Assembly: GCA_963667725.2 (NCBI GenBank)
Contig: CAXXHO010000005.1
Span: forward strand, 704,001 to 768,000
Source of the DNA: Treponemataceae bacterium
GTDB lineage: Bacteria; Spirochaetota; Spirochaetia; Treponematales; Rectinemataceae
Direction of reading: 5' to 3'
Length of the DNA stretch: 64,000 bases
Numbering within the stretch: the stretch's first letter is position 1; each line of letters starts with the position of its first letter. A program made the position numbers and the translations under genes. Below are positions 1 through 64,000 of this stretch, in pieces. The notes beneath the pieces were generated by a model. It was not told the origin of the DNA and searched no databases. It worked only from the letters and a program-made list of their open reading frames with translations.

Positions 1-1
1 C

Positions 2-808
2 ACGGCTATAGCGCGCCTTCTGCCCCTGAGCTACCAAGAACTCTACTCCACACGCTCCGCCCCAGATCTTTCGACTATGCTCTATACCGGATTCTATCCC
101 CGTATCCATGACAAGAAGCTTGATCCATCTGAGGCGATGTCCTTCTATTTTTCGACCTATGTCGAGCGGGACTTGCGGCAGATTCTTCAGGTGAAAGATT
201 TGGGCAACTTCGAGCGATTCATGCGCCTTCTGGCGGGACGCAATGGCCAGATTCTGAACGCGAGCAGCCTGGCGGGTGAATGCGGCATCAGCCATGGGAC
301 CGTGAGAGGCTGGATCAGCGTCCTTCAGCAAAGTTCTCTGGTATACCTTCTTCAGCCATACTATCGGAACCTTGGCAAGCGTCTGGTGAAGTCGCCGAAG
401 CTGTACTTCCTCGACACCGGATTGCTGTGCTGGCTTCTGAACATTTTCAGTCCCGAGCACCTGAATACCCACCCTTTGCGAGGGGCGATTTTCGAAGCTT
501 ACGTCGTCGCGGAATTCCTCAAGTCACTGTATAACCGCGGGAAGCCGGACACCCTTCTCTACTTCAGGGATCAGAAAGGACATGAGGTGGATCTGCTTTC
601 GGAAACTCAGCCAGAAACCCTTCTGTGTGAAATCAAATCATCCGCTACCTTCCATCCTGATTTTATTGCAGGGATGAACTATGTTGAAACTTTGCTGGCG
701 CAGCCGGCCCAGCCGGTCAAAAAGCGGCTTATCATGGGGTCTTTGGATGAACCTTACTGGTTCAAGGACACCCAGGTACTCAGCTATCCCAATGCGGGCG
801 ACGTGTGA
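2..808 (+). CDS. AAA+ ATPase with C-terminal DUF4143 domain (5'-truncated by window edge)
   Basis: Frame is open from position 2 (TAIARLLPLSYQEL); motifs TYVERD, KSPKLYFLDTGLL, FEAYV, EVDLL..EIKS are typical of AAA_14/DUF4143 proteins. Confidence 0.85.
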   Translation, partial: TAIARLLPLSYQELYSTRSAPDLSTMLYTGFYPRIHDKKLDPSEAMSFYFSTYVERDLRQILQVKDLGNFERFMRLLAGRNGQILNASSLAGECGISHGTVRGWISVLQQSSLVYLLQPYYRNLGKRLVKSPKLYFLDTGLLCWLLNIFSPEHLNTHPLRGAIFEAYVVAEFLKSLYNRGKPDTLLYFRDQKGHEVDLLSETQPETLLCEIKSSATFHPDFIAGMNYVETLLAQPAQPVKKRLIMGSLDEPYWFKDTQVLSYPNAGDV

Positions 809-845
809 AAAGTTAAAAATCGGGGTCAGACCCCGGTCATTAACT
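808..845. repeat. Short palindromic repeat S1 (AAAAGTTAAAAAT-CGGGGTCAGACCCCG-TTAACT)
   Basis: Hairpin AGTTAA..CGGGGTC/GACCCCG..TTAACT; overlaps the stop codons of both convergent genes. Confidence 0.85.
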
Positions 846-1390
846 GTCGAGAAGAGATGTTCTCATCGCTGATTCTTCTAGAAACAACATTTTCAGACAC
901 TCCAAAGTATTCTATGGCGGCATCTGCGATAACTCGCTTGAGATATTCAGCAGATCGCACCGTGATAACCGGATCATGCGTTTTTTGGTATGCAACCCGT
1001 TGCTCATCGAAGAAGCGGCGAAGCTCTAGCGAAGGCACAAGGAGATTGCCCGCAAAATTATTGGCTTGATACTCGAACCATTTATGGGCTTTATCTGATT
1101 TTAAGCGATGGAAATTAATATAGTCGTCGAGATCATTAAATCGTTGTTTAGGATAAAGCTCCGCATGAAGGATGATATGACTTATCTCATGAGCCATGGA
1201 AAAACGAAGGCGATTCACATAACGTTCATCCATGTATTCATACTCATCAACATGCATCGTTCGAAAGTCAAAGGCCTTCGATATCGATAGGAAATATCCT
1301 ACAACGAGCAAAACGAGATCTAAAATGCTCTACTTTGGCTTTTATCTCATCGTCCTCCATGAAGGGAGGGCAAAGATCTTCATTCGCCAT
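826..1390 (-). pseudogene. ImmA/IrrE-family metallopeptidase, frameshifted with an apparent internal deletion
   Basis: RFSMAHEISH (HExxH) and EYQANNFAGNLLVP in 826..1311; the N-terminus MANEDLCPPF...FPIDIEGL* starts at 1390 in another frame. Confidence 0.7.
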
Positions 1391-1751
1391 CAGTGCTTCT
1401 CGAAAGGATCTCGATGATCTTTCTAAAATCCTCTTCTGTAGGCTTTACATTGTCCACCGTTCTTAAGAAAGCGGGGAGCTGGCCTAAAATCACCTCATTC
1501 GTCATGATGAATTTTGGAATACTCCCGGCTGCAACTTCCGCCTTTGCTATGAAGTCCTGAATGGAATTTGGAGGAATTCCCACTACCAAAGCAATTCTTT
1601 CCAATCGATCGTGGTCGGTGGGTGGAGCCATGAGCTCTCTTTCGATCTTGCTCCAATTGCTTGGATCTTCCCCCGTGGCCTTGCAGAATTCCCGCAAGGA
1701 AATACTTTTAGAAATCCTCAAGTCTTTAACTTCATTGCCAAACATCAGCAC
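1380..1751 (-). CDS. XRE-family helix-turn-helix regulator
   Basis: FGNEVKDLRISKSISLREFC...SNWSKIERE; overlaps the ImmA-like gene start. Confidence 0.8.
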   Translation of the reverse strand: MLMFGNEVKDLRISKSISLREFCKATGEDPSNWSKIERELMAPPTDHDRLERIALVVGIPPNSIQDFIAKAEVAAGSIPKFIMTNEVILGQLPAFLRTVDNVKPTEEDFRKIIEILSRSTDGE

Positions 1752-1900
1752 CTCCGTGTGTGGTATTTTTATACCACACTCTTAATTTACTACGTATTGG
1801 TGCTATGTCAACCACAAATCATACTAATTTTACAAAATATATTTCATCAATATTTATCTCAGCGACAACAATCTATACCACTACTTTTTCTTCCTTCAGG

Positions 1901-1940
1901 AAAAGTTAAAAATTAGGGTCAGACCCCCAAATGTGACTTT
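1901..1940. repeat. Short palindromic repeat S2
   Basis: AAAAGTTAAAAATTAGGGTCAGACCCCC...GACTTT. Confidence 0.8.
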
Positions 1941-2323
1941 AGGGAGTCGCAGACTAGGTCTACTTCGGCTATCGTCATCGTGGGATAGAGGGGAAGCGTG
2001 AGTTCGTGTTCGCTGATGTACTGGCTCTTGGGCGTTGGGCCAACCCTGTCCTTGTACGCGGTGAAGCTCTGTATCGAAGGATAGTGGATGGAAGTCTGGA
2101 TGCCATCCTCCTTCATCCGCTCAATGAGCGCGGCCCTATCGATTTCTTTGGAAAGAAGAACCGGCATGATATGGTAGGTAGGAGTTCCTCTATCGTAATG
2201 GCGGAACGGAACGCTCAAGAATTCTTTCATCGCGTCCAGCCTGAAAAAATACCGCGCCACAAGCGCCGCGCGGGCGGCATTCGCCTCTGGCAACTTAGCA
2301 AGCTGCACAAGCCCCAAAGCGGA
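1919..2323 (-). pseudogene. Duplicated 3' fragment of the DegT aminotransferase at 6763..7926
   Basis: Translation nearly identical to the C-terminal ~130 aa of 6763..7926; homology stops at repeat S3. Confidence 0.9.
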
Positions 2324-2365
2324 AAAGTTAAAAATCGGGGTCGGACCTCCATTATTAACTTTTTC
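2322..2365. repeat. Short palindromic repeat S3
   Basis: GAAAAGTTAAAAATCGGGGTCGGACCTCCATTATTAACTTTTTC. Confidence 0.85.
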
Positions 2366-3503
2366 AGGTGTAAGTTCCAGGAAAACGATGTTGAATTTCG
2401 GAATGTAGCTTTTTTAGTTCCTCAACCTTGGACTTTGGACAGATGAGAGTAGCGTCGGCTGTGTGGACGATCACCATCTCGTCGCAACCGAAACAGGCTA
2501 CCAAGTGGTTGGGAACTGTGGAGACGACGAGCGTGTTGTCGCATTCCTTGAAGATGACAGGTACTTCCACGTTGTCGGAAGCAGTGAGCATAGATGTATT
2601 GCCTGATTCATCGGTTTTAGCTAAGGAACCATACGCAGTCCAGGAACCGATATCCTTCCAATCGAGATCGAGGGCGACGCAGGCGATGCTGACATCAGGG
2701 TCTTGGGATGCGGGTTCCATGATACCATAATCGACCGACTTCTTTTTTATGGTTGGGTAGATACTTTCCATGAGCGCTGTGCGAGCGGCTGGATCGGGCT
2801 CGTCCACGATAGTTTTGATCGCGGAAAAAACCTCAGGTTCATAGTGGTTCAGAAGCTCAAGAAAGCGGGACGCCTTCCATACAAACATACCTGAATTCCA
2901 GAGATAGCAATTGCTACCAGCCTTCAGATAAGTTTGCGCGGCGGCCAAATCGGGCTTTTCCTTGAAACGTCGTACGCGCCTAATCCCGTTTTCGGCGAGG
3001 GGTTCGCCTAATTCCAGATAGCCATAAGCAGTCGAAGGAAAGTGAGGTCTGATCCCAAAGGTGAGAAGAAGGTCGGGTTTTTCCTCTACGAGTGCAAAAG
3101 CATGGAAAAGCGATGCACGGAAGGAATCTAGCGGTCGCATCACGTGATCGGAGGTGAGAAAGGCGACGACGGCATTGGGATCGACAGCTCGGGCGAGCGC
3201 GCAGGAGTAGCCTATGGCCGCCAGGGTATCGCGGCCGACAGGCTCGCCGATATAGGTCGAGAGGGAAGGAATGCGCTTCCGCACCGCCGCCTCGTGCCGG
3301 GCGCCACCACAAACCCAGCGACGATTCTCGGGCAGTACGCCCAGGAGCCTGTCGAAGGCTTCCTCGAGGAGACTCCTATCCCCAAGCACGGGAATAAGCT
3401 GTTTGGGCAGCGATTCCCTGGAAAGAGGCCAGAGCCGAATGCCAGAACCTCCGGCGAGAATGACGGCATAGCGATTCGATATTTTATTAACTAACATCAT
3501 CAA
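2364..3503 (-). CDS. manC: Mannose-1-phosphate guanylyltransferase
   Basis: ILAGGSGIRLWPLSR..PKQ, EPVGRDT, FKEKP, WNSGMF, WKDIGSW. Confidence 0.9.
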   Translation of the reverse strand: MMMLVNKISNRYAVILAGGSGIRLWPLSRESLPKQLIPVLGDRSLLEEAFDRLLGVLPENRRWVCGGARHEAAVRKRIPSLSTYIGEPVGRDTLAAIGYSCALARAVDPNAVVAFLTSDHVMRPLDSFRASLFHAFALVEEKPDLLLTFGIRPHFPSTAYGYLELGEPLAENGIRRVRRFKEKPDLAAAQTYLKAGSNCYLWNSGMFVWKASRFLELLNHYEPEVFSAIKTIVDEPDPAARTALMESIYPTIKKKSVDYGIMEPASQDPDVSIACVALDLDWKDIGSWTAYGSLAKTDESGNTSMLTASDNVEVPVIFKECDNTLVVSTVPNHLVACFGCDEMVIVHTADATLICPKSKVEELKKLHSEIQHRFPGTYT

Positions 3504-3559
3504 TTTTTTCTCAGATTACTTCTTAAAAGATTTTCATATAATTTATTCAAAATCATCTC

Positions 3560-4729
3560 TCATTTATATGTATCAAGTAATTGCCTTAGTTCATAGAGAT
3601 TTTCATAAATATCGTATTGGTGATTTCCAACAAATAGCCCGTTCTGGTCTATCCACTCAGCATTCTTAAGTTTACCATGAATGGTATGTGGTAAAAATTT
3701 TATGACTTTTTTCATCGCAAAATTGCCAGCCACAATTGGGCGGCACTCAATTCCATTTTTTATCAGATATTTTGCTAGGTTTTTTCGATCAATGCCAGAA
3801 TTAGGCCGAGAGATAAAAGCGAAACCGAACCAGGAACTTGATCCAATTTCTTTTTGTATTATAAAGCGCTTATCCGTGCCAAATAGCTCAAGGAATGCCT
3901 TTGCATTCTTTCTGCGATACTCCAAGAATAATGGCAACTTCTTAAGTTGCTCATTTCCAATTGCACCCTCAATCTCAAGCGGCCTAACATTATATCCAGG
4001 TAGTACAAAATTCCATGATTCTTCAAAAGGATCGTCGCTTTTTATTCCCGATACTTTATTAAGCTTAGGAAGGTTCCTAGTCCAACCATGAGCTCGAAGG
4101 CAAAGGAGAATTTGATAGAGTTCTTCATCGTCTGTTACAACAAGGCCACCTTCCATGGTTGACATGTGATGGCTGAAGAAAGTGCTAAAAGATCCCATTA
4201 TGCCGAAAGTTCCTGCTTGACGTCCATGATAAATCGCACCAAGCGACTCACAATTATCTTCAATAAGAGCAATGTCTTTATATTTAATAATTTCTTTAAT
4301 TGCATCAAAATCATTAGGATTCCCAAGGAGGTTAACGGCAACAATTAACTTAGTTTTTTCAGAAACTGCACTGCTAAGCGCTTTCAAATCATAATTGAGA
4401 GTTTCCAAATCAATATCAACGAATTTTAGCTTAAGCCCATACTGAGTAAGCGGATAATAAGTTGTAGGCCAAGAAACCGCTGGGACTATCACCTCATCGC
4501 CAGGACAAATTTTATTCTCCATTCTAAAAAAGAGGGAGCCTACCATTATTAAGTTTGCCGATGATCCTGAATTTACCATTACAGCATATTTTGATCCAAC
4601 GAAGCTTGCAAAGTTCCGCTCAAATTGGATAACATTCTCGCCCATTGTGCACATTCCAGAAGCTGCAACCCGGGAGATAGCATCAAGCTCAGCTTGGTCC
4701 CACGATGATGTCGCAAGAGGATATTTCAT
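3560..4729 (-). CDS. colD: GDP-4-keto-6-deoxymannose 3-dehydratase (ColD-like, DegT fold)
   Basis: NSGSSANL, EDNCES; STFFSHHMSTMEGG has His in place of the PLP lysine; adjacent to gmd and an fcl-like gene. Confidence 0.8.
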   Translation of the reverse strand: MKYPLATSSWDQAELDAISRVAASGMCTMGENVIQFERNFASFVGSKYAVMVNSGSSANLIMVGSLFFRMENKICPGDEVIVPAVSWPTTYYPLTQYGLKLKFVDIDLETLNYDLKALSSAVSEKTKLIVAVNLLGNPNDFDAIKEIIKYKDIALIEDNCESLGAIYHGRQAGTFGIMGSFSTFFSHHMSTMEGGLVVTDDEELYQILLCLRAHGWTRNLPKLNKVSGIKSDDPFEESWNFVLPGYNVRPLEIEGAIGNEQLKKLPLFLEYRRKNAKAFLELFGTDKRFIIQKEIGSSSWFGFAFISRPNSGIDRKNLAKYLIKNGIECRPIVAGNFAMKKVIKFLPHTIHGKLKNAEWIDQNGLFVGNHQYDIYENLYELRQLLDTYK

Positions 4730-5649
4730 AATTGTTTCCCCTGTTCCAAGAAATATTGATATGTTAGCTGTAAACCTTTTTCAAGAGAAGTGTGCGCTTT
4801 CCATCCAAAAGTATGTAATGAGGAAATATCAACAAGCTTTTGCTCCATCCCCTCAGGTTTGCTTTTATCGTGTGTAAAACTTCCTGAATAGCCAATGACT
4901 TTTGCAACTGCTTTATAATACTCATCTATACTATAATCGTAACCAAGGCCAGCATTGATAATACTTGGCATAGCGTCGAAATGTTCAATAGCATAGAAGA
5001 CGAAATCCGCAAGGTCACCTGCATACATGAATTCCCTTCTGGCTTTACCAGATCCCCAAATATCGACGGAATCGCGTCCTTCGCATTTTGCATCATGGAG
5101 TTTTCGGATCACAGCAGGGATCATATGTGAGTAGGCAGGATCGAATTTATCCCATTTCCCATAAAGGTTACATGGTATAATCGTTTTATAGGCAATTCCT
5201 GGATGTTCTCGTTCAAGATAGCTGCAAAGCCGTTGAACGGCAATTTTAGCAATTGCATATCCCTCATTAGTTGGTTCAAGCTCTCCTTTTAGGATTAAAT
5301 TTTCCTGTAGAGGATTATGGGCTGTTCGGGGGTACATGCATGAACTCCCCATATTGATTAAGTAAGGTACCATAGTTCTAGCAGCTGCGAGTACAACGTT
5401 CTTTCCAAGCTCAAAATTCTCTACCAGAAAACGAGCTGGCTCTCTGATGTTGGCCTGAATACCTCCTACGATACCAGCACAATGTATAATAACATCAGGA
5501 TTAGTGAGACGTACAAACGATAAAACAGCATCCGTATCCAAGAGATCTAGTTCACTTCTGGCTGGTGCAACAACATCATACGTACCCGTAAGGCGCTCTA
5601 CGACATTATGACCAACTAATCCATTTCCACCTGTAATAAATATACGCAT
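4726..5649 (-). CDS. fcl: GDP-L-fucose synthase / GDP-colitose synthase (Fcl/ColC-like)
   Basis: GGNGLVG, VGGIQAN, GSSCMYP, LEPTNEGYAIAK, WGSGKARREF. Confidence 0.85.
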   Translation of the reverse strand: MRIFITGGNGLVGHNVVERLTGTYDVVAPARSELDLLDTDAVLSFVRLTNPDVIIHCAGIVGGIQANIREPARFLVENFELGKNVVLAAARTMVPYLINMGSSCMYPRTAHNPLQENLILKGELEPTNEGYAIAKIAVQRLCSYLEREHPGIAYKTIIPCNLYGKWDKFDPAYSHMIPAVIRKLHDAKCEGRDSVDIWGSGKARREFMYAGDLADFVFYAIEHFDAMPSIINAGLGYDYSIDEYYKAVAKVIGYSGSFTHDKSKPEGMEQKLVDISSLHTFGWKAHTSLEKGLQLTYQYFLEQGKQL

Positions 5650-5651
5650 GA

Positions 5652-6686
5652 TCAGTCTTCTTTTCCGCCAAAAGTAGTATTTAAAAGATCATATCGAACC
5701 ATCTTCCTACAAAGCTCTTTTACATTTGTAGTTGCTGTCCAGCCAAGCTTTTGTTTTGCTTTACTCGGATCCCCTAACAAAAATTCAACTTCTGAGGGAC
5801 GGAAATAACGAGGGTCGACCTCTACACGAAGCTCACCACTTCTTGCATCATAACCTTTTTCCTCAATACCTGCGCCATGCCATTCTATATTGACCCCAAT
5901 TTCATTGAAGGCGAATTCCACAAACTCACGGACTGAATGAGCCTTCCCTGTAGCAATAACATAATCATCAGGCCTATCTTGTTGCAGCATAAACCACATT
6001 GCCTCTACATATTCCTTTGCATAACCCCAGTCACGTTTTGCATCTAGATTTCCAAGCTTTAATATCTTTAAGCCATTGTTTTTTATTGCAGCAACTGCTT
6101 TAGTTATCTTTTTTGTAACAAAGGTTTCTCCTCGACGTGGTGATTCGTGATTAAATAGAATTCCATTGCATGCAAAAAGATCATATGACTCTCTATAATT
6201 TACTGTTACCCAATAAGAGTAGAGTTTTGCAGCAGCATAGGGCGATTTTGGGTAAAAAGGTGTCTTTTCACTTTGAGGCTGTGTCCCAGGTAGACCACCA
6301 AATAATTCCGAAGTAGAGGCTTGGTAAAACTTTGTTTTAATCCTAAGATCTCGAATTGCATCAAGAAGACGTATAGTGCCAATCCCATCAACCTCAGCAG
6401 TATATTCAGGCACTTCAAAAGATACTGCAACATGAGACTGAGCACCAAGGTTATAAATTTCATCCGGATGAATTTTTTCAACAAGCCTATGAAGATTGCT
6501 TGAATCAGCGAGATCTCCATGATATGTATGGAAATGCGCATTAGAAAAAAGATGGTCGATTCTTTGAGTGGTAAATACTGAAGATCGACGGAGAATACCA
6601 TGGACTTCATAACCTTTGTTAAGTAAAGACTCAGCAAGATAGGATCCATCTTGGCCAGTAATACCAGTTATAAAAGCTGATTTCAT
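5652..6686 (-). CDS. gmd: GDP-mannose 4,6-dehydratase
   Basis: [45 protein letters not shown]. Confidence 0.97.
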
Positions 6687-6762
6687 AGTTATACTCCTGC
6701 ACCCGATATAATGAAAATTGTAGCCAACAAAATAACTGAGCCAATATTACCAGTAGACCTTT

Positions 6763-7926
6763 TTAGGGTCCGACAAGCTTAACGTTCTTTTCGAGCGAAT
6801 CGCATACGAGATCCACTTCGGCTATGGTCATGGTGGGATAGAGGGGAAGCGTGAGTTCGTGTTCGCTGATGTACTGGCTCTTGGGCGTCGGACCAACCCT
6901 GTCTTTGTACGCGGTAAAGCTCTGTATCGAAGGATAGTGGATGGAAGTCTGGATGCCATCCTCCTTCATCCGCTCGATGAGCGCGGCCCTATCGATTTCC
7001 TTGGAAAGAAGAACCGGCATGATATGGTAGGTGGGAGTTCCCCTATCGTAATGGCGGAACGGAACGCTCAAGAATTCTTTCATCGCGTCCAGCCTGAAAA
7101 AATACCGTTCCACAAGCGCCGCGCGTGCGGCATTCGCCTCGGGCAACTTAGCAAGCTGCACAAGCCCTAAAGCGGAGCGGACTTCGTCGATACGATAATT
7201 GAACCCTGGCTCCACGACATCGTAGGTAGCCGCGCGGCCTTTCATCCTGTCGAAACTGGCGACCGTCATCCCATGGGAACGCAAATTCTTGCACTTCTGA
7301 AACAACTCAGGATCCCGCGTGGCGACCATACCGCCCTCGCCCACCGCCAGATTCTTGTTGGAGAAGAAACTCCAGGCCGAAATATCGCCAAAGGTACCGA
7401 GCTTCCTGCCCTTATAGGATCCGCCATTCGAATGCGCGCAGTCTTCAATAAGCTTAAGATTATGCTGCTTGCAGATATCGACGATCGCGTCCATGTCGCA
7501 GGCATACCCCGCGTAGTGCACGATCATCACCGCCTTGGTCTTGGGCGTAATCTTAGCCTCGATATCGACAGGATCCATCGCCCAATCCTCGAGCGACGTC
7601 ACATCCCCAATCACCACCTCGCCGCCCGACACCCTCACCGAATTGAGATCGGCGATAAACGTGAGCGAAGGCACGATCACCTCATCCCCAAGCTTCACCC
7701 CACAGGCCAGCACGGCGATATGCAGCGCCGCCGTCCCATTCGAAACCGCCACGCACTTCGAACCCTCGCCGAGTTCCTTTGCATAGGCTTCTTCAAAATC
7801 CAAGGTCCTCTGCCCCATCGTGATCCACCCCGACTTAAGGGTATCCATCACGGCGCTATATTCGCGTTCATCGTAATTTAGCTTAAAAAGCTGTACCTTC
7901 CACTGAATAGTTCCCGCCATAATCAC
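6763..7926 (-). CDS. DegT/DnrJ/EryC1/StrS family aminotransferase
   Basis: SNGTAALH, IEDCAH, SFFSNKNLAVGEGG. Confidence 0.9.
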   Translation of the reverse strand: MIMAGTIQWKVQLFKLNYDEREYSAVMDTLKSGWITMGQRTLDFEEAYAKELGEGSKCVAVSNGTAALHIAVLACGVKLGDEVIVPSLTFIADLNSVRVSGGEVVIGDVTSLEDWAMDPVDIEAKITPKTKAVMIVHYAGYACDMDAIVDICKQHNLKLIEDCAHSNGGSYKGRKLGTFGDISAWSFFSNKNLAVGEGGMVATRDPELFQKCKNLRSHGMTVASFDRMKGRAATYDVVEPGFNYRIDEVRSALGLVQLAKLPEANAARAALVERYFFRLDAMKEFLSVPFRHYDRGTPTYHIMPVLLSKEIDRAALIERMKEDGIQTSIHYPSIQSFTAYKDRVGPTPKSQYISEHELTLPLYPTMTIAEVDLVCDSLEKNVKLVGP

Positions 7927-7931
7927 CTTCC

Positions 7932-9107
7932 TTATCGCCTTGGCAAACGCCCACCGAGCGTCACATCAAAAATGAGATCCCTGTTCTTCTCCACAAATTC
8001 CAACACCCTTTCAGGCTTCTTCGTATCAGTAGGCAGATTAACTACATGAGCGGCGGCAAATACCGCATTCGGATACCGTTCCGGTTCAAAACCCCACTTA
8101 CTCAAATCACCCTCGACAGGATGCAAAGGCGAACGGAACCAATCCCCCAAAGGAATTCGCGCTTCCTCAGCCTTTCGTATAAACCCATCGCGATCATGCA
8201 CCAGGAGAGGATACTTAAGGAACAAATGATCAGGGTGCAACTCAGGAGCCACATGATTAAGCCCCCTTTCAGCCAGATACTCCGTATACAAAGCCCCATT
8301 CGCCTTCCTGAGCGCGTTCACAACAGGTAACTTCTTCAGTGCTCTTACTGCCGCACGCTTTTGTACTCCTGACATACCAAGAAGGTAATCTTTGGGCATC
8401 TCTATCCCTTCAAGCTCCTCTCCTGTAGAAGAACCGGTGACTAAGTTTCTCTTACTCAAGTATCGATAAGCTTTCACAAAAGAGTAATACGTCACAGGGC
8501 TTATAAGCCGTCTCACTCGCATGAGAGTCCATAACATAATCTGCGTTTGTGCTGAAGGTTGTGGTAAGGAGGTACAAAATTCAGCAACTTTAGGCTCAAG
8601 CTCCTTATCGTTCACAAGTGCATAACCCCCAATGCCAGTAGAAAAAGGCTTATTCCATTGACTCGAATAGAAAGCCGCATCGCACCAAGAGCCATTGGGT
8701 CTACTCTTGTAGAATCCACCAAAACCGTGTGTACAGTCTTCAATTGTCTTGATCCCTCTTGTACGACAAAGATCAACAATCTCGTCTACATGCGCCGAAA
8801 GTCCATATGTGTTCTGGCAGAGCACTATCTTTGTTGCAGTATTGATAACAGCTTCTACTTCCTCAGGTTTTACCGAGAAGCATCGAAGATCGATATCAAT
8901 ATATTTCGGCTTAGCACCTAAGTAGTGAATTGCATTCGGTACAACAACACATGTATAGGCCGGTAATATTACTTCATCACCTATTCCGATCTCTAAAGCT
9001 TTCAAAATTGCCCATAAAGCTACACGACCTTTTATAAAAAAGGTAAGATCACCAGAATTTAAAATTATGCTATGTATAGATGAATCTAGAAATTCATTAA
9101 TATTCAT
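7932..9107 (-). CDS. DegT-family PLP-dependent protein
   Basis: VILPAYTCVVV, IEDCTHG, SSQWNKPFSTGIGG. Confidence 0.75.
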   Translation of the reverse strand: MNINEFLDSSIHSIILNSGDLTFFIKGRVALWAILKALEIGIGDEVILPAYTCVVVPNAIHYLGAKPKYIDIDLRCFSVKPEEVEAVINTATKIVLCQNTYGLSAHVDEIVDLCRTRGIKTIEDCTHGFGGFYKSRPNGSWCDAAFYSSQWNKPFSTGIGGYALVNDKELEPKVAEFCTSLPQPSAQTQIMLWTLMRVRRLISPVTYYSFVKAYRYLSKRNLVTGSSTGEELEGIEMPKDYLLGMSGVQKRAAVRALKKLPVVNALRKANGALYTEYLAERGLNHVAPELHPDHLFLKYPLLVHDRDGFIRKAEEARIPLGDWFRSPLHPVEGDLSKWGFEPERYPNAVFAAAHVVNLPTDTKKPERVLEFVEKNRDLIFDVTLGGRLPRR

Positions 9108-9146
9108 GAATAATCCTTCATTATATTTATCGCGAAAATTATTTTA

Positions 9147-9755
9147 TTACCTCAGTAATGTATTAACGATGTACTTTAAATCGATAATCAATGAACAATT
9201 CTTCATATACTCTATATTGAGCTTAACTTTATCAGGGAATATTACTTCATCATTGTATTCTTTAGGATTATCAACATTTGCAAGGATCTCTTCTTCATTT
9301 GCATATTTCACAGTTGCAGGGCCAGTAATTCCGGGTCTTAGCGCCAAGACTTTCTTTCCTTCTCCTTCAAGCTTGTCCCAGTAACCTGGAACATCCGGCC
9401 TTGGGCCAACAAAACTCATCGTTCCAGCAAATATATTAAACAATTGAGGAAGCTCATCAAGTTTCCATAAACGAAGAATTTTTCCAGCTTTTGTTACCCG
9501 GATATCCCCTGCAACAGTGATTGTTGATATGTTTTTATGATTACTATACATGGTTCTGAATTTGTTGACTCTGAATTTACATCCCCCTTGCCCAATTCTT
9601 ATTTGTCTATAAAGCACTGGACCAGGCGAGCTAAACTTTACAAATATAGCAATAATAGTCAAAGGGATGAATAGAAAAGCTATTCCAAGTGATGAGATCA
9701 ATATATCGAAAGCTCTTTTACCATATTTAAAATAAATATCATCTTTAAATTCCAT
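9147..9755 (-). CDS. Sugar transferase (priming phosphoglycosyltransferase)
   Basis: KRAFDI, KFRTM, KLDELPQLFNI..GTMSFVGPRP, PGITG. Confidence 0.92.
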   Translation of the reverse strand: MEFKDDIYFKYGKRAFDILISSLGIAFLFIPLTIIAIFVKFSSPGPVLYRQIRIGQGGCKFRVNKFRTMYSNHKNISTITVAGDIRVTKAGKILRLWKLDELPQLFNIFAGTMSFVGPRPDVPGYWDKLEGEGKKVLALRPGITGPATVKYANEEEILANVDNPKEYNDEVIFPDKVKLNIEYMKNCSLIIDLKYIVNTLLR

Positions 9756-9823
9756 TAATTTTATTCCTTGAGCAAATCATTACTATGATAATTAAAAAGA
9801 CATCATAAGATGATAACCTTGCC

Positions 9824-10036
9824 TAGTACCCTGTAACATGTATATCTTTCCAGTCAGAATTGCGGATAGACGTTTCAGCTTCGTCCTTGCGTCATGTGTT
9901 GTGAATTGCCAGTTAACGCCGAGTTGGTTTTTGTATCGAATTACATACCAACCCGAGAGTTCACCATTCAGGTTATGGAGACAATCGATATTCCTTTTTG
10001 ACAAACACTACTGACCAAGTGCAGAAAGCGCAATTC
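9824..10036 (-). mobile_element. IS630-family 3' remnant with right terminal repeat
   Basis: WQFTTHDARTKLKRL and the end TA-GTACCCTGTAACAT match the IS630 at 26470..27723. Confidence 0.85.
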
Positions 10037-10126
10037 CCAACCGCTAAGAATCTGTCTACAACTATTTCATTATATTAGTTGCTTTTATTTTGCTCTTTTT
10101 ATAATTTTTTCGAGCATCCAGGGGCT

Positions 10127-10957
10127 CTACCATTTTGTTGCAAATCGAAATCCTGCTTTTGATAAAATAGCTTTAATAGGTTTTCTTAGTTTTGTTGGTA
10201 CAATAAGAGTACTATAAAAGTAAAATCTCATCTTTAAGATTCCTAAATTTGATACAAATCCACGCTTTTGATATTCAATATCATTATACCCATGTTTTTT
10301 GAATTTTTTTACAGCTGAAGGAATCCATTTCCCCATAGTCGCCATATGGACAGAATGCAACAAAGGACGTCTGTCGGAAACATAATCAACATAATAAGCT
10401 TCTTTACTGTCTGCCGCATTTTTAGAAAATTCGTTTTCTAAATCCCAGGCAGTTTTTGACCCATCTCCAAGTATATTTAGAATTTCATTTCTATCCCAAA
10501 TAGAAGTACCTATTGAAACACCGTATGCTTTATTTCTTGGTATCATCTCAACATTACGATTGTCTTTGTACTGTATATATTTACGATTGTATGGCTTAGA
10601 AATGGGCAATCTATAGTATTTAATTTTGTTTTTTTCGATAAAATCGAGTACTTCTTCTATTTCATCGCTATAAACCTTATCGAAAATATAAAAATCATCA
10701 CATGATAAAAGTATAAAGGGGCTTTTTGTTTGGCTAATCGTATTGATCGCCGCTTTGGTCCAAGTTACATCTTTACCGCATAATACCGTTTCCGCCACAT
10801 CGCTGTGCAAATCACATTCTTGCTCAGCTACTAGAATCCTATATTTACAATCTTTCCAGTTTAATTTTAAGTAATAAAGATAGTATTCAACAATGTCTCT
10901 GTACTTGTCACAGCTTATAACAATAATAGACATTCGATTATCCATTTCCATTTTCAA
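10127..10957 (-). CDS. Hypothetical glycosyltransferase-like protein
   Basis: SCDKY and LLSCDDF (DxD-like) motifs; polysaccharide locus context. Confidence 0.5.
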   Translation of the reverse strand: MKMEMDNRMSIIVISCDKYRDIVEYYLYYLKLNWKDCKYRILVAEQECDLHSDVAETVLCGKDVTWTKAAINTISQTKSPFILLSCDDFYIFDKVYSDEIEEVLDFIEKNKIKYYRLPISKPYNRKYIQYKDNRNVEMIPRNKAYGVSIGTSIWDRNEILNILGDGSKTAWDLENEFSKNAADSKEAYYVDYVSDRRPLLHSVHMATMGKWIPSAVKKFKKHGYNDIEYQKRGFVSNLGILKMRFYFYSTLIVPTKLRKPIKAILSKAGFRFATKW

Positions 10958-11229
10958 TTCCCTTCAATTTAGATTAGCCAGCAACATCTGACTTGTTGTA
11001 TCATTAATAAATCAAAACTACAAAGCGTTTAATTGTAAACAGTGAATTCTCACCATTACGAAATGTACATCCGTAAGAAGAAGGATCGATCCTGTAGGGT
11101 AGTAGCGCAAGGCGTTCTTTTTTCATCGTTGCCTTCGGTAGACAAGATCATGGACAACATTGACGTTACTTCTATGGATTAGGCATTCTGTAAAAGACAG
11201 GAAACTAGTGTTATTGCTTTTCCCTCAGT

Positions 11230-12114
11230 CTAATATATCAGTGAACCGTCTGCTACCTTTTTCAGGTGTGCTCCATATGGAGATTTACCATACCTATTAG
11301 CAGATTCAATCAATTCTTTCTTTGAAATCCATCCATTTCGATAAGCGATTTCTTCAGGTGCAGAAATCTTAACACCTTGACGCTTTTCTATTACTTGCAC
11401 AAATGTGGAAGCATCAATAAGGCTATCCATCGTACCTGTGTCTAGCCAAGCAAAGCCACGACCAAGAATCTGACCCTTTAGAGTGCCATCTTGTAGGTAC
11501 ATATTATTAAGGGTAGTTATTTCTAACTCCCCGCGAGTTGAAGGCTTTACTTTCTTTGCAAAATCGACTACACGTCTATCATAGAAGTATAGCCCGGTTA
11601 TACAATAGTTTGATTTCGGATGCTCCGGTTTTTCTTCTACAGATAAAATATTCCAATCCTTATCAAATTCCATAATACCGAAGCGCTCTGGATCGTTTAC
11701 ATAGTAGCCGAAAATTGTAGCATAGCCATTCTCAGCGTTTACTACAGCCTCTCTCAGGAACTTTCCAAGCCCTCCACCATAAAAAATGTTGTCACCAAGA
11801 ATCATTGCACAAAAATCATCGCCAATGAACTCTTCACCGATAATAAAGGCCTGAGCAAGGCCATCAGGATTCGCCTGCACGCTGTAAGAGAGATTAATGC
11901 CAAACTGATGTCCTTCTCCGAGCAACCTCTTAAAGTTCGGCAAATCTGACGGTGTAGAAATGATAAGTATGTCCTTTATTTCCGCCAACATCAGGGTTGA
12001 TAGCGGGTAATATATCATCGGCTTATCATAGACAGGCAGCAATTGTTTAGAGGTTACCATGGTTAATGGATACAACCGTGTCCCTGCTCCACCAGCTAGA
12101 ATGATTCCTTTCAT
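11230..12114 (-). CDS. rfbA: Glucose-1-phosphate thymidylyltransferase
   Basis: [47 protein letters not shown]. Confidence 0.97.
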
Positions 12115-13055
12115 ATCGCACCTCCCATGTTTTTGTAATTTATAAATTCGCTATAATCTCTTATGTAGTCATCTGCTCTAAAATAATCAGATGCCGCAAC
12201 ACAGAGAACAGAGTCTTTCTTAAGCCACAGCATTTCTCGCCATATTGTATGTTGAATTACGATTCCAATCGATGGATCATTTAGAATTATTTCCTCTCGA
12301 TTTTTACCGTTATCAAGCACCAATTTTATCTTTCCATAAGGGCAGAAAAGAAGCTGCTCCAATTCTTTGTGAGCGTGGAATCCACGTCTAACTCCTTCCG
12401 GTACTTTTGAGATGTAATATATCCGCTTTACATTAAAAGGTATGTCATGATTTGCTTCAAAGAATGAAAGCTCGCCAGCATCCACTGTGGGAATTGTTTT
12501 TATCTTGATTATCCTACAGCCCGCTACTTCTCCTCTTTTCATTGTTTTATTTTGATAGTCATCACCATTCAATATAGAATACCATATGAGATTTTTCACA
12601 CCCTCATACCTATAGAGTATTTCATTAGGAATGTCGAGTGCTTCTTGGAAATCATGCTTATTATAAAATCTGCAAGCACGCTCATTCGCTTTAGAAACGC
12701 ACCAATATATACTATTTAATCTCAATTCTTCAAAGGCAACACGGATAATTTCCACCATCCCAAACCACGAATATCCTTTGCCCATTGAAGCTTTTCTAAC
12801 GGTTATTGCAAACTCAGCATTTCCTGCCTCTTTATCAATGTGCTTAAGGCTTACAGTACCCATGTACTCATCGGCATCAGATGCTATTGTCATGTGAAGA
12901 TTATTTGAAGTATCTGCACTAGATTCAATAAATTTCTCGCAATCCTGAAGACTTTTGTGTGCAAAATTAGTCGATAAATTATTCGTAACATCATCGTCAT
13001 GCATCCATTCTAACATAAGAGGCGCATCTTCAATTTTTAACTTTCGCAAATACAT
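12111..13055 (-). CDS. GNAT acetyltransferase fused to an FdtA/QdtA-type cupin 3,4-ketoisomerase
   Basis: N-terminal GNAT ([19 protein letters not shown]); C-terminal [27 protein letters not shown]. Confidence 0.85.
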
Positions 13056-13070
13056 AGTTTTTATCCCTCT

Positions 13071-14189
13071 TTAATAATTATTTAGCGTATCAATAATGTA
13101 TTGTATTTCTTCATCTTTGAGCCCAATATAAATTGGGAGGCTCAACTCATGTGCTGCATAGTATTCAGCCTTCGGAATTTGCCCAGCTTTGTAGCCTAAA
13201 TCTTTGTAGCACACAGCCAGATGGCAAGAAATCGGATAGTGAATTTGGGTTTGAATTCCCTCTGCTTTCAAGTAATCATGTAATCCATCACGATCTTCAC
13301 AGATGATCGGAAACACATGGAAAATATGATAAGTGCCAGGTCTGACTTCTGGAACCATTAATTTTTTATTTTTTATTCCATCAATGTATTTTGCAGCAAT
13401 TTTATTGCGTTCCATGTTTCCTGCATCAACATACTTTAGACTGACACCAGTAATAGCTGCCTGAATCTCGTCCATACGACTATTAATGCCAAGCAGTTCG
13501 TGCTTATACTTAATTTTACTGCCATAATTTCGTAGCATACTAATACGATCAGCAAGTTCATCATCGTTGGTTGTCACGGCACCAGAATCACCAAAAGACC
13601 CGATAGGCTTCATCGGATAGAAACTGAAGCATGCAACATCACTAAAAGTTCCGCACATTCTTCCTTTGTAAAGAGCACCATGACTCTGAGCACAGTCTTC
13701 GACAACTTTAAGATTATACTTCTTTGCAATTACCATTATTGCATCCATTTCACATGCCTGACCATAGAGATGTACAACCATTACTGCCTTTGTTTTTTCG
13801 GTTATTGCAGCTTCTAATGCCTGGGGATCAATACCGAAGTAATTATCCGCTTCTACGAACACCGGTTTTGCACCATTCTGTGTTATAGCCAACGCTGTAG
13901 CAATGAAAGTATTCGTTTGAACGATTACTTCATCTCCCTTTTTAATACCAGATGCTGATAAAGCAAGACGAAGAGCATCAAGACCATTACCCACTCCGAT
14001 ACAGTGTTTGGCTCCCATGTATTTTGCATAATCAATCTCAAACTTTTTTAGCTCATTCCCAAGGATATACCATCCTGAACGAAGCGCACGAAGAGCAGCT
14101 TCTTCATACTCATTCTGGTATTTAATGTATTGTCGACTTATTTCCGCGAAACTAATATTCATTTTAATCCTCCATTTGTCTAATATCAT
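13071..14189 (-). CDS. fdtB: dTDP-3-amino-3,6-dideoxyhexose aminotransferase (FdtB/QdtB-like)
   Basis: [44 protein letters not shown]; next to the FdtA-like gene and rfbA. Confidence 0.8.
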
Positions 14190-14225
14190 GAATTCTCTTT
14201 AGATACTTAATTTCCGAAATTGAAT

Positions 14226-15755
14226 TTAAATTCTCTTTTTTACTTCAAATACGCTTAATATAATTAAAATTTCTTTACACCGCATAATTAAAAGCATTAA
14301 TATATACAAAGTGAGACCTGCAATAGTAACAACGCTAAACCTTAAATATAATGAAATTCCTGTCATTCTTTTTTTCATTAACAATATTACTATAGCCATA
14401 ATACTCACACTTAGCATCGATTTTATGACTGTTGGTAACATCTCGCGTATACTAATAATATAAAGACTCTTTTTAGCTTTCACAAAAATCAATATTGTAG
14501 TAAATAGTATCGAAAATACTATTGATATGACAACACCCGATACTCCTAGCCTTTTTGATAAAAAATAGGCTGTAATTGCAGTTACAAAAAGTGATATACT
14601 ACTATTAATCATAGGAATTTTTGTTTGCTTTTTCGTATAATATACACGAATCAACAAATTTCTAATACTGTCAAAAACAAAAGCTATTGAATATATAAAT
14701 AAACAATTGGCTGTAGCTGTTATTGCATTTTGATCAAATTGTCCTCGACCAAATGTAATGCTTACAATGTCATTCGAAAATATAGCAGAGATAACCGATA
14801 TTGGCAGCAATACCACTATGATGATTCTCAATGCATGAGATACTAGAGAAGTAAATCTAATATTATCTTCAATTGCAACTGACGATATTTCCGTATAATA
14901 TACTGTTATAATTGTTGTGGAAATTAATGTTGAAATAAAGTTGAATAATGTGTTTGAGTAAGATAAAATTGATACCGCTCTAGTCCCTGTGCCAGATGTA
15001 ATTATCCTAGTAATAAGTTGATTAAGTTCAATCGTTGCATTACTCAACAACACAGGGACAATTAAAAGTAAATATTTTTTTAATTCCCGAGTGAAAATGT
15101 GAATTGTTGGAATATAAAGAATATACTTCTGTGTCTTAGTTATTAATAATATTAGCTGAAGAAAGAATGAGAATGGCACTGAAATAGCAAGAGCTGTAAC
15201 GCCGATATACTCCTTAAGTAGAACCATACAAAGAATGGATGTAATACTATAAATTATTGAAGCTAACGCACCATAACCATACACGCTTTCAGCATTCAAT
15301 ATGCCCGTCAGCATGCTAGTTAGTAAAGAAAACAATATTGTTAATGAGTAAATGCGGATATATAGGACAACTTCGTCAAATACTTCTCCTGTATATGATG
15401 GAACTATAAGTTTTGATATAAGGGGTGCTCCAATATATAAAAAGATAATTATTATTATAGCAAACAGCGAAAGCGCTGTGAGCAGAGAGGAACAGATAAT
15501 ATAAGTTTCTCTCTTACCTTTTATTGCTTTGGTCTGTATATAAAATGGCACAAATGTCACTGCTAAAGCAGAAGTCATTCCAAAAAAGACATTTGTCACA
15601 AATCCAGATGCTACAAAATATGCATCCGTACTACTTGATGCACCATAAAAACCAGCTATTGCCATTTCACGAATCAGACTTATCAACTTAGATGTCATCA
15701 TTAAAACAGTCAGTATTCCAATGGATTTAGCGACATTATTTTTTTTATTCGTCAT
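14226..15755 (-). CDS. murJ: MurJ/MviN-like polysaccharide flippase
   Basis: SKLISLIRE..FYGAS..TDAYFVA, FGRGQFD; multi-pass hydrophobic protein. Confidence 0.8.
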   Translation of the reverse strand: MTNKKNNVAKSIGILTVLMMTSKLISLIREMAIAGFYGASSSTDAYFVASGFVTNVFFGMTSALAVTFVPFYIQTKAIKGKRETYIICSSLLTALSLFAIIIIIFLYIGAPLISKLIVPSYTGEVFDEVVLYIRIYSLTILFSLLTSMLTGILNAESVYGYGALASIIYSITSILCMVLLKEYIGVTALAISVPFSFFLQLILLITKTQKYILYIPTIHIFTRELKKYLLLIVPVLLSNATIELNQLITRIITSGTGTRAVSILSYSNTLFNFISTLISTTIITVYYTEISSVAIEDNIRFTSLVSHALRIIIVVLLPISVISAIFSNDIVSITFGRGQFDQNAITATANCLFIYSIAFVFDSIRNLLIRVYYTKKQTKIPMINSSISLFVTAITAYFLSKRLGVSGVVISIVFSILFTTILIFVKAKKSLYIISIREMLPTVIKSMLSVSIMAIVILLMKKRMTGISLYLRFSVVTIAGLTLYILMLLIMRCKEILIILSVFEVKKRI

Positions 15756-15855
15756 ATTCTTCGCCTTTTTATATATGCATATCTTATCTTTGCTCGTATA
15801 TCACTCTCCCTGATAAGATTAATAGTATTACTCTCTATGATATATGTTTACTACA

Positions 15856-17043
15856 CTAAACTATTTTTATCCTGCTTTCAATGTCTTGTTTTCTCATCAT
15901 AAGTCCAACAAACATGAAAATATATATGTTCTGTAGATACGTCCCAGAGAATTGGAGCATCACAAATCCAAGAGTTAAAAATATGAACCCTAAATCTTTA
16001 TAAATTGATGAATGCATAATAATTGACTTTATAACTATAAATGTAACATAAATTGCAAGGAGTCCACCAATTATCACCCCAAAGTCAATCAATAATTCTA
16101 AATATAAGTTGTGCGGATATGAATTATTAATCAGTCCTAATTCGCCTGATGCTCCATATCCAAGAATTGATCTATCTCTAATTAATTCCATTGCATTCTT
16201 CTGAATCATAAGCCTTCCACTATCATTGAATATTGTCTCAGAAAGTATGGTTTTTAGAGTCCGGCTTCCCATTCCTTGATTAACTAGATAATTATTAAGT
16301 GAGGTAGCAAAGAATCGATAATTGCCAGTAAAAATGACTAATACTATTCCAAATAAAACAACAATTCGACGAACTTTTTTATCATCAATTCCAAATATTG
16401 CTTTTAATAATATAAATATACCATAGCAGAACAATGGTCCCCTCGCACCATATACCACAATCATAGTTAATTCAAATAACACAAACAAAGTATTGAGAAA
16501 ACGGCATCCATCTCTTCTGAAAACTTCATTTGTCTGGATTATTGCACATAACAAAACTAAATACGAGAAGGCCATATCATACTCAACTAAATGGTTTCTA
16601 TTAAAGTAATGGAGAGTCAAAACAACTCCCATGAAGTAAGATGTGCTTAATATTTTAGAATATAAGCAGTTCAAATCCCCAATTGCATACAAAAAAACTA
16701 AATATGGTATGCATAATAAAAGTGTTATAATTGTATATGGTAGTATATTCTCTGGAAGCAGGAAACCAGATAGCCAGGCATATAAGTAGCTAATTCCAAA
16801 GAATGTTTCTAATAATACTAAAATAAGCAACTCACTATTTTTAAGATATTTTAAACAAAGCAAAACAGCCAAAAAACTACCGCAAAATCTGATATAAGTA
16901 TAAAACATATCTGAAAATGGCAAGTAATTTAGAATAAATCTCCCTTCAATAATAACAACAGTAAGCATCAAGTAAATGCATATAGCCCTGCTCATTACAA
17001 TGTCTTTTTTGCTATATGCTAATCTATCTTTTGCTTTTCTCAC
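15856..17043 (-). CDS. O-antigen ligase / Wzy polymerase family membrane protein
   Basis: Many hydrophobic segments; GARGP, SGR..., YPHNLYLE motif. Confidence 0.75.
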   Translation of the reverse strand: MRKAKDRLAYSKKDIVMSRAICIYLMLTVVIIEGRFILNYLPFSDMFYTYIRFCGSFLAVLLCLKYLKNSELLILVLLETFFGISYLYAWLSGFLLPENILPYTIITLLLCIPYLVFLYAIGDLNCLYSKILSTSYFMGVVLTLHYFNRNHLVEYDMAFSYLVLLCAIIQTNEVFRRDGCRFLNTLFVLFELTMIVVYGARGPLFCYGIFILLKAIFGIDDKKVRRIVVLFGIVLVIFTGNYRFFATSLNNYLVNQGMGSRTLKTILSETIFNDSGRLMIQKNAMELIRDRSILGYGASGELGLINNSYPHNLYLELLIDFGVIIGGLLAIYVTFIVIKSIIMHSSIYKDLGFIFLTLGFVMLQFSGTYLQNIYIFMFVGLMMRKQDIESRIKIV

Positions 17044-17068
17044 AGTAATGCTCTTTTAATTAAAAATT

Positions 17069-17770
17069 GGGGCTGTACTAGATAAAAGTCTAAATTGAGC
17101 ACCATTTTCTAAGAATTTTAAGTTGATTCTTTGGTGTTCCGTAGTTGAATCGGAACTCACATTCTTTCAGGAACAAATAGAAATATTTCTTTTCTATTCC
17201 ATTGTACTTTCTTAAGACTCTCTTAGCCTGGTTCCAGAAGTTTTCAATTCCGTTAATGTGATTCTTTTCATCAACAAATATATCTGAATGATTTATTCGA
17301 AGATGATGGAATTCACTAACATCCAATGCATCGTAACTATGATAGGCATCAGTATAGACAACGCTATCGGGCTTGATTTTTCGGGCTATTTCGTTCATTA
17401 AGGTCTTTGTCTTGGTATTCTCCACAACAACGGTGAAAACCTTGCCATGGCGCTTTAGCATGCCAAAGACGACTACTTTCCCAGCAGCGCCTCGGCCTCG
17501 TTTATTTTTTCGAACTCCACCGAAGTAGCTTTCATCGATTTCTACTTCGCCATTGAATACTTCTGCTGCTTCCTGGGCTAAATAGAAAGCAATAACTTGA
17601 CGAATTTTCCGATAGAAAAGAGCTGCAGAATTAGGATGAATTTCTAGTATATTTGCAGCAGATCTAGCAGTTACTTCTAGCACAAAGAATTCGAGGAGTC
17701 TTTCTTGTGTTCTTTTCATTAACCTGCAATGACTTATGATCACTTTTTAAGTATAACATCCGATTATCTG
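17069..17770 (-). mobile_element. IS1595-family (IS1016-like) element; transposase at 17090..17743
   Basis: EIDESYFGG, VYTD, HINGIENFW..KECEFRFN; terminal GGGGCTGTACTAGATAA at 17069; the other terminal repeat is incomplete. Confidence 0.88.
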
Positions 17771-17958
17771 CTTTTAGGCTCCCGCCAAACACCATGTCAA
17801 ACTGATCAAATTCAGGCGTATACTCTGGAATTCTGTACATCTTCGCCTTCAAAGTGCACGACTTTTTTATGCTTTTCTTCAATTTCCGTGCATTTTTCCG
17901 GTCCATTATACCACATATTCCTTTGTCTGATTTAACTTTATTACTTTTTCAGGAGCCC
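17765..17958 (-). mobile_element. IS5-family 5' remnant
   Basis: End GGGGCTCCTGAAAAAG followed by MYRIPEYTPEFDQFDMVFGGSLKADNR, resembling IS5-type N-termini (FGGKL..DNRW). Confidence 0.6.
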
Positions 17959-17971
17959 CTATATATCAATG

Positions 17972-19069
17972 CTACAATCTATAAATAGAATCAAGTATTA
18001 TTACTTTTTCATCCCAGCAGTATTCATGAGCCTTTTTTAGTTCGTTTTTAGCAAATTTTGATAATAATTCTGGTTCTTTCATAATCTTCATAATTGCACC
18101 ACGAATTATATCTGAATTATCAGTATCAACAGCAAGACCAAATCCATTAGCCTCAACTCTATTGCCAATTGCCAAGCCCTTCGTTGCAATCATAGGAGTT
18201 CCTGTATGAATTGCCTCAAAATACTTTACAACCTCGGCAACACCCTGCATATTTGGATCATCGCGATTATACCCGCAGAATAAAATATCTGTGTTGTTAT
18301 AAAGAAATTCAGAATCCTTAATCCCATTATAAGGACCATTAATATGTACATTATAGTAATTGGATTCTAACTTCTTTAGTATAGGAAAATCTATACCTCC
18401 ACCATTGATGTCTACTCTCACGTTATCCAATCCTTTAACTGACTCAAATAAAGCAGTAAATGGCTTTATCATTCCCCTGACAACGCCATGATATCCTATT
18501 CTGAGAATTGGAGATTCAACCTTTGAAACATTATTAAAAGTTACTCTATCTGGATAATTCTTCAAGGGATAGAGTTTATCTTGTACCTTGCTGTATGCAG
18601 GTTCCAGATATGCATCATTTTCGTAGAGTGCTGCGTAACTGTGCTTAATCAACCATTCTACTAAATCATGCTTAAAGCACTTCTTTGGTGGATAATTGCC
18701 TTCATAGAACTCATGCATATCAAATACATATGGCATTTTTTTACTATGTAAAGCAAACCCAATTAAAGTATCCAACTTATCATGACAGTGGAGATAATTT
18801 GGAGATTTGTTTTTGATATATTTTTTACATTCATATGCAAATTTAAGAAAAGCAACAATCTGCTTCTTCCCCGAACCATACATAGACGGAATCTGGAAGC
18901 GGACTATTTCAATACCGTCAATTATTTCCTTTAGAGGCCTTTTAGCGCTGATATCTCGATCCCAGCAGAGTATCGTAACCTGAATTCCACGAGACACAAG
19001 GTACTTTGCTTCTTTATATACTCTGACATCCGGATGAAATCCATTGTCAAGTATCATAGTAATATTCAT
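17972..19069 (-). CDS. Glycosyltransferase family 4
   Basis: DVRVYKEA..L, HCHD, DMHEFY, KYFEAIHTGTP. Confidence 0.85.
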   Translation of the reverse strand: MNITMILDNGFHPDVRVYKEAKYLVSRGIQVTILCWDRDISAKRPLKEIIDGIEIVRFQIPSMYGSGKKQIVAFLKFAYECKKYIKNKSPNYLHCHDKLDTLIGFALHSKKMPYVFDMHEFYEGNYPPKKCFKHDLVEWLIKHSYAALYENDAYLEPAYSKVQDKLYPLKNYPDRVTFNNVSKVESPILRIGYHGVVRGMIKPFTALFESVKGLDNVRVDINGGGIDFPILKKLESNYYNVHINGPYNGIKDSEFLYNNTDILFCGYNRDDPNMQGVAEVVKYFEAIHTGTPMIATKGLAIGNRVEANGFGLAVDTDNSDIIRGAIMKIMKEPELLSKFAKNELKKAHEYCWDEKVIILDSIYRL

Positions 19070-19100
19070 AGAATGCCTTAATATTTCTAGTCAATAAATA

Positions 19101-20288
19101 TCAATAAAAACTATCTGCAGCAATAAGCTTTTCGATAATGAACTCTTGTTCTTCCTTCAGCAATTCCGGGTAAATAGGAATTGCAAATGTTTCCTTACAC
19201 AAGATTTCTGTAACAGGTAAATCTCCTGCCACATATCCAAGATTCCAAAATGCCCCCTGCTGATGCAACGCTATAGGATAATATGTACCACAGGGAACTC
19301 CCTCTGCCTTCAGATACTCCATAATCTTTTGAGCATTCTTGTGCCTTAATGCATATATGTAGTATGAATGATAGCTATATTCAGAAACAAAAGGTATGAT
19401 ATAATTCGTTTTTTTTAGCCTTTCATTATAGTTTTCCGCATTATTTCGACGTCCTTCTATGAACTTATCAAGATGAGTAAGCTTCTTTCTAAGGATGGCG
19501 GCTTGAATTGCATCAAGCCTCGAATTGTATCCAATCAAGTAATTGTAATACTTGTCAAAGCCTATAGGCATATCTCTTTGAAGAGTCTCCCCTCTTGCTT
19601 CCAATATTCTCTTCAAGGTATACAATCCATCAGCTCCAGAGCCATGTACCTTTAGAGACTTACATGCACGAGCTATTGCTTCATCATCTGTAAGTATCAT
19701 TCCACCATCACCATCACAACCCAAATTCTTTGTCGGGAAAAATGAGAAACAGGCAACATCGCCAATAATCCTTTTTCTCTCGCCTTTATACCTGGTGCCT
19801 GCAGCTTGAGCACAATCTGCAATTACTTTTATGTTATATTTTATTGCAATAGCTTTGATTACATCCATATCTGCACTTTGGCCATATATATGTACAGGCA
19901 TAATCGCCTTTGTATTAGCTGTTATTTTGCTCTCAATCATACAAGTATCTATACAGTAATTATCTTCGCATACATCAATGAATATTGGTGTAGCCCCAAC
20001 AGTAACTATACTCTCAGCTGTTGCAAAAAAAGTAAAACCTACTGTGATAACCTCATCACCAGGTCCAATGCCTAAAGCACGTAAAGCAAGCACTAAAGCA
20101 TCTGTACCGTTACCGCAAGAAATACCATACTTTACACCATTATACGCAGCGAATTCCTCTTCAAAGGCAGTAACTTCTGGACCACCGACATACTGTCCAC
20201 TACGGAGTACACTCAATACCGCTGCTTCATACTCCACAGCATAGGTTTCATGTTGCCTTTTGATATTCATCAATTGAATCTTTTCCAT
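19101..20288 (-). CDS. DegT-family aminotransferase (WbpE/WlbC-like)
   Basis: GNGTDAL, SFFPTKNLGCDGDGG, NSRLDAIQAA. Confidence 0.88.
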   Translation of the reverse strand: MEKIQLMNIKRQHETYAVEYEAAVLSVLRSGQYVGGPEVTAFEEEFAAYNGVKYGISCGNGTDALVLALRALGIGPGDEVITVGFTFFATAESIVTVGATPIFIDVCEDNYCIDTCMIESKITANTKAIMPVHIYGQSADMDVIKAIAIKYNIKVIADCAQAAGTRYKGERKRIIGDVACFSFFPTKNLGCDGDGGMILTDDEAIARACKSLKVHGSGADGLYTLKRILEARGETLQRDMPIGFDKYYNYLIGYNSRLDAIQAAILRKKLTHLDKFIEGRRNNAENYNERLKKTNYIIPFVSEYSYHSYYIYALRHKNAQKIMEYLKAEGVPCGTYYPIALHQQGAFWNLGYVAGDLPVTEILCKETFAIPIYPELLKEEQEFIIEKLIAADSFY

Positions 20289-20302
20289 TTTGCATCCCTC
20301 TC

Positions 20303-21400
20303 TTACTTTTTATCGAACATGTCTACCATATCTATGGTAGAGAAATCCTTAAGTGGTAGTTTCACAGGTTGTCCTGTTTTTTGGCTCTTGTAAATAGCCA
20401 AGACAATTTCCAGTGCATTCTTTCCAGCCTGAGCATCAACATAAGGTGGGCGATTATTCAGAATTGCACTAATTACATCTGAAAATAAACGGCTATGTCC
20501 GTTACCATAAACATTATTGGTAATTTCAAATAACTTTACATTTTCATCGTCTCTTTCGGTCTCATTCTTGAAATTCCAAACATCTATATTATTAGTAGAT
20601 GCTCCACCCACTTTAACTGTACCATTTTCGCCAAATATATATAAGGTTTCCTCTAAATTTTCTGGGTAGACATTCGTCGTTCCTTCAATTGTTCCAATTG
20701 ACCCATTTTTAAATTTAAGAACAGCCATACCTACGTCCTCAGCTTCTAAATACCTATGAAACTGCTGGCGGGTTACGCCATAAACTTCCTCAACTTCCTC
20801 CCCAAACATCCATCGTAGAAGATCAATACCATGGATGCATTGATTCATTAATGCTCCTCCGTCTTGAGCCCATGTACCACGCCAAGAAGCTTGATCATAA
20901 TAGTTTTTATTTCTATTCCAACGTATACTGATACTACCATGTGATAGTCTGCCAAATCGGCCATTATCCAATGCATCTTTTGTTTTTCGGATTGCTAGAT
21001 TAAACCTATTCTGATGGCATGCAGATACCTTTACATCATTGCGTTTAGCTCTAAGAATAATCTCATCCGCGTCGTTAATACTCATAGCTATGGGCTTTTC
21101 AATAATTACATTAATTCCACAATCAATGCAATATAAAGCTATCTCAGCATGTTTCCCACTTTCCGTAGCAATACTAACTAGGTCCAATTGATTTTCAGAA
21201 ATAAGTTGTTTATAGTCGCTATATCGCTTAATCGATTTATTATTTTGTAAATCGTTTTTTGCTAGCACATTCTCCATTCTTCCTGGAACAATGTCACATA
21301 CACCAACAATTTCAAGGTTGTTTTCTCTTGCTGCAATAATGTGATTCGTTGAAATTCTACCACAACCAATAAGTGCATACTTCATTGGAAATCCTCCCAT
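20303..21400 (-). CDS. Gfo/Idh/MocA oxidoreductase (WbpB/WlbA-like)
   Basis: IGCGRIS, IEKP, WRGTWAQDGGALMNQCIHGIDLL. Confidence 0.88.
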   Translation of the reverse strand: MGGFPMKYALIGCGRISTNHIIAARENNLEIVGVCDIVPGRMENVLAKNDLQNNKSIKRYSDYKQLISENQLDLVSIATESGKHAEIALYCIDCGINVIIEKPIAMSINDADEIILRAKRNDVKVSACHQNRFNLAIRKTKDALDNGRFGRLSHGSISIRWNRNKNYYDQASWRGTWAQDGGALMNQCIHGIDLLRWMFGEEVEEVYGVTRQQFHRYLEAEDVGMAVLKFKNGSIGTIEGTTNVYPENLEETLYIFGENGTVKVGGASTNNIDVWNFKNETERDDENVKLFEITNNVYGNGHSRLFSDVISAILNNRPPYVDAQAGKNALEIVLAIYKSQKTGQPVKLPLKDFSTIDMVDMFDKK

Positions 21401-21416
21401 AATTAATTACTATTTT

Positions 21417-22700
21417 CTATATAGCACAATACGCCCTATTGCATTCATTTGGACTAGGTCTGCCTTCTATTTGATCAATCAGTACTTTGACCAAATTCTT
21501 ATAATCAAACTCTTCTGCAATTGCACGGCAGTTCCGGCAGTAAAGATCATACTCTTCTTTTGGCATATTACTGAACCTAATAATGCCGTCTGCTATTGCT
21601 TTGGGGTTGTTCTCGGTGATAATACCGCAATTTCTTCCAGATACCATATCATACTTTGGCTTAAGTGTAGCAAGTACTGGTCTACCGCTAGCAAAATACA
21701 TAAACAGCTTGTTGGGGCTCAATCCAAAACGGGTGATAGGCGTATTCATAAAGTTAAAAATATTAATATTACACCGAGAAAGCATGTTAGGTGCATATTC
21801 TACTGAAAGACGTCCTTTAAATTTGATGTTTGTTAGCCCGTACTCATCAACCTTTGTTTCAAGCTCTTCTCTATGATCACCATCGCCATATATCAAAAGT
21901 ATAATGTTATTTTCTCTTCTATCTTGGAGTATCTTGGCTGCCTCCACAACAACATCCAAATCATTGGCTCGTCTTATTGCGCCAAGATACGCGACCTTAT
22001 ACTTGTCAGTATCTAGGTCGTCATCTTTAAGAATCAGTTCACTCATATTTCTATCCACCGATTCAAGATCAACGCCATTATTAAGGTATCCGATCTTATT
22101 GATGTCCACATTGCCGCCATGAGCTTTATCCCAACCCTTTTCTAAAATGTAGTCTCTGCCTCCTTCAAATGAAAAGATTATACCATCACTATCTCTATAA
22201 GACTTATATTCCATAAAGTATAGCAACTTTGCTAGAATGCTGCCTTTCTTGATATAGCCCATATCAATAAAATCTTCTGGCCACAAATCAAGAACATCGT
22301 AAATAACCCTTGTCCTATAGTTACGTTTATATTTCAAGAACACATTACCGAAGAGCCCTGCAAAGTCACTGACGATAACATCGGGCACAGGTAATTTTTT
22401 TCTAAGACTCCACACAGCATGTTGGAACTTAATAGACGACAACACTCGTTTAGCACTGTTACCTGTGTAAGTCATTGTCTTTAAAACAAGGAATTGAGCT
22501 CCATCAAATTCAACAAATTCAAATCCCCCCCTCCCTTCAAGCAGATGCTTCTTTGTTCCGTGAATTTGACTCCCACATACAATAATTACTTTATAACCAG
22601 CTTCATTAAGGTGCTGACTAAGGACAATTTGCCTAGTTCTTTTCGATCTGGGGACCGAATAAGGATTAATAATCCAAACTAATTTTTGTTTTACTTGCAC
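21417..22700 (-). CDS. Glycosyltransferase family 4 (WbuB-like)
   Basis: DLWPE, NGVD, SPNKLFMYFASGRP; probable GTG start at 22700. Confidence 0.85.
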   Translation of the reverse strand: MQVKQKLVWIINPYSVPRSKRTRQIVLSQHLNEAGYKVIIVCGSQIHGTKKHLLEGRGGFEFVEFDGAQFLVLKTMTYTGNSAKRVLSSIKFQHAVWSLRKKLPVPDVIVSDFAGLFGNVFLKYKRNYRTRVIYDVLDLWPEDFIDMGYIKKGSILAKLLYFMEYKSYRDSDGIIFSFEGGRDYILEKGWDKAHGGNVDINKIGYLNNGVDLESVDRNMSELILKDDDLDTDKYKVAYLGAIRRANDLDVVVEAAKILQDRRENNIILLIYGDGDHREELETKVDEYGLTNIKFKGRLSVEYAPNMLSRCNINIFNFMNTPITRFGLSPNKLFMYFASGRPVLATLKPKYDMVSGRNCGIITENNPKAIADGIIRFSNMPKEEYDLYCRNCRAIAEEFDYKNLVKVLIDQIEGRPSPNECNRAYCAI

Positions 22701-22710
22701 CTCTATTCCC

Positions 22711-23757
22711 TCACGCTCTATATTTCGGAAAAAATCCACTATCTTTAATCTCACTCTGATTCCTTAATCCGACAAGTTCCTGATATTTTTCTATTATGTA
22801 CACCTTTCGTCCAATATGAAACCTGCAAGGTTCTCCACGATAGAAAGCACTCTTAAACTTATATAGATTGTCTTCACTTGAACCAACTCCTCCACCAAGA
22901 TGAAGCGTTTTACAGCCATTGTAGCATCCCCACAAAGCAGCCGCATAAAGAAGAAGGTTAGTAGGAGCTAAGTTCTTATACTCAGGAAGAGATCCAGAAA
23001 GATGGTAATTCAGCTTACCTTTAGTAGCCAATATTATTGAAGCAGCGATCACTTTCCCATCAAGTTCGGCATAAAATATCTGTACCTCTTGCGGCAATTC
23101 CATCATCAAACTCTGATAAAACTCTGGCTTGAAGTAATAGTAAGCTTCAGCATTGTTCTTATCCATCGTCAAGTTATAGACTTCACGAAACTTATTGAAT
23201 ATCTCTGGATATCTACCGTTATAAATCACAATGCGAGACTTTTGAGCCTTTCTAATCATGTTGCGATTCTTACTAGTAAGATTAGTCCAAATAGTATCCA
23301 GAGAGGACAAATCCATCGCAATAGTGTTACCAAGAGCCAGTATATCATAAAAAGAATCCGCGTGCTTATGATTCTCCAACACTGGATGGTACCTTACAAA
23401 CTCACTAACCACATTGTTTTTTTGACACCAAGACTGGTAGCAATCAAAAAGCTCTAAACTGCTCCCTTTACCCTCAATCAACCAGCCACCGTATCCATAA
23501 GGAGTAATAAAATCAAACCATGTATCAGCTTCAATTTTCTCAGAAAATCGAAAATCATTGTATATATCCCTCTGCATGACGACATTTATACCGCGAACAT
23601 CCTGCCCCTCGTAATAGAACAAAAGGGGTACACCATCACCATTATTCTGAAACGCTTTAGCATACCCGCTCAGGTAGTAAACATCATAGGATTGAAAGGA
23701 ACGAACAACAGCATCCCATTCTTTGCTATGCTCAATTGTATAAAATGTTAATGGCAT
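22711..23757 (-). CDS. GNAT / FemAB-like acyl- or aminoacyltransferase
   Basis: TPYGYGG, RNMIRKA, YHLSGS, LHLGGG..LYKFK. Confidence 0.8.
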   Translation of the reverse strand: MPLTFYTIEHSKEWDAVVRSFQSYDVYYLSGYAKAFQNNGDGVPLLFYYEGQDVRGINVVMQRDIYNDFRFSEKIEADTWFDFITPYGYGGWLIEGKGSSLELFDCYQSWCQKNNVVSEFVRYHPVLENHKHADSFYDILALGNTIAMDLSSLDTIWTNLTSKNRNMIRKAQKSRIVIYNGRYPEIFNKFREVYNLTMDKNNAEAYYYFKPEFYQSLMMELPQEVQIFYAELDGKVIAASIILATKGKLNYHLSGSLPEYKNLAPTNLLLYAAALWGCYNGCKTLHLGGGVGSSEDNLYKFKSAFYRGEPCRFHIGRKVYIIEKYQELVGLRNQSEIKDSGFFPKYRA

Positions 23758-24775
23758 TAGCCTTATCCCAATTAAAAAAGTTTTTTATGACTTCAACTTC
23801 TCTGTCCATATCTTCTATCGAATAACGTTGATCGCAAATTAAACTCAGTTCTTCATCGTAAATATCTCTATAAGCTCCATGACTTCTAGACAATGGCCAG
23901 TGCACAGGGCAATAAATAAAATTCTTTATGAGATATATTTTTAGAGCATCCCTCAATCCGTTCCTAACTAATATCGGTACGAATAACGGAGTGTCAGTTG
24001 GACCTAGTGTAGCCTTCCATAGCTTTATTCCAGGAATATTCTGGAGCCCACTAATCAGATGATGTGCATTTCTTCGGCGTGCTTCAATAACCGCTTTTAT
24101 ATCCACATCTGCAATCTCTCCAGTATAACCAACGTAGTCATGATTAAGCATATCTTCGGCAGAAGAAAACAGTTTCAGAAATTCTAGTTTATCTGCCTTA
24201 TCACCAGCCATGTATGCGGCTTTCAATCTAGCTGCTTTATCTCGCATTTCGCAATAAGCAGTATTCAAGTTCACAGGCTTAGAAATACAAAAATCTCCTG
24301 TCAACTTTCTGACCTCAGAAAAATTGCAATATTGCCATTTACGGTAACTACAGAAAGCATAGTCGACTTTTATACTAGGGCCATTCAATTTATGAGTCGA
24401 ATCGTAAATTGTAATTTTGCCATTATCGCTTTCTGCCAGCGCAATCTTCGCGTTAAAAGGTTCCTCGTAACCGAAGAAATCAAAAATCAATACTGCATCA
24501 CAATTATTAGTCGGGTAATCAATACTCTCTTCACTAACTTTATAGAAACGAACATCTACACCATTCCGCTCAAACGGTTCAATCATAGACTCACAACAGT
24601 AAGAGGGAAGCATCACTGAGCCAAGTTGTCGCTCTGCCTTAATATCTTTAATAATGAAATCGAGAGCAGTTCTTCCAGATAGAAGATGAGCTAAATTATT
24701 TTTGGTTTTTTCTTTCTTCGTTGTTTTTTTCTGCCAAAACTCGCTACCTATTTCATTAATATTTGATCTATTCAT
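23732..24775 (-). CDS. Degenerate DegT-like PLP-fold protein
   Basis: EIGSEF, SGRTAL, LPSYCCESM, DSTH, SYRKW, CPVHW, CDQRY. Confidence 0.6.
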   Translation of the reverse strand: MNRSNINEIGSEFWQKKTTKKEKTKNNLAHLLSGRTALDFIIKDIKAERQLGSVMLPSYCCESMIEPFERNGVDVRFYKVSEESIDYPTNNCDAVLIFDFFGYEEPFNAKIALAESDNGKITIYDSTHKLNGPSIKVDYAFCSYRKWQYCNFSEVRKLTGDFCISKPVNLNTAYCEMRDKAARLKAAYMAGDKADKLEFLKLFSSAEDMLNHDYVGYTGEIADVDIKAVIEARRRNAHHLISGLQNIPGIKLWKATLGPTDTPLFVPILVRNGLRDALKIYLIKNFIYCPVHWPLSRSHGAYRDIYDEELSLICDQRYSIEDMDREVEVIKNFFNWDKANAINILYN

Positions 24776-25397
24776 GTAATTTTCTATACTTATGAAAATC
24801 TATCTCAATACCTTCGCCACGAACTTGAACATCGCTCCTCTTAACTACTCTTAAAATTGTCATTAAAAATATCTTTACATCAAAAGCAAACGATATTTTT
24901 TGGATATACTCAATATCAAACTTGAATTTATCTTCCCAGCTAAGTTTATTCCTCCCATTTACTTGAGCCCATCCGCTTATACCAGGTTTAACATCATGTC
25001 TTCGAATTTCCTCCTGATTGTAATAAGGTAAATACTTGACTGATAATGGGCGAGGTCCAATGAAACTCATCTGACCGAGTAGAATATTAACTAATTGTGG
25101 TATCTCATCTAAACTGGTTTTTCTCATAATACGTCCTATCCTTAGCATTCTTTCTCTATCAGATAGTTTTTTACCATTAATTACATCAACCTTCTTCATA
25201 GTTCTCAATTTAAATATTGTGAATCTTTTATTCTTATAGCCAATTCTTTCTTGTTTATAGATTGGCGAAGATTCTGGATCTTCCGCCAGTATTAATAATA
25301 AACAAATTACCAATACTGGTAATAATAATATTAATAAGATACCGGCAAACACCCTATCAAAAATGGCTTTTATAAAAATATATTTCATAATATGCAC
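24768..25397 (-). CDS. Sugar transferase (second priming phosphoglycosyltransferase)
   Basis: KLRTM, SLDEIPQLVNI..GQMSFIGPRP, KPGISGWAQVNGRN. Confidence 0.92.
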   Translation of the reverse strand: MHIMKYIFIKAIFDRVFAGILLILLLPVLVICLLLILAEDPESSPIYKQERIGYKNKRFTIFKLRTMKKVDVINGKKLSDRERMLRIGRIMRKTSLDEIPQLVNILLGQMSFIGPRPLSVKYLPYYNQEEIRRHDVKPGISGWAQVNGRNKLSWEDKFKFDIEYIQKISFAFDVKIFLMTILRVVKRSDVQVRGEGIEIDFHKYRKLHE

Positions 25398-25566
25398 TAC
25401 CCATTATTGTATAATTTCTTGTTGTAGCCGATGGCAAATTGCTGGAAATCGCTTGAACTGAACTTTTAAAAGTATCCATGAATTGAGGAATATAAATCTA
25501 ATAAGATAAAATCTAAAAAGCTTTTACTCAACTGGGTTAATTCAGGTGTTGCCAATTGGACAATTT

Positions 25567-26235
25567 CTACAAAGGTTTAATTGTTTTCGTAAATTCTTTT
25601 GCTGGATTACCATATACCTTTTGATCAGACTCTAGATTTTTAATTACATTAGATGCCATCCCAACAAAGTTAAAATCCCCTATTTTTAAATAGTTATTGA
25701 ATGTACTATTAAGTCCGAAAAAATTACCACTCCCTATCTCCGATGAACTACCAATAACATTATGAGCCGCTACAAAATTATAATTACCCAATTTAGTATT
25801 ATGTCCAATAAGTGAATTTGAATGTATAGTACAATGATAACCAATTACTGCGTTAGGGTTGACGACTACATTAGCCATTATCGAAGTACCCTTACAAATC
25901 TTTGCAGATCGTGCAATTGTTGCAGTATGATGAATAAATGTATAAAACTTATTTTCTGGAATATTAAAGCTATTCAACAACTTAATTCTTTCCCTCATTA
26001 AATCAGGGCGATATAACTGATAAATGAACTTAACATCATTATAATCTTTAAATTTCGCGTATGCTTCATATGTTTTACATAATAAAGGGAATCCATTTAT
26101 TGTATCTCCCATCGTTTCGTCATCGAAGGCAAATCCAAGAAACTCGACACTGCCATTTTTAATTTCCATGTCGTAAAGTTGTTCAGCAATTACGACAGCT
26201 GAACCTTTACCACCAATAATTACTACTTTATCCAT
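25567..26235 (-). CDS. NeuD/PglD-like hexapeptide acetyltransferase
   Basis: N-terminal Rossmann-like IIGG; hexapeptide repeats; C-terminal GNPAK. Confidence 0.8.
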   Translation of the reverse strand: MDKVVIIGGKGSAVVIAEQLYDMEIKNGSVEFLGFAFDDETMGDTINGFPLLCKTYEAYAKFKDYNDVKFIYQLYRPDLMRERIKLLNSFNIPENKFYTFIHHTATIARSAKICKGTSIMANVVVNPNAVIGYHCTIHSNSLIGHNTKLGNYNFVAAHNVIGSSSEIGSGNFFGLNSTFNNYLKIGDFNFVGMASNVIKNLESDQKVYGNPAKEFTKTIKPL

Positions 26236-26469
26236 ATTAAACCTCCAACCATTAAAATTTATTTAAGCACTTTCAAAAGTCATGCAATGAGAGAATATTT
26301 GTGAAAAACTGGGGCAGAATCTGAACAATGGCGCTGTCTAGACAGACATCAACAGAAGGAGTCCCAACTGATAAAAATATATAAGAAATACTTGGTGGCA
26401 TGCAAAGACTACTTAAACTTAGCTTCAATCTTCAAGCAGGATTCGAAGAATACCTGACTAAAGAGTTAC

Positions 26470-27723
26470 TAGTACTGTGTAACAGCTAATAGTTTACAAT
26501 AAATGTTTCCCATGCTATCCTCTAAATGGTGTACCATGAAGAAGGGTAGCAGTATGGCAAAGACCAAGAAAAAGATTGTGTTATCCTCGGAGCAGCGTAC
26601 CACGTTGCTTGCCTTTTTATTTCACGAATCGAAAAGCGTGCGGCTTACCCGAAGAGCTCAAATAATTCTTGCCCTGGATACTTCAACCGGCCATCTACCG
26701 CTTCATGATGAGCAAATTGCTTCGACCTGCCAGGTAAGTAGGCAAACAATACAAGTCGTTAAAGACGCTTTCATGCGCAGCCCTTCTCTTGAATCCTTTC
26801 TTCAGAGAAAGAAAAGGGCAACACCGCCTGTCGCACCAAAGGTTACTGGCGATGTTGAGGCGCACATCATCGCCTTATGCTGCAGTAGTCCTCCTGAAGG
26901 GTATTCGCGTTGGACGGTTCGATTATTGGCCGATAAATGCGTTGAACTCGGCATTATCGATTCCATTTCTCCAATGACGATCAATCGGACATTAAAAAAA
27001 ACGAATTTAAGCCGCACCTGAAGAAATGCTGGTGCATTCCTCCCCAGCACAATGGCCGCTTTGTTGCCGCCATGGAAGATGTCCTAGAGGTATATAGCAG
27101 GCCTTATAACGTTCATCGTCCGGTGGTATGCATGGACGAAAAGCCGATTCAATTAATGGCTGATCGACGCCGCCGCATTTCTATGAAGAAAGGAAAACCA
27201 GAGCGGCAAGATTCCGAATATGCCCGCAAGGGTACCTGCAGTATTTTTCTGTTCACTGAACAATTGAAAGGGTGGCGAGCCGCTGACGCTCATGAACATC
27301 GAACCCGTGTTGACTGGGCAAATCAAATTGAACATCTTCTCACGGTTGATTATCCGGCAGCTGAAAAGATCGTTCTCGTAATGGATAATTTGAATACCCA
27401 TGGGATCTCATCGTTATACGATTCATTCCCACCATGGAAAGCATTCGAACTCTCCCAGCGGCTGGAGATTCACTACACACCAAAACATGGGAGTTGGCTC
27501 AATATTACTGAAATTGAACTTTCTGCCCTTGGTCGGCAGTGCTTGGCAAAAAAAAATATAGATTGTCTCGGTACATTGAATACTGAACGTTTAAGTTGGT
27601 CTGTAAGCCGAAACAAAAATCAACGCGGTGTTGATTGGCAATTCACGACTCACGATGCAAGGACAAAGCTTAAACGACTGTATCCTGTTCTCACTGGAAA
27701 TATTTAGATGTTACAGGGTACTA
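26470..27723 (+). mobile_element. Complete IS630-family element; transposase in two ORFs (26503..27021 and ..27707) probably joined by a -1 frameshift
   Basis: Terminal repeats GTACTGTGTAACA / TGTTACAGGGTAC flanked by TA; A8 run near 26994; DDE motifs MDEK, MDNLNTH, HGSWLN..E. Confidence 0.92.
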
Positions 27724-27733
27724 GCTTTTTCAT

Positions 27734-28621
27734 CTACTTACTCAAATTCATGATCTTTTCGTGCTTCTCTAGAATCTTCTTTGCATTGGCTACCATGGGC
27801 GGCCCGATAAATTTTCCGTTCATGACAGCAACACCTTTCCCTTCTTTCTGAGCGGTTTCGAAAAGAGCAAGCATCTCATTGGCATCCACTATTTCCTGCT
27901 CGGAAGGGGAAAAATACTGATGCACAAGCGGAAGTTCCTTCGGATGAAGCACGAGCATACCCTCGAAACCGAGGTTTTTTGCCAACCTGATGTTTTTCTC
28001 AAGATCCTCAAGATCGTGCACATTAATATGGACAGTATCGATCGGGACAACATCGTTCGCTTTCGCGGCCATTGCGATCAGCGCCCTGGGAACATAGAGC
28101 GATTGCCCATCATGATCGTGGATTCCTCCGAGATCTGTGATGAAATCTTCACAGCCAAAAGCTATTCCTACAACTCGTCTGGATGCGGCGCAGATATCGC
28201 TTGAATTGATCGCAGCCGCAGCAGTCTCGATAAGTGGTATTATCTTGTAAGTTCCAAGCTCAATTCCTTTTTCATATTCGATTGTCTCAAGAAGTTTGTC
28301 AAAAAAATAGATATCTTGGCCCGTATGGCTCTTTGGGTACATAAAACCGGTAATCCCAGGGATCGCAAGGTCGTAGATGTCCTTCAGGAGTTGTCCGCTT
28401 TCACGGTCGTTGACCCGAGGGAAAATCACCCTCCCGGTAAAAATTCCCTCCTCCACCATTTTCTTAATCAATGCCCTAGCGACCGCTTTATTTGCAGGCG
28501 GTTGAACGGAATCTTCGATGTCCAGCAGCAATACATCGGCATCTGAGCGTGATGCGCTCATCATGAGTTTCTCGTTGTGCCCGGGAACGAACATGAGACT
28601 TCTCATCGGAAATTTAGCCAT
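27734..28621 (-). CDS. HpcH/HpaI aldolase / citrate lyase beta (CitE-like CoA-ester lyase)
   Basis: RSLMFVPG, DIEDSV, LIETA, FGCEDF, LHPKE. Confidence 0.88.
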   Translation of the reverse strand: MAKFPMRSLMFVPGHNEKLMMSASRSDADVLLLDIEDSVQPPANKAVARALIKKMVEEGIFTGRVIFPRVNDRESGQLLKDIYDLAIPGITGFMYPKSHTGQDIYFFDKLLETIEYEKGIELGTYKIIPLIETAAAAINSSDICAASRRVVGIAFGCEDFITDLGGIHDHDGQSLYVPRALIAMAAKANDVVPIDTVHINVHDLEDLEKNIRLAKNLGFEGMLVLHPKELPLVHQYFSPSEQEIVDANEMLALFETAQKEGKGVAVMNGKFIGPPMVANAKKILEKHEKIMNLSK

Positions 28622-29099
28622 TGAACTTCTCCTTGCATGCGATCAGTACATGCCTTCTAAAGACAAGCACATCTGCTCCATCCTGGTTCGATGCAATCGT
28701 CTCAACGTAGATTATCCCTCTATCTGGTTTGGTCACCGAAATTCTCTTGTCCAAAATAGTCGTTCTTACATAAATAGTATCATTAACGAATACAGGCGTC
28801 AAATGTTTGACACTTTCATACTCTAGATTGGCTATAGCCTTACCGCTGATATCAGGAACCGTTATGCCGACAGCCAAGCTGAAGACCAAAGTACCTACAA
28901 CAAGTATTCTGCCATGCTGGGACCGGTTCGCAAAATCTGCATTGGTATGAAGTGGGTGGTGGTTCATAGTTAGAAGACAGAAAAGATTGTTGTCGCTTTC
29001 AAAAATTGTTTTTGAAGCCGAATGTTTGATCGTCTCTCCAATAACAAATTCTTCAAAATAATGACCGATGCATGATGCTTCCATGCATTCCTCCTTCAT
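28614..29099 (-). CDS. MaoC-family dehydratase
   Basis: GHYFEEF, DNNLFCLLTMNHHPLH, PVFVNDTIY. Confidence 0.88.
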   Translation of the reverse strand: MKEECMEASCIGHYFEEFVIGETIKHSASKTIFESDNNLFCLLTMNHHPLHTNADFANRSQHGRILVVGTLVFSLAVGITVPDISGKAIANLEYESVKHLTPVFVNDTIYVRTTILDKRISVTKPDRGIIYVETIASNQDGADVLVFRRHVLIACKEKFNG

Positions 29100-29154
29100 A
29101 CTATGATGATATTAGCAATTAAGCTGTGGTGCTTCGCCGTCCAAAACTGAAGTG

Positions 29155-31410
29155 GGGGTTCCTAAAGAACCCTTTTTTCTATCTCCCAGGCAGCGCCTAA
29201 CTGCCTTTTATTCCAAAGAAATGAGTTCCAAACCAGTTCGATTATGGCATCAATAAGCGGCACAAAAAAGGCTTTCGCCTTTCTCCTTGCCACCACCATG
29301 AGATTCATTACAAGGAATACCATCATGATGGAGGTCTCACTCGTCTCTTTCAACTGACGTTGTACAGTGTGTGGTATAATACAGTAAGCAATAAAGCAGC
29401 TTAATATATTATACTGACAACAAATAACTAAAAACGGACTATACAAAAAGCATGATGCAAATGCGGTATAAGATATTTATAAATATTCGAAATAAAACTT
29501 TACAGATAAAACACTATGTTGTATAATTAGCGGTATAATGAACGTACGGAAATGTACCCTAAAGAATGCTCAAGGCGGTACCTATACGTACCTTCAACTT
29601 GTGCACAACTACCGCGTCAAGGAAACAGGAAAGACCAAAACCAATGTCCTTATGAAGCTCGGACGGGAAGATCAGATCGAGCCTTCCTACATCCAGGCGA
29701 TCATCAAGGCACTGTCTGCGGTCTTAGGCGAATATCCTTCTGAAGTCCCCGCCGGATTTGACTTCCATTCAAGTCGGGAGCTTGGGGGCACCTGGCTTCT
29801 AGATGCCCTATGGAATCGTCTTGGCATGGCAAAGGCTATCAAAGGGCTTCTTAACGAACGCCAGTTCGCCACACCCGTTGAACGGCTCTGCTTTGCCATG
29901 GTTTCAGGAAGAATACTCGCTCCGGGTTCGAAGCTTTCTCTTGAGCACTGGGTTTCAAAGAAAGCCTTTATTAAAGACCTTAACGAGGTAGACGTTCATA
30001 ATCTTTATAGGGCGATGGATCTTCTTGTGGCGTCGAACGAGGAACTCCAGAAGCAGATATTCACCGAAGTGTCGAAGAATACGCATCTCGACGTGGATCT
30101 CATCTTCCTCGATACGACGAACACCTATTTCGAGACCGATGAAGATGCTTCCAGCTCGGGACTCTTAAAACGTGGCCACAGCAAGGATGGGCACCCCGAG
30201 CTACCCTTGGTTTCGATTGCCTTTGCGGTGACGCGTAGCGGCATTCCCCTTCGCTGTTGGGTATTCCCTGGCAACACGAGCGACCAGACGATCGTCGAGC
30301 AGGTGAAAGCTGATTTAGGGCAGTGGAATCTTGGGCATGTCGTCATGGTTCAAGACGCAGGATTCAACAGTGCCGACAACCGAAGAATCCTTTTACGAGA
30401 ATGCGGTGACTATATTATCGGTGAGAAGCTTCGTGTTGGCACTGATGGCGCTGCTGTAGAAGCCCTGCACCGGAAAGGGCGATTTAGAATCCTAGAGAAC
30501 GGTCTTGCGATAAAGGATGTCGTTCTCGATGCGGGAACGGCAACGGAGCGCCGATTTATCATCGTCAAGAATCCGGAAGCCGAGACGCGCGACCGGGTCA
30601 TACGCGGACAAATTATCGACGCCACGAAACGAAAGCTTGACGAACTGTCACAGTATACGGGGAAAGCGCATACGAAAGCAGCCTGTGCGCTACGATCTCA
30701 TTCTGCCTATGGCAGATACATTAGGCAGGATACGAAGGGTGTCTTGCACCTCGACACCGCCAAGATAGCCTCAGAAGAACTCCTTGACGGCAAGTTCCTT
30801 GTGTCGACGTCCAGTATGAAGCTGGATGCTGCAGACATTGTGGCCGGCTACAAGCAACTGTGGGCTATAGAGCGAGTATTCAAGGATATGAAAAACACCT
30901 TGGATATTCGTCCCGTATACCACCGACTTGATGATCGAATTCGAAGCCATATTCTTATTTGTTGGCTTGCCATGGTACTGGTACGGTATGCAGAGAATAT
31001 AGCGGACCGGTCCTGGTACCAGATTGAAAAAGCGTTGGCTGATGTTACTGCAGGGCTTATTGAGAACGACAATGTAAGCCTCTGGTATTGCTCTGATATT
31101 TCCGACGAGGCGAAGGACATTTTCAAGCGCTTAACTATTGAATTACCAAAGAAAGTTCTTGCTACAGTAGCAAGAGATCCTGTTGCGGTATAAAAGATTT
31201 TCGACTGCAATCGTATAACTCTATTATTTATAGAGTATTAGCAAGATTTTCTATACCGCGCACTGTACAACGCCAGTTCAACTTCGTGCCAATTCGATCG
31301 AGCGTATAACATCGCTTCGCTTCTCCGAATTTGCCCCCAACTGCTATCCTTGTACTTTCATCGTGGCGTTATATTTTTCTCTACTCTCGAAGTATCTTTT
31401 TATTCTTACC
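29155..31410 (-). mobile_element. IS5-family 3' remnant split by the IS1634 insertion
   Basis: Rejoining the flanks gives VGGKFGEAKRCYTLDRIGTKL|KETSETSIMMVFLVMNL; end sequence GGGGTTCCTAAAGAA near 29155. Confidence 0.7.
29354..31276 (+). mobile_element. Complete IS1634-family element; transposase at 29538..31193
   Basis: 25-bp imperfect terminal repeats CTG(A/G)CGTTGTACAGTG(T/C)G(T/C)GGTATA; 5-bp target duplication TTCAA; DTTNTYF, GHSKD, IERVFKDMK..RPVYH. Confidence 0.92.
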
Positions 31411-31574
31411 TTACCCCAGATACCTAGAGCATGGCCACTTCCAAAGTGGGCATTATAAATGCATTGATCCAGCGAAGTGTCAAGAAAATGCTAGCGCGAT
31501 AAAGTTCTTCGATTGTTTACACAAAAATATTTACAGGCTCGGAAGATGTTCGGCACTTGTTGGAGACCGACTCG

Positions 31575-33596
31575 CTATATCAAGCGCAATTTTCGGTATG
31601 CATCCCATACAGCATCAATGACTTTCCCCGGTTTTACACAATCGCCAACAAACAGTATGTCAGTTTCTTTCGAGTTCAAATAATCAAAACTTAAAGGATT
31701 TGCTTCTAATCCGACACATACAACAATTTTATCCACTTTAAGGCTCCACTTTACCCCATCAGATACTTCACAATTAACAATAGTATTATCAATTGCTACT
31801 ACATTCGTATTCACATGAATCGAAATCTTGTATTTGTTTAGTAACAATAATAAATGCTCTCTATTCGCCCTAAAAGAATCCTTTGCAATTAATGTGTCAC
31901 TCTCTATTAAATACACCTCACCTCCGTTCTGCGCCATATTAATTGCAGCTTCGACTCCAATTAATCCACCACCTATTACTGCGTATTTCCCCTCAAATTG
32001 CCTAGAGGTAAAGCATTCAAGTGGCTTAAGACAGTTAGATTCTTTAATCCCTTTAATATTCGTCTCTTTAAATGTAGCACCTGTTGCGATAACAACGAGA
32101 TTCGGCTTATACACAGTATAGTCGGATTCACTAAAAACATGACCGGTCATGACGTTTACTCCAAGTTTAGTTAACTTGTTTACTAAATATCTTATATACA
32201 TATGATAATCATACTTAAATTTTGGCAGATATCGCTCTTGAAAATTTCCTCCTAAAGTATCGCTTTGTTCAATTAGAAGTACACTGTGTCCTCGAGTTGC
32301 GGCGACAATGGCTGAAACCATACCTGCAACTCCGCCTCCAACGATGATTACTCTTTTAGTAACATTCGCTCTAGTAACCGATAGATATTTTTCGTTTCCG
32401 GCAGCAGGATTCACTGCACAACTAATACTCTTAAAATCAACTATCCGACGTAAACACCCTTCGTGACAACCAATACATGGCATTATCTCGTCTATTCGAT
32501 TCTCTTTTACTTTATTAGCCCATTCAGGATCAACAATGAGTGGACGTCCAATTGCAACAAAGTCAGCTTGGTTTCTTGTTAAAATATCCTCCGCTACTTC
32601 AGGGTAATTTATCTTACCACTTATAATTACTGGAATACTTACTACAGATTTCACTCTGGCAACTAAAGAAGCTAAAAATCCTGAAGGCATAGTTGTTGGC
32701 GGATGAGCTAAATACCATGTTTCGTAGCACCCCGCATCTATATCTAATGCTGCAACCCCATAATTCTCCAATAATATTGCCATTTCCAAACCTTCTTCGA
32801 TGCTTCTTCCCCCATCAACGAAATGACTTAGGCCGTATCGATAAATAATAGGAAACTCTTCACCTGCACCTCTTTTTATTGATTCAATGATTTCTTTTAT
32901 AAAACGCAGCCTATTTTCAAGAGTGCCACCATATTCATCTGTCCTAAAATTCCACAGAGATGTAGTGAACTGGTCCATTAGGTACCCTTCATGCCCATGT
33001 AGCTCTATTGCATCAGCACCCGCAGTCTTTATGATTGATGCGGATTCTTGAAAAGCTTTTAAAAAGACATTCATGTCATTTTTTGTAAGCTCTCTACAAA
33101 ATTTATATGGGGGGATGCGGCATTTTATCTTAGAAGGAGCTATTGCCAGTCCATGCTCTTGTACGAAAGGACCTGCTTGCCTTCCTCCACCCAAAGTTAA
33201 CTGAATCGCTAATTTTGCTCCATGATCATGGCAACGTTCGGCAAGCTCATTTATCCACCCGGTGTGTATCTTATGGTCAGCGAAAGCCATCCACAATGGA
33301 ATCGTGTCCTTCGATCTTTCGAATTCTCTTGTAACCCTGACCGCCCCAGTTATTATCAAACCTGTTCCGCCTCTGGCTCTCTCTGTGAAATATTCTATTC
33401 CTCGTTCTGAAAGACACCCATCTGAGTTATTTAGCGCGCCAACATTCATCGGAGCCATCACGACACGGTTCCTCAGTGTCAGATTTCCCATCTTTCCTTG
33501 CTGCAAAAGAAGATGCGTCTCCACGTCATTGTGAGATGAGTTTTTAACATCTGCTTTTGAGTGCTCTAAAGCATCTATATTAAAACTAATACCCAC
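31575..33596 (-). CDS. NADH:flavin oxidoreductase (old yellow enzyme / enoate reductase family)
   Basis: NRVVMAPM, ELHGHEGYL, RTDEYGG, CIGCHEGC..CAVNP Fe-S motif, two GxGxxG motifs. Confidence 0.88.
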   Translation of the reverse strand: MGISFNIDALEHSKADVKNSSHNDVETHLLLQQGKMGNLTLRNRVVMAPMNVGALNNSDGCLSERGIEYFTERARGGTGLIITGAVRVTREFERSKDTIPLWMAFADHKIHTGWINELAERCHDHGAKLAIQLTLGGGRQAGPFVQEHGLAIAPSKIKCRIPPYKFCRELTKNDMNVFLKAFQESASIIKTAGADAIELHGHEGYLMDQFTTSLWNFRTDEYGGTLENRLRFIKEIIESIKRGAGEEFPIIYRYGLSHFVDGGRSIEEGLEMAILLENYGVAALDIDAGCYETWYLAHPPTTMPSGFLASLVARVKSVVSIPVIISGKINYPEVAEDILTRNQADFVAIGRPLIVDPEWANKVKENRIDEIMPCIGCHEGCLRRIVDFKSISCAVNPAAGNEKYLSVTRANVTKRVIIVGGGVAGMVSAIVAATRGHSVLLIEQSDTLGGNFQERYLPKFKYDYHMYIRYLVNKLTKLGVNVMTGHVFSESDYTVYKPNLVVIATGATFKETNIKGIKESNCLKPLECFTSRQFEGKYAVIGGGLIGVEAAINMAQNGGEVYLIESDTLIAKDSFRANREHLLLLLNKYKISIHVNTNVVAIDNTIVNCEVSDGVKWSLKVDKIVVCVGLEANPLSFDYLNSKETDILFVGDCVKPGKVIDAVWDAYRKLRLI

Positions 33597-33677
33597 GACA
33601 GCCTCCTAGAAATTTGCTCATCACCGTTGTATAAATAGTGATGATGAATGTAAATTGCCTTTTCTATCTGCGTCTTC

Positions 33678-34352
33678 TGAGACTTATCCGATTTAGTGGA
33701 GAGTCAACAACCACCACCAGAGGTGGTGGCTTGAAGATTAATGGCCTCTAAAAGAGGCCATAGTTTTTTGCGCTGTCTTCTTCCAATCTTTCGTTATCTT
33801 CTTGGTATTTCACATACCGTTAGATTTTTTCCTCATCCATCCCTATCGTTGTAACACAGTATCCCCTACTCCAGAAATGATTGCCCCAGTAAGGCTTTTT
33901 CTTCAATCCTGAGCGCCCCTTGAACAACGCTATTGCGGTTTACCTTTCAGTATTTCCATCACTTCAGGTATCGATTCTCTCGGCAGTATTGTTGCCACCA
34001 TATGCACATGATCTTTCATCACGTTTAGTTCTAATACTTCAATATCTTTCCATTCACATATCGTTCGTATTTTATCTTCCACTGCTTTTGCGACATCACC
34101 TTCCAAAATCCTATACCTATATTTGGGTGTCCATACAACGTGGTAGCTGCATTGGTAGACGACATGCGCTAGCTTTTTCCATTTCGCCATGATGTATTTT
34201 AGCCTCATGCTATCTGAAGGCATAGCCAGTCAGCACATTACCACCGCCATAGACAGTGGGTTTCGGAGGCAAACTAAATTAAGCCTATACGAAAATAAAA
34301 AGTAGGAGAGGATATGGAAACAAAAAAAAGACCTACACAGAAGAGTTCAAGC
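33678..34352 (+). mobile_element. Possible IS3-family left-end remnant interrupted by the IS200 element
   Basis: TG-starting end TGAGACTTATCCGATTTAGTGGAGAG; after the IS200 an RBS precedes a frameshifted METK..TYTEEFK OrfA-like start. Confidence 0.4.
33748..34190 (-). pseudogene. tnpA: IS200/IS605 TnpA (Y1 HUH) transposase, frameshifted with an internal stop
   Basis: YHVVWTPKYR, DHVHM, then frame change to FWSRGYCVTT..EKI*RYVKYQ; hairpins near 33709-33732 and 34240-34262. Confidence 0.85.
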
Positions 34353-34377
34353 GTAATTTTGACCACTTATTCACCCG

Positions 34378-35112
34378 CTAGATACTGAATAGCTTCTGGG
34401 CCTCAATGTAACTGCTTAAGGAACCAATATCATAACGTTTGCCTTCGAATTGATAAGCGTGGACTTGCATTTCTTTTACAATCCAAGCGACAAATTGACC
34501 GGGAGCATCGGCATTTTGACCTGTGCTTAGGAATTCTTGTACCCTCTTTATTGTCGCTTTAGTATAGATGTAGAAAGGAGGTACCGCGTTGTTCGATCGA
34601 GGCTTTAAAGGTTTTTCTTCGAATGAAAGAACCTTGTCTTTCGGGCTAAGTTCAGCCACCCCCGTCTTTTGGAGCGCTTCGAGGCTTTCTTCATAATAAG
34701 TCGTGATACAGTCAGCTTGGACGTCATTGAAGAAGGATGTAAAATCTTTCAAGCTGAAGTCGAAAAGATTATCTCCCGCCAGTACCATTACATCATCGTC
34801 GATCTTAGCTCGCTCTATAGCGAGCGATAAATCGGCAATAGCGCCAAGGCGATGTTCATTGTCCCATGTTCCATCATCAAGGACTGATATAGGCTTTTTG
34901 CCTTTGTACCCAGAAAGAAAAGCGTTGAACTGTCCAGCGAATTTTGCGTTTGAGACCAGTAATACCTCATCGACTTCAAGTACTTCTTCTACCTTTACGA
35001 GGATGTGCTCCAAAATTGTCTTACCTGCTACAACAAGAAGACTCTTGGGCAAATCCTTCGTAAGAGGATACAAACGAGTCGCATAACCCGCGGCGAGAAT
35101 CACGCATTTCAT
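34378..35112 (-). CDS. Sugar-1-phosphate nucleotidyltransferase
   Basis: ILAAGYATRLYPLT..PK, AGDNLF, FEEKP, RYDIG. Confidence 0.85.
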   Translation of the reverse strand: MKCVILAAGYATRLYPLTKDLPKSLLVVAGKTILEHILVKVEEVLEVDEVLLVSNAKFAGQFNAFLSGYKGKKPISVLDDGTWDNEHRLGAIADLSLAIERAKIDDDVMVLAGDNLFDFSLKDFTSFFNDVQADCITTYYEESLEALQKTGVAELSPKDKVLSFEEKPLKPRSNNAVPPFYIYTKATIKRVQEFLSTGQNADAPGQFVAWIVKEMQVHAYQFEGKRYDIGSLSSYIEAQKLFSI

Positions 35113-35116
35113 CGCT

Positions 35117-36316
35117 TCAATCCTTTACACCGCATTTTGTTATATAGGATGCCCCATCTGCGGTCTTGCAGAAATATACTTTGTACTCTTCAGCATATTG
35201 TGGATGCTTTGCGGGATATACCTTGGCGATACGCCCCTCAACCTCTTCGTGGCAGGAAGGATCGATCATTCCAATACAACAACCCCTGTACCCCGCCCCG
35301 CTGAAACGGGCTCCATAGACACCAGGGATGCTTTTCAAGGTATCGAAGATTGTGATGAGCTCGGGAGATCCGCACTGATAGTCGTGCACCGAACTCTCGC
35401 CCGATTCCACCATCAGCTTTCCAAAGGTCTTGATATCCCCCTGTTTCCAGGCTTCGGTGCCATCGATCACCCGTTGATTCTCGGTAAAATAATGCTTCGC
35501 TCTTCGTCCAAATCTTCCTGGGAGTGAATTCCTATGCGCCGCCCACTCATCGCGCGTCACGCTGTGCAACATGATATCTTTGTAAGGTGTCGTTGCTCCT
35601 CGGGATAGCTCCTGCAATAACGACGCCGCTATCTTGCACTCGTCCACCCGGTTGTTGTAGTCGGTGCCGATGAGCGCTTTCGTAAAGCCGGAGTTTACGA
35701 TGACAACCTCGAACTCAGGCATGGAGGGACTCTTGGGAATAAGTTCCCACTCGCTTGTGGCGCAGTCCATTCTCATCAAATAACCATCTTTGCTAAGAAT
35801 ATTGGCCGATTGGTCCAGGATACCATTCTTTAGCCCTATAAAGGCTGTCTCCACCCAGTGGCTGTATTGAATAAGCTTTTCTTTGGGAATCTCAATGCCG
35901 TTGACATCGGCTAACGCCATTAAATAAGCAGTCGTTACCGCCGCCGAGGAACTCAATCCCCCCATGGGAAGACGGCCGCGTATCACCGCCTTCAAGCCCT
36001 TCCTGAACTTAAAATCCCGCGAAAGCGAAAGCACCGAACCCCTGATGTAATTGCCCCAGAACCCTGGGAGCATCTCCGGTACCTGATCGATATGAAAGTA
36101 TTCCTCGTCCGGGAAATCCATGCTCTGGATTTTCACGAAACCCGCATCGTCGGGCGCGTAGAGCAAATCCACGTTCACGTCCAAAGCCATGCCTGTGACC
36201 AGTCCGCCCTGGTGATCTATATGCGCCCCAAGGGGACAAATCCTCAAAGGAGAACGAATCTGGCCGCAGTGGGGAAAGCCGAAGATGTCTATGAACTGGC
36301 GCGCGATCGTATCCAT
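35117..36316 (-). CDS. GHMP sugar kinase, galacturonokinase-like
   Basis: RICPLGAHIDHQGG, GLSSSAA, NGILDQ, GARFSGAGYRGCC. Confidence 0.8.
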   Translation of the reverse strand: MDTIARQFIDIFGFPHCGQIRSPLRICPLGAHIDHQGGLVTGMALDVNVDLLYAPDDAGFVKIQSMDFPDEEYFHIDQVPEMLPGFWGNYIRGSVLSLSRDFKFRKGLKAVIRGRLPMGGLSSSAAVTTAYLMALADVNGIEIPKEKLIQYSHWVETAFIGLKNGILDQSANILSKDGYLMRMDCATSEWELIPKSPSMPEFEVVIVNSGFTKALIGTDYNNRVDECKIAASLLQELSRGATTPYKDIMLHSVTRDEWAAHRNSLPGRFGRRAKHYFTENQRVIDGTEAWKQGDIKTFGKLMVESGESSVHDYQCGSPELITIFDTLKSIPGVYGARFSGAGYRGCCIGMIDPSCHEEVEGRIAKVYPAKHPQYAEEYKVYFCKTADGASYITKCGVKD

Positions 36317-36319
36317 ATG

Positions 36320-36335
36320 ATCCTGTTATCCTGTC
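36320..36335. repeat. Isolated terminal arm of the long palindromic element
   Basis: ATCCTGTTATCCTGTC between the epimerase stop and the kinase start. Confidence 0.7.
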
Positions 36336-37389
36336 AAAATTGCTTATAATGCGAAGCAAACCACTCAACGAAGCGCTTTAAACCTTCGGCAATGCTTGTG
36401 TGGGGTATCCATTGCACCGTGCTTTCAAGATCGTCGATCTCGGCTTCCGTGGCGTACACATCGCCCGGCTGCATCGGAAGGTACTTCTTTATGGCCACCT
36501 TCCCGATCGCCTTTTCCAGCTCCTCGATGAAGACCGAAAGCCGTTCCGAATGATTGTTGCCTATATTGAAGACCCTGTAAGGCGCCCTCGACCGGGAAGG
36601 ATCGGGATTCGCGGGATCCCAGGCCTTATCCCCTTGGGGGATTTTATCGGCTATGCGGAGAATACCCTCGACGATGTCGTCGACATAGGTAAAATCCCTC
36701 CACATATCCCCATTGTTGTAGATATCGATCGAGCGACCCTCGACGATAGCCTTCGCGAATTTGAAATAAGCCATATCGGGGCGGCCCCAGGGACCATAGA
36801 CCGTAAAAAACCGCAGACCCGTCGTCGGCAATCCATAGAGATGACTGTAGCTATGAGCCATGAGCTCGTTCGACTTCTTGGTAGCGGCATAGAGGCTTAC
36901 CGGATGATCAGTATGATCTTTCGTGCTGAAAGGCCTCGTGTCGTTGAGGCCATAGACCGAGGAACTCGACGCGTACACAAGATGGGAAACCTTCGCGTGC
37001 CTGCAAGCCTCGAGCATGTTCAGGAACCCTACGATATTCGAATCGATATACTCGCGGGGATGATCGATGCTGTACCGAACCCCAGCCTGAGCGGCGAGAT
37101 GAATGACCCTGTCGAAGGCAAATTCCTTGAAGAGCGACTCGATCGCGGCCTGGTCCTCAAGCTTCATCCGGATGAAACGCATATTTGGGTACGCGGCGCT
37201 GTGTACGGCCTTTCCCCAGACTTCCGCTTCCCTATTGATCCCCAACTCCGCGAGACGGGCGAACTTGAGCTCCGGATCATAGTAACTGTTGATGGCGTCG
37301 ATCCCGACGACGGAATCACCGCGCTCTAAAAGCCTCTTCGTCGTATGAAAACCTATAAATCCGGCCGCGCCGGTCAACAATATTCGCAT
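36334..37389 (-). CDS. UDP-glucuronate 4-epimerase
   Basis: GAAGFIG, LAAQAGVRYS, YASSSSVYG, SLYAATKK, RFFTVYGPWGRPDMA. Confidence 0.92.
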   Translation of the reverse strand: MRILLTGAAGFIGFHTTKRLLERGDSVVGIDAINSYYDPELKFARLAELGINREAEVWGKAVHSAAYPNMRFIRMKLEDQAAIESLFKEFAFDRVIHLAAQAGVRYSIDHPREYIDSNIVGFLNMLEACRHAKVSHLVYASSSSVYGLNDTRPFSTKDHTDHPVSLYAATKKSNELMAHSYSHLYGLPTTGLRFFTVYGPWGRPDMAYFKFAKAIVEGRSIDIYNNGDMWRDFTYVDDIVEGILRIADKIPQGDKAWDPANPDPSRSRAPYRVFNIGNNHSERLSVFIEELEKAIGKVAIKKYLPMQPGDVYATEAEIDDLESTVQWIPHTSIAEGLKRFVEWFASHYKQF

Positions 37390-37392
37390 TCG

Positions 37393-38736
37393 CTATCTCC
37401 CGACGCCGATGTAGGCAAATCCCAGAGCCTCAGCCTGAGCGCGGTCGTAAATATTCCTGAAATCGAAAAGCACGGGCGTCTTCAGAAGGCGCTTTACCTT
37501 GGCAAGGTCCAGGTTCCGGAATTGGTTCCACTCCGTAAGGATGACGAGAGCGTCGGCATCCTTCATTGTGTCGTATTCTCCCGCGCAGTAGGTGACATGA
37601 TCATCGATAGCCTGAAGCCTCCAGGAAGCCTCTTTCATCGCCTCCGGATCGTAGGCTTTGATCCTGGCTCCCTTGGACACCAGGGCGGCAAGGATCGCGA
37701 GGGCTGGGGCTTCGCGCATGTCGTCCGTGTTGGGCTTGAAAGCAAGACCAAGGACAGCCAGCTTCTTCCCCTTCAATGACCCGAGCGCCGCTTCGATCTT
37801 GTCCACCATGCGCAGCTTTTGGGCTTCGTTCGCCAGGATCGTCGCTTCCACTACCTTCAGGGGGCTATCGTTCTTTCGCGCGATATCGGCGAGCGCCTTC
37901 GTGTCCTTAGGGAAACAGGAACCTCCGTAACCGGGACCAGGATGGAGGAATTTGGCCCCGATGCGGCCATCCTTCCCCATCGCCGTGGCGACGGCTTTGA
38001 CGTCGGCGCCCACCTTCTCGCAGAGATTCGCTATCTCGTTGATGAAGGTTATCTTGACCGCCAAAAAGGCGTTGGACGCGTACTTGATCATCTCGGCCGA
38101 CTCGAGATTGGTCTCGATGAAGGGCGTCTCGTTGAGATACAGCACCCGGTAGATCGCGCGCATCGCCTCGCGGGCCTTGTCCGACTCTATGCCGAGCACG
38201 ACCCTATCCGGATGCATGAAATCGTAGACCGCCGACCCTTCGCGAAGGAATTCGGGGTTGGACACGACATCGAAGTCATGCGAGAGCGCGCTAGAGGGGC
38301 TTTGGAGCGCCCGGGCGGCCAACTCTTCGGCGATCCACTTTTTGACAAGCCTTCCGGTACCGATGGGCACCGTGCTCTTGTCGACCACCACTCGATAGCT
38401 GTCTATCGTGCGGCCGATAGTCCGCGCGGCTTCCTCGACATAGCGAAGATCGGCAGAACCATCGTCCGAGGGGGGCGTTCCCACCGCTATGAATATAACT
38501 TCCGCCGCCTGGATAGCTTGGGACGCGTCGGTAGTGAAAGAAAGGCGTTCGGCGGCCACGTTCCGCGCCACCACATCGGAGAGCCCCGGCTCGAAGATGG
38601 GGATTTGTCCTGCCCGAAGGCTTTCGATTTTTTTCTCGTCGACGTCGACGCAGGTTACCGTGTTGCCGAAATCGGCCAGGCAGGCGCCCGACACGAGACC
38701 GACATAGCCGGTACCGATTACCGCGATTGATGCCAT
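37393..38736 (-). CDS. ugd: UDP-glucose 6-dehydrogenase
   Basis: GTGYVG, KSTVP, NPEFLREG, GYGGSCFPKD, AFKPNTDDMRE. Confidence 0.95.
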   Translation of the reverse strand: MASIAVIGTGYVGLVSGACLADFGNTVTCVDVDEKKIESLRAGQIPIFEPGLSDVVARNVAAERLSFTTDASQAIQAAEVIFIAVGTPPSDDGSADLRYVEEAARTIGRTIDSYRVVVDKSTVPIGTGRLVKKWIAEELAARALQSPSSALSHDFDVVSNPEFLREGSAVYDFMHPDRVVLGIESDKAREAMRAIYRVLYLNETPFIETNLESAEMIKYASNAFLAVKITFINEIANLCEKVGADVKAVATAMGKDGRIGAKFLHPGPGYGGSCFPKDTKALADIARKNDSPLKVVEATILANEAQKLRMVDKIEAALGSLKGKKLAVLGLAFKPNTDDMREAPALAILAALVSKGARIKAYDPEAMKEASWRLQAIDDHVTYCAGEYDTMKDADALVILTEWNQFRNLDLAKVKRLLKTPVLFDFRNIYDRAQAEALGFAYIGVGR

Positions 38737-38747
38737 AACACTTCCTA

Positions 38748-38807
38748 GACAGGATAACAGGAGGTGCGGGATTTACGGGTAAATCTTGGGGGTCCTGTTA
38801 TCCTGTC
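38748..38807 (+). repeat. Long palindromic element L1 (60 bp, minimal form)
   Basis: GACAGGATAACAGGA...TCCTGTTATCCTGTC; followed by a degenerate short palindrome at 38817-38843. Confidence 0.9.
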
Positions 38808-39057
38808 CTATTGTATAAAGTTTTAAAATGGGTTCTGCCCCATCTTGGTGTAGCGTAGTGTATTTTTTTGAATCAAAGTCAGTGGCTTTATGCGTTCTCC
38901 AGATAAAGGAGCCTCACATCATAGGCATTTTTATTATTAGAATTCTAAAGCTTGACAATACTTTGGCGAGCCCTTACCCTTCATTGTATAAGAGCCAGAG
39001 CCATAAGGGTTTATATAAACATCGCAAGGTGTCCCTTTTGGCTCTATTTTTTTCCCT

Positions 39058-39527
39058 GATGAAGTCCACCGATGAAATATATCGTTCTCAAAGCCTGTAT
39101 CGGGAACAGTATTGGATCTCTCCAAAACACCCACATTCCTGGCAAATAAGCAAAGGCTCGAAGCCTTGAAACGAACCGATTATTTTGCCGTACGCGAAGG
39201 CCGCCTGACGATGAATGGATGGAAACTCAAGCAATCGGCAATTGGAAAAGCGGCGGCAGATCTCACCGATAGCGATTTTTCACCCGATATTCAGCAAAAA
39301 GGCGTGGACATGAAAATCGGTCTCGATATCGCTTGGATCAGTTTCAACAAGATCGCGGAAAGGATTCTTGTCATTACCGAGATTCCGATTTCATCCCCGC
39401 GATTAAATTGGCGCGACGTAATGGAATTCAAGTGTATCTTTTCACGCTCGCCCATGGAGTCACCCACGAACTCACCGAACATTCGGATCGATTAGTCGTC
39501 TCAGCGATTGATTCCCATTCGATTTGA
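39058..39527 (+). pseudogene. NYN (PIN-like) domain protein, 5'-truncated and frameshifted
   Basis: QQKGVDMKIGLDIA, then a frame change to DSDFIPAIKLARRNG. Confidence 0.8.
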
Positions 39528-39723
39528 TTCCATAGCTTCGCCCTCCAGCCGTGTGGCTGGATCCTCCAAAAACAGAGGTTTTGGCGCCGTTGCGCATCGA
39601 TCGCGGCCGGAACACGCTGATCGTTCGCTCTACGGTTCAATGTTCAGTCTTTGAACATTCTATGAACAGTATCGGCATGACGCAAGGGCTGGCACAAAAA
39701 TATTTTATGTTTCAGGTGGGGAG

Positions 39724-39838
39724 GACGGGATAACGGGATGAGCAGGATTTACGGGAAAAGGATTTAGGTAAAGAGATGAAATTTCGATTCTTTACCTTAA
39801 ATCTTACATGTCGATCCTGGAGGTCCTGTTATCCTGTC
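39724..39838 (+). repeat. Long palindromic element L2 (115 bp)
   Basis: GACGGGATAACGGGA..GCAGGATTTACGGG..GGTCCTGTTATCCTGTC; short palindrome abuts at 39840-39874. Confidence 0.9.
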
Positions 39839-39930
39839 TAAAAATTTAAAAAATAGAGGTCTGACCCATTTTTCGACTTCTTTGCGCGAAAAATATGTAC
39901 ATTACTGAACAATAGTGTATAGTAAAGCCG

Positions 39931-40551
39931 ATGAAATTCAATGAAATCGTGCGATTATTCGCGGACCGGGCCTGGTTTGACTTCGAGATGGTCCACCTTA
40001 TCTCGGGCGAAGCCTCGGCCTGCGTGCATACGGAACTGTACCGATGGCGGGAATCGGGCAAACTGATCGAACTGCGGCGAGGCCTATTCGCCCTGGCCGA
40101 ACCCTGGAGACATTCGCCCGTCGATGGAGCCTGCCTGGCCGAAGCCCTGTACCCGCCCTCCTACCTATCGGGAACCTGGGCCCTGCGGCGCTATGGACTG
40201 CTTCGCGGCCCGGAAGGCGGCCGCCCGGAGTTCGACTCCGTGACGGCGCGCCCCGCCAAGACCTTCGAAAACACCTTTGGCCGCTATACCTACACCACCT
40301 TCCCCCGCGACCTCCTCTTTGGCACCAAAACCGAGCTGATTGACGGGAAAAGAGTACGGATAACCCTCCCCGAGAAAGCCCTTCTGGACTACTGGTTCAT
40401 CGAAGGCGGGGACTGGGACGAAGAGCGGATAAAGAACGCGGGATTGAGTCGCGGGCCGCTGGATAGGGATAGGATGGAGGCGATGGCGGCGCGCGCGGGC
40501 CGGCCACGGCTCGCGCGCGCCACCGGAGCCTTCCTGAGGGCAGCCCTATGA
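39931..40551 (+). CDS. AbiEi-like type IV antitoxin / transcriptional regulator
   Basis: RWRESGKLIELRRGLF, PSYLSGTWALRRYGL, F.NTFGRY.Y, PEKALLDY. Confidence 0.7.
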   Translation: MKFNEIVRLFADRAWFDFEMVHLISGEASACVHTELYRWRESGKLIELRRGLFALAEPWRHSPVDGACLAEALYPPSYLSGTWALRRYGLLRGPEGGRPEFDSVTARPAKTFENTFGRYTYTTFPRDLLFGTKTELIDGKRVRITLPEKALLDYWFIEGGDWDEERIKNAGLSRGPLDRDRMEAMAARAGRPRLARATGAFLRAAL

Positions 40552-41024
40552 TACGAGAAGAAATCCTCGAGATAGCCGATAAAGCCGAAACGCCTGAAGA
40601 AAAACTTTGCGCGATACGAGCATGCATCCAAGCCGCGGCGCTCCGCTCGCTGCACGAACTGGGAGCCTTCGAAAAACTCTGCCTGACCGGAGAAAGCGCC
40701 CGCCACTTCGCCACCGGAACGCCAGACTACATAACCGACCTCGAATTCAGCCTCGTGGACAAGAAAGGTTACAAACCCGAACAGTGGCTCTTCGCGGTCA
40801 AGCGCCGCCTGCGCTTCATGGGACTCGATCCCCGCATCGCCTTCGCGAGGAAAGCATCCATCCACGCAGGCTGGGTGAAAGTGACCGGCCTCCTCGCCGA
40901 AGAAGTCGGCTTCAGGATCACCATCAATATCGCCCCGATAGAACCCGCGCTGTGCACCGTGAAACTCGTGGACATGGCGGGAGAGTATTTTGGCATTCGG
41001 TATGTAACTTCCTGTCGGTCCTGA
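40548..41024 (+). pseudogene. AbiEii-like nucleotidyltransferase toxin, short and degenerate
   Basis: ATGA overlap with the AbiEi-like gene; GESARHF..DYITDLEFSL resembles GGTALR..SEDLDFS; stop lies inside a repeat arm. Confidence 0.55.
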
Positions 41025-41042
41025 GGGTCCTGTTATCCTGTC
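41009..41042 (+). repeat. Isolated right arm of the long element
   Basis: TTCCTGTCGGTCCTGAGGGTCCTGTTATCCTGTC. Confidence 0.85.
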
Positions 41043-41063
41043 TTTATAGTTATTCCCTTAAGC

Positions 41064-41187
41064 GACAGGATAACAGGAGAAGCAGGATTTACGGAAGAAA
41101 GATTTAGGTAAAGAGAAGATAAGAAGGAAAGAGGATTCTTTAATAAAAGCTTATTCCTGTAGGTCCTGACGGTCCTGTTATCCTGTC
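41064..41187 (+). repeat. Long palindromic element L3 (124 bp)
   Basis: Same termini and core; short palindrome variant abuts at 41189-41216. Confidence 0.92.
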
Positions 41188-41257
41188 TAAAAGTTAAAAA
41201 ACAGGGTTTGATCCCGAATCCGCGAAGTGGTGGCTTTGTGCCACCTTGTCTCGGACT

Positions 41258-42508
41258 TCAACCTAACAGGTAAGCGACATGCACAGCGGTTATGTTGTGC
41301 GCAATTTCTTTCGTATCGGGATCGTTTGAGAGAATGAAACTGTGAAGAAGGGGCTTGTCGAGAAAAGCGTCCAAACCTTTGAGATGACGCGCATCGACCG
41401 CGGCAACCCGAGAAGAAAGCTTTATTTCGAAAGCGAGATATCCCTGCGGCAACTCGATGAGGAGATCCACCTCCCGCCCATCCACCGTTCTCAAGTAGTA
41501 GAAACGCGCATCGGAAAAACTACAGCGTGCCTGCTTGTACAGTTCAGAGACAACAAGACTTTCAAACTCGAAACCCGTGAGACCGCCTCGCTTCCGCGCT
41601 ACCGCCTGTAAAACACCATTATCGAGACAATGGATCTTCGGAGCCTTGACCAGCCGCTTGTTTTCATTTCCGAACCAAGCGGGAAGAACAAGCGCCTGAT
41701 AACTCAACTCAAGATACCGAAGGTACCGTTGTACCGTTTTTACCGATACGCCTACCTCTCGCGCTATCGTTGAACTATTCAAAATCGTGCCCGTCTGCAA
41801 TGCTACATACTGCTGAAGCTTGACGAATGGCTCGAGGTCCCTGAACGAAGCCAGGTCCCTGACATCCCGTTCCAGATAGGTTCGGACATACTGCGTGAGC
41901 CAGTGAAAGCGATCCTCGTCGGAGAGGCTTGGATCGGTGAGCGCCGGATAGCCTCCGAACCGGATATAGTGATCCCAGGCTTTCTGTTTAATCGCCTGTC
42001 GCTTGTCGAAAAGAAAACTTGGCAGAAGAGGCGGAATAGTGTCGGGGGCAGAAAGACAGGCTTGAAAAATGGAATCTGGCACAGGATCATCCCATCCTCC
42101 GGTTTCGAGCTCAGGGACGGTCAAGGGCAAGAGATCGATTATCGTGCAGCGTCCGGCAAGGCTTTCTTTCACCTTTTCGAGAAGCAACAACTGGCTTGAC
42201 CCTAAAAGCACGTAACGCGGTTCCTGCCATTGGTCATAGACTGATTTTACACTCTCAATGAGACGAGGCTCCTTCTGAACCTCATCCAAAATCGCCAAAG
42301 GATACAGCGTGTTCCACTGCGCGGCGGTTAACCGGGCATACTGGACACGAAGGACCGGATCCTCAATCGACAAATATTCATAGCCTGGGAAGAGCATACG
42401 CGCCAGGGTAGACTTGCCAGTCTGCCGGGCTCCCGTGAAGACCATTATCCGGCCACCGGGCTTTTGGGATTGCTCCCTGATATAGTCGGCTATCTTACGA
42501 TTCTTCAT
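41258..42508 (-). CDS. AAA+ ATPase / DUF4143 protein
   Basis: Walker A GARQTGKS, Walker B ILDEVQ, GGYP, TYLERD, EVDLL..FEIK. Confidence 0.9.
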   Translation of the reverse strand: MKNRKIADYIREQSQKPGGRIMVFTGARQTGKSTLARMLFPGYEYLSIEDPVLRVQYARLTAAQWNTLYPLAILDEVQKEPRLIESVKSVYDQWQEPRYVLLGSSQLLLLEKVKESLAGRCTIIDLLPLTVPELETGGWDDPVPDSIFQACLSAPDTIPPLLPSFLFDKRQAIKQKAWDHYIRFGGYPALTDPSLSDEDRFHWLTQYVRTYLERDVRDLASFRDLEPFVKLQQYVALQTGTILNSSTIAREVGVSVKTVQRYLRYLELSYQALVLPAWFGNENKRLVKAPKIHCLDNGVLQAVARKRGGLTGFEFESLVVSELYKQARCSFSDARFYYLRTVDGREVDLLIELPQGYLAFEIKLSSRVAAVDARHLKGLDAFLDKPLLHSFILSNDPDTKEIAHNITAVHVAYLLG

Positions 42509-42514
42509 ACCAAT

Positions 42515-42543
42515 AGTTTCGTATATTTCGGACTTGATGTCCA
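42515..42543 (-). promoter_or_regulatory. Putative sigma70 promoter, leaderless
   Basis: TGGACA-17-GAAACT-6nt-ATG. Confidence 0.4.
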
Positions 42544-42568
42544 GTATATGGCGTATTTTTAGGATATA

Positions 42569-42693
42569 GACAGGATAACAAGATGGGGCAGGATTTACGG
42601 AAGAAGGATTTAGGTAAAGAGAAGATAAGAAGGAAAGGGGATTCTTTAATAAAAGCTTTTTCCTGTCGGTCCTGGGGGTCCTGTTATCCTGTC
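42569..42693 (+). repeat. Long palindromic element L4 (125 bp)
   Basis: Same termini and core. Confidence 0.92.
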
Positions 42694-42697
42694 TTAT

Positions 42698-43906
42698 TTA
42701 CTCAAGACACAGCAGGAACTGCCTGATGTTCATATGACGTATGCCATTCCTGCTCCGATCCACCTCGTCCATCGTCACCACGTATTTTGGATAGTTGTCG
42801 GGAATCGTTTCCAGCACGGAAAATTCCCTTTCGATAGTGTCATCGCTTGCCAGAAGGTAGGCTACCTGCACGTACAGCTTTTCGTTTCCTTTTTTTGCCG
42901 AAAAATCCACCTCGGCTTGAGCGCTTTTCCCTATCGTCACTTCATAGCCATTCCTGAGCAGTTCCATATAGACGATATTTTCCAGGGTCTGATTGATATC
43001 TCTCTGGTTATTGCCGTAGAGGGCTTCGCGTATGCCATGATCGGTCAGGTAGATTTTTTCCTGAAAACTCAAAAGTCTCTTGCCGATCAAATCCTCTCTG
43101 GGCACGAGGTGAAGCAGGCAGGCTTCCTGGCAATAACGGATATAGTTATAGAGCGTTTCGCTCGACAGACTTCGTTTTTCGTTTTTAAGGTACTGAACTA
43201 CCGAAGCGGACGAGAAGGTGTTCCCGACATTGGCGATGAAAAATAGTATCAGGCGCTTCAGCTGGTCGATATCGCGAATTCTGTTTCGCTGCGCGATGTC
43301 CTTGAGGATTATGGAATCGAAGATGTCGCTTAAATATTGCCGCGCCGATGCCGCGTCGAAAGAATGCCGATATAGAAATGGCATTCCGCCCATGACAAGA
43401 TAGCGCGTAAAGACATCAGCCTGGTCTATGGGCATCTTTTCTTCCTCGTAACAGTCCAGTACCTCCCTGAAGGAAAAAGGATATACCTTGATCTCGACAT
43501 ACCTGCCCCCCAGGTAGGTGGCCAACTCGCCGGACAGCATCTTCGCGTTTGAGCCGGTGATGAATATGTCGATATCGAAATCGATCATGCAGGAGTTGAC
43601 GAGCTTTTCCCACCCTTCAAGCTCCTGGACCTCATCCAGGAACAGATATAGCTTCCCTTTTTTGCCTTCCGCCGATGCTTTGATATGGGAATAGGTCAAA
43701 TCGCGGCTTCCAACGTAAGGCTCGACATTGGATTCAAAATTAATGGAAAGCATCCGCGACGGGTCTATACCTTTTTGCAAAAGGTCTTGCCGAATGAGTT
43801 CCAGCAAGACGGTTTTGCCGCATCGTCGCATCCCCGTAAGCACTTTTACGACAGGGGTGTCGATAAAGGGACGAATTTTCTTCAGGTAGGTTTCTCTTCG
43901 TATCAT
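42698..43906 (-). CDS. AAA+ ATPase / DUF4143 protein
   Basis: Start MIRRETYL at 43906; GMRRCGKT, FLDEVQ, ITGSNA, LENIVYMEL, EVDF. Confidence 0.9.
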   Translation of the reverse strand: MIRRETYLKKIRPFIDTPVVKVLTGMRRCGKTVLLELIRQDLLQKGIDPSRMLSINFESNVEPYVGSRDLTYSHIKASAEGKKGKLYLFLDEVQELEGWEKLVNSCMIDFDIDIFITGSNAKMLSGELATYLGGRYVEIKVYPFSFREVLDCYEEEKMPIDQADVFTRYLVMGGMPFLYRHSFDAASARQYLSDIFDSIILKDIAQRNRIRDIDQLKRLILFFIANVGNTFSSASVVQYLKNEKRSLSSETLYNYIRYCQEACLLHLVPREDLIGKRLLSFQEKIYLTDHGIREALYGNNQRDINQTLENIVYMELLRNGYEVTIGKSAQAEVDFSAKKGNEKLYVQVAYLLASDDTIEREFSVLETIPDNYPKYVVTMDEVDRSRNGIRHMNIRQFLLCLE

Positions 43907-43913
43907 ATGGTGA

Positions 43914-43942
43914 AGTATAAACCGACTATATCGAAAATGCAA
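43914..43942 (-). promoter_or_regulatory. Putative sigma70 promoter, leaderless
   Basis: TTGCAT-17-TATACT-7nt-ATG. Confidence 0.6.
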
Positions 43943-43983
43943 TGGGATTAATGATATAGATTTCGTTATATCGAAATATATAG

Positions 43984-44143
43984 GACAGGATAACAGGATG
44001 GGGCAGGATTTACGGGAGAAGGATTTAGGTAACAAGATATACGCTCTTTTCTTATCTCTTTACCATATCGTATTCTTTCTTCTCTTCTCTTCTCTTTCCC
44101 AAAAACTCTTTCCTGTTAGTCCTGCTGGTCCTGTTATCCTGTC
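43984..44143 (+). repeat. Long palindromic element L5 (160 bp)
   Basis: Same termini, pyrimidine-rich core; 4 mismatches to L6. Confidence 0.92.
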
Positions 44144-44154
44144 CTATTTTATGT

Positions 44155-45336
44155 TTAATAAGCAAAGCCCAAAAGCCATAGAGGAATTGCCTTCCCGGCG
44201 GGATAGTCCATATCGTCGCGGATTACGAAGTCGGCCTGTTTAAAATTTTTTGAATGTCCGCCCACCTCTATCCTGTATTTCCTCGTCCCTCCAGAACCTG
44301 CCGCCTCGGAGATTACGAAATCGGCTTCCGTTTCATTCCTTGCGGCTTCGACCTTCCATCCCGCGCCGGAGCAGAGCGCGGTAACCAAGGCTTCGCGCGC
44401 GGTTCCCCTGTCCCCATTCAGCGCCGAATACAAGGCCGGATCGGAGAAGAACATTTTCTCGCCGACAGATTTCGCCTTCGTGTCGTTTTCGACGCGAACG
44501 ATACGGAGCACCCCCACGGATTCCATGACCTCCAGCAGCTGATAAAGCTTGTCGCTGCCGACACCCCAGTCGGCGCAGAGCGATCTCACCTGGAGACGCG
44601 GAATGGCTGCGTTTCCCAGCGTGCCCACAATCGCCTTCATAAGGCGGAGATTGCCATCGGTGATCCCCGGGAGGAAAAAAGGCACATCCGAATAGAGTGT
44701 CTTATCCAGAACGGCAAGGAGTCGATCCTGAAAGTCTCCCTCGCCGTAGAAAGGCCGGGTGCCTATGCGACGGTACTTCTGGAAAGCGTCGAGCAGGGCT
44801 GGCGTCGGCGCCAATGGAAGCGCTTGAGCTGGCGAAAAAGGATCTAGTCGTGGATAAAGAATCCCTGTCTCCAAAGACAGGAATTCCCTGAATGAAAGAA
44901 GAGGCATCTGGATCGGCAGGTAGCGACGGGAAAGATCTCCCACGGCGCTTCGCAGCACGAGCGAAGAAGAATCGCTAATCCAGATCGAATGCGAAGGGAA
45001 GTCATCATACAATGCCTTGACGTGAAGGCTCCACTCTTTCGCGAAATGGACTTCATCGATGATGACGCCTTCATAGCCGATTAAAAAAATGCCTTTAACG
45101 AGATCATAGAGGCTAATCCCCGCGATGATGGGATTGTCCGCCGAAAGGTAGAGAATTCGCTTTTTATTGATATGGTACAGCAGAAACGTGGTTTTACCGA
45201 CGCCTCTGGGGCCCGTGAGCACCACCGCGCGGGGAAGCGGGGGCTGCTCCACCGTGAAGGGTCGCATCACCGCAGGCATGGCCGCGTGGCGCCGCTGCAT
45301 GGCTGTCTCCAAGTCCACGACATATTTATTGTCCAT
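44155..45336 (-). CDS. AAA+ ATPase (AAA_14-like) protein
   Basis: GPRGVGKT, IIDEVH, DLSRR, EADF..IEVGG, IPLWLLGF. Confidence 0.88.
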   Translation of the reverse strand: MDNKYVVDLETAMQRRHAAMPAVMRPFTVEQPPLPRAVVLTGPRGVGKTTFLLYHINKKRILYLSADNPIIAGISLYDLVKGIFLIGYEGVIIDEVHFAKEWSLHVKALYDDFPSHSIWISDSSSLVLRSAVGDLSRRYLPIQMPLLSFREFLSLETGILYPRLDPFSPAQALPLAPTPALLDAFQKYRRIGTRPFYGEGDFQDRLLAVLDKTLYSDVPFFLPGITDGNLRLMKAIVGTLGNAAIPRLQVRSLCADWGVGSDKLYQLLEVMESVGVLRIVRVENDTKAKSVGEKMFFSDPALYSALNGDRGTAREALVTALCSGAGWKVEAARNETEADFVISEAAGSGGTRKYRIEVGGHSKNFKQADFVIRDDMDYPAGKAIPLWLLGFAY

Positions 45337-45342
45337 AGCTGA

Positions 45343-45371
45343 AGCATACAGCAATATCGTTCTTACGACAA
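45343..45371 (-). promoter_or_regulatory. Putative sigma70 promoter, leaderless
   Basis: TTGTCG-17-TATGCT-6nt-ATG. Confidence 0.55.
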
Positions 45372-45417
45372 GTACATATTATAATATTTGTACCTGCTGT
45401 GGATACGTTACCAATAA

Positions 45418-45577
45418 GACAGGATAACAGGATGGGGCAGGATTTACGGGAGAAGGATTTAGGTAAAAAGATATACGCTCTTTTCTTATCTCTTTACCAT
45501 ATCGTATTCTTTCTTCTCTTCTCTTCTCTTTACCAAAAACTCTTTCCTGTAGGTCCTGCTGGTCCTGTTATCCTGTC
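45418..45577 (+). repeat. Long palindromic element L6 (160 bp)
   Basis: Near-identical to L5. Confidence 0.92.
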
Positions 45578-46425
45578 TTTATTGCTATTCCCCGAATACC
45601 CGATTCGACCAGGTAAAGAGGTAGGGAAATGAGCGTGAAGGGCTTGCTCGATTTGCCCGCGATCGCGGTACTGGTAGATAGAATGGAAGGCAAGTCCGTA
45701 TTGAACCTGAGGGCTAGGTCAACCTCTTTTTCCTGGACGAACATATGAAGCGACCTGAGACGCCCCGTGGCTCCGGCTTTTACTTCCACGGGCAGAACTC
45801 GGTTTTCTTTTTGAATGAGAAAATCCACCTCCGCCGTTGAACCTTTGGCGGGGCGATTCCAATAGTAAAGATGAGGTTCGGCATACCCAGGCTGAGCATA
45901 CAGAAGATGCTGACCGATAAACTGCTCCGCGAAAGCCCCGGAGTTCACCATCGCGAAGTTTTCCGCCTGGCCTAGCTCTTGGGGTTTCAGTCCTGATAAC
46001 GACAAGGCCAATCCGATGTCCAGAAACAGCAGCTTGAAAGAACTTGCTTCCGCTTCCGCGCCCAAGGGAAGTCCGTTGCCGTGGCTGTGCATGACTGGAT
46101 AGATTAGTCGGGCTTTTTGCAGCAGATCCAGGCATTCTTTTATTTCCCGTGACTTTACTTGGCGGTTCAACGCCGAGTATTTGATCGTTTTTCCAAGTTG
46201 ACCGGGTATTTTTATAAAAAGATCCTGCGGAAGCCCGATATTGGCCCTTTTCTTGTACTTGCCGAAGTCGAGAAAAAAAGTCTGCAGAATGGCGTTTTGC
46301 TCCTGCCACGCCCTTGAAACATCCAGACCCGACTCGATATAGTCCTTCAACTCGGCCTTACCGGGGGTTTCGTCAAAGTTGGTCTCAACGTAGGTTTCGA
46401 ATTCCCGCGCGGCGAATATGCGCAA
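45568..46425 (-). pseudogene. AAA+/DUF4143 paralogue lacking Walker A and B (in-frame deletion)
   Basis: Aligns to the 48109 gene but lacks the N-terminus and ~138 internal aa; retains EVDF..PVEVK. Confidence 0.75.
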
Positions 46426-46478
46426 TGGCTATTGTATACTAAATTTTTGTCCACTTTTGTATATTTTTATAGGTTTAG

Positions 46479-46602
46479 GACAGGATAACAGGAGAAGCAG
46501 GATTTACGGGAAATGGATTTAGGTAAAGAGAAGATAAGAAGGAAAGAGGATTCTTTACTAAAAGCTTTTTCCTGTAGATCCTGAGGGTCCTGTTATCCTG
46601 TC
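46479..46602 (+). repeat. Long palindromic element L7 (124 bp)
   Basis: Same termini and core. Confidence 0.92.
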
Positions 46603-47889
46603 GAGTATAGAAAGCGCATAGAGAGGAATGTTTGTCAGCCAGCGCTCTTCACGGTACGCGGAGAGCGAGGTTCTGAAGCAGCGTGGAGGAGAAAACTTTT
46701 CATTATAGACCCGAAGGCTCTTGGCCTGCAGGTTTTCGGCAGCCTTCACCTCAAGTGGATAGATGGAATCTTGGCCTTGGATCAGGAAGTCGACCTCAGC
46801 CCTCGAAGTGTCGCTGGACCAGTATGAAGCGTCCATTTCTTCCATAAGGCGTAATTCCTGCGCGACATATTGTTCGGTCAGCGCTCCCTTGAATTCTTCA
46901 AAAAGAGCGTTCCCATGCAATACCGTTTGTATCGGCAGGCCAGAATGTGCCGCCAACAGCCCGATATCAAGCATGTAAAGCTTGAACGCGTTGAGTTCCT
47001 GATATGCCTTAAGAGGGAGCCCCGGTTTCGATACTCTAAAGGTTTTGCGCGATAATCCCGCATCGCAAAGCCACTCGATCGCGCTTTCGTATTCTCTTGC
47101 CCTGGCGCCTTCACGAATGAGACCGTACATGAACTTTTTCTGCTCCCGCGCCAATTGAGCCGGCAAGGAATTCCACACCGCCCGAATTCGAGGAACCGTG
47201 TCCGATTTCGCATATTTGGAAAAATCCCGTTCATAAGCTTCAAGCAGTTCTTTCTGGAAGGTACGAACCTGGCCAAGATCCTTCGTCGCCACAAAGGTTG
47301 CCACGCTTTCCGGCATGCCGCCAACGCAATAGTAATATCGCAGGAATTCGATCAGTTTCTCCCTGAACGCATCGATCATCGGCCAATCACTTGATGAAAC
47401 GAGATCCGCCAGCGCGGATTCGCCAATGGCTTTTAAAAATTCCAAGAAAGAAAGAGGATAAAGGTTTAAAAAGTCGACTTTGCCCACGGGAAAAGAATTC
47501 TCCGCATGCAACGAGATTCCCAAGAGCGATCCTGCCGCCACAAGATGATACTGGGGAGCATTCTCATAAAAATACTTGAGCGACGTGAGCGCCTTTGGGT
47601 TTTCCTGGACTTCATCGAAGATGATGAGCGTCTTTTCGGGTTCAATAGGCAGGCCGGTCTCAATACGCAAGCCCATGAGTAGACGCTCAGGATCCACGTT
47701 GGATGAAAAAAGCGTCGCCATTCGCTCATTGGACTCAAAATTTATATAGGCGACGTTTTGGTATGCCCTTTTGCCGAATTCTTTCAGCAGCCATGTTTTG
47801 CCGACTTGGCGGGCACCGTTTAGAACGAGAGGCTTTCTGCGCTTATCGCTTCGCCACGCCAGCAAGTCAGCAAGGGCTTTTCTTTCCAT
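46558..47889 (-). CDS. AAA+ ATPase / DUF4143 protein
   Basis: Start MERKAL at 47889; GARQVGKT, IFDEVQ, AAGSLLG, GGMPE, EVDF..PLEVK; C-terminus reads into L7. Confidence 0.9.
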   Translation of the reverse strand: MERKALADLLAWRSDKRRKPLVLNGARQVGKTWLLKEFGKRAYQNVAYINFESNERMATLFSSNVDPERLLMGLRIETGLPIEPEKTLIIFDEVQENPKALTSLKYFYENAPQYHLVAAGSLLGISLHAENSFPVGKVDFLNLYPLSFLEFLKAIGESALADLVSSSDWPMIDAFREKLIEFLRYYYCVGGMPESVATFVATKDLGQVRTFQKELLEAYERDFSKYAKSDTVPRIRAVWNSLPAQLAREQKKFMYGLIREGARAREYESAIEWLCDAGLSRKTFRVSKPGLPLKAYQELNAFKLYMLDIGLLAAHSGLPIQTVLHGNALFEEFKGALTEQYVAQELRLMEEMDASYWSSDTSRAEVDFLIQGQDSIYPLEVKAAENLQAKSLRVYNEKFSPPRCFRTSLSAYREERWLTNIPLYALSILDRITGPSGSTGKSF

Positions 47890-47896
47890 AGATACA

Positions 47897-47925
47897 AGTG
47901 TATTCGTTGTCATCACAAAAGTGAA
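47897..47925 (-). promoter_or_regulatory. Putative sigma70 promoter, leaderless
   Basis: TTCACT-17-TACACT-7nt-ATG. Confidence 0.5.
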
Positions 47926-47985
47926 GCCTGTTTTGTGCAGTATAATCACATAAGTCTTACAAGTTTTGTGTTTGTCTCGCTAAGA

Positions 47986-48102
47986 GACAGGATAACAGGA
48001 TGGGGCAGGATTAACGGGAGAAGGATTTAGGTAAAGAGAAGAGAATTCAATTCTTTACCTATAGCTTTTTCCTGTCGGTCCTGAAGGTCCTGTTATCCTG
48101 TC
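47986..48102 (+). repeat. Long palindromic element L8 (117 bp)
   Basis: Same termini; short palindrome AAAAGTTAACAAATGGGGTCCGACCCCGG abuts at 48104-48132. Confidence 0.92.
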
Positions 48103-48108
48103 CAAAAG

Positions 48109-49519
48109 TTAACAAATGGGGTCCGACCCCGGCCGCAGGAGCCTTTCGGCTTGTTCCACGAGGTATAAGGGGAGTGAGAGAAGCTTAAAGGGCTGAGGTT
48201 TTTTCCCCGCGATCGATGTTGTGGACTCAAGGCATGAAGGCAGATCGTCATTGAAGCGCAAACCCAAGGAAGCGTTCTTCTCCTGTATGAACACCTGGAG
48301 CGACCTGAGCCGGCCCGTCTTGCCTGCCTTGACTTCGACAGGAACGGCAAGGCTTCCCGCCTGGATGAGATAATCCACCTCGGCGGTGGAACCCTTGCTC
48401 TGTCGGTTCCAGTAAAAAAGGGAAGGCTCGTGATAGAACCCATTCCGATACAGAAGATGCTGGCCGATGAACTGCTCCGCCATGGCGCCGGAATTGACAA
48501 GCGTCATATCCTTATCACGCGGTAAGTCGGCCGCGTTCAGACCGAGAAAAGACGCCAGGAGACCAATATCCAGAAAAACCAGCTTAAAGGAGGAAGGATG
48601 GATTTCGGCGCCAAGGGGAATCCCATTTCCATCTGAATGAAAAACCCTAAACACGAGGCGCGCCTTCTCTAATAGATCAAGACTCTCTCTCACCTGGATC
48701 GACCGAGCGAGAGGATTGAGACTCGAGTATTTCGCCGTCTTGCCAATCGTCGCGGGAATGTTCTTGAAGACCGCCTGCAGCATCGGTACATCGACCTTTC
48801 GCTTATATTTGCTGAAATCGGCATAATAGGTGAGCAAAAGGCTACTCTGCGCGCGTGCCGCGGCTTTCATGTCGAGATCCGATTCTATGAAAGCCTTGAC
48901 AACCCCCGGCAAGCCCCCTACCAGGAAATATTCCCTCAAGAAGGCTCGCGCCTTGGCATGAAGCGCTTCGGGCAGGCTTTGAGAAATTCGATACATGGAA
49001 AGATACTCACGCAACTGTTCCTGCCCGCGAGCCAGGAGAAATTCCTCGAAACTCATTGGCCCCAGATACATGAACTCGATTCTTCCGACGGGAACGGAGT
49101 ATTCCGGCGCGCCGAGAGAGAAATCCAAGAGGGAGCCAGCGGCGATAACATGGAGTTCCGGCATCTTTTCGTAAAAATAGCGGAGCTTGGCCAGTACGGC
49201 GGGCGCTCCTTGAATTTCATCGAGGAAGAGAAGGGTTTCCCCCGGGACAATCTTCTTTGAAGCATCGGCTTCGATAAGCCGCACGATGGTCCGGACATCA
49301 GGCTCGTCGAAAAGGCTCGCCTTCTCGGGATTTTCATCGAAATTGATCTCCACGATCGAATCGAATGCCTGTCGCGCGAAAATCCGCACGAGTTCCGTTT
49401 TTCCGACCTGCCGCGCGCCGCGTATGACGAGAGGTTTTCTGTCTCAGGCGCCAGGCGCCAGGTTTTCTGTCGGGTCTCAGGCGCCACTGCGCGAGGAAAT
49501 CGAGAGCAAAGCGTTTCAT
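48109..49519 (-). pseudogene. AAA+ ATPase / DUF4143 protein disrupted by a 28-bp insertion near the 5' end
   Basis: Removing 49432-49459 restores MKRFALDFLAQWRLRPDRKP-LVIRGARQVGKT in frame with FLDEIQ..EVDY..PVEVK. Confidence 0.85.
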
Positions 49520-49526
49520 AATGTTG

Positions 49527-49555
49527 ATTATACAATATTTACCTAGTATTTTCAA
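49527..49555 (-). promoter_or_regulatory. Putative sigma70 promoter, leaderless
   Basis: TTGAAA-17-TATAAT-7nt-ATG. Confidence 0.7.
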
Positions 49556-49588
49556 CAATTATTGCTATTATTATAGGATATAATAGCA

Positions 49589-49712
49589 GACAGGATAACA
49601 GGAGAAGCAGGATTTACGGAAATAGGATTTAGGTAAAGAGAAGATAAGAAAGAAAGGGAATTCTTTAATAAATGCTTTTTCCTGTAGGTCCTGGGGGTCC
49701 TGTTATCCTGTC
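49589..49712 (+). repeat. Long palindromic element L9 (124 bp)
   Basis: Same termini and core. Confidence 0.92.
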
Positions 49713-49718
49713 CTATCG

Positions 49719-50111
49719 CTAGGGCGCCTTCTTGGGCGCGGGGGCATAGTCCCTATACTTGCGTTTGAAGTTTATGTCCTGGGGCCCGAAGTTGATGATG
49801 AGGCCCGTGGGCGTATTGGTGGCTTTTAAGTAATTCACGAGCTGTATCTCATGGACTTTATTGATGGCTTCCACAGCCTTGAGTTCCAGGATGACCTGAC
49901 CATTAACGATAACGTCGGCAAAGAAAAAACCGATCATCGATCCTTCGTAATACACCTCGATCGGCGCTTCGATGATGAAGGGCAGCTTGGCTTTATGCAG
50001 TTCTATGGCCATCGCCTGCTTATAGACCGATTCCAGGAAGCCCGCGCCGAGGGTGTTGTATACCGTAAAGGCACAACCGATGATTTTTTCCGTGAGGGGA
50101 TCTTCCACCAT
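49719..50111 (-). CDS. GxxExxY protein (PD-(D/E)XK nuclease superfamily)
   Basis: 130 aa; GFLESVY = GxxExxY; ADVIV..ILELKAV, QLVNYL, GLIINFG. Confidence 0.92.
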   Translation of the reverse strand: MVEDPLTEKIIGCAFTVYNTLGAGFLESVYKQAMAIELHKAKLPFIIEAPIEVYYEGSMIGFFFADVIVNGQVILELKAVEAINKVHEIQLVNYLKATNTPTGLIINFGPQDINFKRKYRDYAPAPKKAP

Positions 50112-50152
50112 ACCTTTATCGCGCGCGGGGTGGGGGCTTTTGATTCAATGTG

Positions 50153-50276
50153 GACAGGATAACGGGATGAGCAGGATTTACGGAAGAAGGATTTAGGTAA
50201 AGAGAAGATAAGAAGGAAAGACGATTTTTTAATAAAAGCTTTTTCCTGTAGGTCCTGAAGGTCCTGGTATCCTGTC
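50153..50276 (+). repeat. Long palindromic element L10 (124 bp)
   Basis: Same termini and core. Confidence 0.92.
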
Positions 50277-50308
50277 CAATTATATCATTTTTCGGTATTA
50301 TCCATGTA

Positions 50309-51601
50309 ATGCCCACTATTCAAACCTATACGGCTATCATCATTGGAGCGGGGCCGTCGGGCCTCTTCGCCGCCATTCGACTCGCCGAAGCCATCGGCGG
50401 CGGCGAGGGCATCCTCGTTCTCGAGCGCCGCGAGAAACCCGCCCGCAAGCTGCTTCTCTCAGGGTCAGGCCAGTGCAACCTCACCCACGCGGGGGAAATA
50501 GCCGACTTCCTCGGCCACTACGGCGGCGGACCGAAGGCCGAATCGGCCGCACGCTTCCTAAAACCCGCCCTCTACGCCTTCACTAACGAGGAACTCCTCG
50601 CCTGGTTTGGCGCCCGGGGCATCGAATTCGAGACCGAGGATTCGGGCAAAGTCTTCCCCGCCGACCGCCGCGCCACTTCCGTTCTCAAGATTCTCCAGGA
50701 CGAAGCCTATCGCCTGGGCGTGCGCATAGCGGCGAACAGCCGCGTCAGCGGCATAAGCGTCTCAGAGGGCTTTCTCGTACGGGTGGAAGCGGTGACCGCC
50801 GATGCTCCGGCTGCTCCGGAGCCCGCCGAATATCGCGCCCCGATTGTCCTGATCGCCACGGGAGGCTTGTCCTACCCCAAAACCGGCAGCACGGGTGACG
50901 GCTACGCGCTCGCGGCCTCCTTGGGACATCGCGTCGTCCCGCCCAGGCCGGCTCTCGCGCCCGTTTACGTCCGGAACTTCGCCCTCAATCCTCTCGCTGG
51001 GCTTTCCTTCCATGACGCGGGCCTTTCGGTGCTTCGCGAGGGCAAGCGGGTCTTTTCCGCTGAAGGCGACCTTCTCATAACTCACGAAGGCCTCTCGGGA
51101 CCTCTCATCCTCGACGCGTCGCGCCATATCGCGCCGGGCGACAGTCTCGAGGTCAATTTTGTCGATGTTGCTATCGAGGAATTCCGGAACCGCCTGGACG
51201 CCGAGCTCAAAGCCAATCCCCGGCGCCTGGTCCGCACGGCCCTCGCCGATCTCGGCCTGGCCAAAAACATGGCTGAACTATTCTGCGACCTTTCGGGCAT
51301 AACCAAGGAAGAAACCGCGGCGGCCCTTCCCCGCGCCAAGAGGGAAGCGCTCTGCCGCTTCGCCTGCGCCCATCCCTTCTTCGTGGCTCGCCTCGGCACG
51401 CTTGAGGTGGCCATGGTCACCGCGGGAGGCGTCGATCTCGCCGAGGTGAATCCCGGCAGCATGGAGTCGCGCATCGTCCCCGGCCTCTTCTTCGCGGGCG
51501 AGGTCCTCGACATCGACGGCGACACTGGCGGCTATAATCTCCAGGCCGCCTTCTCGACCGGCTCCCTCGCGGCCAAGAGTATGGCTATGAGAAAGAATTA
51601 G
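50309..51601 (+). CDS. HI0933/YhiN-family NAD(P)/FAD-dependent oxidoreductase
   Basis: GAGPSG, KLLLSGSGQCNLT, ATGGLSYPKTGSTGDG, VTAGGV, GDTGGYNLQAA. Confidence 0.92.
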   Translation: MPTIQTYTAIIIGAGPSGLFAAIRLAEAIGGGEGILVLERREKPARKLLLSGSGQCNLTHAGEIADFLGHYGGGPKAESAARFLKPALYAFTNEELLAWFGARGIEFETEDSGKVFPADRRATSVLKILQDEAYRLGVRIAANSRVSGISVSEGFLVRVEAVTADAPAAPEPAEYRAPIVLIATGGLSYPKTGSTGDGYALAASLGHRVVPPRPALAPVYVRNFALNPLAGLSFHDAGLSVLREGKRVFSAEGDLLITHEGLSGPLILDASRHIAPGDSLEVNFVDVAIEEFRNRLDAELKANPRRLVRTALADLGLAKNMAELFCDLSGITKEETAAALPRAKREALCRFACAHPFFVARLGTLEVAMVTAGGVDLAEVNPGSMESRIVPGLFFAGEVLDIDGDTGGYNLQAAFSTGSLAAKSMAMRKN

Positions 51602-51748
51602 ACATGATCACATGATTGATCATGATCGACGGGAAAGAAGAATAGGTTAAAGAAAGATCTTCTATTTCTTTTTTCTCTTTCTCTCTTTCTTTCTTTCTTT
51701 AATAAAATCTTTTTCCTGTAGATCCTCCCCAGTCCCGTAGATCCTGTC
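51601..51748 (+). repeat. Degenerate long element L11
   Basis: GACATGATCACATGAT...TTTTCCTGTAGATCCT..CCCGTAGATCCTGTC. Confidence 0.7.
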
Positions 51749-51781
51749 TAAATTAGGCGCCGCAACGCGTCGATCATTAGG

Positions 51782-51825
51782 CGAAAAGTTAAAAATTGGG
51801 GTCTGACCCCTTTTTTTAACTTTCG
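51782..51825. repeat. Short palindromic repeat, most symmetric copy
   Basis: CGAAAAGTTAAAAATTGGGGTCTGACCCCTTTTTTTAACTTTCG; contains the mtnA stop codon. Confidence 0.85.
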
Positions 51826-52850
51826 TAGTAGCGGGCGAGGTCGTAGGGGGGGTAGATGCCCTTGTCGGTGACGATGCCGTCGCAGAGTTTGGGCGGGGTG
51901 ATGTCGAAGGCGGGGTAGAAGCCGTGCACGCCCCGCATGGCGGTGCGGACGCCCATGGCTTCGAGGACGTCGTTCTCGTCGCGCTCTTCGATTTTCACCG
52001 TGTCGATGGTGGGGTGCTGGCGGTTGGGCGAGCCCGTGCAGAAGTAGGGTATGCCCCAATAGCGCGCCGCGAGGGCGATTTGGAAGGTGCCGACCTTGTT
52101 GACGATGTGGCCGTCCATGCAGATGACGTCGGCGGCCGAGGTGAAGACGTCGACGTGTTTGGCTTTCATGGTGTAGCCGGGCATGTTGTCGGTGATGACG
52201 GTGACGTCGAAGTCCATGTCGCGCACGACGGATGCGGTGAGGCGGGCGCCTTGGAAGTAGGGTCTGGTCTCGGGGCAGATGACTTTGATGGTTTTACCTC
52301 GGCTCCGGCATTCGCGCAGCATCATGCCGACGATGGTTTCGGCGAAGCACTGGGTCATGACGGTGCCGTTGTCGGGGAACTGGTCGACGAGGTATCTCGC
52401 GCCAGCGGCGCTGCGGGCGTAGCGTTTGTTCACCGCGTCGATGGTGTGCTCGAAGACGGCTTTGTCGGGCGCCTTGCCGGCGGCTTTCGCCTCGATGGCC
52501 ACCTTGGCGCAGGCTTCCGTGATCGTGGCCATTTTTTCGGCCGTGGTGGGGCGGGCGTGGGAGATTTCAAAGGATGCCTTGGCGATGCGCACGGCAAAAT
52601 CGCTCGCGCCTTCTAAGGCGATCTGGCGCGCGGCGAGGGCCATGCCCATGCCGGCGGCCACGTAGGGGCCCCCCGACTGGGTGACCATGGCTTTGATGGC
52701 CAAGATGACGTCCGCGTAGGTTCTGCAGGTGACATATTCGATCCTGGCGGGATAGACGCGGCGGTCGAGGATGCGCACCGTTTCGCCGTCGTACCAGGCG
52801 ACGTTTTCGTACATGAGCATGAAGGCGAGGTCTTTGTCCTGTCGTTCCAC
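51816..52850 (-). CDS. mtnA: S-methyl-5-thioribose-1-phosphate isomerase-like (eIF-2B family)
   Basis: ILDRR, ARPT, ETRPYFQGARLT, NKVGT, IEER, YPAFDITP; GTG start after AAGGAG. Confidence 0.85.
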   Translation of the reverse strand: MERQDKDLAFMLMYENVAWYDGETVRILDRRVYPARIEYVTCRTYADVILAIKAMVTQSGGPYVAAGMGMALAARQIALEGASDFAVRIAKASFEISHARPTTAEKMATITEACAKVAIEAKAAGKAPDKAVFEHTIDAVNKRYARSAAGARYLVDQFPDNGTVMTQCFAETIVGMMLRECRSRGKTIKVICPETRPYFQGARLTASVVRDMDFDVTVITDNMPGYTMKAKHVDVFTSAADVICMDGHIVNKVGTFQIALAARYWGIPYFCTGSPNRQHPTIDTVKIEERDENDVLEAMGVRTAMRGVHGFYPAFDITPPKLCDGIVTDKGIYPPYDLARYYES

Positions 52851-52900
52851 GGTTGTCTCCTTGTCGAGAAATTCTATGCTATGGCTTTGTTTATTTTTTT

Positions 52901-53059
52901 GACAGGATAACAGGAAAGACCAGGATTGACAGGAAAGAGAAGAAAAGATTTTGGGTAAAGAAAGAGAGAAGAAAAAATTGGCTGTGTCCATGTAATACTA
53001 AATCTTCTCTTTACCCTATTCATAGTCTTGTTCATCCTCTCTTGCCTGTTGATCCTGTC
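52901..53059. repeat. Diverged long element L12
   Basis: GACAGGATAACAGGAAAGACCAGGATTGACAGGA...CCTGTTGATCCTGTC. Confidence 0.8.
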
Positions 53060-53074
53060 AAAGTGTCGGCGCCC

Positions 53075-53719
53075 CTAGTCGGGCAAGCCCAGCCGGGCCT
53101 TTATGGCCTTGACGGCCTCTTCGGGAATGGTCTGGATCTTGCCGGCGCCGAGGGCGAGCGAGTAGATCTTGGCCGCGTCCTCGACGTAGATGGCGCGCAG
53201 ATGGGCCTGCTCGATGGTGGAGCCGACGGCGACGGCCCCGTGGTTGCGCATGAGGCAGGCGTTGCGCTTCGCGAGGCTTTCGACGACGCGCTCGCCCAGG
53301 GCTACGGTGCCGGGCATGGCGAAGTCGGAGACGGGGATGTCGCCGCCTATGTAGGCCAGCATTTCGATGAGGATGAGGGGGATGGGCATGCAGGTGACCG
53401 CGAAGCTCGTCGCGTAGGGCGAATGGGTGTGGACGACGCCGAAGATGTCGGGGCGTCCGTTCATGATGGCGGTGTGCATGCGCCACTCGGAGGAGGGCCG
53501 GTGCCTGCCCTCGACGATGGATCCGTCGCTCATCCGGATCACCATGATGTCGTCCAGGGTCATTTTCTCGTAGCGGAAGGAGCTTGGCGTGATGGCCAGG
53601 AATTCCTTGGCCTCGTCGCAGGCGCTCAGGTTGCCGCTCGTGCCCGCGAAGAGGCCTTCGTCGTAGGCCATGAGGGTGTTTTCGAGCACTTTTTCCTTCA
53701 ATTCCCTTATCGTCAGCAT
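53075..53719 (-). CDS. Class II aldolase (fuculose-phosphate aldolase-like)
   Basis: GTSGNLS, ITPS, PSSEWRMH, HTHS, MRNHG. Confidence 0.88.
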   Translation of the reverse strand: MLTIRELKEKVLENTLMAYDEGLFAGTSGNLSACDEAKEFLAITPSSFRYEKMTLDDIMVIRMSDGSIVEGRHRPSSEWRMHTAIMNGRPDIFGVVHTHSPYATSFAVTCMPIPLILIEMLAYIGGDIPVSDFAMPGTVALGERVVESLAKRNACLMRNHGAVAVGSTIEQAHLRAIYVEDAAKIYSLALGAGKIQTIPEEAVKAIKARLGLPD

Positions 53720-54948
53720 AGGTTCCTCTTTTCGCGTAGCGATGCCTCTACGAGCGCGCGCAGAAAGTCGCGGCCTTCCCTGTAGTTCCGGCGGTCTTTT
53801 ATGTAGGCCTTGGCGGCGAGAACGACGATCCTTTCGGCTCTCGCCCTGGCCTCGGCCGGTTCTATGGAGGTGAGATCCTTCACCTGGGCCACGCCCACGA
53901 CGCGGCGGATCATCTCGAGTCCGGCCACGCCCGCCGTATCGGCTATGATAGTCGAAAGAAACCATTCGGCGTAACCGGGTGTCCTCCCCATGGGGTCGGT
54001 GGCGCTCTCTTTGTAGAGCGCGAGGAACTTCGCCTTGAAGAGGTCGACGGTGGCGACGATGGTGTCCTCCAGCCAGCCGATGTAGCTGACCGCGGCGGCG
54101 CCCTCCCCCATCGTGACCCGGGCGTTGGCCCAGGCGAAGCAGAAATTGCCGATAACGTTGCCGACGTCGTAGCCTATGGGGCCGAAGTAGGCGAATTCGG
54201 GGTCTATCACCTTGGTGGAGTCTTCCCTGACGAAAATGGAGCCCGAATGGAGGTCGCCGTGGATGAGAGCCTGGGCGTCGTTCATGAAGGCGTACTTGAG
54301 CTTGGCCACTTCGAGATGGAGCTCGGTGTCCGAGAAGAGCTCCTCTTGCGCGAAGGCCGCGTTGGGCGGGAAGACCTTGGTCCTCCCCGGCTTGTTGGTG
54401 TAGGGCTCGGTGTAGACAAGCTGCTCGGTGATGGCGCACAGAGGCGGATTGGTGTAGCGCTTCACGAGTTCTTTCTTCCTTACAGGGTCCATCACCATGT
54501 CGAGGGTGGGCACGAGGGTCTTGGCCATGAAGTCGCTTATGTCTTCGGCGAGCCTGGGGAAAATTTTGTGTTTGATGAGTTCGTAGCGGAGGATGACGTG
54601 GTCGGAGAGGTCCTCCATGGAAAGACAGGCCATCACGGGGTCGTAGTCGTAGACTTCGGGCACGAGGCCGGGGGCCAGCTCGCCTTCCATCTTGAGGATT
54701 TCCGCCTCGATGCGGTTGCGGTCGAAGCCGAGGGTCCGGGAGCCTGAACGCGTGTCGGCGTCGGCGTGCTTGACGATGACGGAGTCGCCGCTGTCCGGAT
54801 CCCTCACCCTGAAGATGAAGTTGATGTTGCCGTCGCCGATCTCCTTGGCCTCGAGCCGCTTCGATGCCGCGAAGCGGGGGAGTCGGTATCGGGCGTATTC
54901 GGCCGCGTCGGCCTCGCCCATGCGGAAATGGCTGTCGAATTTCGGCAT
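53713..54948 (-). CDS. mtnK: S-methyl-5-thioribose kinase
   Basis: EIGDGNINFIF, LIHGDLHSGSI, IDPEFAYFGPIGYD, EMIRRVVG.A.V.D. Confidence 0.92.
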   Translation of the reverse strand: MPKFDSHFRMGEADAAEYARYRLPRFAASKRLEAKEIGDGNINFIFRVRDPDSGDSVIVKHADADTRSGSRTLGFDRNRIEAEILKMEGELAPGLVPEVYDYDPVMACLSMEDLSDHVILRYELIKHKIFPRLAEDISDFMAKTLVPTLDMVMDPVRKKELVKRYTNPPLCAITEQLVYTEPYTNKPGRTKVFPPNAAFAQEELFSDTELHLEVAKLKYAFMNDAQALIHGDLHSGSIFVREDSTKVIDPEFAYFGPIGYDVGNVIGNFCFAWANARVTMGEGAAAVSYIGWLEDTIVATVDLFKAKFLALYKESATDPMGRTPGYAEWFLSTIIADTAGVAGLEMIRRVVGVAQVKDLTSIEPAEARARAERIVVLAAKAYIKDRRNYREGRDFLRALVEASLREKRNLC

Positions 54949-54968
54949 AGCTGCGTCCTTCCCCTTCC

Positions 54969-55967
54969 TCAATTATCGCTGGTGCTGGAGTAGTAGGTGG
55001 AAGCGAGGGCCAGGGCAAGCACGACGCCCTTGACCGCGTTCAGCGAATAGTAGGGCACCGACATCATGATGAGGCCGTTTTCCAGTATGCCCACGAGAGA
55101 GGCTCCCACGAAGGTGCCGAAGGCGTTGGGCTTGCCCGCGCCCGCCACGGATCGTCCGATGAAGACGGCCGAGATGGCCGGCATGGCGTAGCCGGCGGCG
55201 CCCTGGATTTGGGCCGACATGTTGCGCGAGGCGACAAGGACCCCTCCCAGGCCTATGAAGGCCGCGGCGAGAAGGCCGGCGTAGACGCGGTAGCGGTAGA
55301 TGGGGATGCCCGAGAGGCGCGCGGCTTCCTTGTTGCCGCCGACGGCGTAGATGTAGCGTCCGTACTTGGTGTAGGTGAGGAATATGTGCACCACGACGAC
55401 GATGACGATCATGATGATGATGATGGTGGGCGCCTGGCCCATGTTCTTGAAGGTCTGGGAGATCTTGCCCAGGGTGTCGGCGCCGTTGGGCCTCGGCATG
55501 CCTTCGGAGAGGGCGCCGCCGCCCGAGTAGGTGAGGCTGAGTCCGTCCAGCATGAACATCATGGCGAGGGTGGCCAGGAGGTCGGGGATCTTGAATTTGA
55601 CGATGAGGAGCATGGTGATCATCATCAGGCCCATGGTGAGGACGAGGGCGAGGGGAATGGCCAGCCACATGCTCATCTGGTACCAGACGATGAAGCTGAT
55701 GACGAGGGATCCCGCCATGGAGGCCATCGAGCCGGAGGAGAGGTCGAAGCCTCCCACGGCGAGGGTGATGGTGAGGCCTATGCCGATGATGGTGGTGATC
55801 GAGATGGACCTCAGGATGGTGATCATGTTGCTGCTGGTGAGAAACATCTTGGGCATGCGCAGGGCGAAAAACGCGAATACCGCGACGAGGGCGATGAGGG
55901 ATGCCCATTTTCCCAAAAAGTCCGAGGCCTTGCCCTTAGGCATGGCCGTGGCTTCCGCTTTCGACAT
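54969..55967 (-). CDS. Sugar ABC transporter permease
   Basis: GGFDLS, TKYGRYIYAVGGNKEAARLSGI; start overlaps the ATPase stop (TAATG). Confidence 0.9.
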   Translation of the reverse strand: MSKAEATAMPKGKASDFLGKWASLIALVAVFAFFALRMPKMFLTSSNMITILRSISITTIIGIGLTITLAVGGFDLSSGSMASMAGSLVISFIVWYQMSMWLAIPLALVLTMGLMMITMLLIVKFKIPDLLATLAMMFMLDGLSLTYSGGGALSEGMPRPNGADTLGKISQTFKNMGQAPTIIIIMIVIVVVVHIFLTYTKYGRYIYAVGGNKEAARLSGIPIYRYRVYAGLLAAAFIGLGGVLVASRNMSAQIQGAAGYAMPAISAVFIGRSVAGAGKPNAFGTFVGASLVGILENGLIMMSVPYYSLNAVKGVVLALALASTYYSSTSDN

Positions 55968-57490
55968 TATTTGTTGCCCCCCGTGGCGTAGAATAGGATT
56001 TCTTCTTCGGTCGCCGTCCCCGTAGGGAGTTCGGCGACGACGCTGCCGTTGTACATGATATAGATCCTGTCGGTGATGGCCAGGATTTCGTTGATTTCTG
56101 ACGAAGCGTAGAGAACGGCCTTGCCCTTGCCGGCGAGGCCCTGGATCAGCTGGAATATGTCGCGCTTGGCGCCCACGTCGACGCCCTTGGTGGGCTCGTC
56201 CAGCATGTAGACGTCGGAATCGGAGGTGAGCCATTTGCCGACGGCCACTTTCTGCTGATTGCCGCCGGAGAGGAACTTCAGGCGCTGGTACACCGAGGGG
56301 GTTTTTATGCCCAGTTCGGAGACGAGGCGCTTGGCGTTCTGGATTTCGAGGCGCTTCTTGACGAAGGAAAACCTGCCGCAGAATTTTCCGAGGCAGGCGG
56401 CGGAGAGGTTGAAGTAGACGGGTTCGGTGACGAGGACGCCTTCCTTGCGCCTTTCCTCGGGCACGAGGGCGATTTTCTGCCGCACCGCCGTGGTGGGGCT
56501 GCGTATCGCGAGGGCCTTGCCCTTGAGCCTGACCTTTCCGCTTTTCATCCTGTTCGCGCCGAAGAGGAGCTTGCAGAGTTCGGTCTTGCCCGCGCCCACA
56601 AGGCCGCAGACGCCGACGATCTCCCCGCCCCTGATGGTGAAGGACACGTTTTTCACTTTTCCCGCTTCGTCGAAGAGGTTGGCCGCCTCGAACATGACCT
56701 CTCCGATGGCGGTGGGGATCTTGGGGAAGTTTTCCTCGAAGCTGCGCCCGAGCATGAGGTTGACGATCTCGCGGGTGCTGAGATCTTTGTCCACCGTCCT
56801 ATTGGCCACCACGGTGCCGTCCTTCATGACGGTGAGGCTGTGGCAGATCTGGAAGAGTTCGGGGAGGCGGTGGGATATGAAGATGACGCCCACGCCTTCC
56901 TTTTCCGCGAGGTCGCGGACTATCCTGAAAAGTTCCTCGACTTCGCCCATGCTCAAGGGGGCCGTGGGTTCGTCGAGGATGAGGAAGCGGCAGCGCTCTC
57001 TCACCGCGCGGGCGATGAGGACCATCTGCTTTTCGGCGAGGGTGAGACTGGACACCTTGCGGGACACGTCGATATCCATGTGGAGGCGTCCGAGGATTTC
57101 CCTGGCGGATTTCCTCATCCTGCCCCAGCGGATGATGGACTTGCCTTTCATGCCGGTGACGAGGCTGTTGAACATGATGTTTTCGGCCACGGAGAGGTAG
57201 GGGAAGAGGGCCGTGTCCACTTCCTGGTAGACGAGTTCGATGCCGAGCATCTTGGCGGTGCGCGGTTCGCGGATCTCGCGAGTCTCGCCGTCGATGAGGA
57301 TGCTGCCGGTGTAGCCGGCGTTGGCGCCAGCGAGCACCTTCATGAGGGTGGACTTGCCGGCCCCGTTGGCGCCGACGACGGCGCGGATTTCCCCGCTTTT
57401 CATGGAGAAGTCCACGCCGCTCAGGGCTTTGACGCCGGGGAATTCGATGCTGATGCCCTTCATCTCGATGCTGCTGACTGTTTGGCTCAT
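55967..57490 (-). CDS. Sugar ABC transporter ATP-binding protein (two NBDs)
   Basis: GANGAGKST, ILDEPT, LSGGNQQK, LDEPTKGVDVGAK. Confidence 0.93.
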   Translation of the reverse strand: MSQTVSSIEMKGISIEFPGVKALSGVDFSMKSGEIRAVVGANGAGKSTLMKVLAGANAGYTGSILIDGETREIREPRTAKMLGIELVYQEVDTALFPYLSVAENIMFNSLVTGMKGKSIIRWGRMRKSAREILGRLHMDIDVSRKVSSLTLAEKQMVLIARAVRERCRFLILDEPTAPLSMGEVEELFRIVRDLAEKEGVGVIFISHRLPELFQICHSLTVMKDGTVVANRTVDKDLSTREIVNLMLGRSFEENFPKIPTAIGEVMFEAANLFDEAGKVKNVSFTIRGGEIVGVCGLVGAGKTELCKLLFGANRMKSGKVRLKGKALAIRSPTTAVRQKIALVPEERRKEGVLVTEPVYFNLSAACLGKFCGRFSFVKKRLEIQNAKRLVSELGIKTPSVYQRLKFLSGGNQQKVAVGKWLTSDSDVYMLDEPTKGVDVGAKRDIFQLIQGLAGKGKAVLYASSEINEILAITDRIYIMYNGSVVAELPTGTATEEEILFYATGGNK

Positions 57491-57585
57491 TCGTTACCCT
57501 TGCTCCGATGGATGGGCTTGGGTGGCGGCCGCCGCGCGCGGCGGCCGCCATCGGAGCCCCTTTTCTTTTATACGTCGCGCCGGGC

Positions 57586-58668
57586 TTATTTGACCCCGGC
57601 CGCCTTTCTGAGTTCAGCCATCCAGTCGGTGATGTTGTCGACATTGAGGCCGTAGCCGGGGATTATGGTGCCAAGGTTGGTGACGTTGGCGGCCGGCGTC
57701 AGCTGGGTAGCGAGGATGACCGAGGGCTGGAGGATGTATTCGGGGGGCGTGGTCTCGCCGTTGAGTTTCTGCGAGAGGAGGCGGACCGCCGAAATGCCGA
57801 TGTTGGGGAAGTGCGTGGCCACGCATGCTTTCCAGATTTTGTCCTGGGAGCGCATGAAGTTGATGTCCTGGTTGGAGATGTCGATGGTGACGAGGGGGAT
57901 GTCGCTCCTCCCCGCTTCGATGAGGGCCTTGTAGGCGCCGCGGGCATAGGCGTCATAGGCGCTCCAGATCACGTCCACCGTTCCCTTTGGATACTTGGGG
58001 AGGATGGAGGACACGACGGTGGCGATGGAGCCTTCGGAGTCGGCGGGGTTGGAGGGGCCGAGCACTTCGAGGGTTTTGATCTTACCGGCTTCCTCGAATT
58101 TCTTGTAGGTTTCCTGTCTCCTGTCGAAGGGGGGGATGCCGGGGCCGCGCCAGAGCTTGAGCACTCTGATGGGTCTGGGTCTGTCCTTGAGCAGGTCGTC
58201 GACGATGTAGTCGAGGGTGAGGCGGGCCATTTCCTGATCGCTCTGGAACATGGTGGTGACGCCGGGGATGCCTTTGCCTGACGCGTCGGCTATCACGGTG
58301 TCGAAGGTGACGACCTTGATGCCCTTGGCGACGACGTTCTTGACGAGGTCGTAAGAATACTGGGGCTTGCCGTGGGAGATGATCATGCCCTGATAGCCCT
58401 GCTGCGCGCACTGGTTGACGATGTCCTGGAATCTGATATCGTCTCCGTCCGCGGTGAACACGTCTACCTTGATGCCGTAGAGCGCTCCTTCCTTGATGGC
58501 GGCGTCGAATGCCATCTTGAAGATTTCCGTCGATGTCCCGTTGAGTACATAGGCGACTCTGTACCCCTTCGACTTGAACTGCTGACCGATCTGCTTCGCG
58601 TCGGCGCTGGTGAACAGCAGCACCGAAACGAGGGCGATGATCGCGAGCATTGTGGTCGTTTTCTTCAC
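57586..58668 (-). CDS. Sugar ABC transporter substrate-binding protein
   Basis: Signal peptide; periplasmic binding protein type 1 features (GIKVVTFD); operon context. Confidence 0.85.
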   Translation of the reverse strand: MKKTTTMLAIIALVSVLLFTSADAKQIGQQFKSKGYRVAYVLNGTSTEIFKMAFDAAIKEGALYGIKVDVFTADGDDIRFQDIVNQCAQQGYQGMIISHGKPQYSYDLVKNVVAKGIKVVTFDTVIADASGKGIPGVTTMFQSDQEMARLTLDYIVDDLLKDRPRPIRVLKLWRGPGIPPFDRRQETYKKFEEAGKIKTLEVLGPSNPADSEGSIATVVSSILPKYPKGTVDVIWSAYDAYARGAYKALIEAGRSDIPLVTIDISNQDINFMRSQDKIWKACVATHFPNIGISAVRLLSQKLNGETTPPEYILQPSVILATQLTPAANVTNLGTIIPGYGLNVDNITDWMAELRKAAGVK

Positions 58669-58708
58669 AATCTGCCTCCTGTTATTGCATGGACACGTTC
58701 GCGTGTCC

Positions 58709-59647
58709 CTAAGCCCTGAAAATCTCGAGAGCGGCCTCGGCCGTCTTCTCGTCGGTGACGATGCCCGATATCAGTTTGCCCCTGATGGCGCCCACGATGG
58801 GCAGGACCTTGTCCTCCCCGTAAGCCACCGCGGTGACGGGGCAGCGGAGCGGGACGTCGGCCGTGACGGAGCGTTCCTCCACGGCCGAGGGGATCCTGCC
58901 GCCGTCCAGGGAGAAGAAGTGGGTGAAAACGTCGCCCACGGCGCCTTGGGCGGCCAGGTTTTCGGCGTCCTGCGCCGTTATGAAGCCTCTGGAGATGAGG
59001 ACGGAATTCTTTACCGAGCCCAGGCCTATCATGGCGCAGTCCACGGCGTTGGCCATGGCGAGGATAGAGGCGAGGACGTGGTCGTTTCTCATGATGAGGG
59101 CCGTTTCCTTCGTCGAGGCGATGGCCGGCGCCCAGATGTGGAAATAGTCGACGCCGAGGCTCCTGGAGAGGAGGATGCCGCTCGAGCTGGGGTTGGTGGC
59201 GTTCACCGCGTAATTGGGCATGGTGGAGCCGGTGAGGGAGACGATCCGCTTGACGTTCATCTTTTTGGGAGCTTCCACGAGGGAGAGGCTGGCTGAGAGG
59301 GCGCGGCTCGACCCGAGGCCGATGCTTTCGTACTGCCGGCACATGTCGGCGAAGCGAAGGGAAGCGGCGTAAGCCACGTTGCCCGCGGCGCTGCCGTCGT
59401 TGGGCACGATGGTGATGTCCGTGAGGCCTGTGGCTTGGGAGAAGTCCTTCTCGAGCTCGAAGAGGGACACATAGCGCCTGGCTATCTTTATTTCGACTAT
59501 TTTCTTTTCGCGGATAACCTTGAGGAGGCGGACAACTTTGATTCTCGGTATGCCCAGGAGGTCGGCGATCTGCTGCTGGCTCTTGTCTTCGTAGTAATAG
59601 AGCCAGGCTATCCTCGTGAGCAAGGAATTGTTCAAATGTTCATCCAT
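58709..59647 (-). CDS. SorC/DeoR/LsrR-family sugar-binding transcriptional regulator
   Basis: IAWLYYYEDKSQQQIA..LGIPRIKVVRLL, GAVGD, IVTDE. Confidence 0.9.
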   Translation of the reverse strand: MDEHLNNSLLTRIAWLYYYEDKSQQQIADLLGIPRIKVVRLLKVIREKKIVEIKIARRYVSLFELEKDFSQATGLTDITIVPNDGSAAGNVAYAASLRFADMCRQYESIGLGSSRALSASLSLVEAPKKMNVKRIVSLTGSTMPNYAVNATNPSSSGILLSRSLGVDYFHIWAPAIASTKETALIMRNDHVLASILAMANAVDCAMIGLGSVKNSVLISRGFITAQDAENLAAQGAVGDVFTHFFSLDGGRIPSAVEERSVTADVPLRCPVTAVAYGEDKVLPIVGAIRGKLISGIVTDEKTAEAALEIFRA

Positions 59648-59654
59648 GTGAACA

Positions 59655-59683
59655 AGTATGTGGTCGGTTTTTCAGGCTGTCAA
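59655..59683 (-). promoter_or_regulatory. Sigma70 promoter for the regulator operon, leaderless
   Basis: TTGACA-17-CATACT-7nt-ATG. Confidence 0.65.
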
Positions 59684-59724
59684 GAAATATTTTTAAATAA
59701 TTCCTGCCTCCTGAACTTTATAGT

Positions 59725-61566
59725 TCACGAATTCGAAAGGATGCCGGAGAGGCCGAGTTCTTCCAGTTTTTCCTTTGTCGGGATTCCGTCTTCCGTCCAG
59801 CCCCGCAGCGCGTAGTATCGGTCCAGGGAGGCCTCGAAGTTGGCGGGGAGGTTCTGGCCGGCGCCGCCGCCCTTGGGTTCGGTGAGGATGCGCTTGGGCA
59901 GGCTGTCGTCCTTGCGGCTGACGCCTCGCGATACGTTGTAGAGGCGCTTGAGGTTGAAGATGCGCTCGCCGGCTTTGAGGAATTCGTCCAGGCTCATATC
60001 CCAGCCTGTGGCCGCGTTGATCCACTGGAGGGCCTGGGTGGCGCTGTTGCCCCCGCCGATGGAGAATTTGCAGAGCTTGAGGCTGTCCACGAGGCTCATG
60101 AAGTTCTGGGTGGCGATGACAAGTTCGGGTTTCCGTTCCTTGCCGAAGCGGTCCTGGGGGGCGTCGAAGCCTCCCTCCGGGAAGGCGAGTTTGCGTTCGT
60201 AGTTGTAGCTCATGCCCTGGAGGTGGCAGGCGCCGCGGTTGGAGGTGGCGTAGGAGAGGGCCATGCTGTTGAAGGCCCTGGGGTCGTGGCCGGGGAATTC
60301 GAGGCCTTTGACATGGACGGCGTAGTCGGGGCTGCCGAGCTTGAGGCTGGTCTTGGCCACGCCTTCGCCGAGGAGGGCCCCGATGCCCGTTTTCGCGCCG
60401 ATGAGGTCGATGAGGTCGACGAGGGCCTTGCCGCTGCCCCAGGTCGGGACGACGCCGGAGAGGTCCTGGCCTCGGATCTGGCCTTTTTCGTAGGCTTCCA
60501 TGAGGAAGGCTATGGCGCTGCCGGCCGAAATGGTGTCGATGCCGTAGCGGTTGGCCTTCTCATTGGCGGCGAGAATGGCTTCTATGTCGTCGATCATGCA
60601 GTTGGCGCCGAGGAGGGAGAGGGTTTCGTATTCGGGGCCACCGCCGAGGCTGCCGTCGGAGAGTTCGACGACGCGGCCGCAGCCAATGGGGCACATGGCG
60701 CAGAAAAAGCGCTTCTTGAGGCGGCCCGATTCGGTCATCCTCTGGCCGGAGATGGCGGCGATGTCGAGGTCGGCGGCGCCCAGGGCCCAGTTCTTGACGG
60801 GCACGTCGCCCATGTCATAGAAGCCGCCGAGGGAGCCCGCCGTGCCGAACTTGCCCATGGCTTCCGTGGCGGCTGCCATCTTTTTGGCCACCTCGCGGGA
60901 GGCCAGGCCGAGGGCGGCGGCGTCGTGAATTCTGCGCGGCGCCTTGCCCGAGGGGGCGGCGACCACGGCCTTGAGTTTCTTGGAGCCCATGACGGCCCCG
61001 AGGCCGCAGCGGCCTGCCATGCGCGCGTCTCTTCCGTCATGGGCGACGCAGGCGATGCTCACCATGCGTTCGCCCGCTATGCCGATGCAGGCGGTTTCGG
61101 AGCCGGGGTATTTCGCGCCGTAGTGGTCGTAGGCGGCGAAGGTATCGAGGCCCCAGACGGCGGCCGCGTCTTCGACGCGGCCGCCAGTCTCGGTGACCAC
61201 GAGGGACACGGGCTTGTCTGAGGCGCCGGATACGACGAGAAAATCGAAGCCCGTGTTCCGGAAGACCGAGCCCCAGGCGCCGCCCACGTCCGACTCGGCG
61301 AAGAGGCCGGTCAGGGGCGAGAGGGCAGCCACCTCATGCCGCCCGGAGGTGGGGGCTGAGGTGCCGCAGAGGGGTCCCAAGGCAAAGACGAGGGGATTGG
61401 CCGGGTCGAGGGGGCCTATGCCGGCCGGCGCCTGGCGGGAAAAAAGCCATGCCGCGACGCCCGAGCCGCCGATGAAGGAGCGGAGCAGCGATTCCTCGAG
61501 GACTTCCACCGTCGAAGTACCCGTCGAAAGATCCACGAAAAGCGTTTTTCCGTATGCTATGTCCAT
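59725..61566 (-). CDS. aor: Aldehyde:ferredoxin oxidoreductase (W/Mo-pterin)
   Basis: SPLTG, AGRCGLGAVMGSKKLKA, CAMCPIGC, PEYET, GIDTIS, RGACH. Confidence 0.92.
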   Translation of the reverse strand: MDIAYGKTLFVDLSTGTSTVEVLEESLLRSFIGGSGVAAWLFSRQAPAGIGPLDPANPLVFALGPLCGTSAPTSGRHEVAALSPLTGLFAESDVGGAWGSVFRNTGFDFLVVSGASDKPVSLVVTETGGRVEDAAAVWGLDTFAAYDHYGAKYPGSETACIGIAGERMVSIACVAHDGRDARMAGRCGLGAVMGSKKLKAVVAAPSGKAPRRIHDAAALGLASREVAKKMAAATEAMGKFGTAGSLGGFYDMGDVPVKNWALGAADLDIAAISGQRMTESGRLKKRFFCAMCPIGCGRVVELSDGSLGGGPEYETLSLLGANCMIDDIEAILAANEKANRYGIDTISAGSAIAFLMEAYEKGQIRGQDLSGVVPTWGSGKALVDLIDLIGAKTGIGALLGEGVAKTSLKLGSPDYAVHVKGLEFPGHDPRAFNSMALSYATSNRGACHLQGMSYNYERKLAFPEGGFDAPQDRFGKERKPELVIATQNFMSLVDSLKLCKFSIGGGNSATQALQWINAATGWDMSLDEFLKAGERIFNLKRLYNVSRGVSRKDDSLPKRILTEPKGGGAGQNLPANFEASLDRYYALRGWTEDGIPTKEKLEELGLSGILSNS

Positions 61567-61576
61567 TTTCGGCTCC

Positions 61577-62599
61577 TCATTCCCCGAGGGGTTCGATCTC
61601 GGCGCTCTTGCGCGCCGCTCGCGGGTTTTTCTGCGAAAGCATATACAGGGTGACCGTCGCCATGACGATGAAAGCCCCTAATCCCTGCGTGAAGGAGGTG
61701 ATCCCCTCCCCCAGCAGGAGCCAGGAGAAGGCTATGGTGCTGGTGAGCCGCCATGCCTGTATGGTCGAGTAGGTAGCGGCGCCCAGGTGTTTTACCGCGT
61801 TGTTCTGAAGGATCGTGCCCAGAAGAAGGACGAGAATGGCAAAGGCCAGGGCGGCCGCTATGCCCGAGAGCGGCAGGGAAAGCCAGGGGCTCCAGTCTTC
61901 GCCGAGGCCAACGCTTCCCGCCGTCATGAATAGGGACAGGGAGCCGAACTGCGCGAAGGCGAGGGTTTCCGACGACGCGCCTTTTTTCGCCGCTTGTTTG
62001 ATGGAGAGCATGAGGAAGGCGAGGAGGATGCCGCCCAGCACCGAAAGGCCGATGCCGATCCAGTTGGCGACGGGGTCCAGCTTCGCCGATTGGCCCGCTT
62101 TCGTGGCGCCGAAGATCATGAGCAGGGATCCCGCGAGGGAAAAGCAGAGCGCGAGGAAGGTATATTTCGGCAGGGTTTCCTTGAGGAAGGTCTTGCTGAG
62201 AAAGGCCACGATGAAGGGGGCGAGAAGGGCGAAGAGCTGGACGTTGGTGGCGTAGGTGAGGCGGGCCGCGTAGAGGTTGAGCAGGCCACGCGACACGACG
62301 ATGAAGATGAGGCCGAGGAGCTCCTTGAGGCCGGTGGATCTCATGTCTATTTTGCGGAGCATAAGGACGAGGAGAATGGCCATGGCCAGGATGTTGGTCA
62401 CGGCCGAGAGGCTCATGGTGCCTATGTGGTGGCTGTTCTGAAGGTAGCGGGCGAGGACGGGATAGCCGCCCCAGGCCGTGTGGGAGATGATGGCGAAGAG
62501 AACCCACGCGGTCTTCGGGGTCGCGGAAGCCTGATCGGGTTTTCTGTTCAATTGTGCATACCTATGTACATATATCTCACTGATCAGCGCAACTGTCAA
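61577..62599 (-). CDS. EamA/DMT-family transporter
   Basis: About 10 hydrophobic segments in two repeats (AWGG..., FLKE, LLGE); start uncertain. Confidence 0.75.
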   Translation of the reverse strand: MTVALISEIYVHRYAQLNRKPDQASATPKTAWVLFAIISHTAWGGYPVLARYLQNSHHIGTMSLSAVTNILAMAILLVLMLRKIDMRSTGLKELLGLIFIVVSRGLLNLYAARLTYATNVQLFALLAPFIVAFLSKTFLKETLPKYTFLALCFSLAGSLLMIFGATKAGQSAKLDPVANWIGIGLSVLGGILLAFLMLSIKQAAKKGASSETLAFAQFGSLSLFMTAGSVGLGEDWSPWLSLPLSGIAAALAFAILVLLLGTILQNNAVKHLGAATYSTIQAWRLTSTIAFSWLLLGEGITSFTQGLGAFIVMATVTLYMLSQKNPRAARKSAEIEPLGE

Positions 62600-62630
62600 G
62601 TTTATCTTTTCGGCAAAGGAGAAAGAATTA

Positions 62631-62765
62631 GACTATGATCAACATGATTTAGGGTGATTTACAGGAATAAGATTGTGTTAAAGAAGGAAGGAAAGAATAG
62701 GATCAGTGATTCTTTCTTTAGCTTATTTTCTATTGTTGATCCTCTTCAGTCACGTAAATCCTGTC
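62631..62765 (+). repeat. Degenerate long element L13
   Basis: GACTATGATCAACATGATT..GATTTACAGGA...CACGTAAATCCTGTC; resembles L11. Confidence 0.6.
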
Positions 62766-62775
62766 TGCTTTCATT

Positions 62776-62810
62776 AAAAAAAGCCGCCCGCGCTTTCGCG
62801 TAGGCGGCCT
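62776..62810 (-). terminator. Rho-independent terminator
   Basis: GCCGCC-TACGCG-AAAG-CGCG-GGCGGC stem followed by T7 on the minus strand. Confidence 0.75.
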
Positions 62811-62835
62811 ATCGATGACGGCGTAGGATTATCGG

Positions 62836-63378
62836 CTATTTGCCGTTTTTACCGCTACCGTTGCCATTGCCGTTGCCGGAGTTGGGGCCGGGGCCTTCGC
62901 TTTCGCCTTTGTTCTTGCCGTAGGCGTTGTTTTCGCGCTCCTGCTTCATTTCCCTGAAGATTTTGCCCTGGTGGTCTCCCCATTTCAGCTTGAGAGCATG
63001 GAACTCGGTTGATCCGGGGGCTATGCCGATGGTCTGGGAGAGGATGCCCCAGCCGTGGCCTTCCACGCCGTCCGCCAGAAGAATGGTTTCCGCGAGGGGT
63101 TTTTCGGTGGCCAGGGAGATTTCAAGGGCCAGCCAGATTTCGCCGGGCGCGTAGCCTTGGGTGGAGAGATCCTGAAGGACGAGGATGTCGACGTTGAATT
63201 CCACGCTCAGCTTTGTGAGAAGGCCTTCTAGGTCTTCTTCTCCGGCTTGGTTGAGCAGCGAGAGTTCCTCGTCGAGATCGTCGTCTTCGCCCGTGGTCTG
63301 AGCCGAAAGACCCATGGCCGCTATGAAAGAAAATGCCAGTACCGCCAAAAGGGCGATGATTTTTTTGTTTTTCCGCAT
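62836..63378 (-). CDS. Hypothetical exported protein
   Basis: GGAGGT RBS; signal peptide MRKNKKIIALLAVLAF..; GWG..GIAPGSTEFHALK; G/N-rich tail. Confidence 0.65.
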   Translation of the reverse strand: MRKNKKIIALLAVLAFSFIAAMGLSAQTTGEDDDLDEELSLLNQAGEEDLEGLLTKLSVEFNVDILVLQDLSTQGYAPGEIWLALEISLATEKPLAETILLADGVEGHGWGILSQTIGIAPGSTEFHALKLKWGDHQGKIFREMKQERENNAYGKNKGESEGPGPNSGNGNGNGSGKNGK

Positions 63379-63496
63379 ACTGTACCTCCGTTTCCCTTTT
63401 TCAAGGGAGTCTATGGGTGGATACGCGGCCAAGCCGGGCATGGTTGCAGGAATTGGTTCTGGCACGACGGCCTCGTCTTGGGTATACTTCGTCCAT

Positions 63497-64000
63497 ATGA
63501 CCAGTGAGTTGCGCAACATTGACAGCGAGGTGGTGGCCAGAGTTCTCTCGGGCGACCGGGAGGCCTACCGCATCCTCGTGGATAAATATGGAAGCAGGGT
63601 TATCGCGTTCTGCCGGTCCAGGATGAGGTCAGACGAGGATGCCCGCGACGCCGCCCAGGATGTTTTCATCAGGGCTTTCAACTCGCTGGCTTCCTTCAGG
63701 CAGGGCGAAAGCTTCCCGGCATGGCTCTTCGCGATCGCGGGCAATCACGTGCGCACGCGGTTCCGCGTTTTTTCGTCGGAGCGGCGCAAGACCGAGGCGG
63801 CCGGCATGATGGCGGCGACGGCGGCCCCCGCCGATCCGGCCGAGGATGTGGAACGGAAGCTGAGCGGGGAGGCGCTGCGGCGCGCGGTTTCCGCCTTGCC
63901 GGTCGAGATGCGCTGGCCGGTGGAGTTCTATTATTTCGCCGAGCTGTCGGTGGCGGAAACCGCGCGCGTCCTGGGCCTGGGCGAAGAGGCGGTGAAGACG
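63497..64000 (+). CDS. ECF sigma-70 factor (3'-truncated by window edge)
   Basis: GDREAYRILVDKY, DARDAAQDVFIRAF, FPAWLFAIA, ELSVAETARVLGL.E.AVKT. Confidence 0.9.
   Translation, partial: MTSELRNIDSEVVARVLSGDREAYRILVDKYGSRVIAFCRSRMRSDEDARDAAQDVFIRAFNSLASFRQGESFPAWLFAIAGNHVRTRFRVFSSERRKTEAAGMMAATAAPADPAEDVERKLSGEALRRAVSALPVEMRWPVEFYYFAELSVAETARVLGLGEEAVKT

Follow-up and report, generated by a model that had tools for sequence, protein, structure and literature searches.

Integrons and CALINs consist mostly of single-gene, defence-rich units in variable order, together with co-oriented hairpins, and in the pdif modules of Acinetobacter plasmids, as far as the accounts consulted describe them, gene modules lie between repeated sites with no adjoining dedicated recombinase. 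In the available text on the PeSLs of T4-type phages, co-oriented repeats of ~100 bp surround single accessory genes, and their recombination deletes or inserts units and gives chimeric repeats (PMC2839356). REP/REPIN-RAYT and TIR-TIRYT systems, for which the accessible part of PMC3733652 is our source, place an enzyme gene between inverted repeats, hairpin copies that lack the gene occur as dimers and in clusters, and the repeat type co-varies with the enzyme clade. These traits recur in the array described here, which lies in a 64-kb stretch of a Treponemataceae chromosome (the window, i.e., the whole stretch of DNA that was analysed), where ten hairpins divide a cargo of an NYN gene, an AbiE pair, six AAA_14/DUF4143 genes and a gene for a GxxExxY protein (Table 1). 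The system is best read as a hot spot with loose edges, not a fixed-crossover recombinase, and points to an apparently undescribed, integrase-free way of swapping genes.

With up to two mismatches allowed, the 15-mer of the element occurs 23 times in the window, against a mean of 0.07 and a maximum of 1 in shuffles, and mapping returned all ten co-oriented full copies (L1-L10, 60-160 bp, 38748..50276) that an earlier note on this DNA had reported. The ten-copy alignment gives the ends as GACAGGAT...ATCCTGTC, the element being made of terminal inverted repeats around a non-coding body, as a MITE is, and the seven copies folded on the + strand have DNA fold z-scores of -5.2 to -9.7. Beyond these copies, the region contains half, degenerate and inverted copies, an additional arm and a second, TIR-type repeat family (core GGGGTCWGACCCC) that is separate from the array hairpins and abuts L2, L3 and L8. 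The right-half element and its spacer are likely the scar of a deleted unit. Across the genome the copies are clustered and not evenly spread (37 of 45 have a neighbour within 3 kb). All four combinations of left-arm and centre types are found among L2, L4, L8 and L10 in the alignment. Stop codons lie inside an element in four of the nine cases measured and within 12 nt of one in four more, e.g., that of AAA2 is 5 nt from L4 and that of the AbiEii-like gene is inside the right-half element. In relatives, L1 is nested in a TIR pair (G020) or absent (G002), and the empty site of the eleventh copy in G002 shows no clean footprint.

Table 1 Features of the hairpin array and its surroundings (positions in the window)
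Feature	Position	Strand	Description
Additional arm	36321		found beyond the earlier note's list
L1	38748..38807	+	short 60-bp hairpin; ugd start 12 nt away
Unit 1, NYN	38808..39723	+	broken gene
L2	39724..39838	+	hairpin; TIR arm directly after
Unit 2, AbiEi (206 aa) and short AbiEii-like (158 aa)	39931..41024	+	
Right-half element	41009..41042	+	fused to AbiEii 3' end; 21-nt spacer, then L3
L3	41064..41187	+	hairpin, then TIR arm
AAA1	41258..42508	-	AAA_14 and DUF4143, PDC-S01
L4	42569..42693	+	hairpin
AAA2	42698..43906	-	PDC-S01; start read from sequence
L5	43984..44143	+	hairpin, 160 bp
AAA3	44155..45336	-	AAA_14, weak PDC-S01; start read from sequence
L6	45418..45577	+	hairpin, L5-type centre
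AAA4	45568..46425	-	internally deleted; stop codon inside L6
L7	46479..46602	+	hairpin
AAA5	46558..47889	-	PDC-S01; stop codon inside L7; start read from sequence
L8	47986..48102	+	hairpin, then TIR arm
AAA6 unit	48109..49555	-	N-terminus split over two frames
L9	49589..49712	+	hairpin
GxxExxY gene	49719..50111	-	130 aa; TIGR04256, PF13366 (PDDEXK_3); candidate cognate nuclease
L10	50153..50276	+	hairpin
Degenerate eleventh copy	51600..51747	+	after HI0933; absent in G002
TIR-type palindrome	51783..51825	.	second repeat family; absent in G002
Degenerate inverted copy	52901..53059	-	near 5' end of mtnA-like (IF-2B family) gene

The cargo list given earlier was borne out by domain and PADLOC matches, AbiEi and the short AbiEii among the latter, and the identity of NYN was confirmed via an intact 207-aa orthologue (locus L004), relative to which the gene in the window has a deletion of ~167 nt and a frameshift. 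Together with AAA4 (internal deletions of 420 and 113 nt relative to locus L103) and AAA6, it is one of three broken units. AAA_14 and/or DUF4143 domains are present in six ORFs, and all six genes match, AAA3 weakly, the models of PDC-S01, a PADLOC candidate system. According to the accessible text of PMC12988326, these candidate defence ATPase-nucleases rank fourth in frequency among the defence types of prokaryotes. The paralogues are indeed divergent, with 19-34% identity where BLAST aligns them, AAA4/AAA6 (57%) being the exception.

Comparisons with related loci show gain, loss and order changes that break at or inside the element. The 5' junction of AAA4 falls on the same base in the window and in loci L103 and L153, the window and L103 also agree to the base at the 3' junction, and in L153 the 3' end lies directly against an element, with a small duplication, while the neighbours differ in all three contexts (the junction elements in L103 and L153 were called by eye). 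A 92% identical AAA6 has both edges at elements and another next unit in genome G156, and the GxxExxY unit recurs in locus L019 at offsets of 0/0 to elements, again with other neighbours. On contig C4 the order is reversed (AAA6-AAA5) with edges at elements, and all four ends of the AAA5 block on contigs C4 and C6 are 0 nt from element edges. The right end of L10 precedes HI0933 in four places (the window, G001 and two loci of G002), each time with another left neighbour; in two alleles this end is shortened to 8-9 nt, and one G002 allele is without the entire AAA array. A second locus (C5:676.7-678.1 kb) has three alleles whose flanks are 92-93% identical and whose cargo differs, including AAA genes only 26% identical, and homology there breaks in or at an element at five of six ends. 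Finally, the near-identical strain L100, whose units differ from those of the window by 0.14-0.48%, has a 117-bp L8-type centre in L6, as against the L5-type centre in the window, with matching ends, as well as a 5.2%-divergent tract whose first mismatch is 33 nt past L9; its AAA6 unit is 28 nt shorter. Elements exchange their centres, and one-ended deletions stop inside an element.

The earlier view of the element as a site that shuffles cargo is partly supported, without the fixed edges of an integron, since the edges drift in older homologues: in several the shift reaches 26 nt, and among 28 homologues at 60-80% identity the repeat is missing at the 3' end in 15 and at the 5' end in 14. Conserved gene order with varying elements, which the note had named as evidence against its own reading, was found in part, as G020 keeps the order AAA5-AAA6 with junctions bounded by TIR repeats instead. 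The NYN unit varies independently of L1 in G002 and dataset X12. We rejected the possibility of a gene taking its element along unaltered: arms beside the same gene in C4 and the window have a similarity of 0.70-0.87, in most cases lower than the means within arrays. Contigs of X2 and X3, which drop rare forms and are not independent, as they probably come from the source sample, showed no joint at an element. Joints seen in X5, X7, X11 and X12 (e.g., 41001->42564, 43978->46477, 49713->38865 and 38807->37394) are mostly short-sided in the repeat, so that a circle or deletion is inseparable from another element allele, and they were left uncounted. The AAA1, AAA4 and GxxExxY stretches are uncovered in X11.

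The GxxExxY protein scores 138.6 bits against TIGR04256 (cut-off 35) and comes from a very large family, in which a threshold of E 0.001 admits 7990 of the 7998 candidates scored. Residues G24, E27, Y30, E76 and K78 are invariant and D66 is at least 90% conserved among 38 GxxExxY sequences. A sequence-profile search of the PDB gave no matches, and the structure model (pLDDT 89.9) has as its nearest Foldseek neighbours lambda-type exonucleases and SSO0001, of the Cas4 family. By sequence and model, the protein has a predicted PD-(D/E)XK-type fold with intact catalytic-type residues. The family is carried as function-unknown in the accessible part of PMC3424549.

Its genes are linked to the hairpins. 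Using arm patterns that were set after the loci had been viewed, we found arms within 250 nt of the gene at 71 of 74 GxxExxY loci with both flanks, as compared with 17 of 270 control windows, and 44 of the 74 have the enclosed layout (left arm-gene-right arm). Arm class changes six times on the protein tree (a quick tree of 122 columns, on which the Prevotella class is confounded by kinship) as against 19.4 times in shuffles, none of 200 shuffles being as low, and the CAGAT arm class occurs in five phyla. Against a role of the enzyme, just 18 of the 30 genomes that contain the arm word have a GxxExxY match, vs 42 of 121 without it, kin among them not being independent. The array hairpins are a gene-less form of the arms found on either side of GxxExxY genes in many phyla. 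Given that the element derives from these arms, the GxxExxY unit, previously listed as cargo and indeed a unit of the array, is a candidate enzyme and not only cargo. A literature search covering mainly open-access papers found no paper on this link.

We postulate that the gene-less arms serve as recombination joints, where the nuclease likely cuts the hairpin and host repair would exchange units, a proposal that we regard as evenly poised; that GxxExxY primes recombination at the hairpins seems likely. The hairpin would extrude on single-stranded or supercoiled DNA and be nicked or cut by the cognate GxxExxY protein. Repair against a neighbouring copy would then convert the centre of the element or delete the intervening unit, possibly releasing it as a circle with one hybrid element, and repair against an incoming element-bounded unit would insert that unit. 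End-joining could trim the flanks until the element reaches a stop codon or promoter, and selection for the candidate defence genes would maintain the array.

The comparative evidence for exchange fits equally well with passive recombination of the PeSL type, i.e., GxxExxY only makes and spreads hairpins and RecA alone shuffles copies of ~120 bp that are 85-90% alike, much as the available text of PMC2839356 proposes for the ~100-bp repeats of phages. Left arms are more alike inside arrays (0.89 and 0.83) than between them (0.75), as this explanation would have it, and some repeat-rich genomes have no GxxExxY match in their draft assemblies (G005 with 25 arm matches and G014 with 23). However, homologous crossover between two copies does not yield joints with 8-9 nt of arm, gene ends with a half element fused on or a hairpin-centre break joined to unrelated DNA. 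Such products call for a break at the hairpin, of which host hairpin nucleases are another possible source, and we consider purely passive shuffling unlikely, if still worth weighing. Shuffling could instead be the work of the HUH (RAYT/TIRYT) system that belongs to the TIR repeats in the same genome, with the GAC hairpins riding along: a TIR arm directly abuts 7 of 45 elements, the same genes are TIR-bounded in G020, and the genome contains Y1 genes. The doublet spacers in loci L102 and L103 resemble TIR remnants. Yet the other 38 elements have no TIR arm directly beside them, TIRs are missing from the junctions of AAA4 and L10, and the arms match GxxExxY loci, which makes this improbable.

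The elements could also be mere MITE/REP decoration filling the gaps of a defence/polysaccharide island whose genes move otherwise, in keeping with the short intergenic gaps, the repeats often missing at distant AAA homologues and the elements that also flank housekeeping-type genes (HI0933, mtnA-like and other core-type genes). This explanation is largely refuted by the junction and second-locus comparisons (junctions on the same base beside differing neighbours, swaps between two copies of the element and arm remnants at breakpoints) and has little left in its favour: the elements are strongly clustered, target-site duplications of 3-5 nt were found at none of 34 enclosed elements and of 2 nt at five (right ends, set by regex, are imprecise in some rows), and none is evident at the flanks in the window. 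Strong hairpins at gene ends, often with stops within, also suit a role in RNA (termination, processing or transcript stability), recombination being a side effect; but intrinsic-terminator scoring picks out none of the ten elements, Rfam gives four weak chance matches and no family at its gathering score, and of 11 arrays six fold better on the non-coding strand, four on the coding strand and one is mixed. We find such a role very doubtful. Promoter and terminator counts in the region are at chance level, as is the one weak promoter-like match (9/12) inside L2. The window has no intI, as was claimed, and three integron integrases above the TIGR02249 cut-off are encoded elsewhere in the genome; any of these might serve the hairpins in trans in an atypical CALIN, which the array resembles in its one gene per unit. 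This is hardly credible, as R-box pairs are present in none of the ten elements, a simple regex finds no attC-like box pairs in the array vs 17 in the 46 kb beside the C5 intI, the strand that folds bears no fixed relation to the cargo, and at least one unit, that of AAA6, has its own sigma70-like site (11/12, 49555-49527).

Under cutting and repair at GxxExxY-derived hairpins, the family would gain a concrete substrate and a testable job, and, if true, it would explain how single-gene defence candidates like PDC-S01 build up and pass from one genus to another with no integrase. Even with a passive enzyme, the hairpins mark ready-made arrays for finding new defence genes. A bolder reading, possible but somewhat less likely than not, would set such loci next to integrons and Xer/pdif modules as a third class of array that captures genes. 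In it, a PD-(D/E)XK nuclease of 130 aa would recognise the arms of its own hairpin, spread copies that lack the gene, and cut at them so that repair at these joints collects defence genes and reshuffles them from genus to genus, in a system whose pairs of arms and gene range over many phyla of bacteria and also archaea.

The earlier placement of the array outside the integron class proved correct: integrons and CALINs differ from it in attC R boxes, a fixed bottom strand and a local integrase, and the array has loose edges and mixed gene orientation. A fixed folding strand like that of attC was rejected, as the strand varies among the 11 arrays. The pdif sites, short XerC/XerD sites of 28 bp, are unlike the element in size and structure. 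PeSLs, as described in the accessible text of PMC2839356, belong to phages, combine a sigma70 promoter with a terminator and have been shown to form circles, whereas the array is part of a bacterial chromosome, is known from contigs alone, is built on one long palindrome and has hairpins that come with a candidate cognate nuclease gene family. With REP/REPIN-RAYT, judged from the same partial source as above, the array shares a way of working but not an enzyme, i.e., an HUH tyrosine transposase there and a predicted PD-(D/E)XK-fold protein here; the hairpin arms have neither the GTAG/CGTC tag nor the GGGGWSAS motif, and the elements, at 60-200 bp, bound exchangeable gene units.

All ten full copies of the hairpin element (L1-L10) lie where the earlier note placed them, measure 60-160 bp and are co-oriented, and a 15-mer of the element occurs 23 times in the window versus 0.07 expected. 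A profile search recovered 45 copies in the genome, 37 of them with another copy within 3 kb; by the same approach, 13 of 20 AAA-like loci lie no more than 300 bp from a copy, and core-type genes are also flanked by elements. The hairpin-array feature is real. Partial copies and features of a second, TIR-type repeat family are listed in the table.

Coordinates of repeats and associated genes (window positions unless a contig is named)
Feature	Positions	Remark
TIR-type repeat	807-849, 1900-1942, 2322-2364, 39841, 41189, 48104, 51783-51825	
Half element copy	41009-41042	
Degenerate element copy	51600-51747	
Inverted element copy	52901-53059	
Single arm	36321	
Second GxxExxY gene	C4:77202-77522	
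AbiEii-like gene	40548-41024	158 aa
DDE transposase gene	29538-31193	upstream of sugar-nucleotide genes
Broken IS200-type Y1 gene	33802-34223	upstream of sugar-nucleotide genes
Joint or loose end	38807	sequencing runs X5 and X6

Units do change at the element in close relatives, as the earlier note had proposed; the cases are AAA4, AAA6, AAA5, GxxExxY, AAA3, the L10 joint and a second locus. The 5' junction base of AAA4 is identical in the window and at two homologous loci (L103, L153); at the 3' end the window and L103 share the junction base, and the neighbours differ each time. In genome G156 the edges of the AAA6 unit, and in L019 those of the units of GxxExxY and AAA3, are conserved to within a few bases next to other units. 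On C4, another contig of this genome, the order AAA6-AAA5 reverses that of the window, and the ends of the AAA5 block on C4 and contig C6 coincide exactly with element edges. The right end of L10 is retained before the HI0933 gene in genome G001 and at two G002 loci, with four different left neighbours; the remnant is just 8-9 nt in two cases, and AbiE is fused directly to it in one G002 allele, the other having ca. 12 kb of genes for ABC transporters, regulation and hydrolases ahead of it. At the second locus, cargo is swapped between element copies in three alleles, one break lying inside the hairpin centre. In strain L100 the gene order from AAA1 to HI0933 is unchanged, with L6 bearing another centre and a tract of 5.2% divergence starting just beyond L9 and stopping within HI0933. 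Four further genomes (G123, G061, G014, G005) have similar arrays with cargo in other orders. Automatic calls, some re-examined by eye, for 12 homologue rows of at least 80% identity gave nine elements, two TIRs and one blank at the 3' end, the blank being by eye an element one base short; at the 5' end they gave four elements, one TIR, two contig ends and five without either, two of these being AAA4 rows where elements were seen by eye. We consider the exchange of repeat-bounded units well supported by these sequence comparisons.

Two islands of the same genome (C4:60-104 kb and C6:1-36 kb) are partly versions of one another, with blocks 93-99% identical; their units are ordered differently and the element subtype is specific to the array. 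As assembly contamination is 6%, they may stem from two strains. In genome G002, likewise, the AbiE-HI0933 locus (C3, C6) and the second swap locus (C6, C11) each occur in two versions, and its assembly likely mixes two strains (6% contamination).

The six AAA ORFs of the array contain AAA_14 and/or DUF4143 and match PADLOC PDC-S01 (weakly for AAA3), a candidate defence type described as an ATPase fused with a PD-(D/E)XK domain, most such types awaiting validation (PMC12988326). They are probably not recent tandem duplicates, in agreement with the earlier note: identity is 19-34% over aligned parts (57% for AAA4/AAA6), versus DNA identities as high as 84-94% to single-unit counterparts from other genera, and the units were therefore likely gathered singly, not by duplication at this site. 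NYN, AAA4 and AAA6 are broken. Four of nine measured stop codons lie inside an element and four more within 12 nt of one; in genome G020 it is a TIR repeat, not the hairpin element, that holds the end of the AAA5 frame, and thus the repeat trims gene ends. The AbiEii-like gene is short against its 270-position model, a similar form occurs in L106, and these arrays are often headed by AbiE.

Out of 316 GxxExxY relatives found in GTDB genomes, the 80 best were used for analysing the flanks. A left arm lies upstream and its complement downstream, with GACAGGAT ends as in the window element, which is thus two arms with a short filler replacing the gene. Arm-flanked genes occur, among these 80, in Planctomycetota, Verrucomicrobiota, Acidobacteriota, Bacteroidota, Calditrichota, methanogenic archaea and others. 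With arm patterns chosen once the loci had been viewed, an arm lies within 250 nt of the gene in 71 of 74 loci having both flanks (in 44 the gene is enclosed, 19 have separate hairpins, 8 a single arm and 3 none), and in 17 of 270 control windows. Three arm classes require six changes on a quick protein tree of 122 columns versus 19.4 in shuffles, the Prevotella class doubling as a kin group and the CAGAT class covering five phyla. At the genome level the link is looser: where the arm word occurs, 18 of 30 genomes have the gene, and where it does not, 42 of 121. A search of mostly non-subscription literature found no publication linking arms to the gene or describing these arrays. In several spirochaete genomes (L023, L025, L034, L041, L091, L122) the arm-enclosed gene sits amid polysaccharide-type operon genes, frequently directly before one common downstream gene. 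A GxxExxY of 95% identity lies, together with window-like units, on the L019 contig, which is labelled Shapirobacteria and possibly mis-binned.

Two kinds of joint occur. In the first, copies have exchanged sequence, as seen in converted centres and swapped units; in the second, a one-ended break within an element is fused to unrelated DNA, as in the half copies and the remnants of 8-9 nt. The latter kind requires a cut at the hairpin. We postulate that this cut would be supplied by a conserved nuclease-fold gene, the candidate being GxxExxY, whose clades co-vary with the arms. The window protein retains E27, D66, E76 and K78, and its predicted fold (pLDDT 89.9) most closely resembles SSO0001 and lambda-type exonucleases; the function of PF13366 is entered as 'Unknown' in PMC3424549. 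Nuclease-fold GxxExxY is the simplest source of the cut, and the probability of this reading appears to us about even. The main rival, in which passive recombination by RecA goes together with hairpin breakage by the host, is possible and rather doubtful.

It is improbable that the TIR/Y1 system drives the exchange. The TIR-type repeat (AAAAGTTAAAAA...GGGGTCWGACCCC; 33 arms genome-wide) has junctions in common with the GAC hairpin and adjoins 7 of 45 element copies. A TIR pair encloses L1 in G020, and repeated 21-23-nt TIR-like spacers separate tandem element doublets and a triplet in L102 (8911-9336) and L103. Relatives with the same order and the elements absent, which the earlier note held to speak against its reading, are seen in part: G020 keeps the AAA5-AAA6 order, with TIRs as bounds. 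Other observations also speak against the proposed reading, among them the elements beside core-type genes: the 3' end is without a repeat in 15 of 28 homologue rows at 60-80% identity, unit edges shift by up to 26 nt among homologues, changes in the NYN region of G002 and run X12 disregard L1, and contigs of the probable source sample contained no circle or rearranged joint. That the elements are mere decoration seems quite improbable. By folding, the elements are long hairpins (z -5.2 to -9.7, seven copies, plus strand). An RNA role is very unlikely. In runs X5 and X6 the 3' end of ugd comes directly after an element resembling L1, and thus some strains may have ugd with an element on either side.

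The array fails the membership tests for attC arrays, in line with the earlier note, which likened it to an integron array but put it in a different class; a CALIN is hardly conceivable. A MITE was likewise rejected, target duplication being absent. REPIN/TIR-RAYT systems (PMC3733652) are similar in logic and PeSL shuffling (PMC2839356) in outcome, and the window array falls outside both by their membership tests.

Follow-up and report, generated by a model that had tools for sequence, protein, structure and literature searches.

The window, i.e. the whole stretch of 64,000 nucleotides of a Treponemataceae bacterium analysed here, contains a gene for a 130-aa protein of the GxxExxY family, set between two hairpins at one end of a repeat-rich gene array. 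Is this protein the enzyme that acts on the surrounding repeats, as the earlier note on this DNA proposed, or one more gene that the repeats delimit?

The GxxExxY gene and its flanking hairpins

The repeat-gene-repeat unit spans 688 bp (49589-50276), with the layout already given by the earlier note: hairpin A (49589-49712), 6 bp (49713-49718), the ORF on the minus strand (49719-50111), 41 bp (50112-50152) and hairpin B (50153-50276). Both hairpins are 124-bp imperfect palindromes. Hairpin A, downstream of the gene, has arms with three CAGGA units spaced by 8-9 bp. Hairpin B, upstream of the gene, is the first element of the array, and a decayed copy of it occupies the matching place in a genome of the same genus (G002). 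As DNA, hairpins A and B fold with z = -8.0 and -5.9 on the plus strand, none of 200 shuffles folding equally well. The CAGGA units are indeed periodic, though not strictly with the period of about 9 bp first noted, their spacings in the window hairpins being 8, 9 and 9 bp. The hairpin ends read GACAGG...CCTGTC with variable outer bases. An Rfam scan of positions 35000-55000 returned five weak matches, all far below the gathering score. The unit is terminal in the array, more precisely at its upstream end relative to cassette transcription. The tight bracketing pointed out in the earlier note is not special to this gene: for other cassettes the distance to a hairpin is 4, 6 or 11 bp. Since every gene of the array is bracketed as tightly, the local layout alone proves little for the GxxExxY gene. 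The signal beyond chance comes from the family-wide flank test described below and not from the window locus.

The protein sequence matches PF13366 (PDDEXK_3; E-value = 7e-39, 133 bits against a cut-off of 22) and TIGR04256 (GxxExxY; E-value = 1e-40, 139 bits against a cut-off of 35). The motifs GFLESVY, D..ELK and QxxxY, read from the letters beforehand, are all present (G24-F-L-E27-S-V-Y30, D66, E76-L-K78 and Q90-xxx-Y94), and residues G24, E27, D66, E76, K78, Q90, Y94 and R117 are invariant in 79 of 79 aligned sequences. We take E...D...ExK...QxxxY to be the catalytic motif of RecB/Cas4-type PD-(D/E)XK nucleases. The gene is intact and under purifying selection, codon changes relative to close homologues being mostly silent (synonymous to non-synonymous 22:6 and 33:10). 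The AlphaFold2 model of the window protein (pLDDT 91.7) has its best Foldseek match in Cas4 SSO0001 (E-value = 1.7e-5, TM 0.58), followed by LHK exonuclease, MGME1 and lambda exonuclease; the VIA-align Z-scores of 8.3-8.4 for restriction-like folds and Cas4 are of a middling level. A sequence search of the PDB with the 79-row profile gave nothing below an E-value of 0.1, and the ESM Atlas returned GxxExxY clusters alone. The protein thus has a nuclease core of the RecB/Cas4 type, which is maintained and probably active. It has the core fold and the E...D...ExK...QxxxY motif in common with Cas4, lambda exonuclease and the RecB family (PDB 4ic1, 4r5q, 3syy), but it is just 130 aa long, has no CRISPR or helicase partner, and its fold matches are middling. 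It is not a Cas4 proper: with one cysteine in 130 aa and no conserved cysteine column, it has no four-cysteine Fe-S cluster. No cas genes were found among the array ORFs scanned.

Cassettes of the array are exchanged at hairpin ends

The array (38748-50276) encodes mostly co-oriented AAA_14+DUF4143 proteins matching the PADLOC candidate PDC-S01; an AbiE pair is also present. Beyond the lead cassette, GxxExxY, the minus-strand cassettes and the hairpins found by the repeat search follow in this order: c48 (AAA_14+DUF4143, PDC-S01; 48109-49520), with a sigma-70-like promoter at 49555-49527; a hairpin (47986-48102); c46.5 (AAA_14+DUF4143, PDC-S01; 46558-47949); a hairpin (46479-46602); c45.5 (DUF4143; 45568-46425); a long-loop hairpin (45418-45577); c44 (AAA_14 ATPase with a weak PDC-S01 match; 44155-45354); a second long-loop hairpin (43984-44143), 97% identical to the first; c42.7 (AAA_14+DUF4143, PDC-S01; 42698-44035); a hairpin (42569-42693); c41 (AAA_14+DUF4143, PDC-S01; 41258-42508); and, within 41009-41187, a full hairpin (41064-41187) with a lone right arm (41009-41042). 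An AbiEi gene with a short AbiEii (39931-41024, plus strand) lies between hairpins; the next hairpin (39724-39838) is absent at the matching site of G002 (contig C3), and a short 60-bp hairpin (38748-38807) closes the array beside UDP-glucose dehydrogenase. Two cassettes are damaged in the window and whole in the genome G025: the start of c48 is interrupted, with a short duplication near it (49420-49500), and c45.5 is shortened by an internal loss (471 aa in G025). According to PMC12988326, PDC-S01 is an ATPase fused to a PD-(D/E)XK domain, the fourth commonest candidate, and mostly unvalidated.

The source genome (G000) holds two GxxExxY genes, the second of which lies on contig C4 between two hairpins, heading an AAA array. 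Contigs C1, C2, C4, C6 and C7 are redundant with C5 or with each other (80-98% alike) and are probably co-binned relatives, the contamination of the bin being 6.26%. Given this redundancy and contamination, we reject the C4 gene as an independent second copy of the same cell, and treat C4 and C6 as sister strains. A related array is found in L003, a contig filed under Candidatus Shapirobacteria; the array is of the spirochaete type and the protein 95% identical, owing to misbinning or recent transfer. GxxExxY is the first cassette in the window, in C4 and in L003, all three being close kin.

Comparison of these arrays reveals changes of neighbours. Cassette c48 is preceded by GxxExxY in the window, by another hairpin in G025 and by c46.5 in C4; c44 is preceded by c45.5 in the window and by a different AAA gene in L003. 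For c46.5, the upstream and the downstream neighbour are different in each of the window, C4 and C6. Cassette identity starts at most about 12 bases from the last base of a hairpin and stops at the first base of the next one. C4 and C6 are 92% alike and have the first hairpin in common, after which C4 continues with GxxExxY and a hairpin, and C6 with hicA. Contigs from other metagenomes, which cannot show excision, contain joints at hairpin ends (e.g. 49713 to 38865), and in G002 unrelated genes replace the array. Judged from these alignments, cassettes are exchanged between strains at hairpin ends.

Such exchange may be carried out by plain homologous recombination, which is compatible both with a GxxExxY protein that mobilises the repeats and with one that only binds them. 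According to the latter explanation, the arms are GxxExxY binding sites for self-regulation or protection of the own locus, not mobility sites; they would spread by slippage, gene conversion, hitch-hiking or host recombination, and the cassettes would be shuffled by homologous recombination between the 120-165-bp repeats, which are 85-95% identical. The hairpin subtype goes with the array and not with the cassette, and this homogenisation per array speaks for it, as do arrays without the gene, such as the hairpin and AAA-cassette array of G005 (a fragmented MAG). Further evidence on both sides is given below; overall, we regard a binding-only role as rather unlikely.

Integron cassette arrays and CALINs consist of co-oriented cassettes separated by attC palindromes, reordered, with the enzyme gene at the head. 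The array likewise has co-oriented defence-like and toxin-antitoxin genes between imperfect palindromes of about 120 bp, a strain-variable order and an enzyme gene at its head. It differs from integrons in that there is no adjacent tyrosine recombinase, a promoter of its own precedes at least one cassette, the gene at the head points the same way as the cassettes, and hairpin subtypes follow the array. Could the hairpins then be atypical attC sites moved by the IntI of the genome, GxxExxY being merely one cassette? G000 does encode a true IntI (447 bits against a cut-off of 265), and the array is integron-like. This IntI, however, lies about 190 kb from the array and has its own canonical attC array (CTAAC...GTTAG), the sequence of which is unrelated to the window hairpins; the hairpin ends lack the R boxes of attC (RYYYAAC...GTTRRRY); and the arm-gene-arm units found across phyla would be left unexplained. 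We give this possibility hardly any credence, and with no adjacent IntI/attI and no R boxes an integron is rejected. The complete chromosomal integron of G000, with IntI and more than 15 canonical attC cassettes in 15 kb, is located outside the window (C5:535000-552300; also C1 and C7).

The window contains other repeats. A palindromic repeat with an A-tract and GGGGTC-GACCCC (family D9), often abutting hairpins, occurs at 807-849, 1900-1942, 2322-2364, 41188-41230, 48103-48145 and 51783-51825; G002 lacks the 51783 copy, and a DUF4143 gene at the start of the window (L486) is flanked by this repeat as well. There are also a 300-bp direct repeat (1941-2240/6794-7093, 95%) and a 213-bp inverted repeat (9823-10035/27512-27724, 77%).

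Inverted arms flank GxxExxY genes across phyla

We collected 80 GxxExxY loci by similarity and added loci from 61 relatives and from 25 genomes of other phyla (L021 and L132 (G066) excluded from the counts). A label-free score compares the upstream flank with the reverse-complemented downstream flank. The threshold score of 12 is reached in 104 of 127 GxxExxY loci, against 3/109 windows shifted by 700 bp and 0/127 shuffled ones. In held-out loci, mostly HMM-chosen from three other phyla (16 short matches removed), it is reached in 69/83, against 2/80 controls. The predicted enrichment of GxxExxY homologues in periodic inverted flanks is thus borne out. The cargo family DUF4143 reaches the score in 1/18 and 2/22 loci (3/40 in all, another 20 of 60 being unusable), and has periodic arms on both sides in 0/40 loci versus 53/80 for GxxExxY. 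GxxExxY loci among the relatives scored lower (10/21).

Arm labels were obtained for 119 loci, after dropping 20/157 cores without anchor motifs and 18/137 without an arm label; the heptamer panel was picked after viewing the flanks, and these labels are not blind, whereas the label-free score and the held-out loci are. Of the labelled loci, 72 have the gene within a single arm pair and 20 between two hairpins; 22 have other arrangements and 5 are truncated. The repeat-gene-repeat unit proposed for the window is therefore real there, but the family norm is arm-gene-arm. These units measure about 440-620 bp, each arm being an A/T tract with three clade-specific heptamers phased by 8-10 bp. Left and right arms of one locus share locus-specific variants, i.e. 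they mutate together, and the flank turns over except for the phased heptamers. The ancestral form of the unit has the arm-gene-arm layout and a length of about 450-600 bp. For a binding-only role this anatomy is awkward, as an operator needs neither a mirror copy downstream nor dozens of dispersed copies of the same class; nor does it fit with the catalytic site being invariant in all 79 sequences.

An RNA-level element, like the intervening sequences of 23S rRNA, would also have paired arms: these would pair in the transcript, and RNase III would free the gene or process the operon mRNA. Many units are in fact co-oriented in operons, directly behind a stop codon. Wobble mismatches in the arms nevertheless exhibit no sense-strand bias (19 sense, 20 antisense and 25 ties, n = 64), the better-folding strand in arrays is mostly the antisense one, and structure alone would not preserve a clade-specific phased heptamer. 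We consider this explanation very improbable. A 23S rRNA intervening sequence as such is rejected by the lack of strand bias and by the position of the loci seen, between protein genes and not inside an rRNA gene.

The GxxExxY gene is present in 23/61, 39/121, 23/101 and 56/101 genomes of four samples. Viral contigs contributed 4 loci and a plasmid collection 8 records, all non-mobilizable; a phage collection contained no GxxExxY record. These plasmid and phage results favour a binding-only role. The closest named loci to the window protein are mostly from Spirochaetota MAGs, Rectinemataceae included. Proteins that match PDDEXK_3 in part and are longer or divergent (G039 (L104), L101, L123, L151, L154 and L216) mostly lack an arm signal, and the family may have an arm-less branch among them. 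In Prevotella (L063:5345-5560, compared with L429), the right arm of a unit provides the start and first codons of the downstream gene, the original ones being replaced.

Arm classes follow the protein tree

The earlier note had suggested testing whether the flanking repeats co-vary with the protein tree; the arm class does follow it. On a tree from a quick IQ-TREE search (120 columns, SH-aLRT only), the coarse arm class changes 4 times, against 38-50 when shuffled, and the fine class 24 times, against 55-62. With the similarity-selected rows removed (52 left), 4 coarse changes compare with 10-15 for shuffled labels. The clade of the window protein (71 rows, SH-aLRT 96) keeps the GACAGGAT arm class, a label carried by 57 rows of the whole tree, plus a Prevotella variant. 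Its members come from archaea and from about a dozen phyla of bacteria, which include Planctomycetota, Verrucomicrobiota, Acidobacteriota, Calditrichota, Bacillota and Nitrospirota. Near-identical clades at unrelated sites in unrelated phyla are difficult to reconcile with arms that are only binding sites. Paralogues in one host carry different arm classes (A, B, D, E and F in G083; A, B and E in G081; A and B in G078). The nearest protein predicts the coarse class correctly in 66/82 held-out loci, the majority class accounting for 54/82.

Few changes on a tree indicate shared descent rather than co-evolution, and the arms, being physically linked to the gene, would carry a gene-tree signal even if the protein ignored them. 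The finer arm bases switch often; in a search for residue-to-base covariation the top columns track clades, and no independent-pairs test among those shown neared significance. Linkage does not explain, however, why the phased heptamer alone survives amid the turnover of the flank.

Gene-less hairpins and the mobility of the units

Hairpins of the matching class also occur elsewhere in a genome, without the gene. In G000 there are 40 full and 26 half elements; the two main contigs account for 17 of the full ones, C4 and C6 for 23. Two degenerate stand-alone hairpins are present in the window at 51601-51748, between housekeeping genes and absent in G002, and at 52901-53059, absent in G001 and G002. 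Among the relatives, all fragmented MAGs, at least 10 A-class hairpin matches are found in 3/5 genomes with a clade-A gene, against 4/56 without. Genomes rich in class B hairpins are 4/9 carriers and 2/52 non-carriers, carriers being classed by their own arms, which makes the comparison partly circular; the D-class pattern is too sparse for scoring. G012 and G059 escaped the strict two-arm pattern, probably because its 9-bp spacing does not fit the first spacing here, which is 8. As to the earlier expectation that element-rich genomes carry the gene, carriers are enriched as expected, but no GxxExxY gene was found in four of the seven A-hairpin-rich relatives (94-99% complete MAGs). Nor was one found in G059, a fragmented MAG rich in both A and B hairpins.

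At one spirochaete junction, filled, decayed, nested and empty states are observed across relatives; this suggests old residence with decay to gene-less forms, and some units are old residents of one junction, kept vertically. In G059 (L404), an A-class hairpin is nested in a B-class hairpin remnant where relatives carry the whole unit. Separately, 7-bp-periodic inverted repeats occupy operon junctions that are used by GxxExxY units in relatives (L393 in G059, L427 in G413, L252/L266 in G067). They may belong to a parallel system built around a different small gene, possibly one for a four-helix bundle.

Target-site duplications of 3-8 bp are at the shuffled level for 40 hairpins and 34 arm-gene-arm units, and the empty-site junctions are ragged in comparisons of relatives. 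No insertion, excision or jump event was caught in the contigs compared. The sole clear multi-copy burst among 10 genomes compared is that of G067 (81 matches), bounded by a foreign outer inverted repeat with the arms inside in 26/30 loci examined. About 13 of 23 loci with both ends show, by eye, a 3-bp TWA duplication. The carrier (L244-L273) is a MITE-like element of about 80 copies with a C-TWA-G target; together with GxxExxY units in a decayed state it carries nested repeats from other classes, and a check of a single locus did not reveal its transposase. The burst looks like carriage of GxxExxY units by the MITE of another element, and a burst riding in a foreign repeat again favours a binding-only role.

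A homing-type selfish nuclease is another explanation. Its gene would have invaded the loop of an older hairpin family, and the enzyme would cut gene-less hairpins or vacant junctions and be copied in by repair. The position of the gene within a single arm pair in 72/119 loci, the filled, decayed and empty states of one orthologous junction, the nesting of elements of different class in G059 and the absence of target duplication all agree with it. Yet 10-36 intact gene-less cognate hairpins coexist with an intact single gene, where an efficient homing nuclease should have converted or destroyed them, and with about 30 bp the arms offer little length for repair by homology. Homing thus seems to us quite unlikely.

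A proposed role for GxxExxY

We see about an even chance that GxxExxY is the cognate nuclease of a widespread gene-and-repeat system and makes its arms recombinogenic. From the observed anatomy of the units, the pattern of specificity and the exchange points, we infer binding, cutting and movement by GxxExxY as follows. Several protein molecules would attach to the phased units, or to the hairpin once extruded, and would nick or resect the DNA at the arms, and host recombination or strand annealing would complete the event. Arms and units would in this way be copied into further intergenic sites that tolerate them, no target duplication being made, and the hairpins would become exchange points for neighbouring genes. 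The enzyme may later be dispensable, existing hairpin arrays persisting and shuffling without it. Some hairpin-rich genomes without the gene, the possible shuffling of cassettes by ordinary recombination and the lack of any jump caught count against GxxExxY as a mobiliser. A stronger version is possible, though doubtful: the 130-aa Cas4-like nuclease alone would be the recombination trigger of pan-prokaryotic mobile units of about 500 bp, with a clade-specific code of phased heptamers; it would seed gene-less hairpins and, in spirochaetes, drive an array that resembles an integron but has no integrase, and in which candidate anti-phage genes are gathered and rearranged.

The arms provide this common family with a specific candidate substrate, for which naturally occurring pairs, cognate and non-cognate, can serve as controls. 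If GxxExxY mobilises them, it would represent a new enzyme class, with the smallest gene-bearing units among mobile elements; it would account for intergenic hairpins of a class that is very common in little-studied phyla, and offer a second route, beside integrons, to modular defence-gene arrays such as PDC-S01. Even with a passive enzyme, hairpin-delimited cassette exchange is seen here at base resolution.

Comparison with known systems

In Steczkiewicz et al. 2012 (PMC3424549), PDDEXK_3, the same family as GxxExxY, is given the function "Unknown" and "multiple transfers, mixed clades", and the text examined mentions no repeats with it. In another paper, GxxExxY appears as an incidental neighbour of a reverse transcriptase. 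TIGR04256 is not mentioned in the literature searched, which also contains no account of a GxxExxY gene-arm system; subscription papers and supplements could hold such motifs.

Insertion sequences and MITEs such as ERIC, as described in Delihas 2011 (PMC3184786), resemble the GxxExxY units in their terminal inverted repeats around one ORF, in gene-less derivatives of 60-170 bp and in empty orthologous sites. GxxExxY units differ from them in their size (about 450-600 bp), ragged junctions and long vertical residence. They are not IS/MITE elements, having no target-site duplication and no known transposase class (DDE, HUH, serine or DEDD). Of the two parallels drawn by the earlier note, transposase/MITE fails for want of target duplication, and RAYT/REP is apt in the sense of "works like".

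As described in Bertels and Rainey 2011 (PMC3116915), the REPIN-RAYT system also has an enzyme gene in low copy number with repeats of its own class beside it, scattered extragenic hairpin doublets without the gene, and a correspondence between enzyme and repeat classes; its mechanism of spread is still open there. RAYT, however, is an HUH Y1 (IS200-like) transposase and GxxExxY has a PD-(D/E)XK core of the Cas4/RecB type; REPs are palindromic in themselves and GxxExxY arms are phased triple heptamers. Unlike in REPIN-RAYT, the GxxExxY gene is usually inside one arm pair, several arm classes occur per genome, and the spread is broad, across phyla and domains. The window protein is not a RAYT: it matches PF13366/TIGR04256 alone, and its fold is PD-(D/E)XK, not HUH Y1. 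We conclude that the GxxExxY genes and their arms form a real and specific gene-repeat system, apparently undescribed, which works like REPIN-RAYT and stands outside all families tested.
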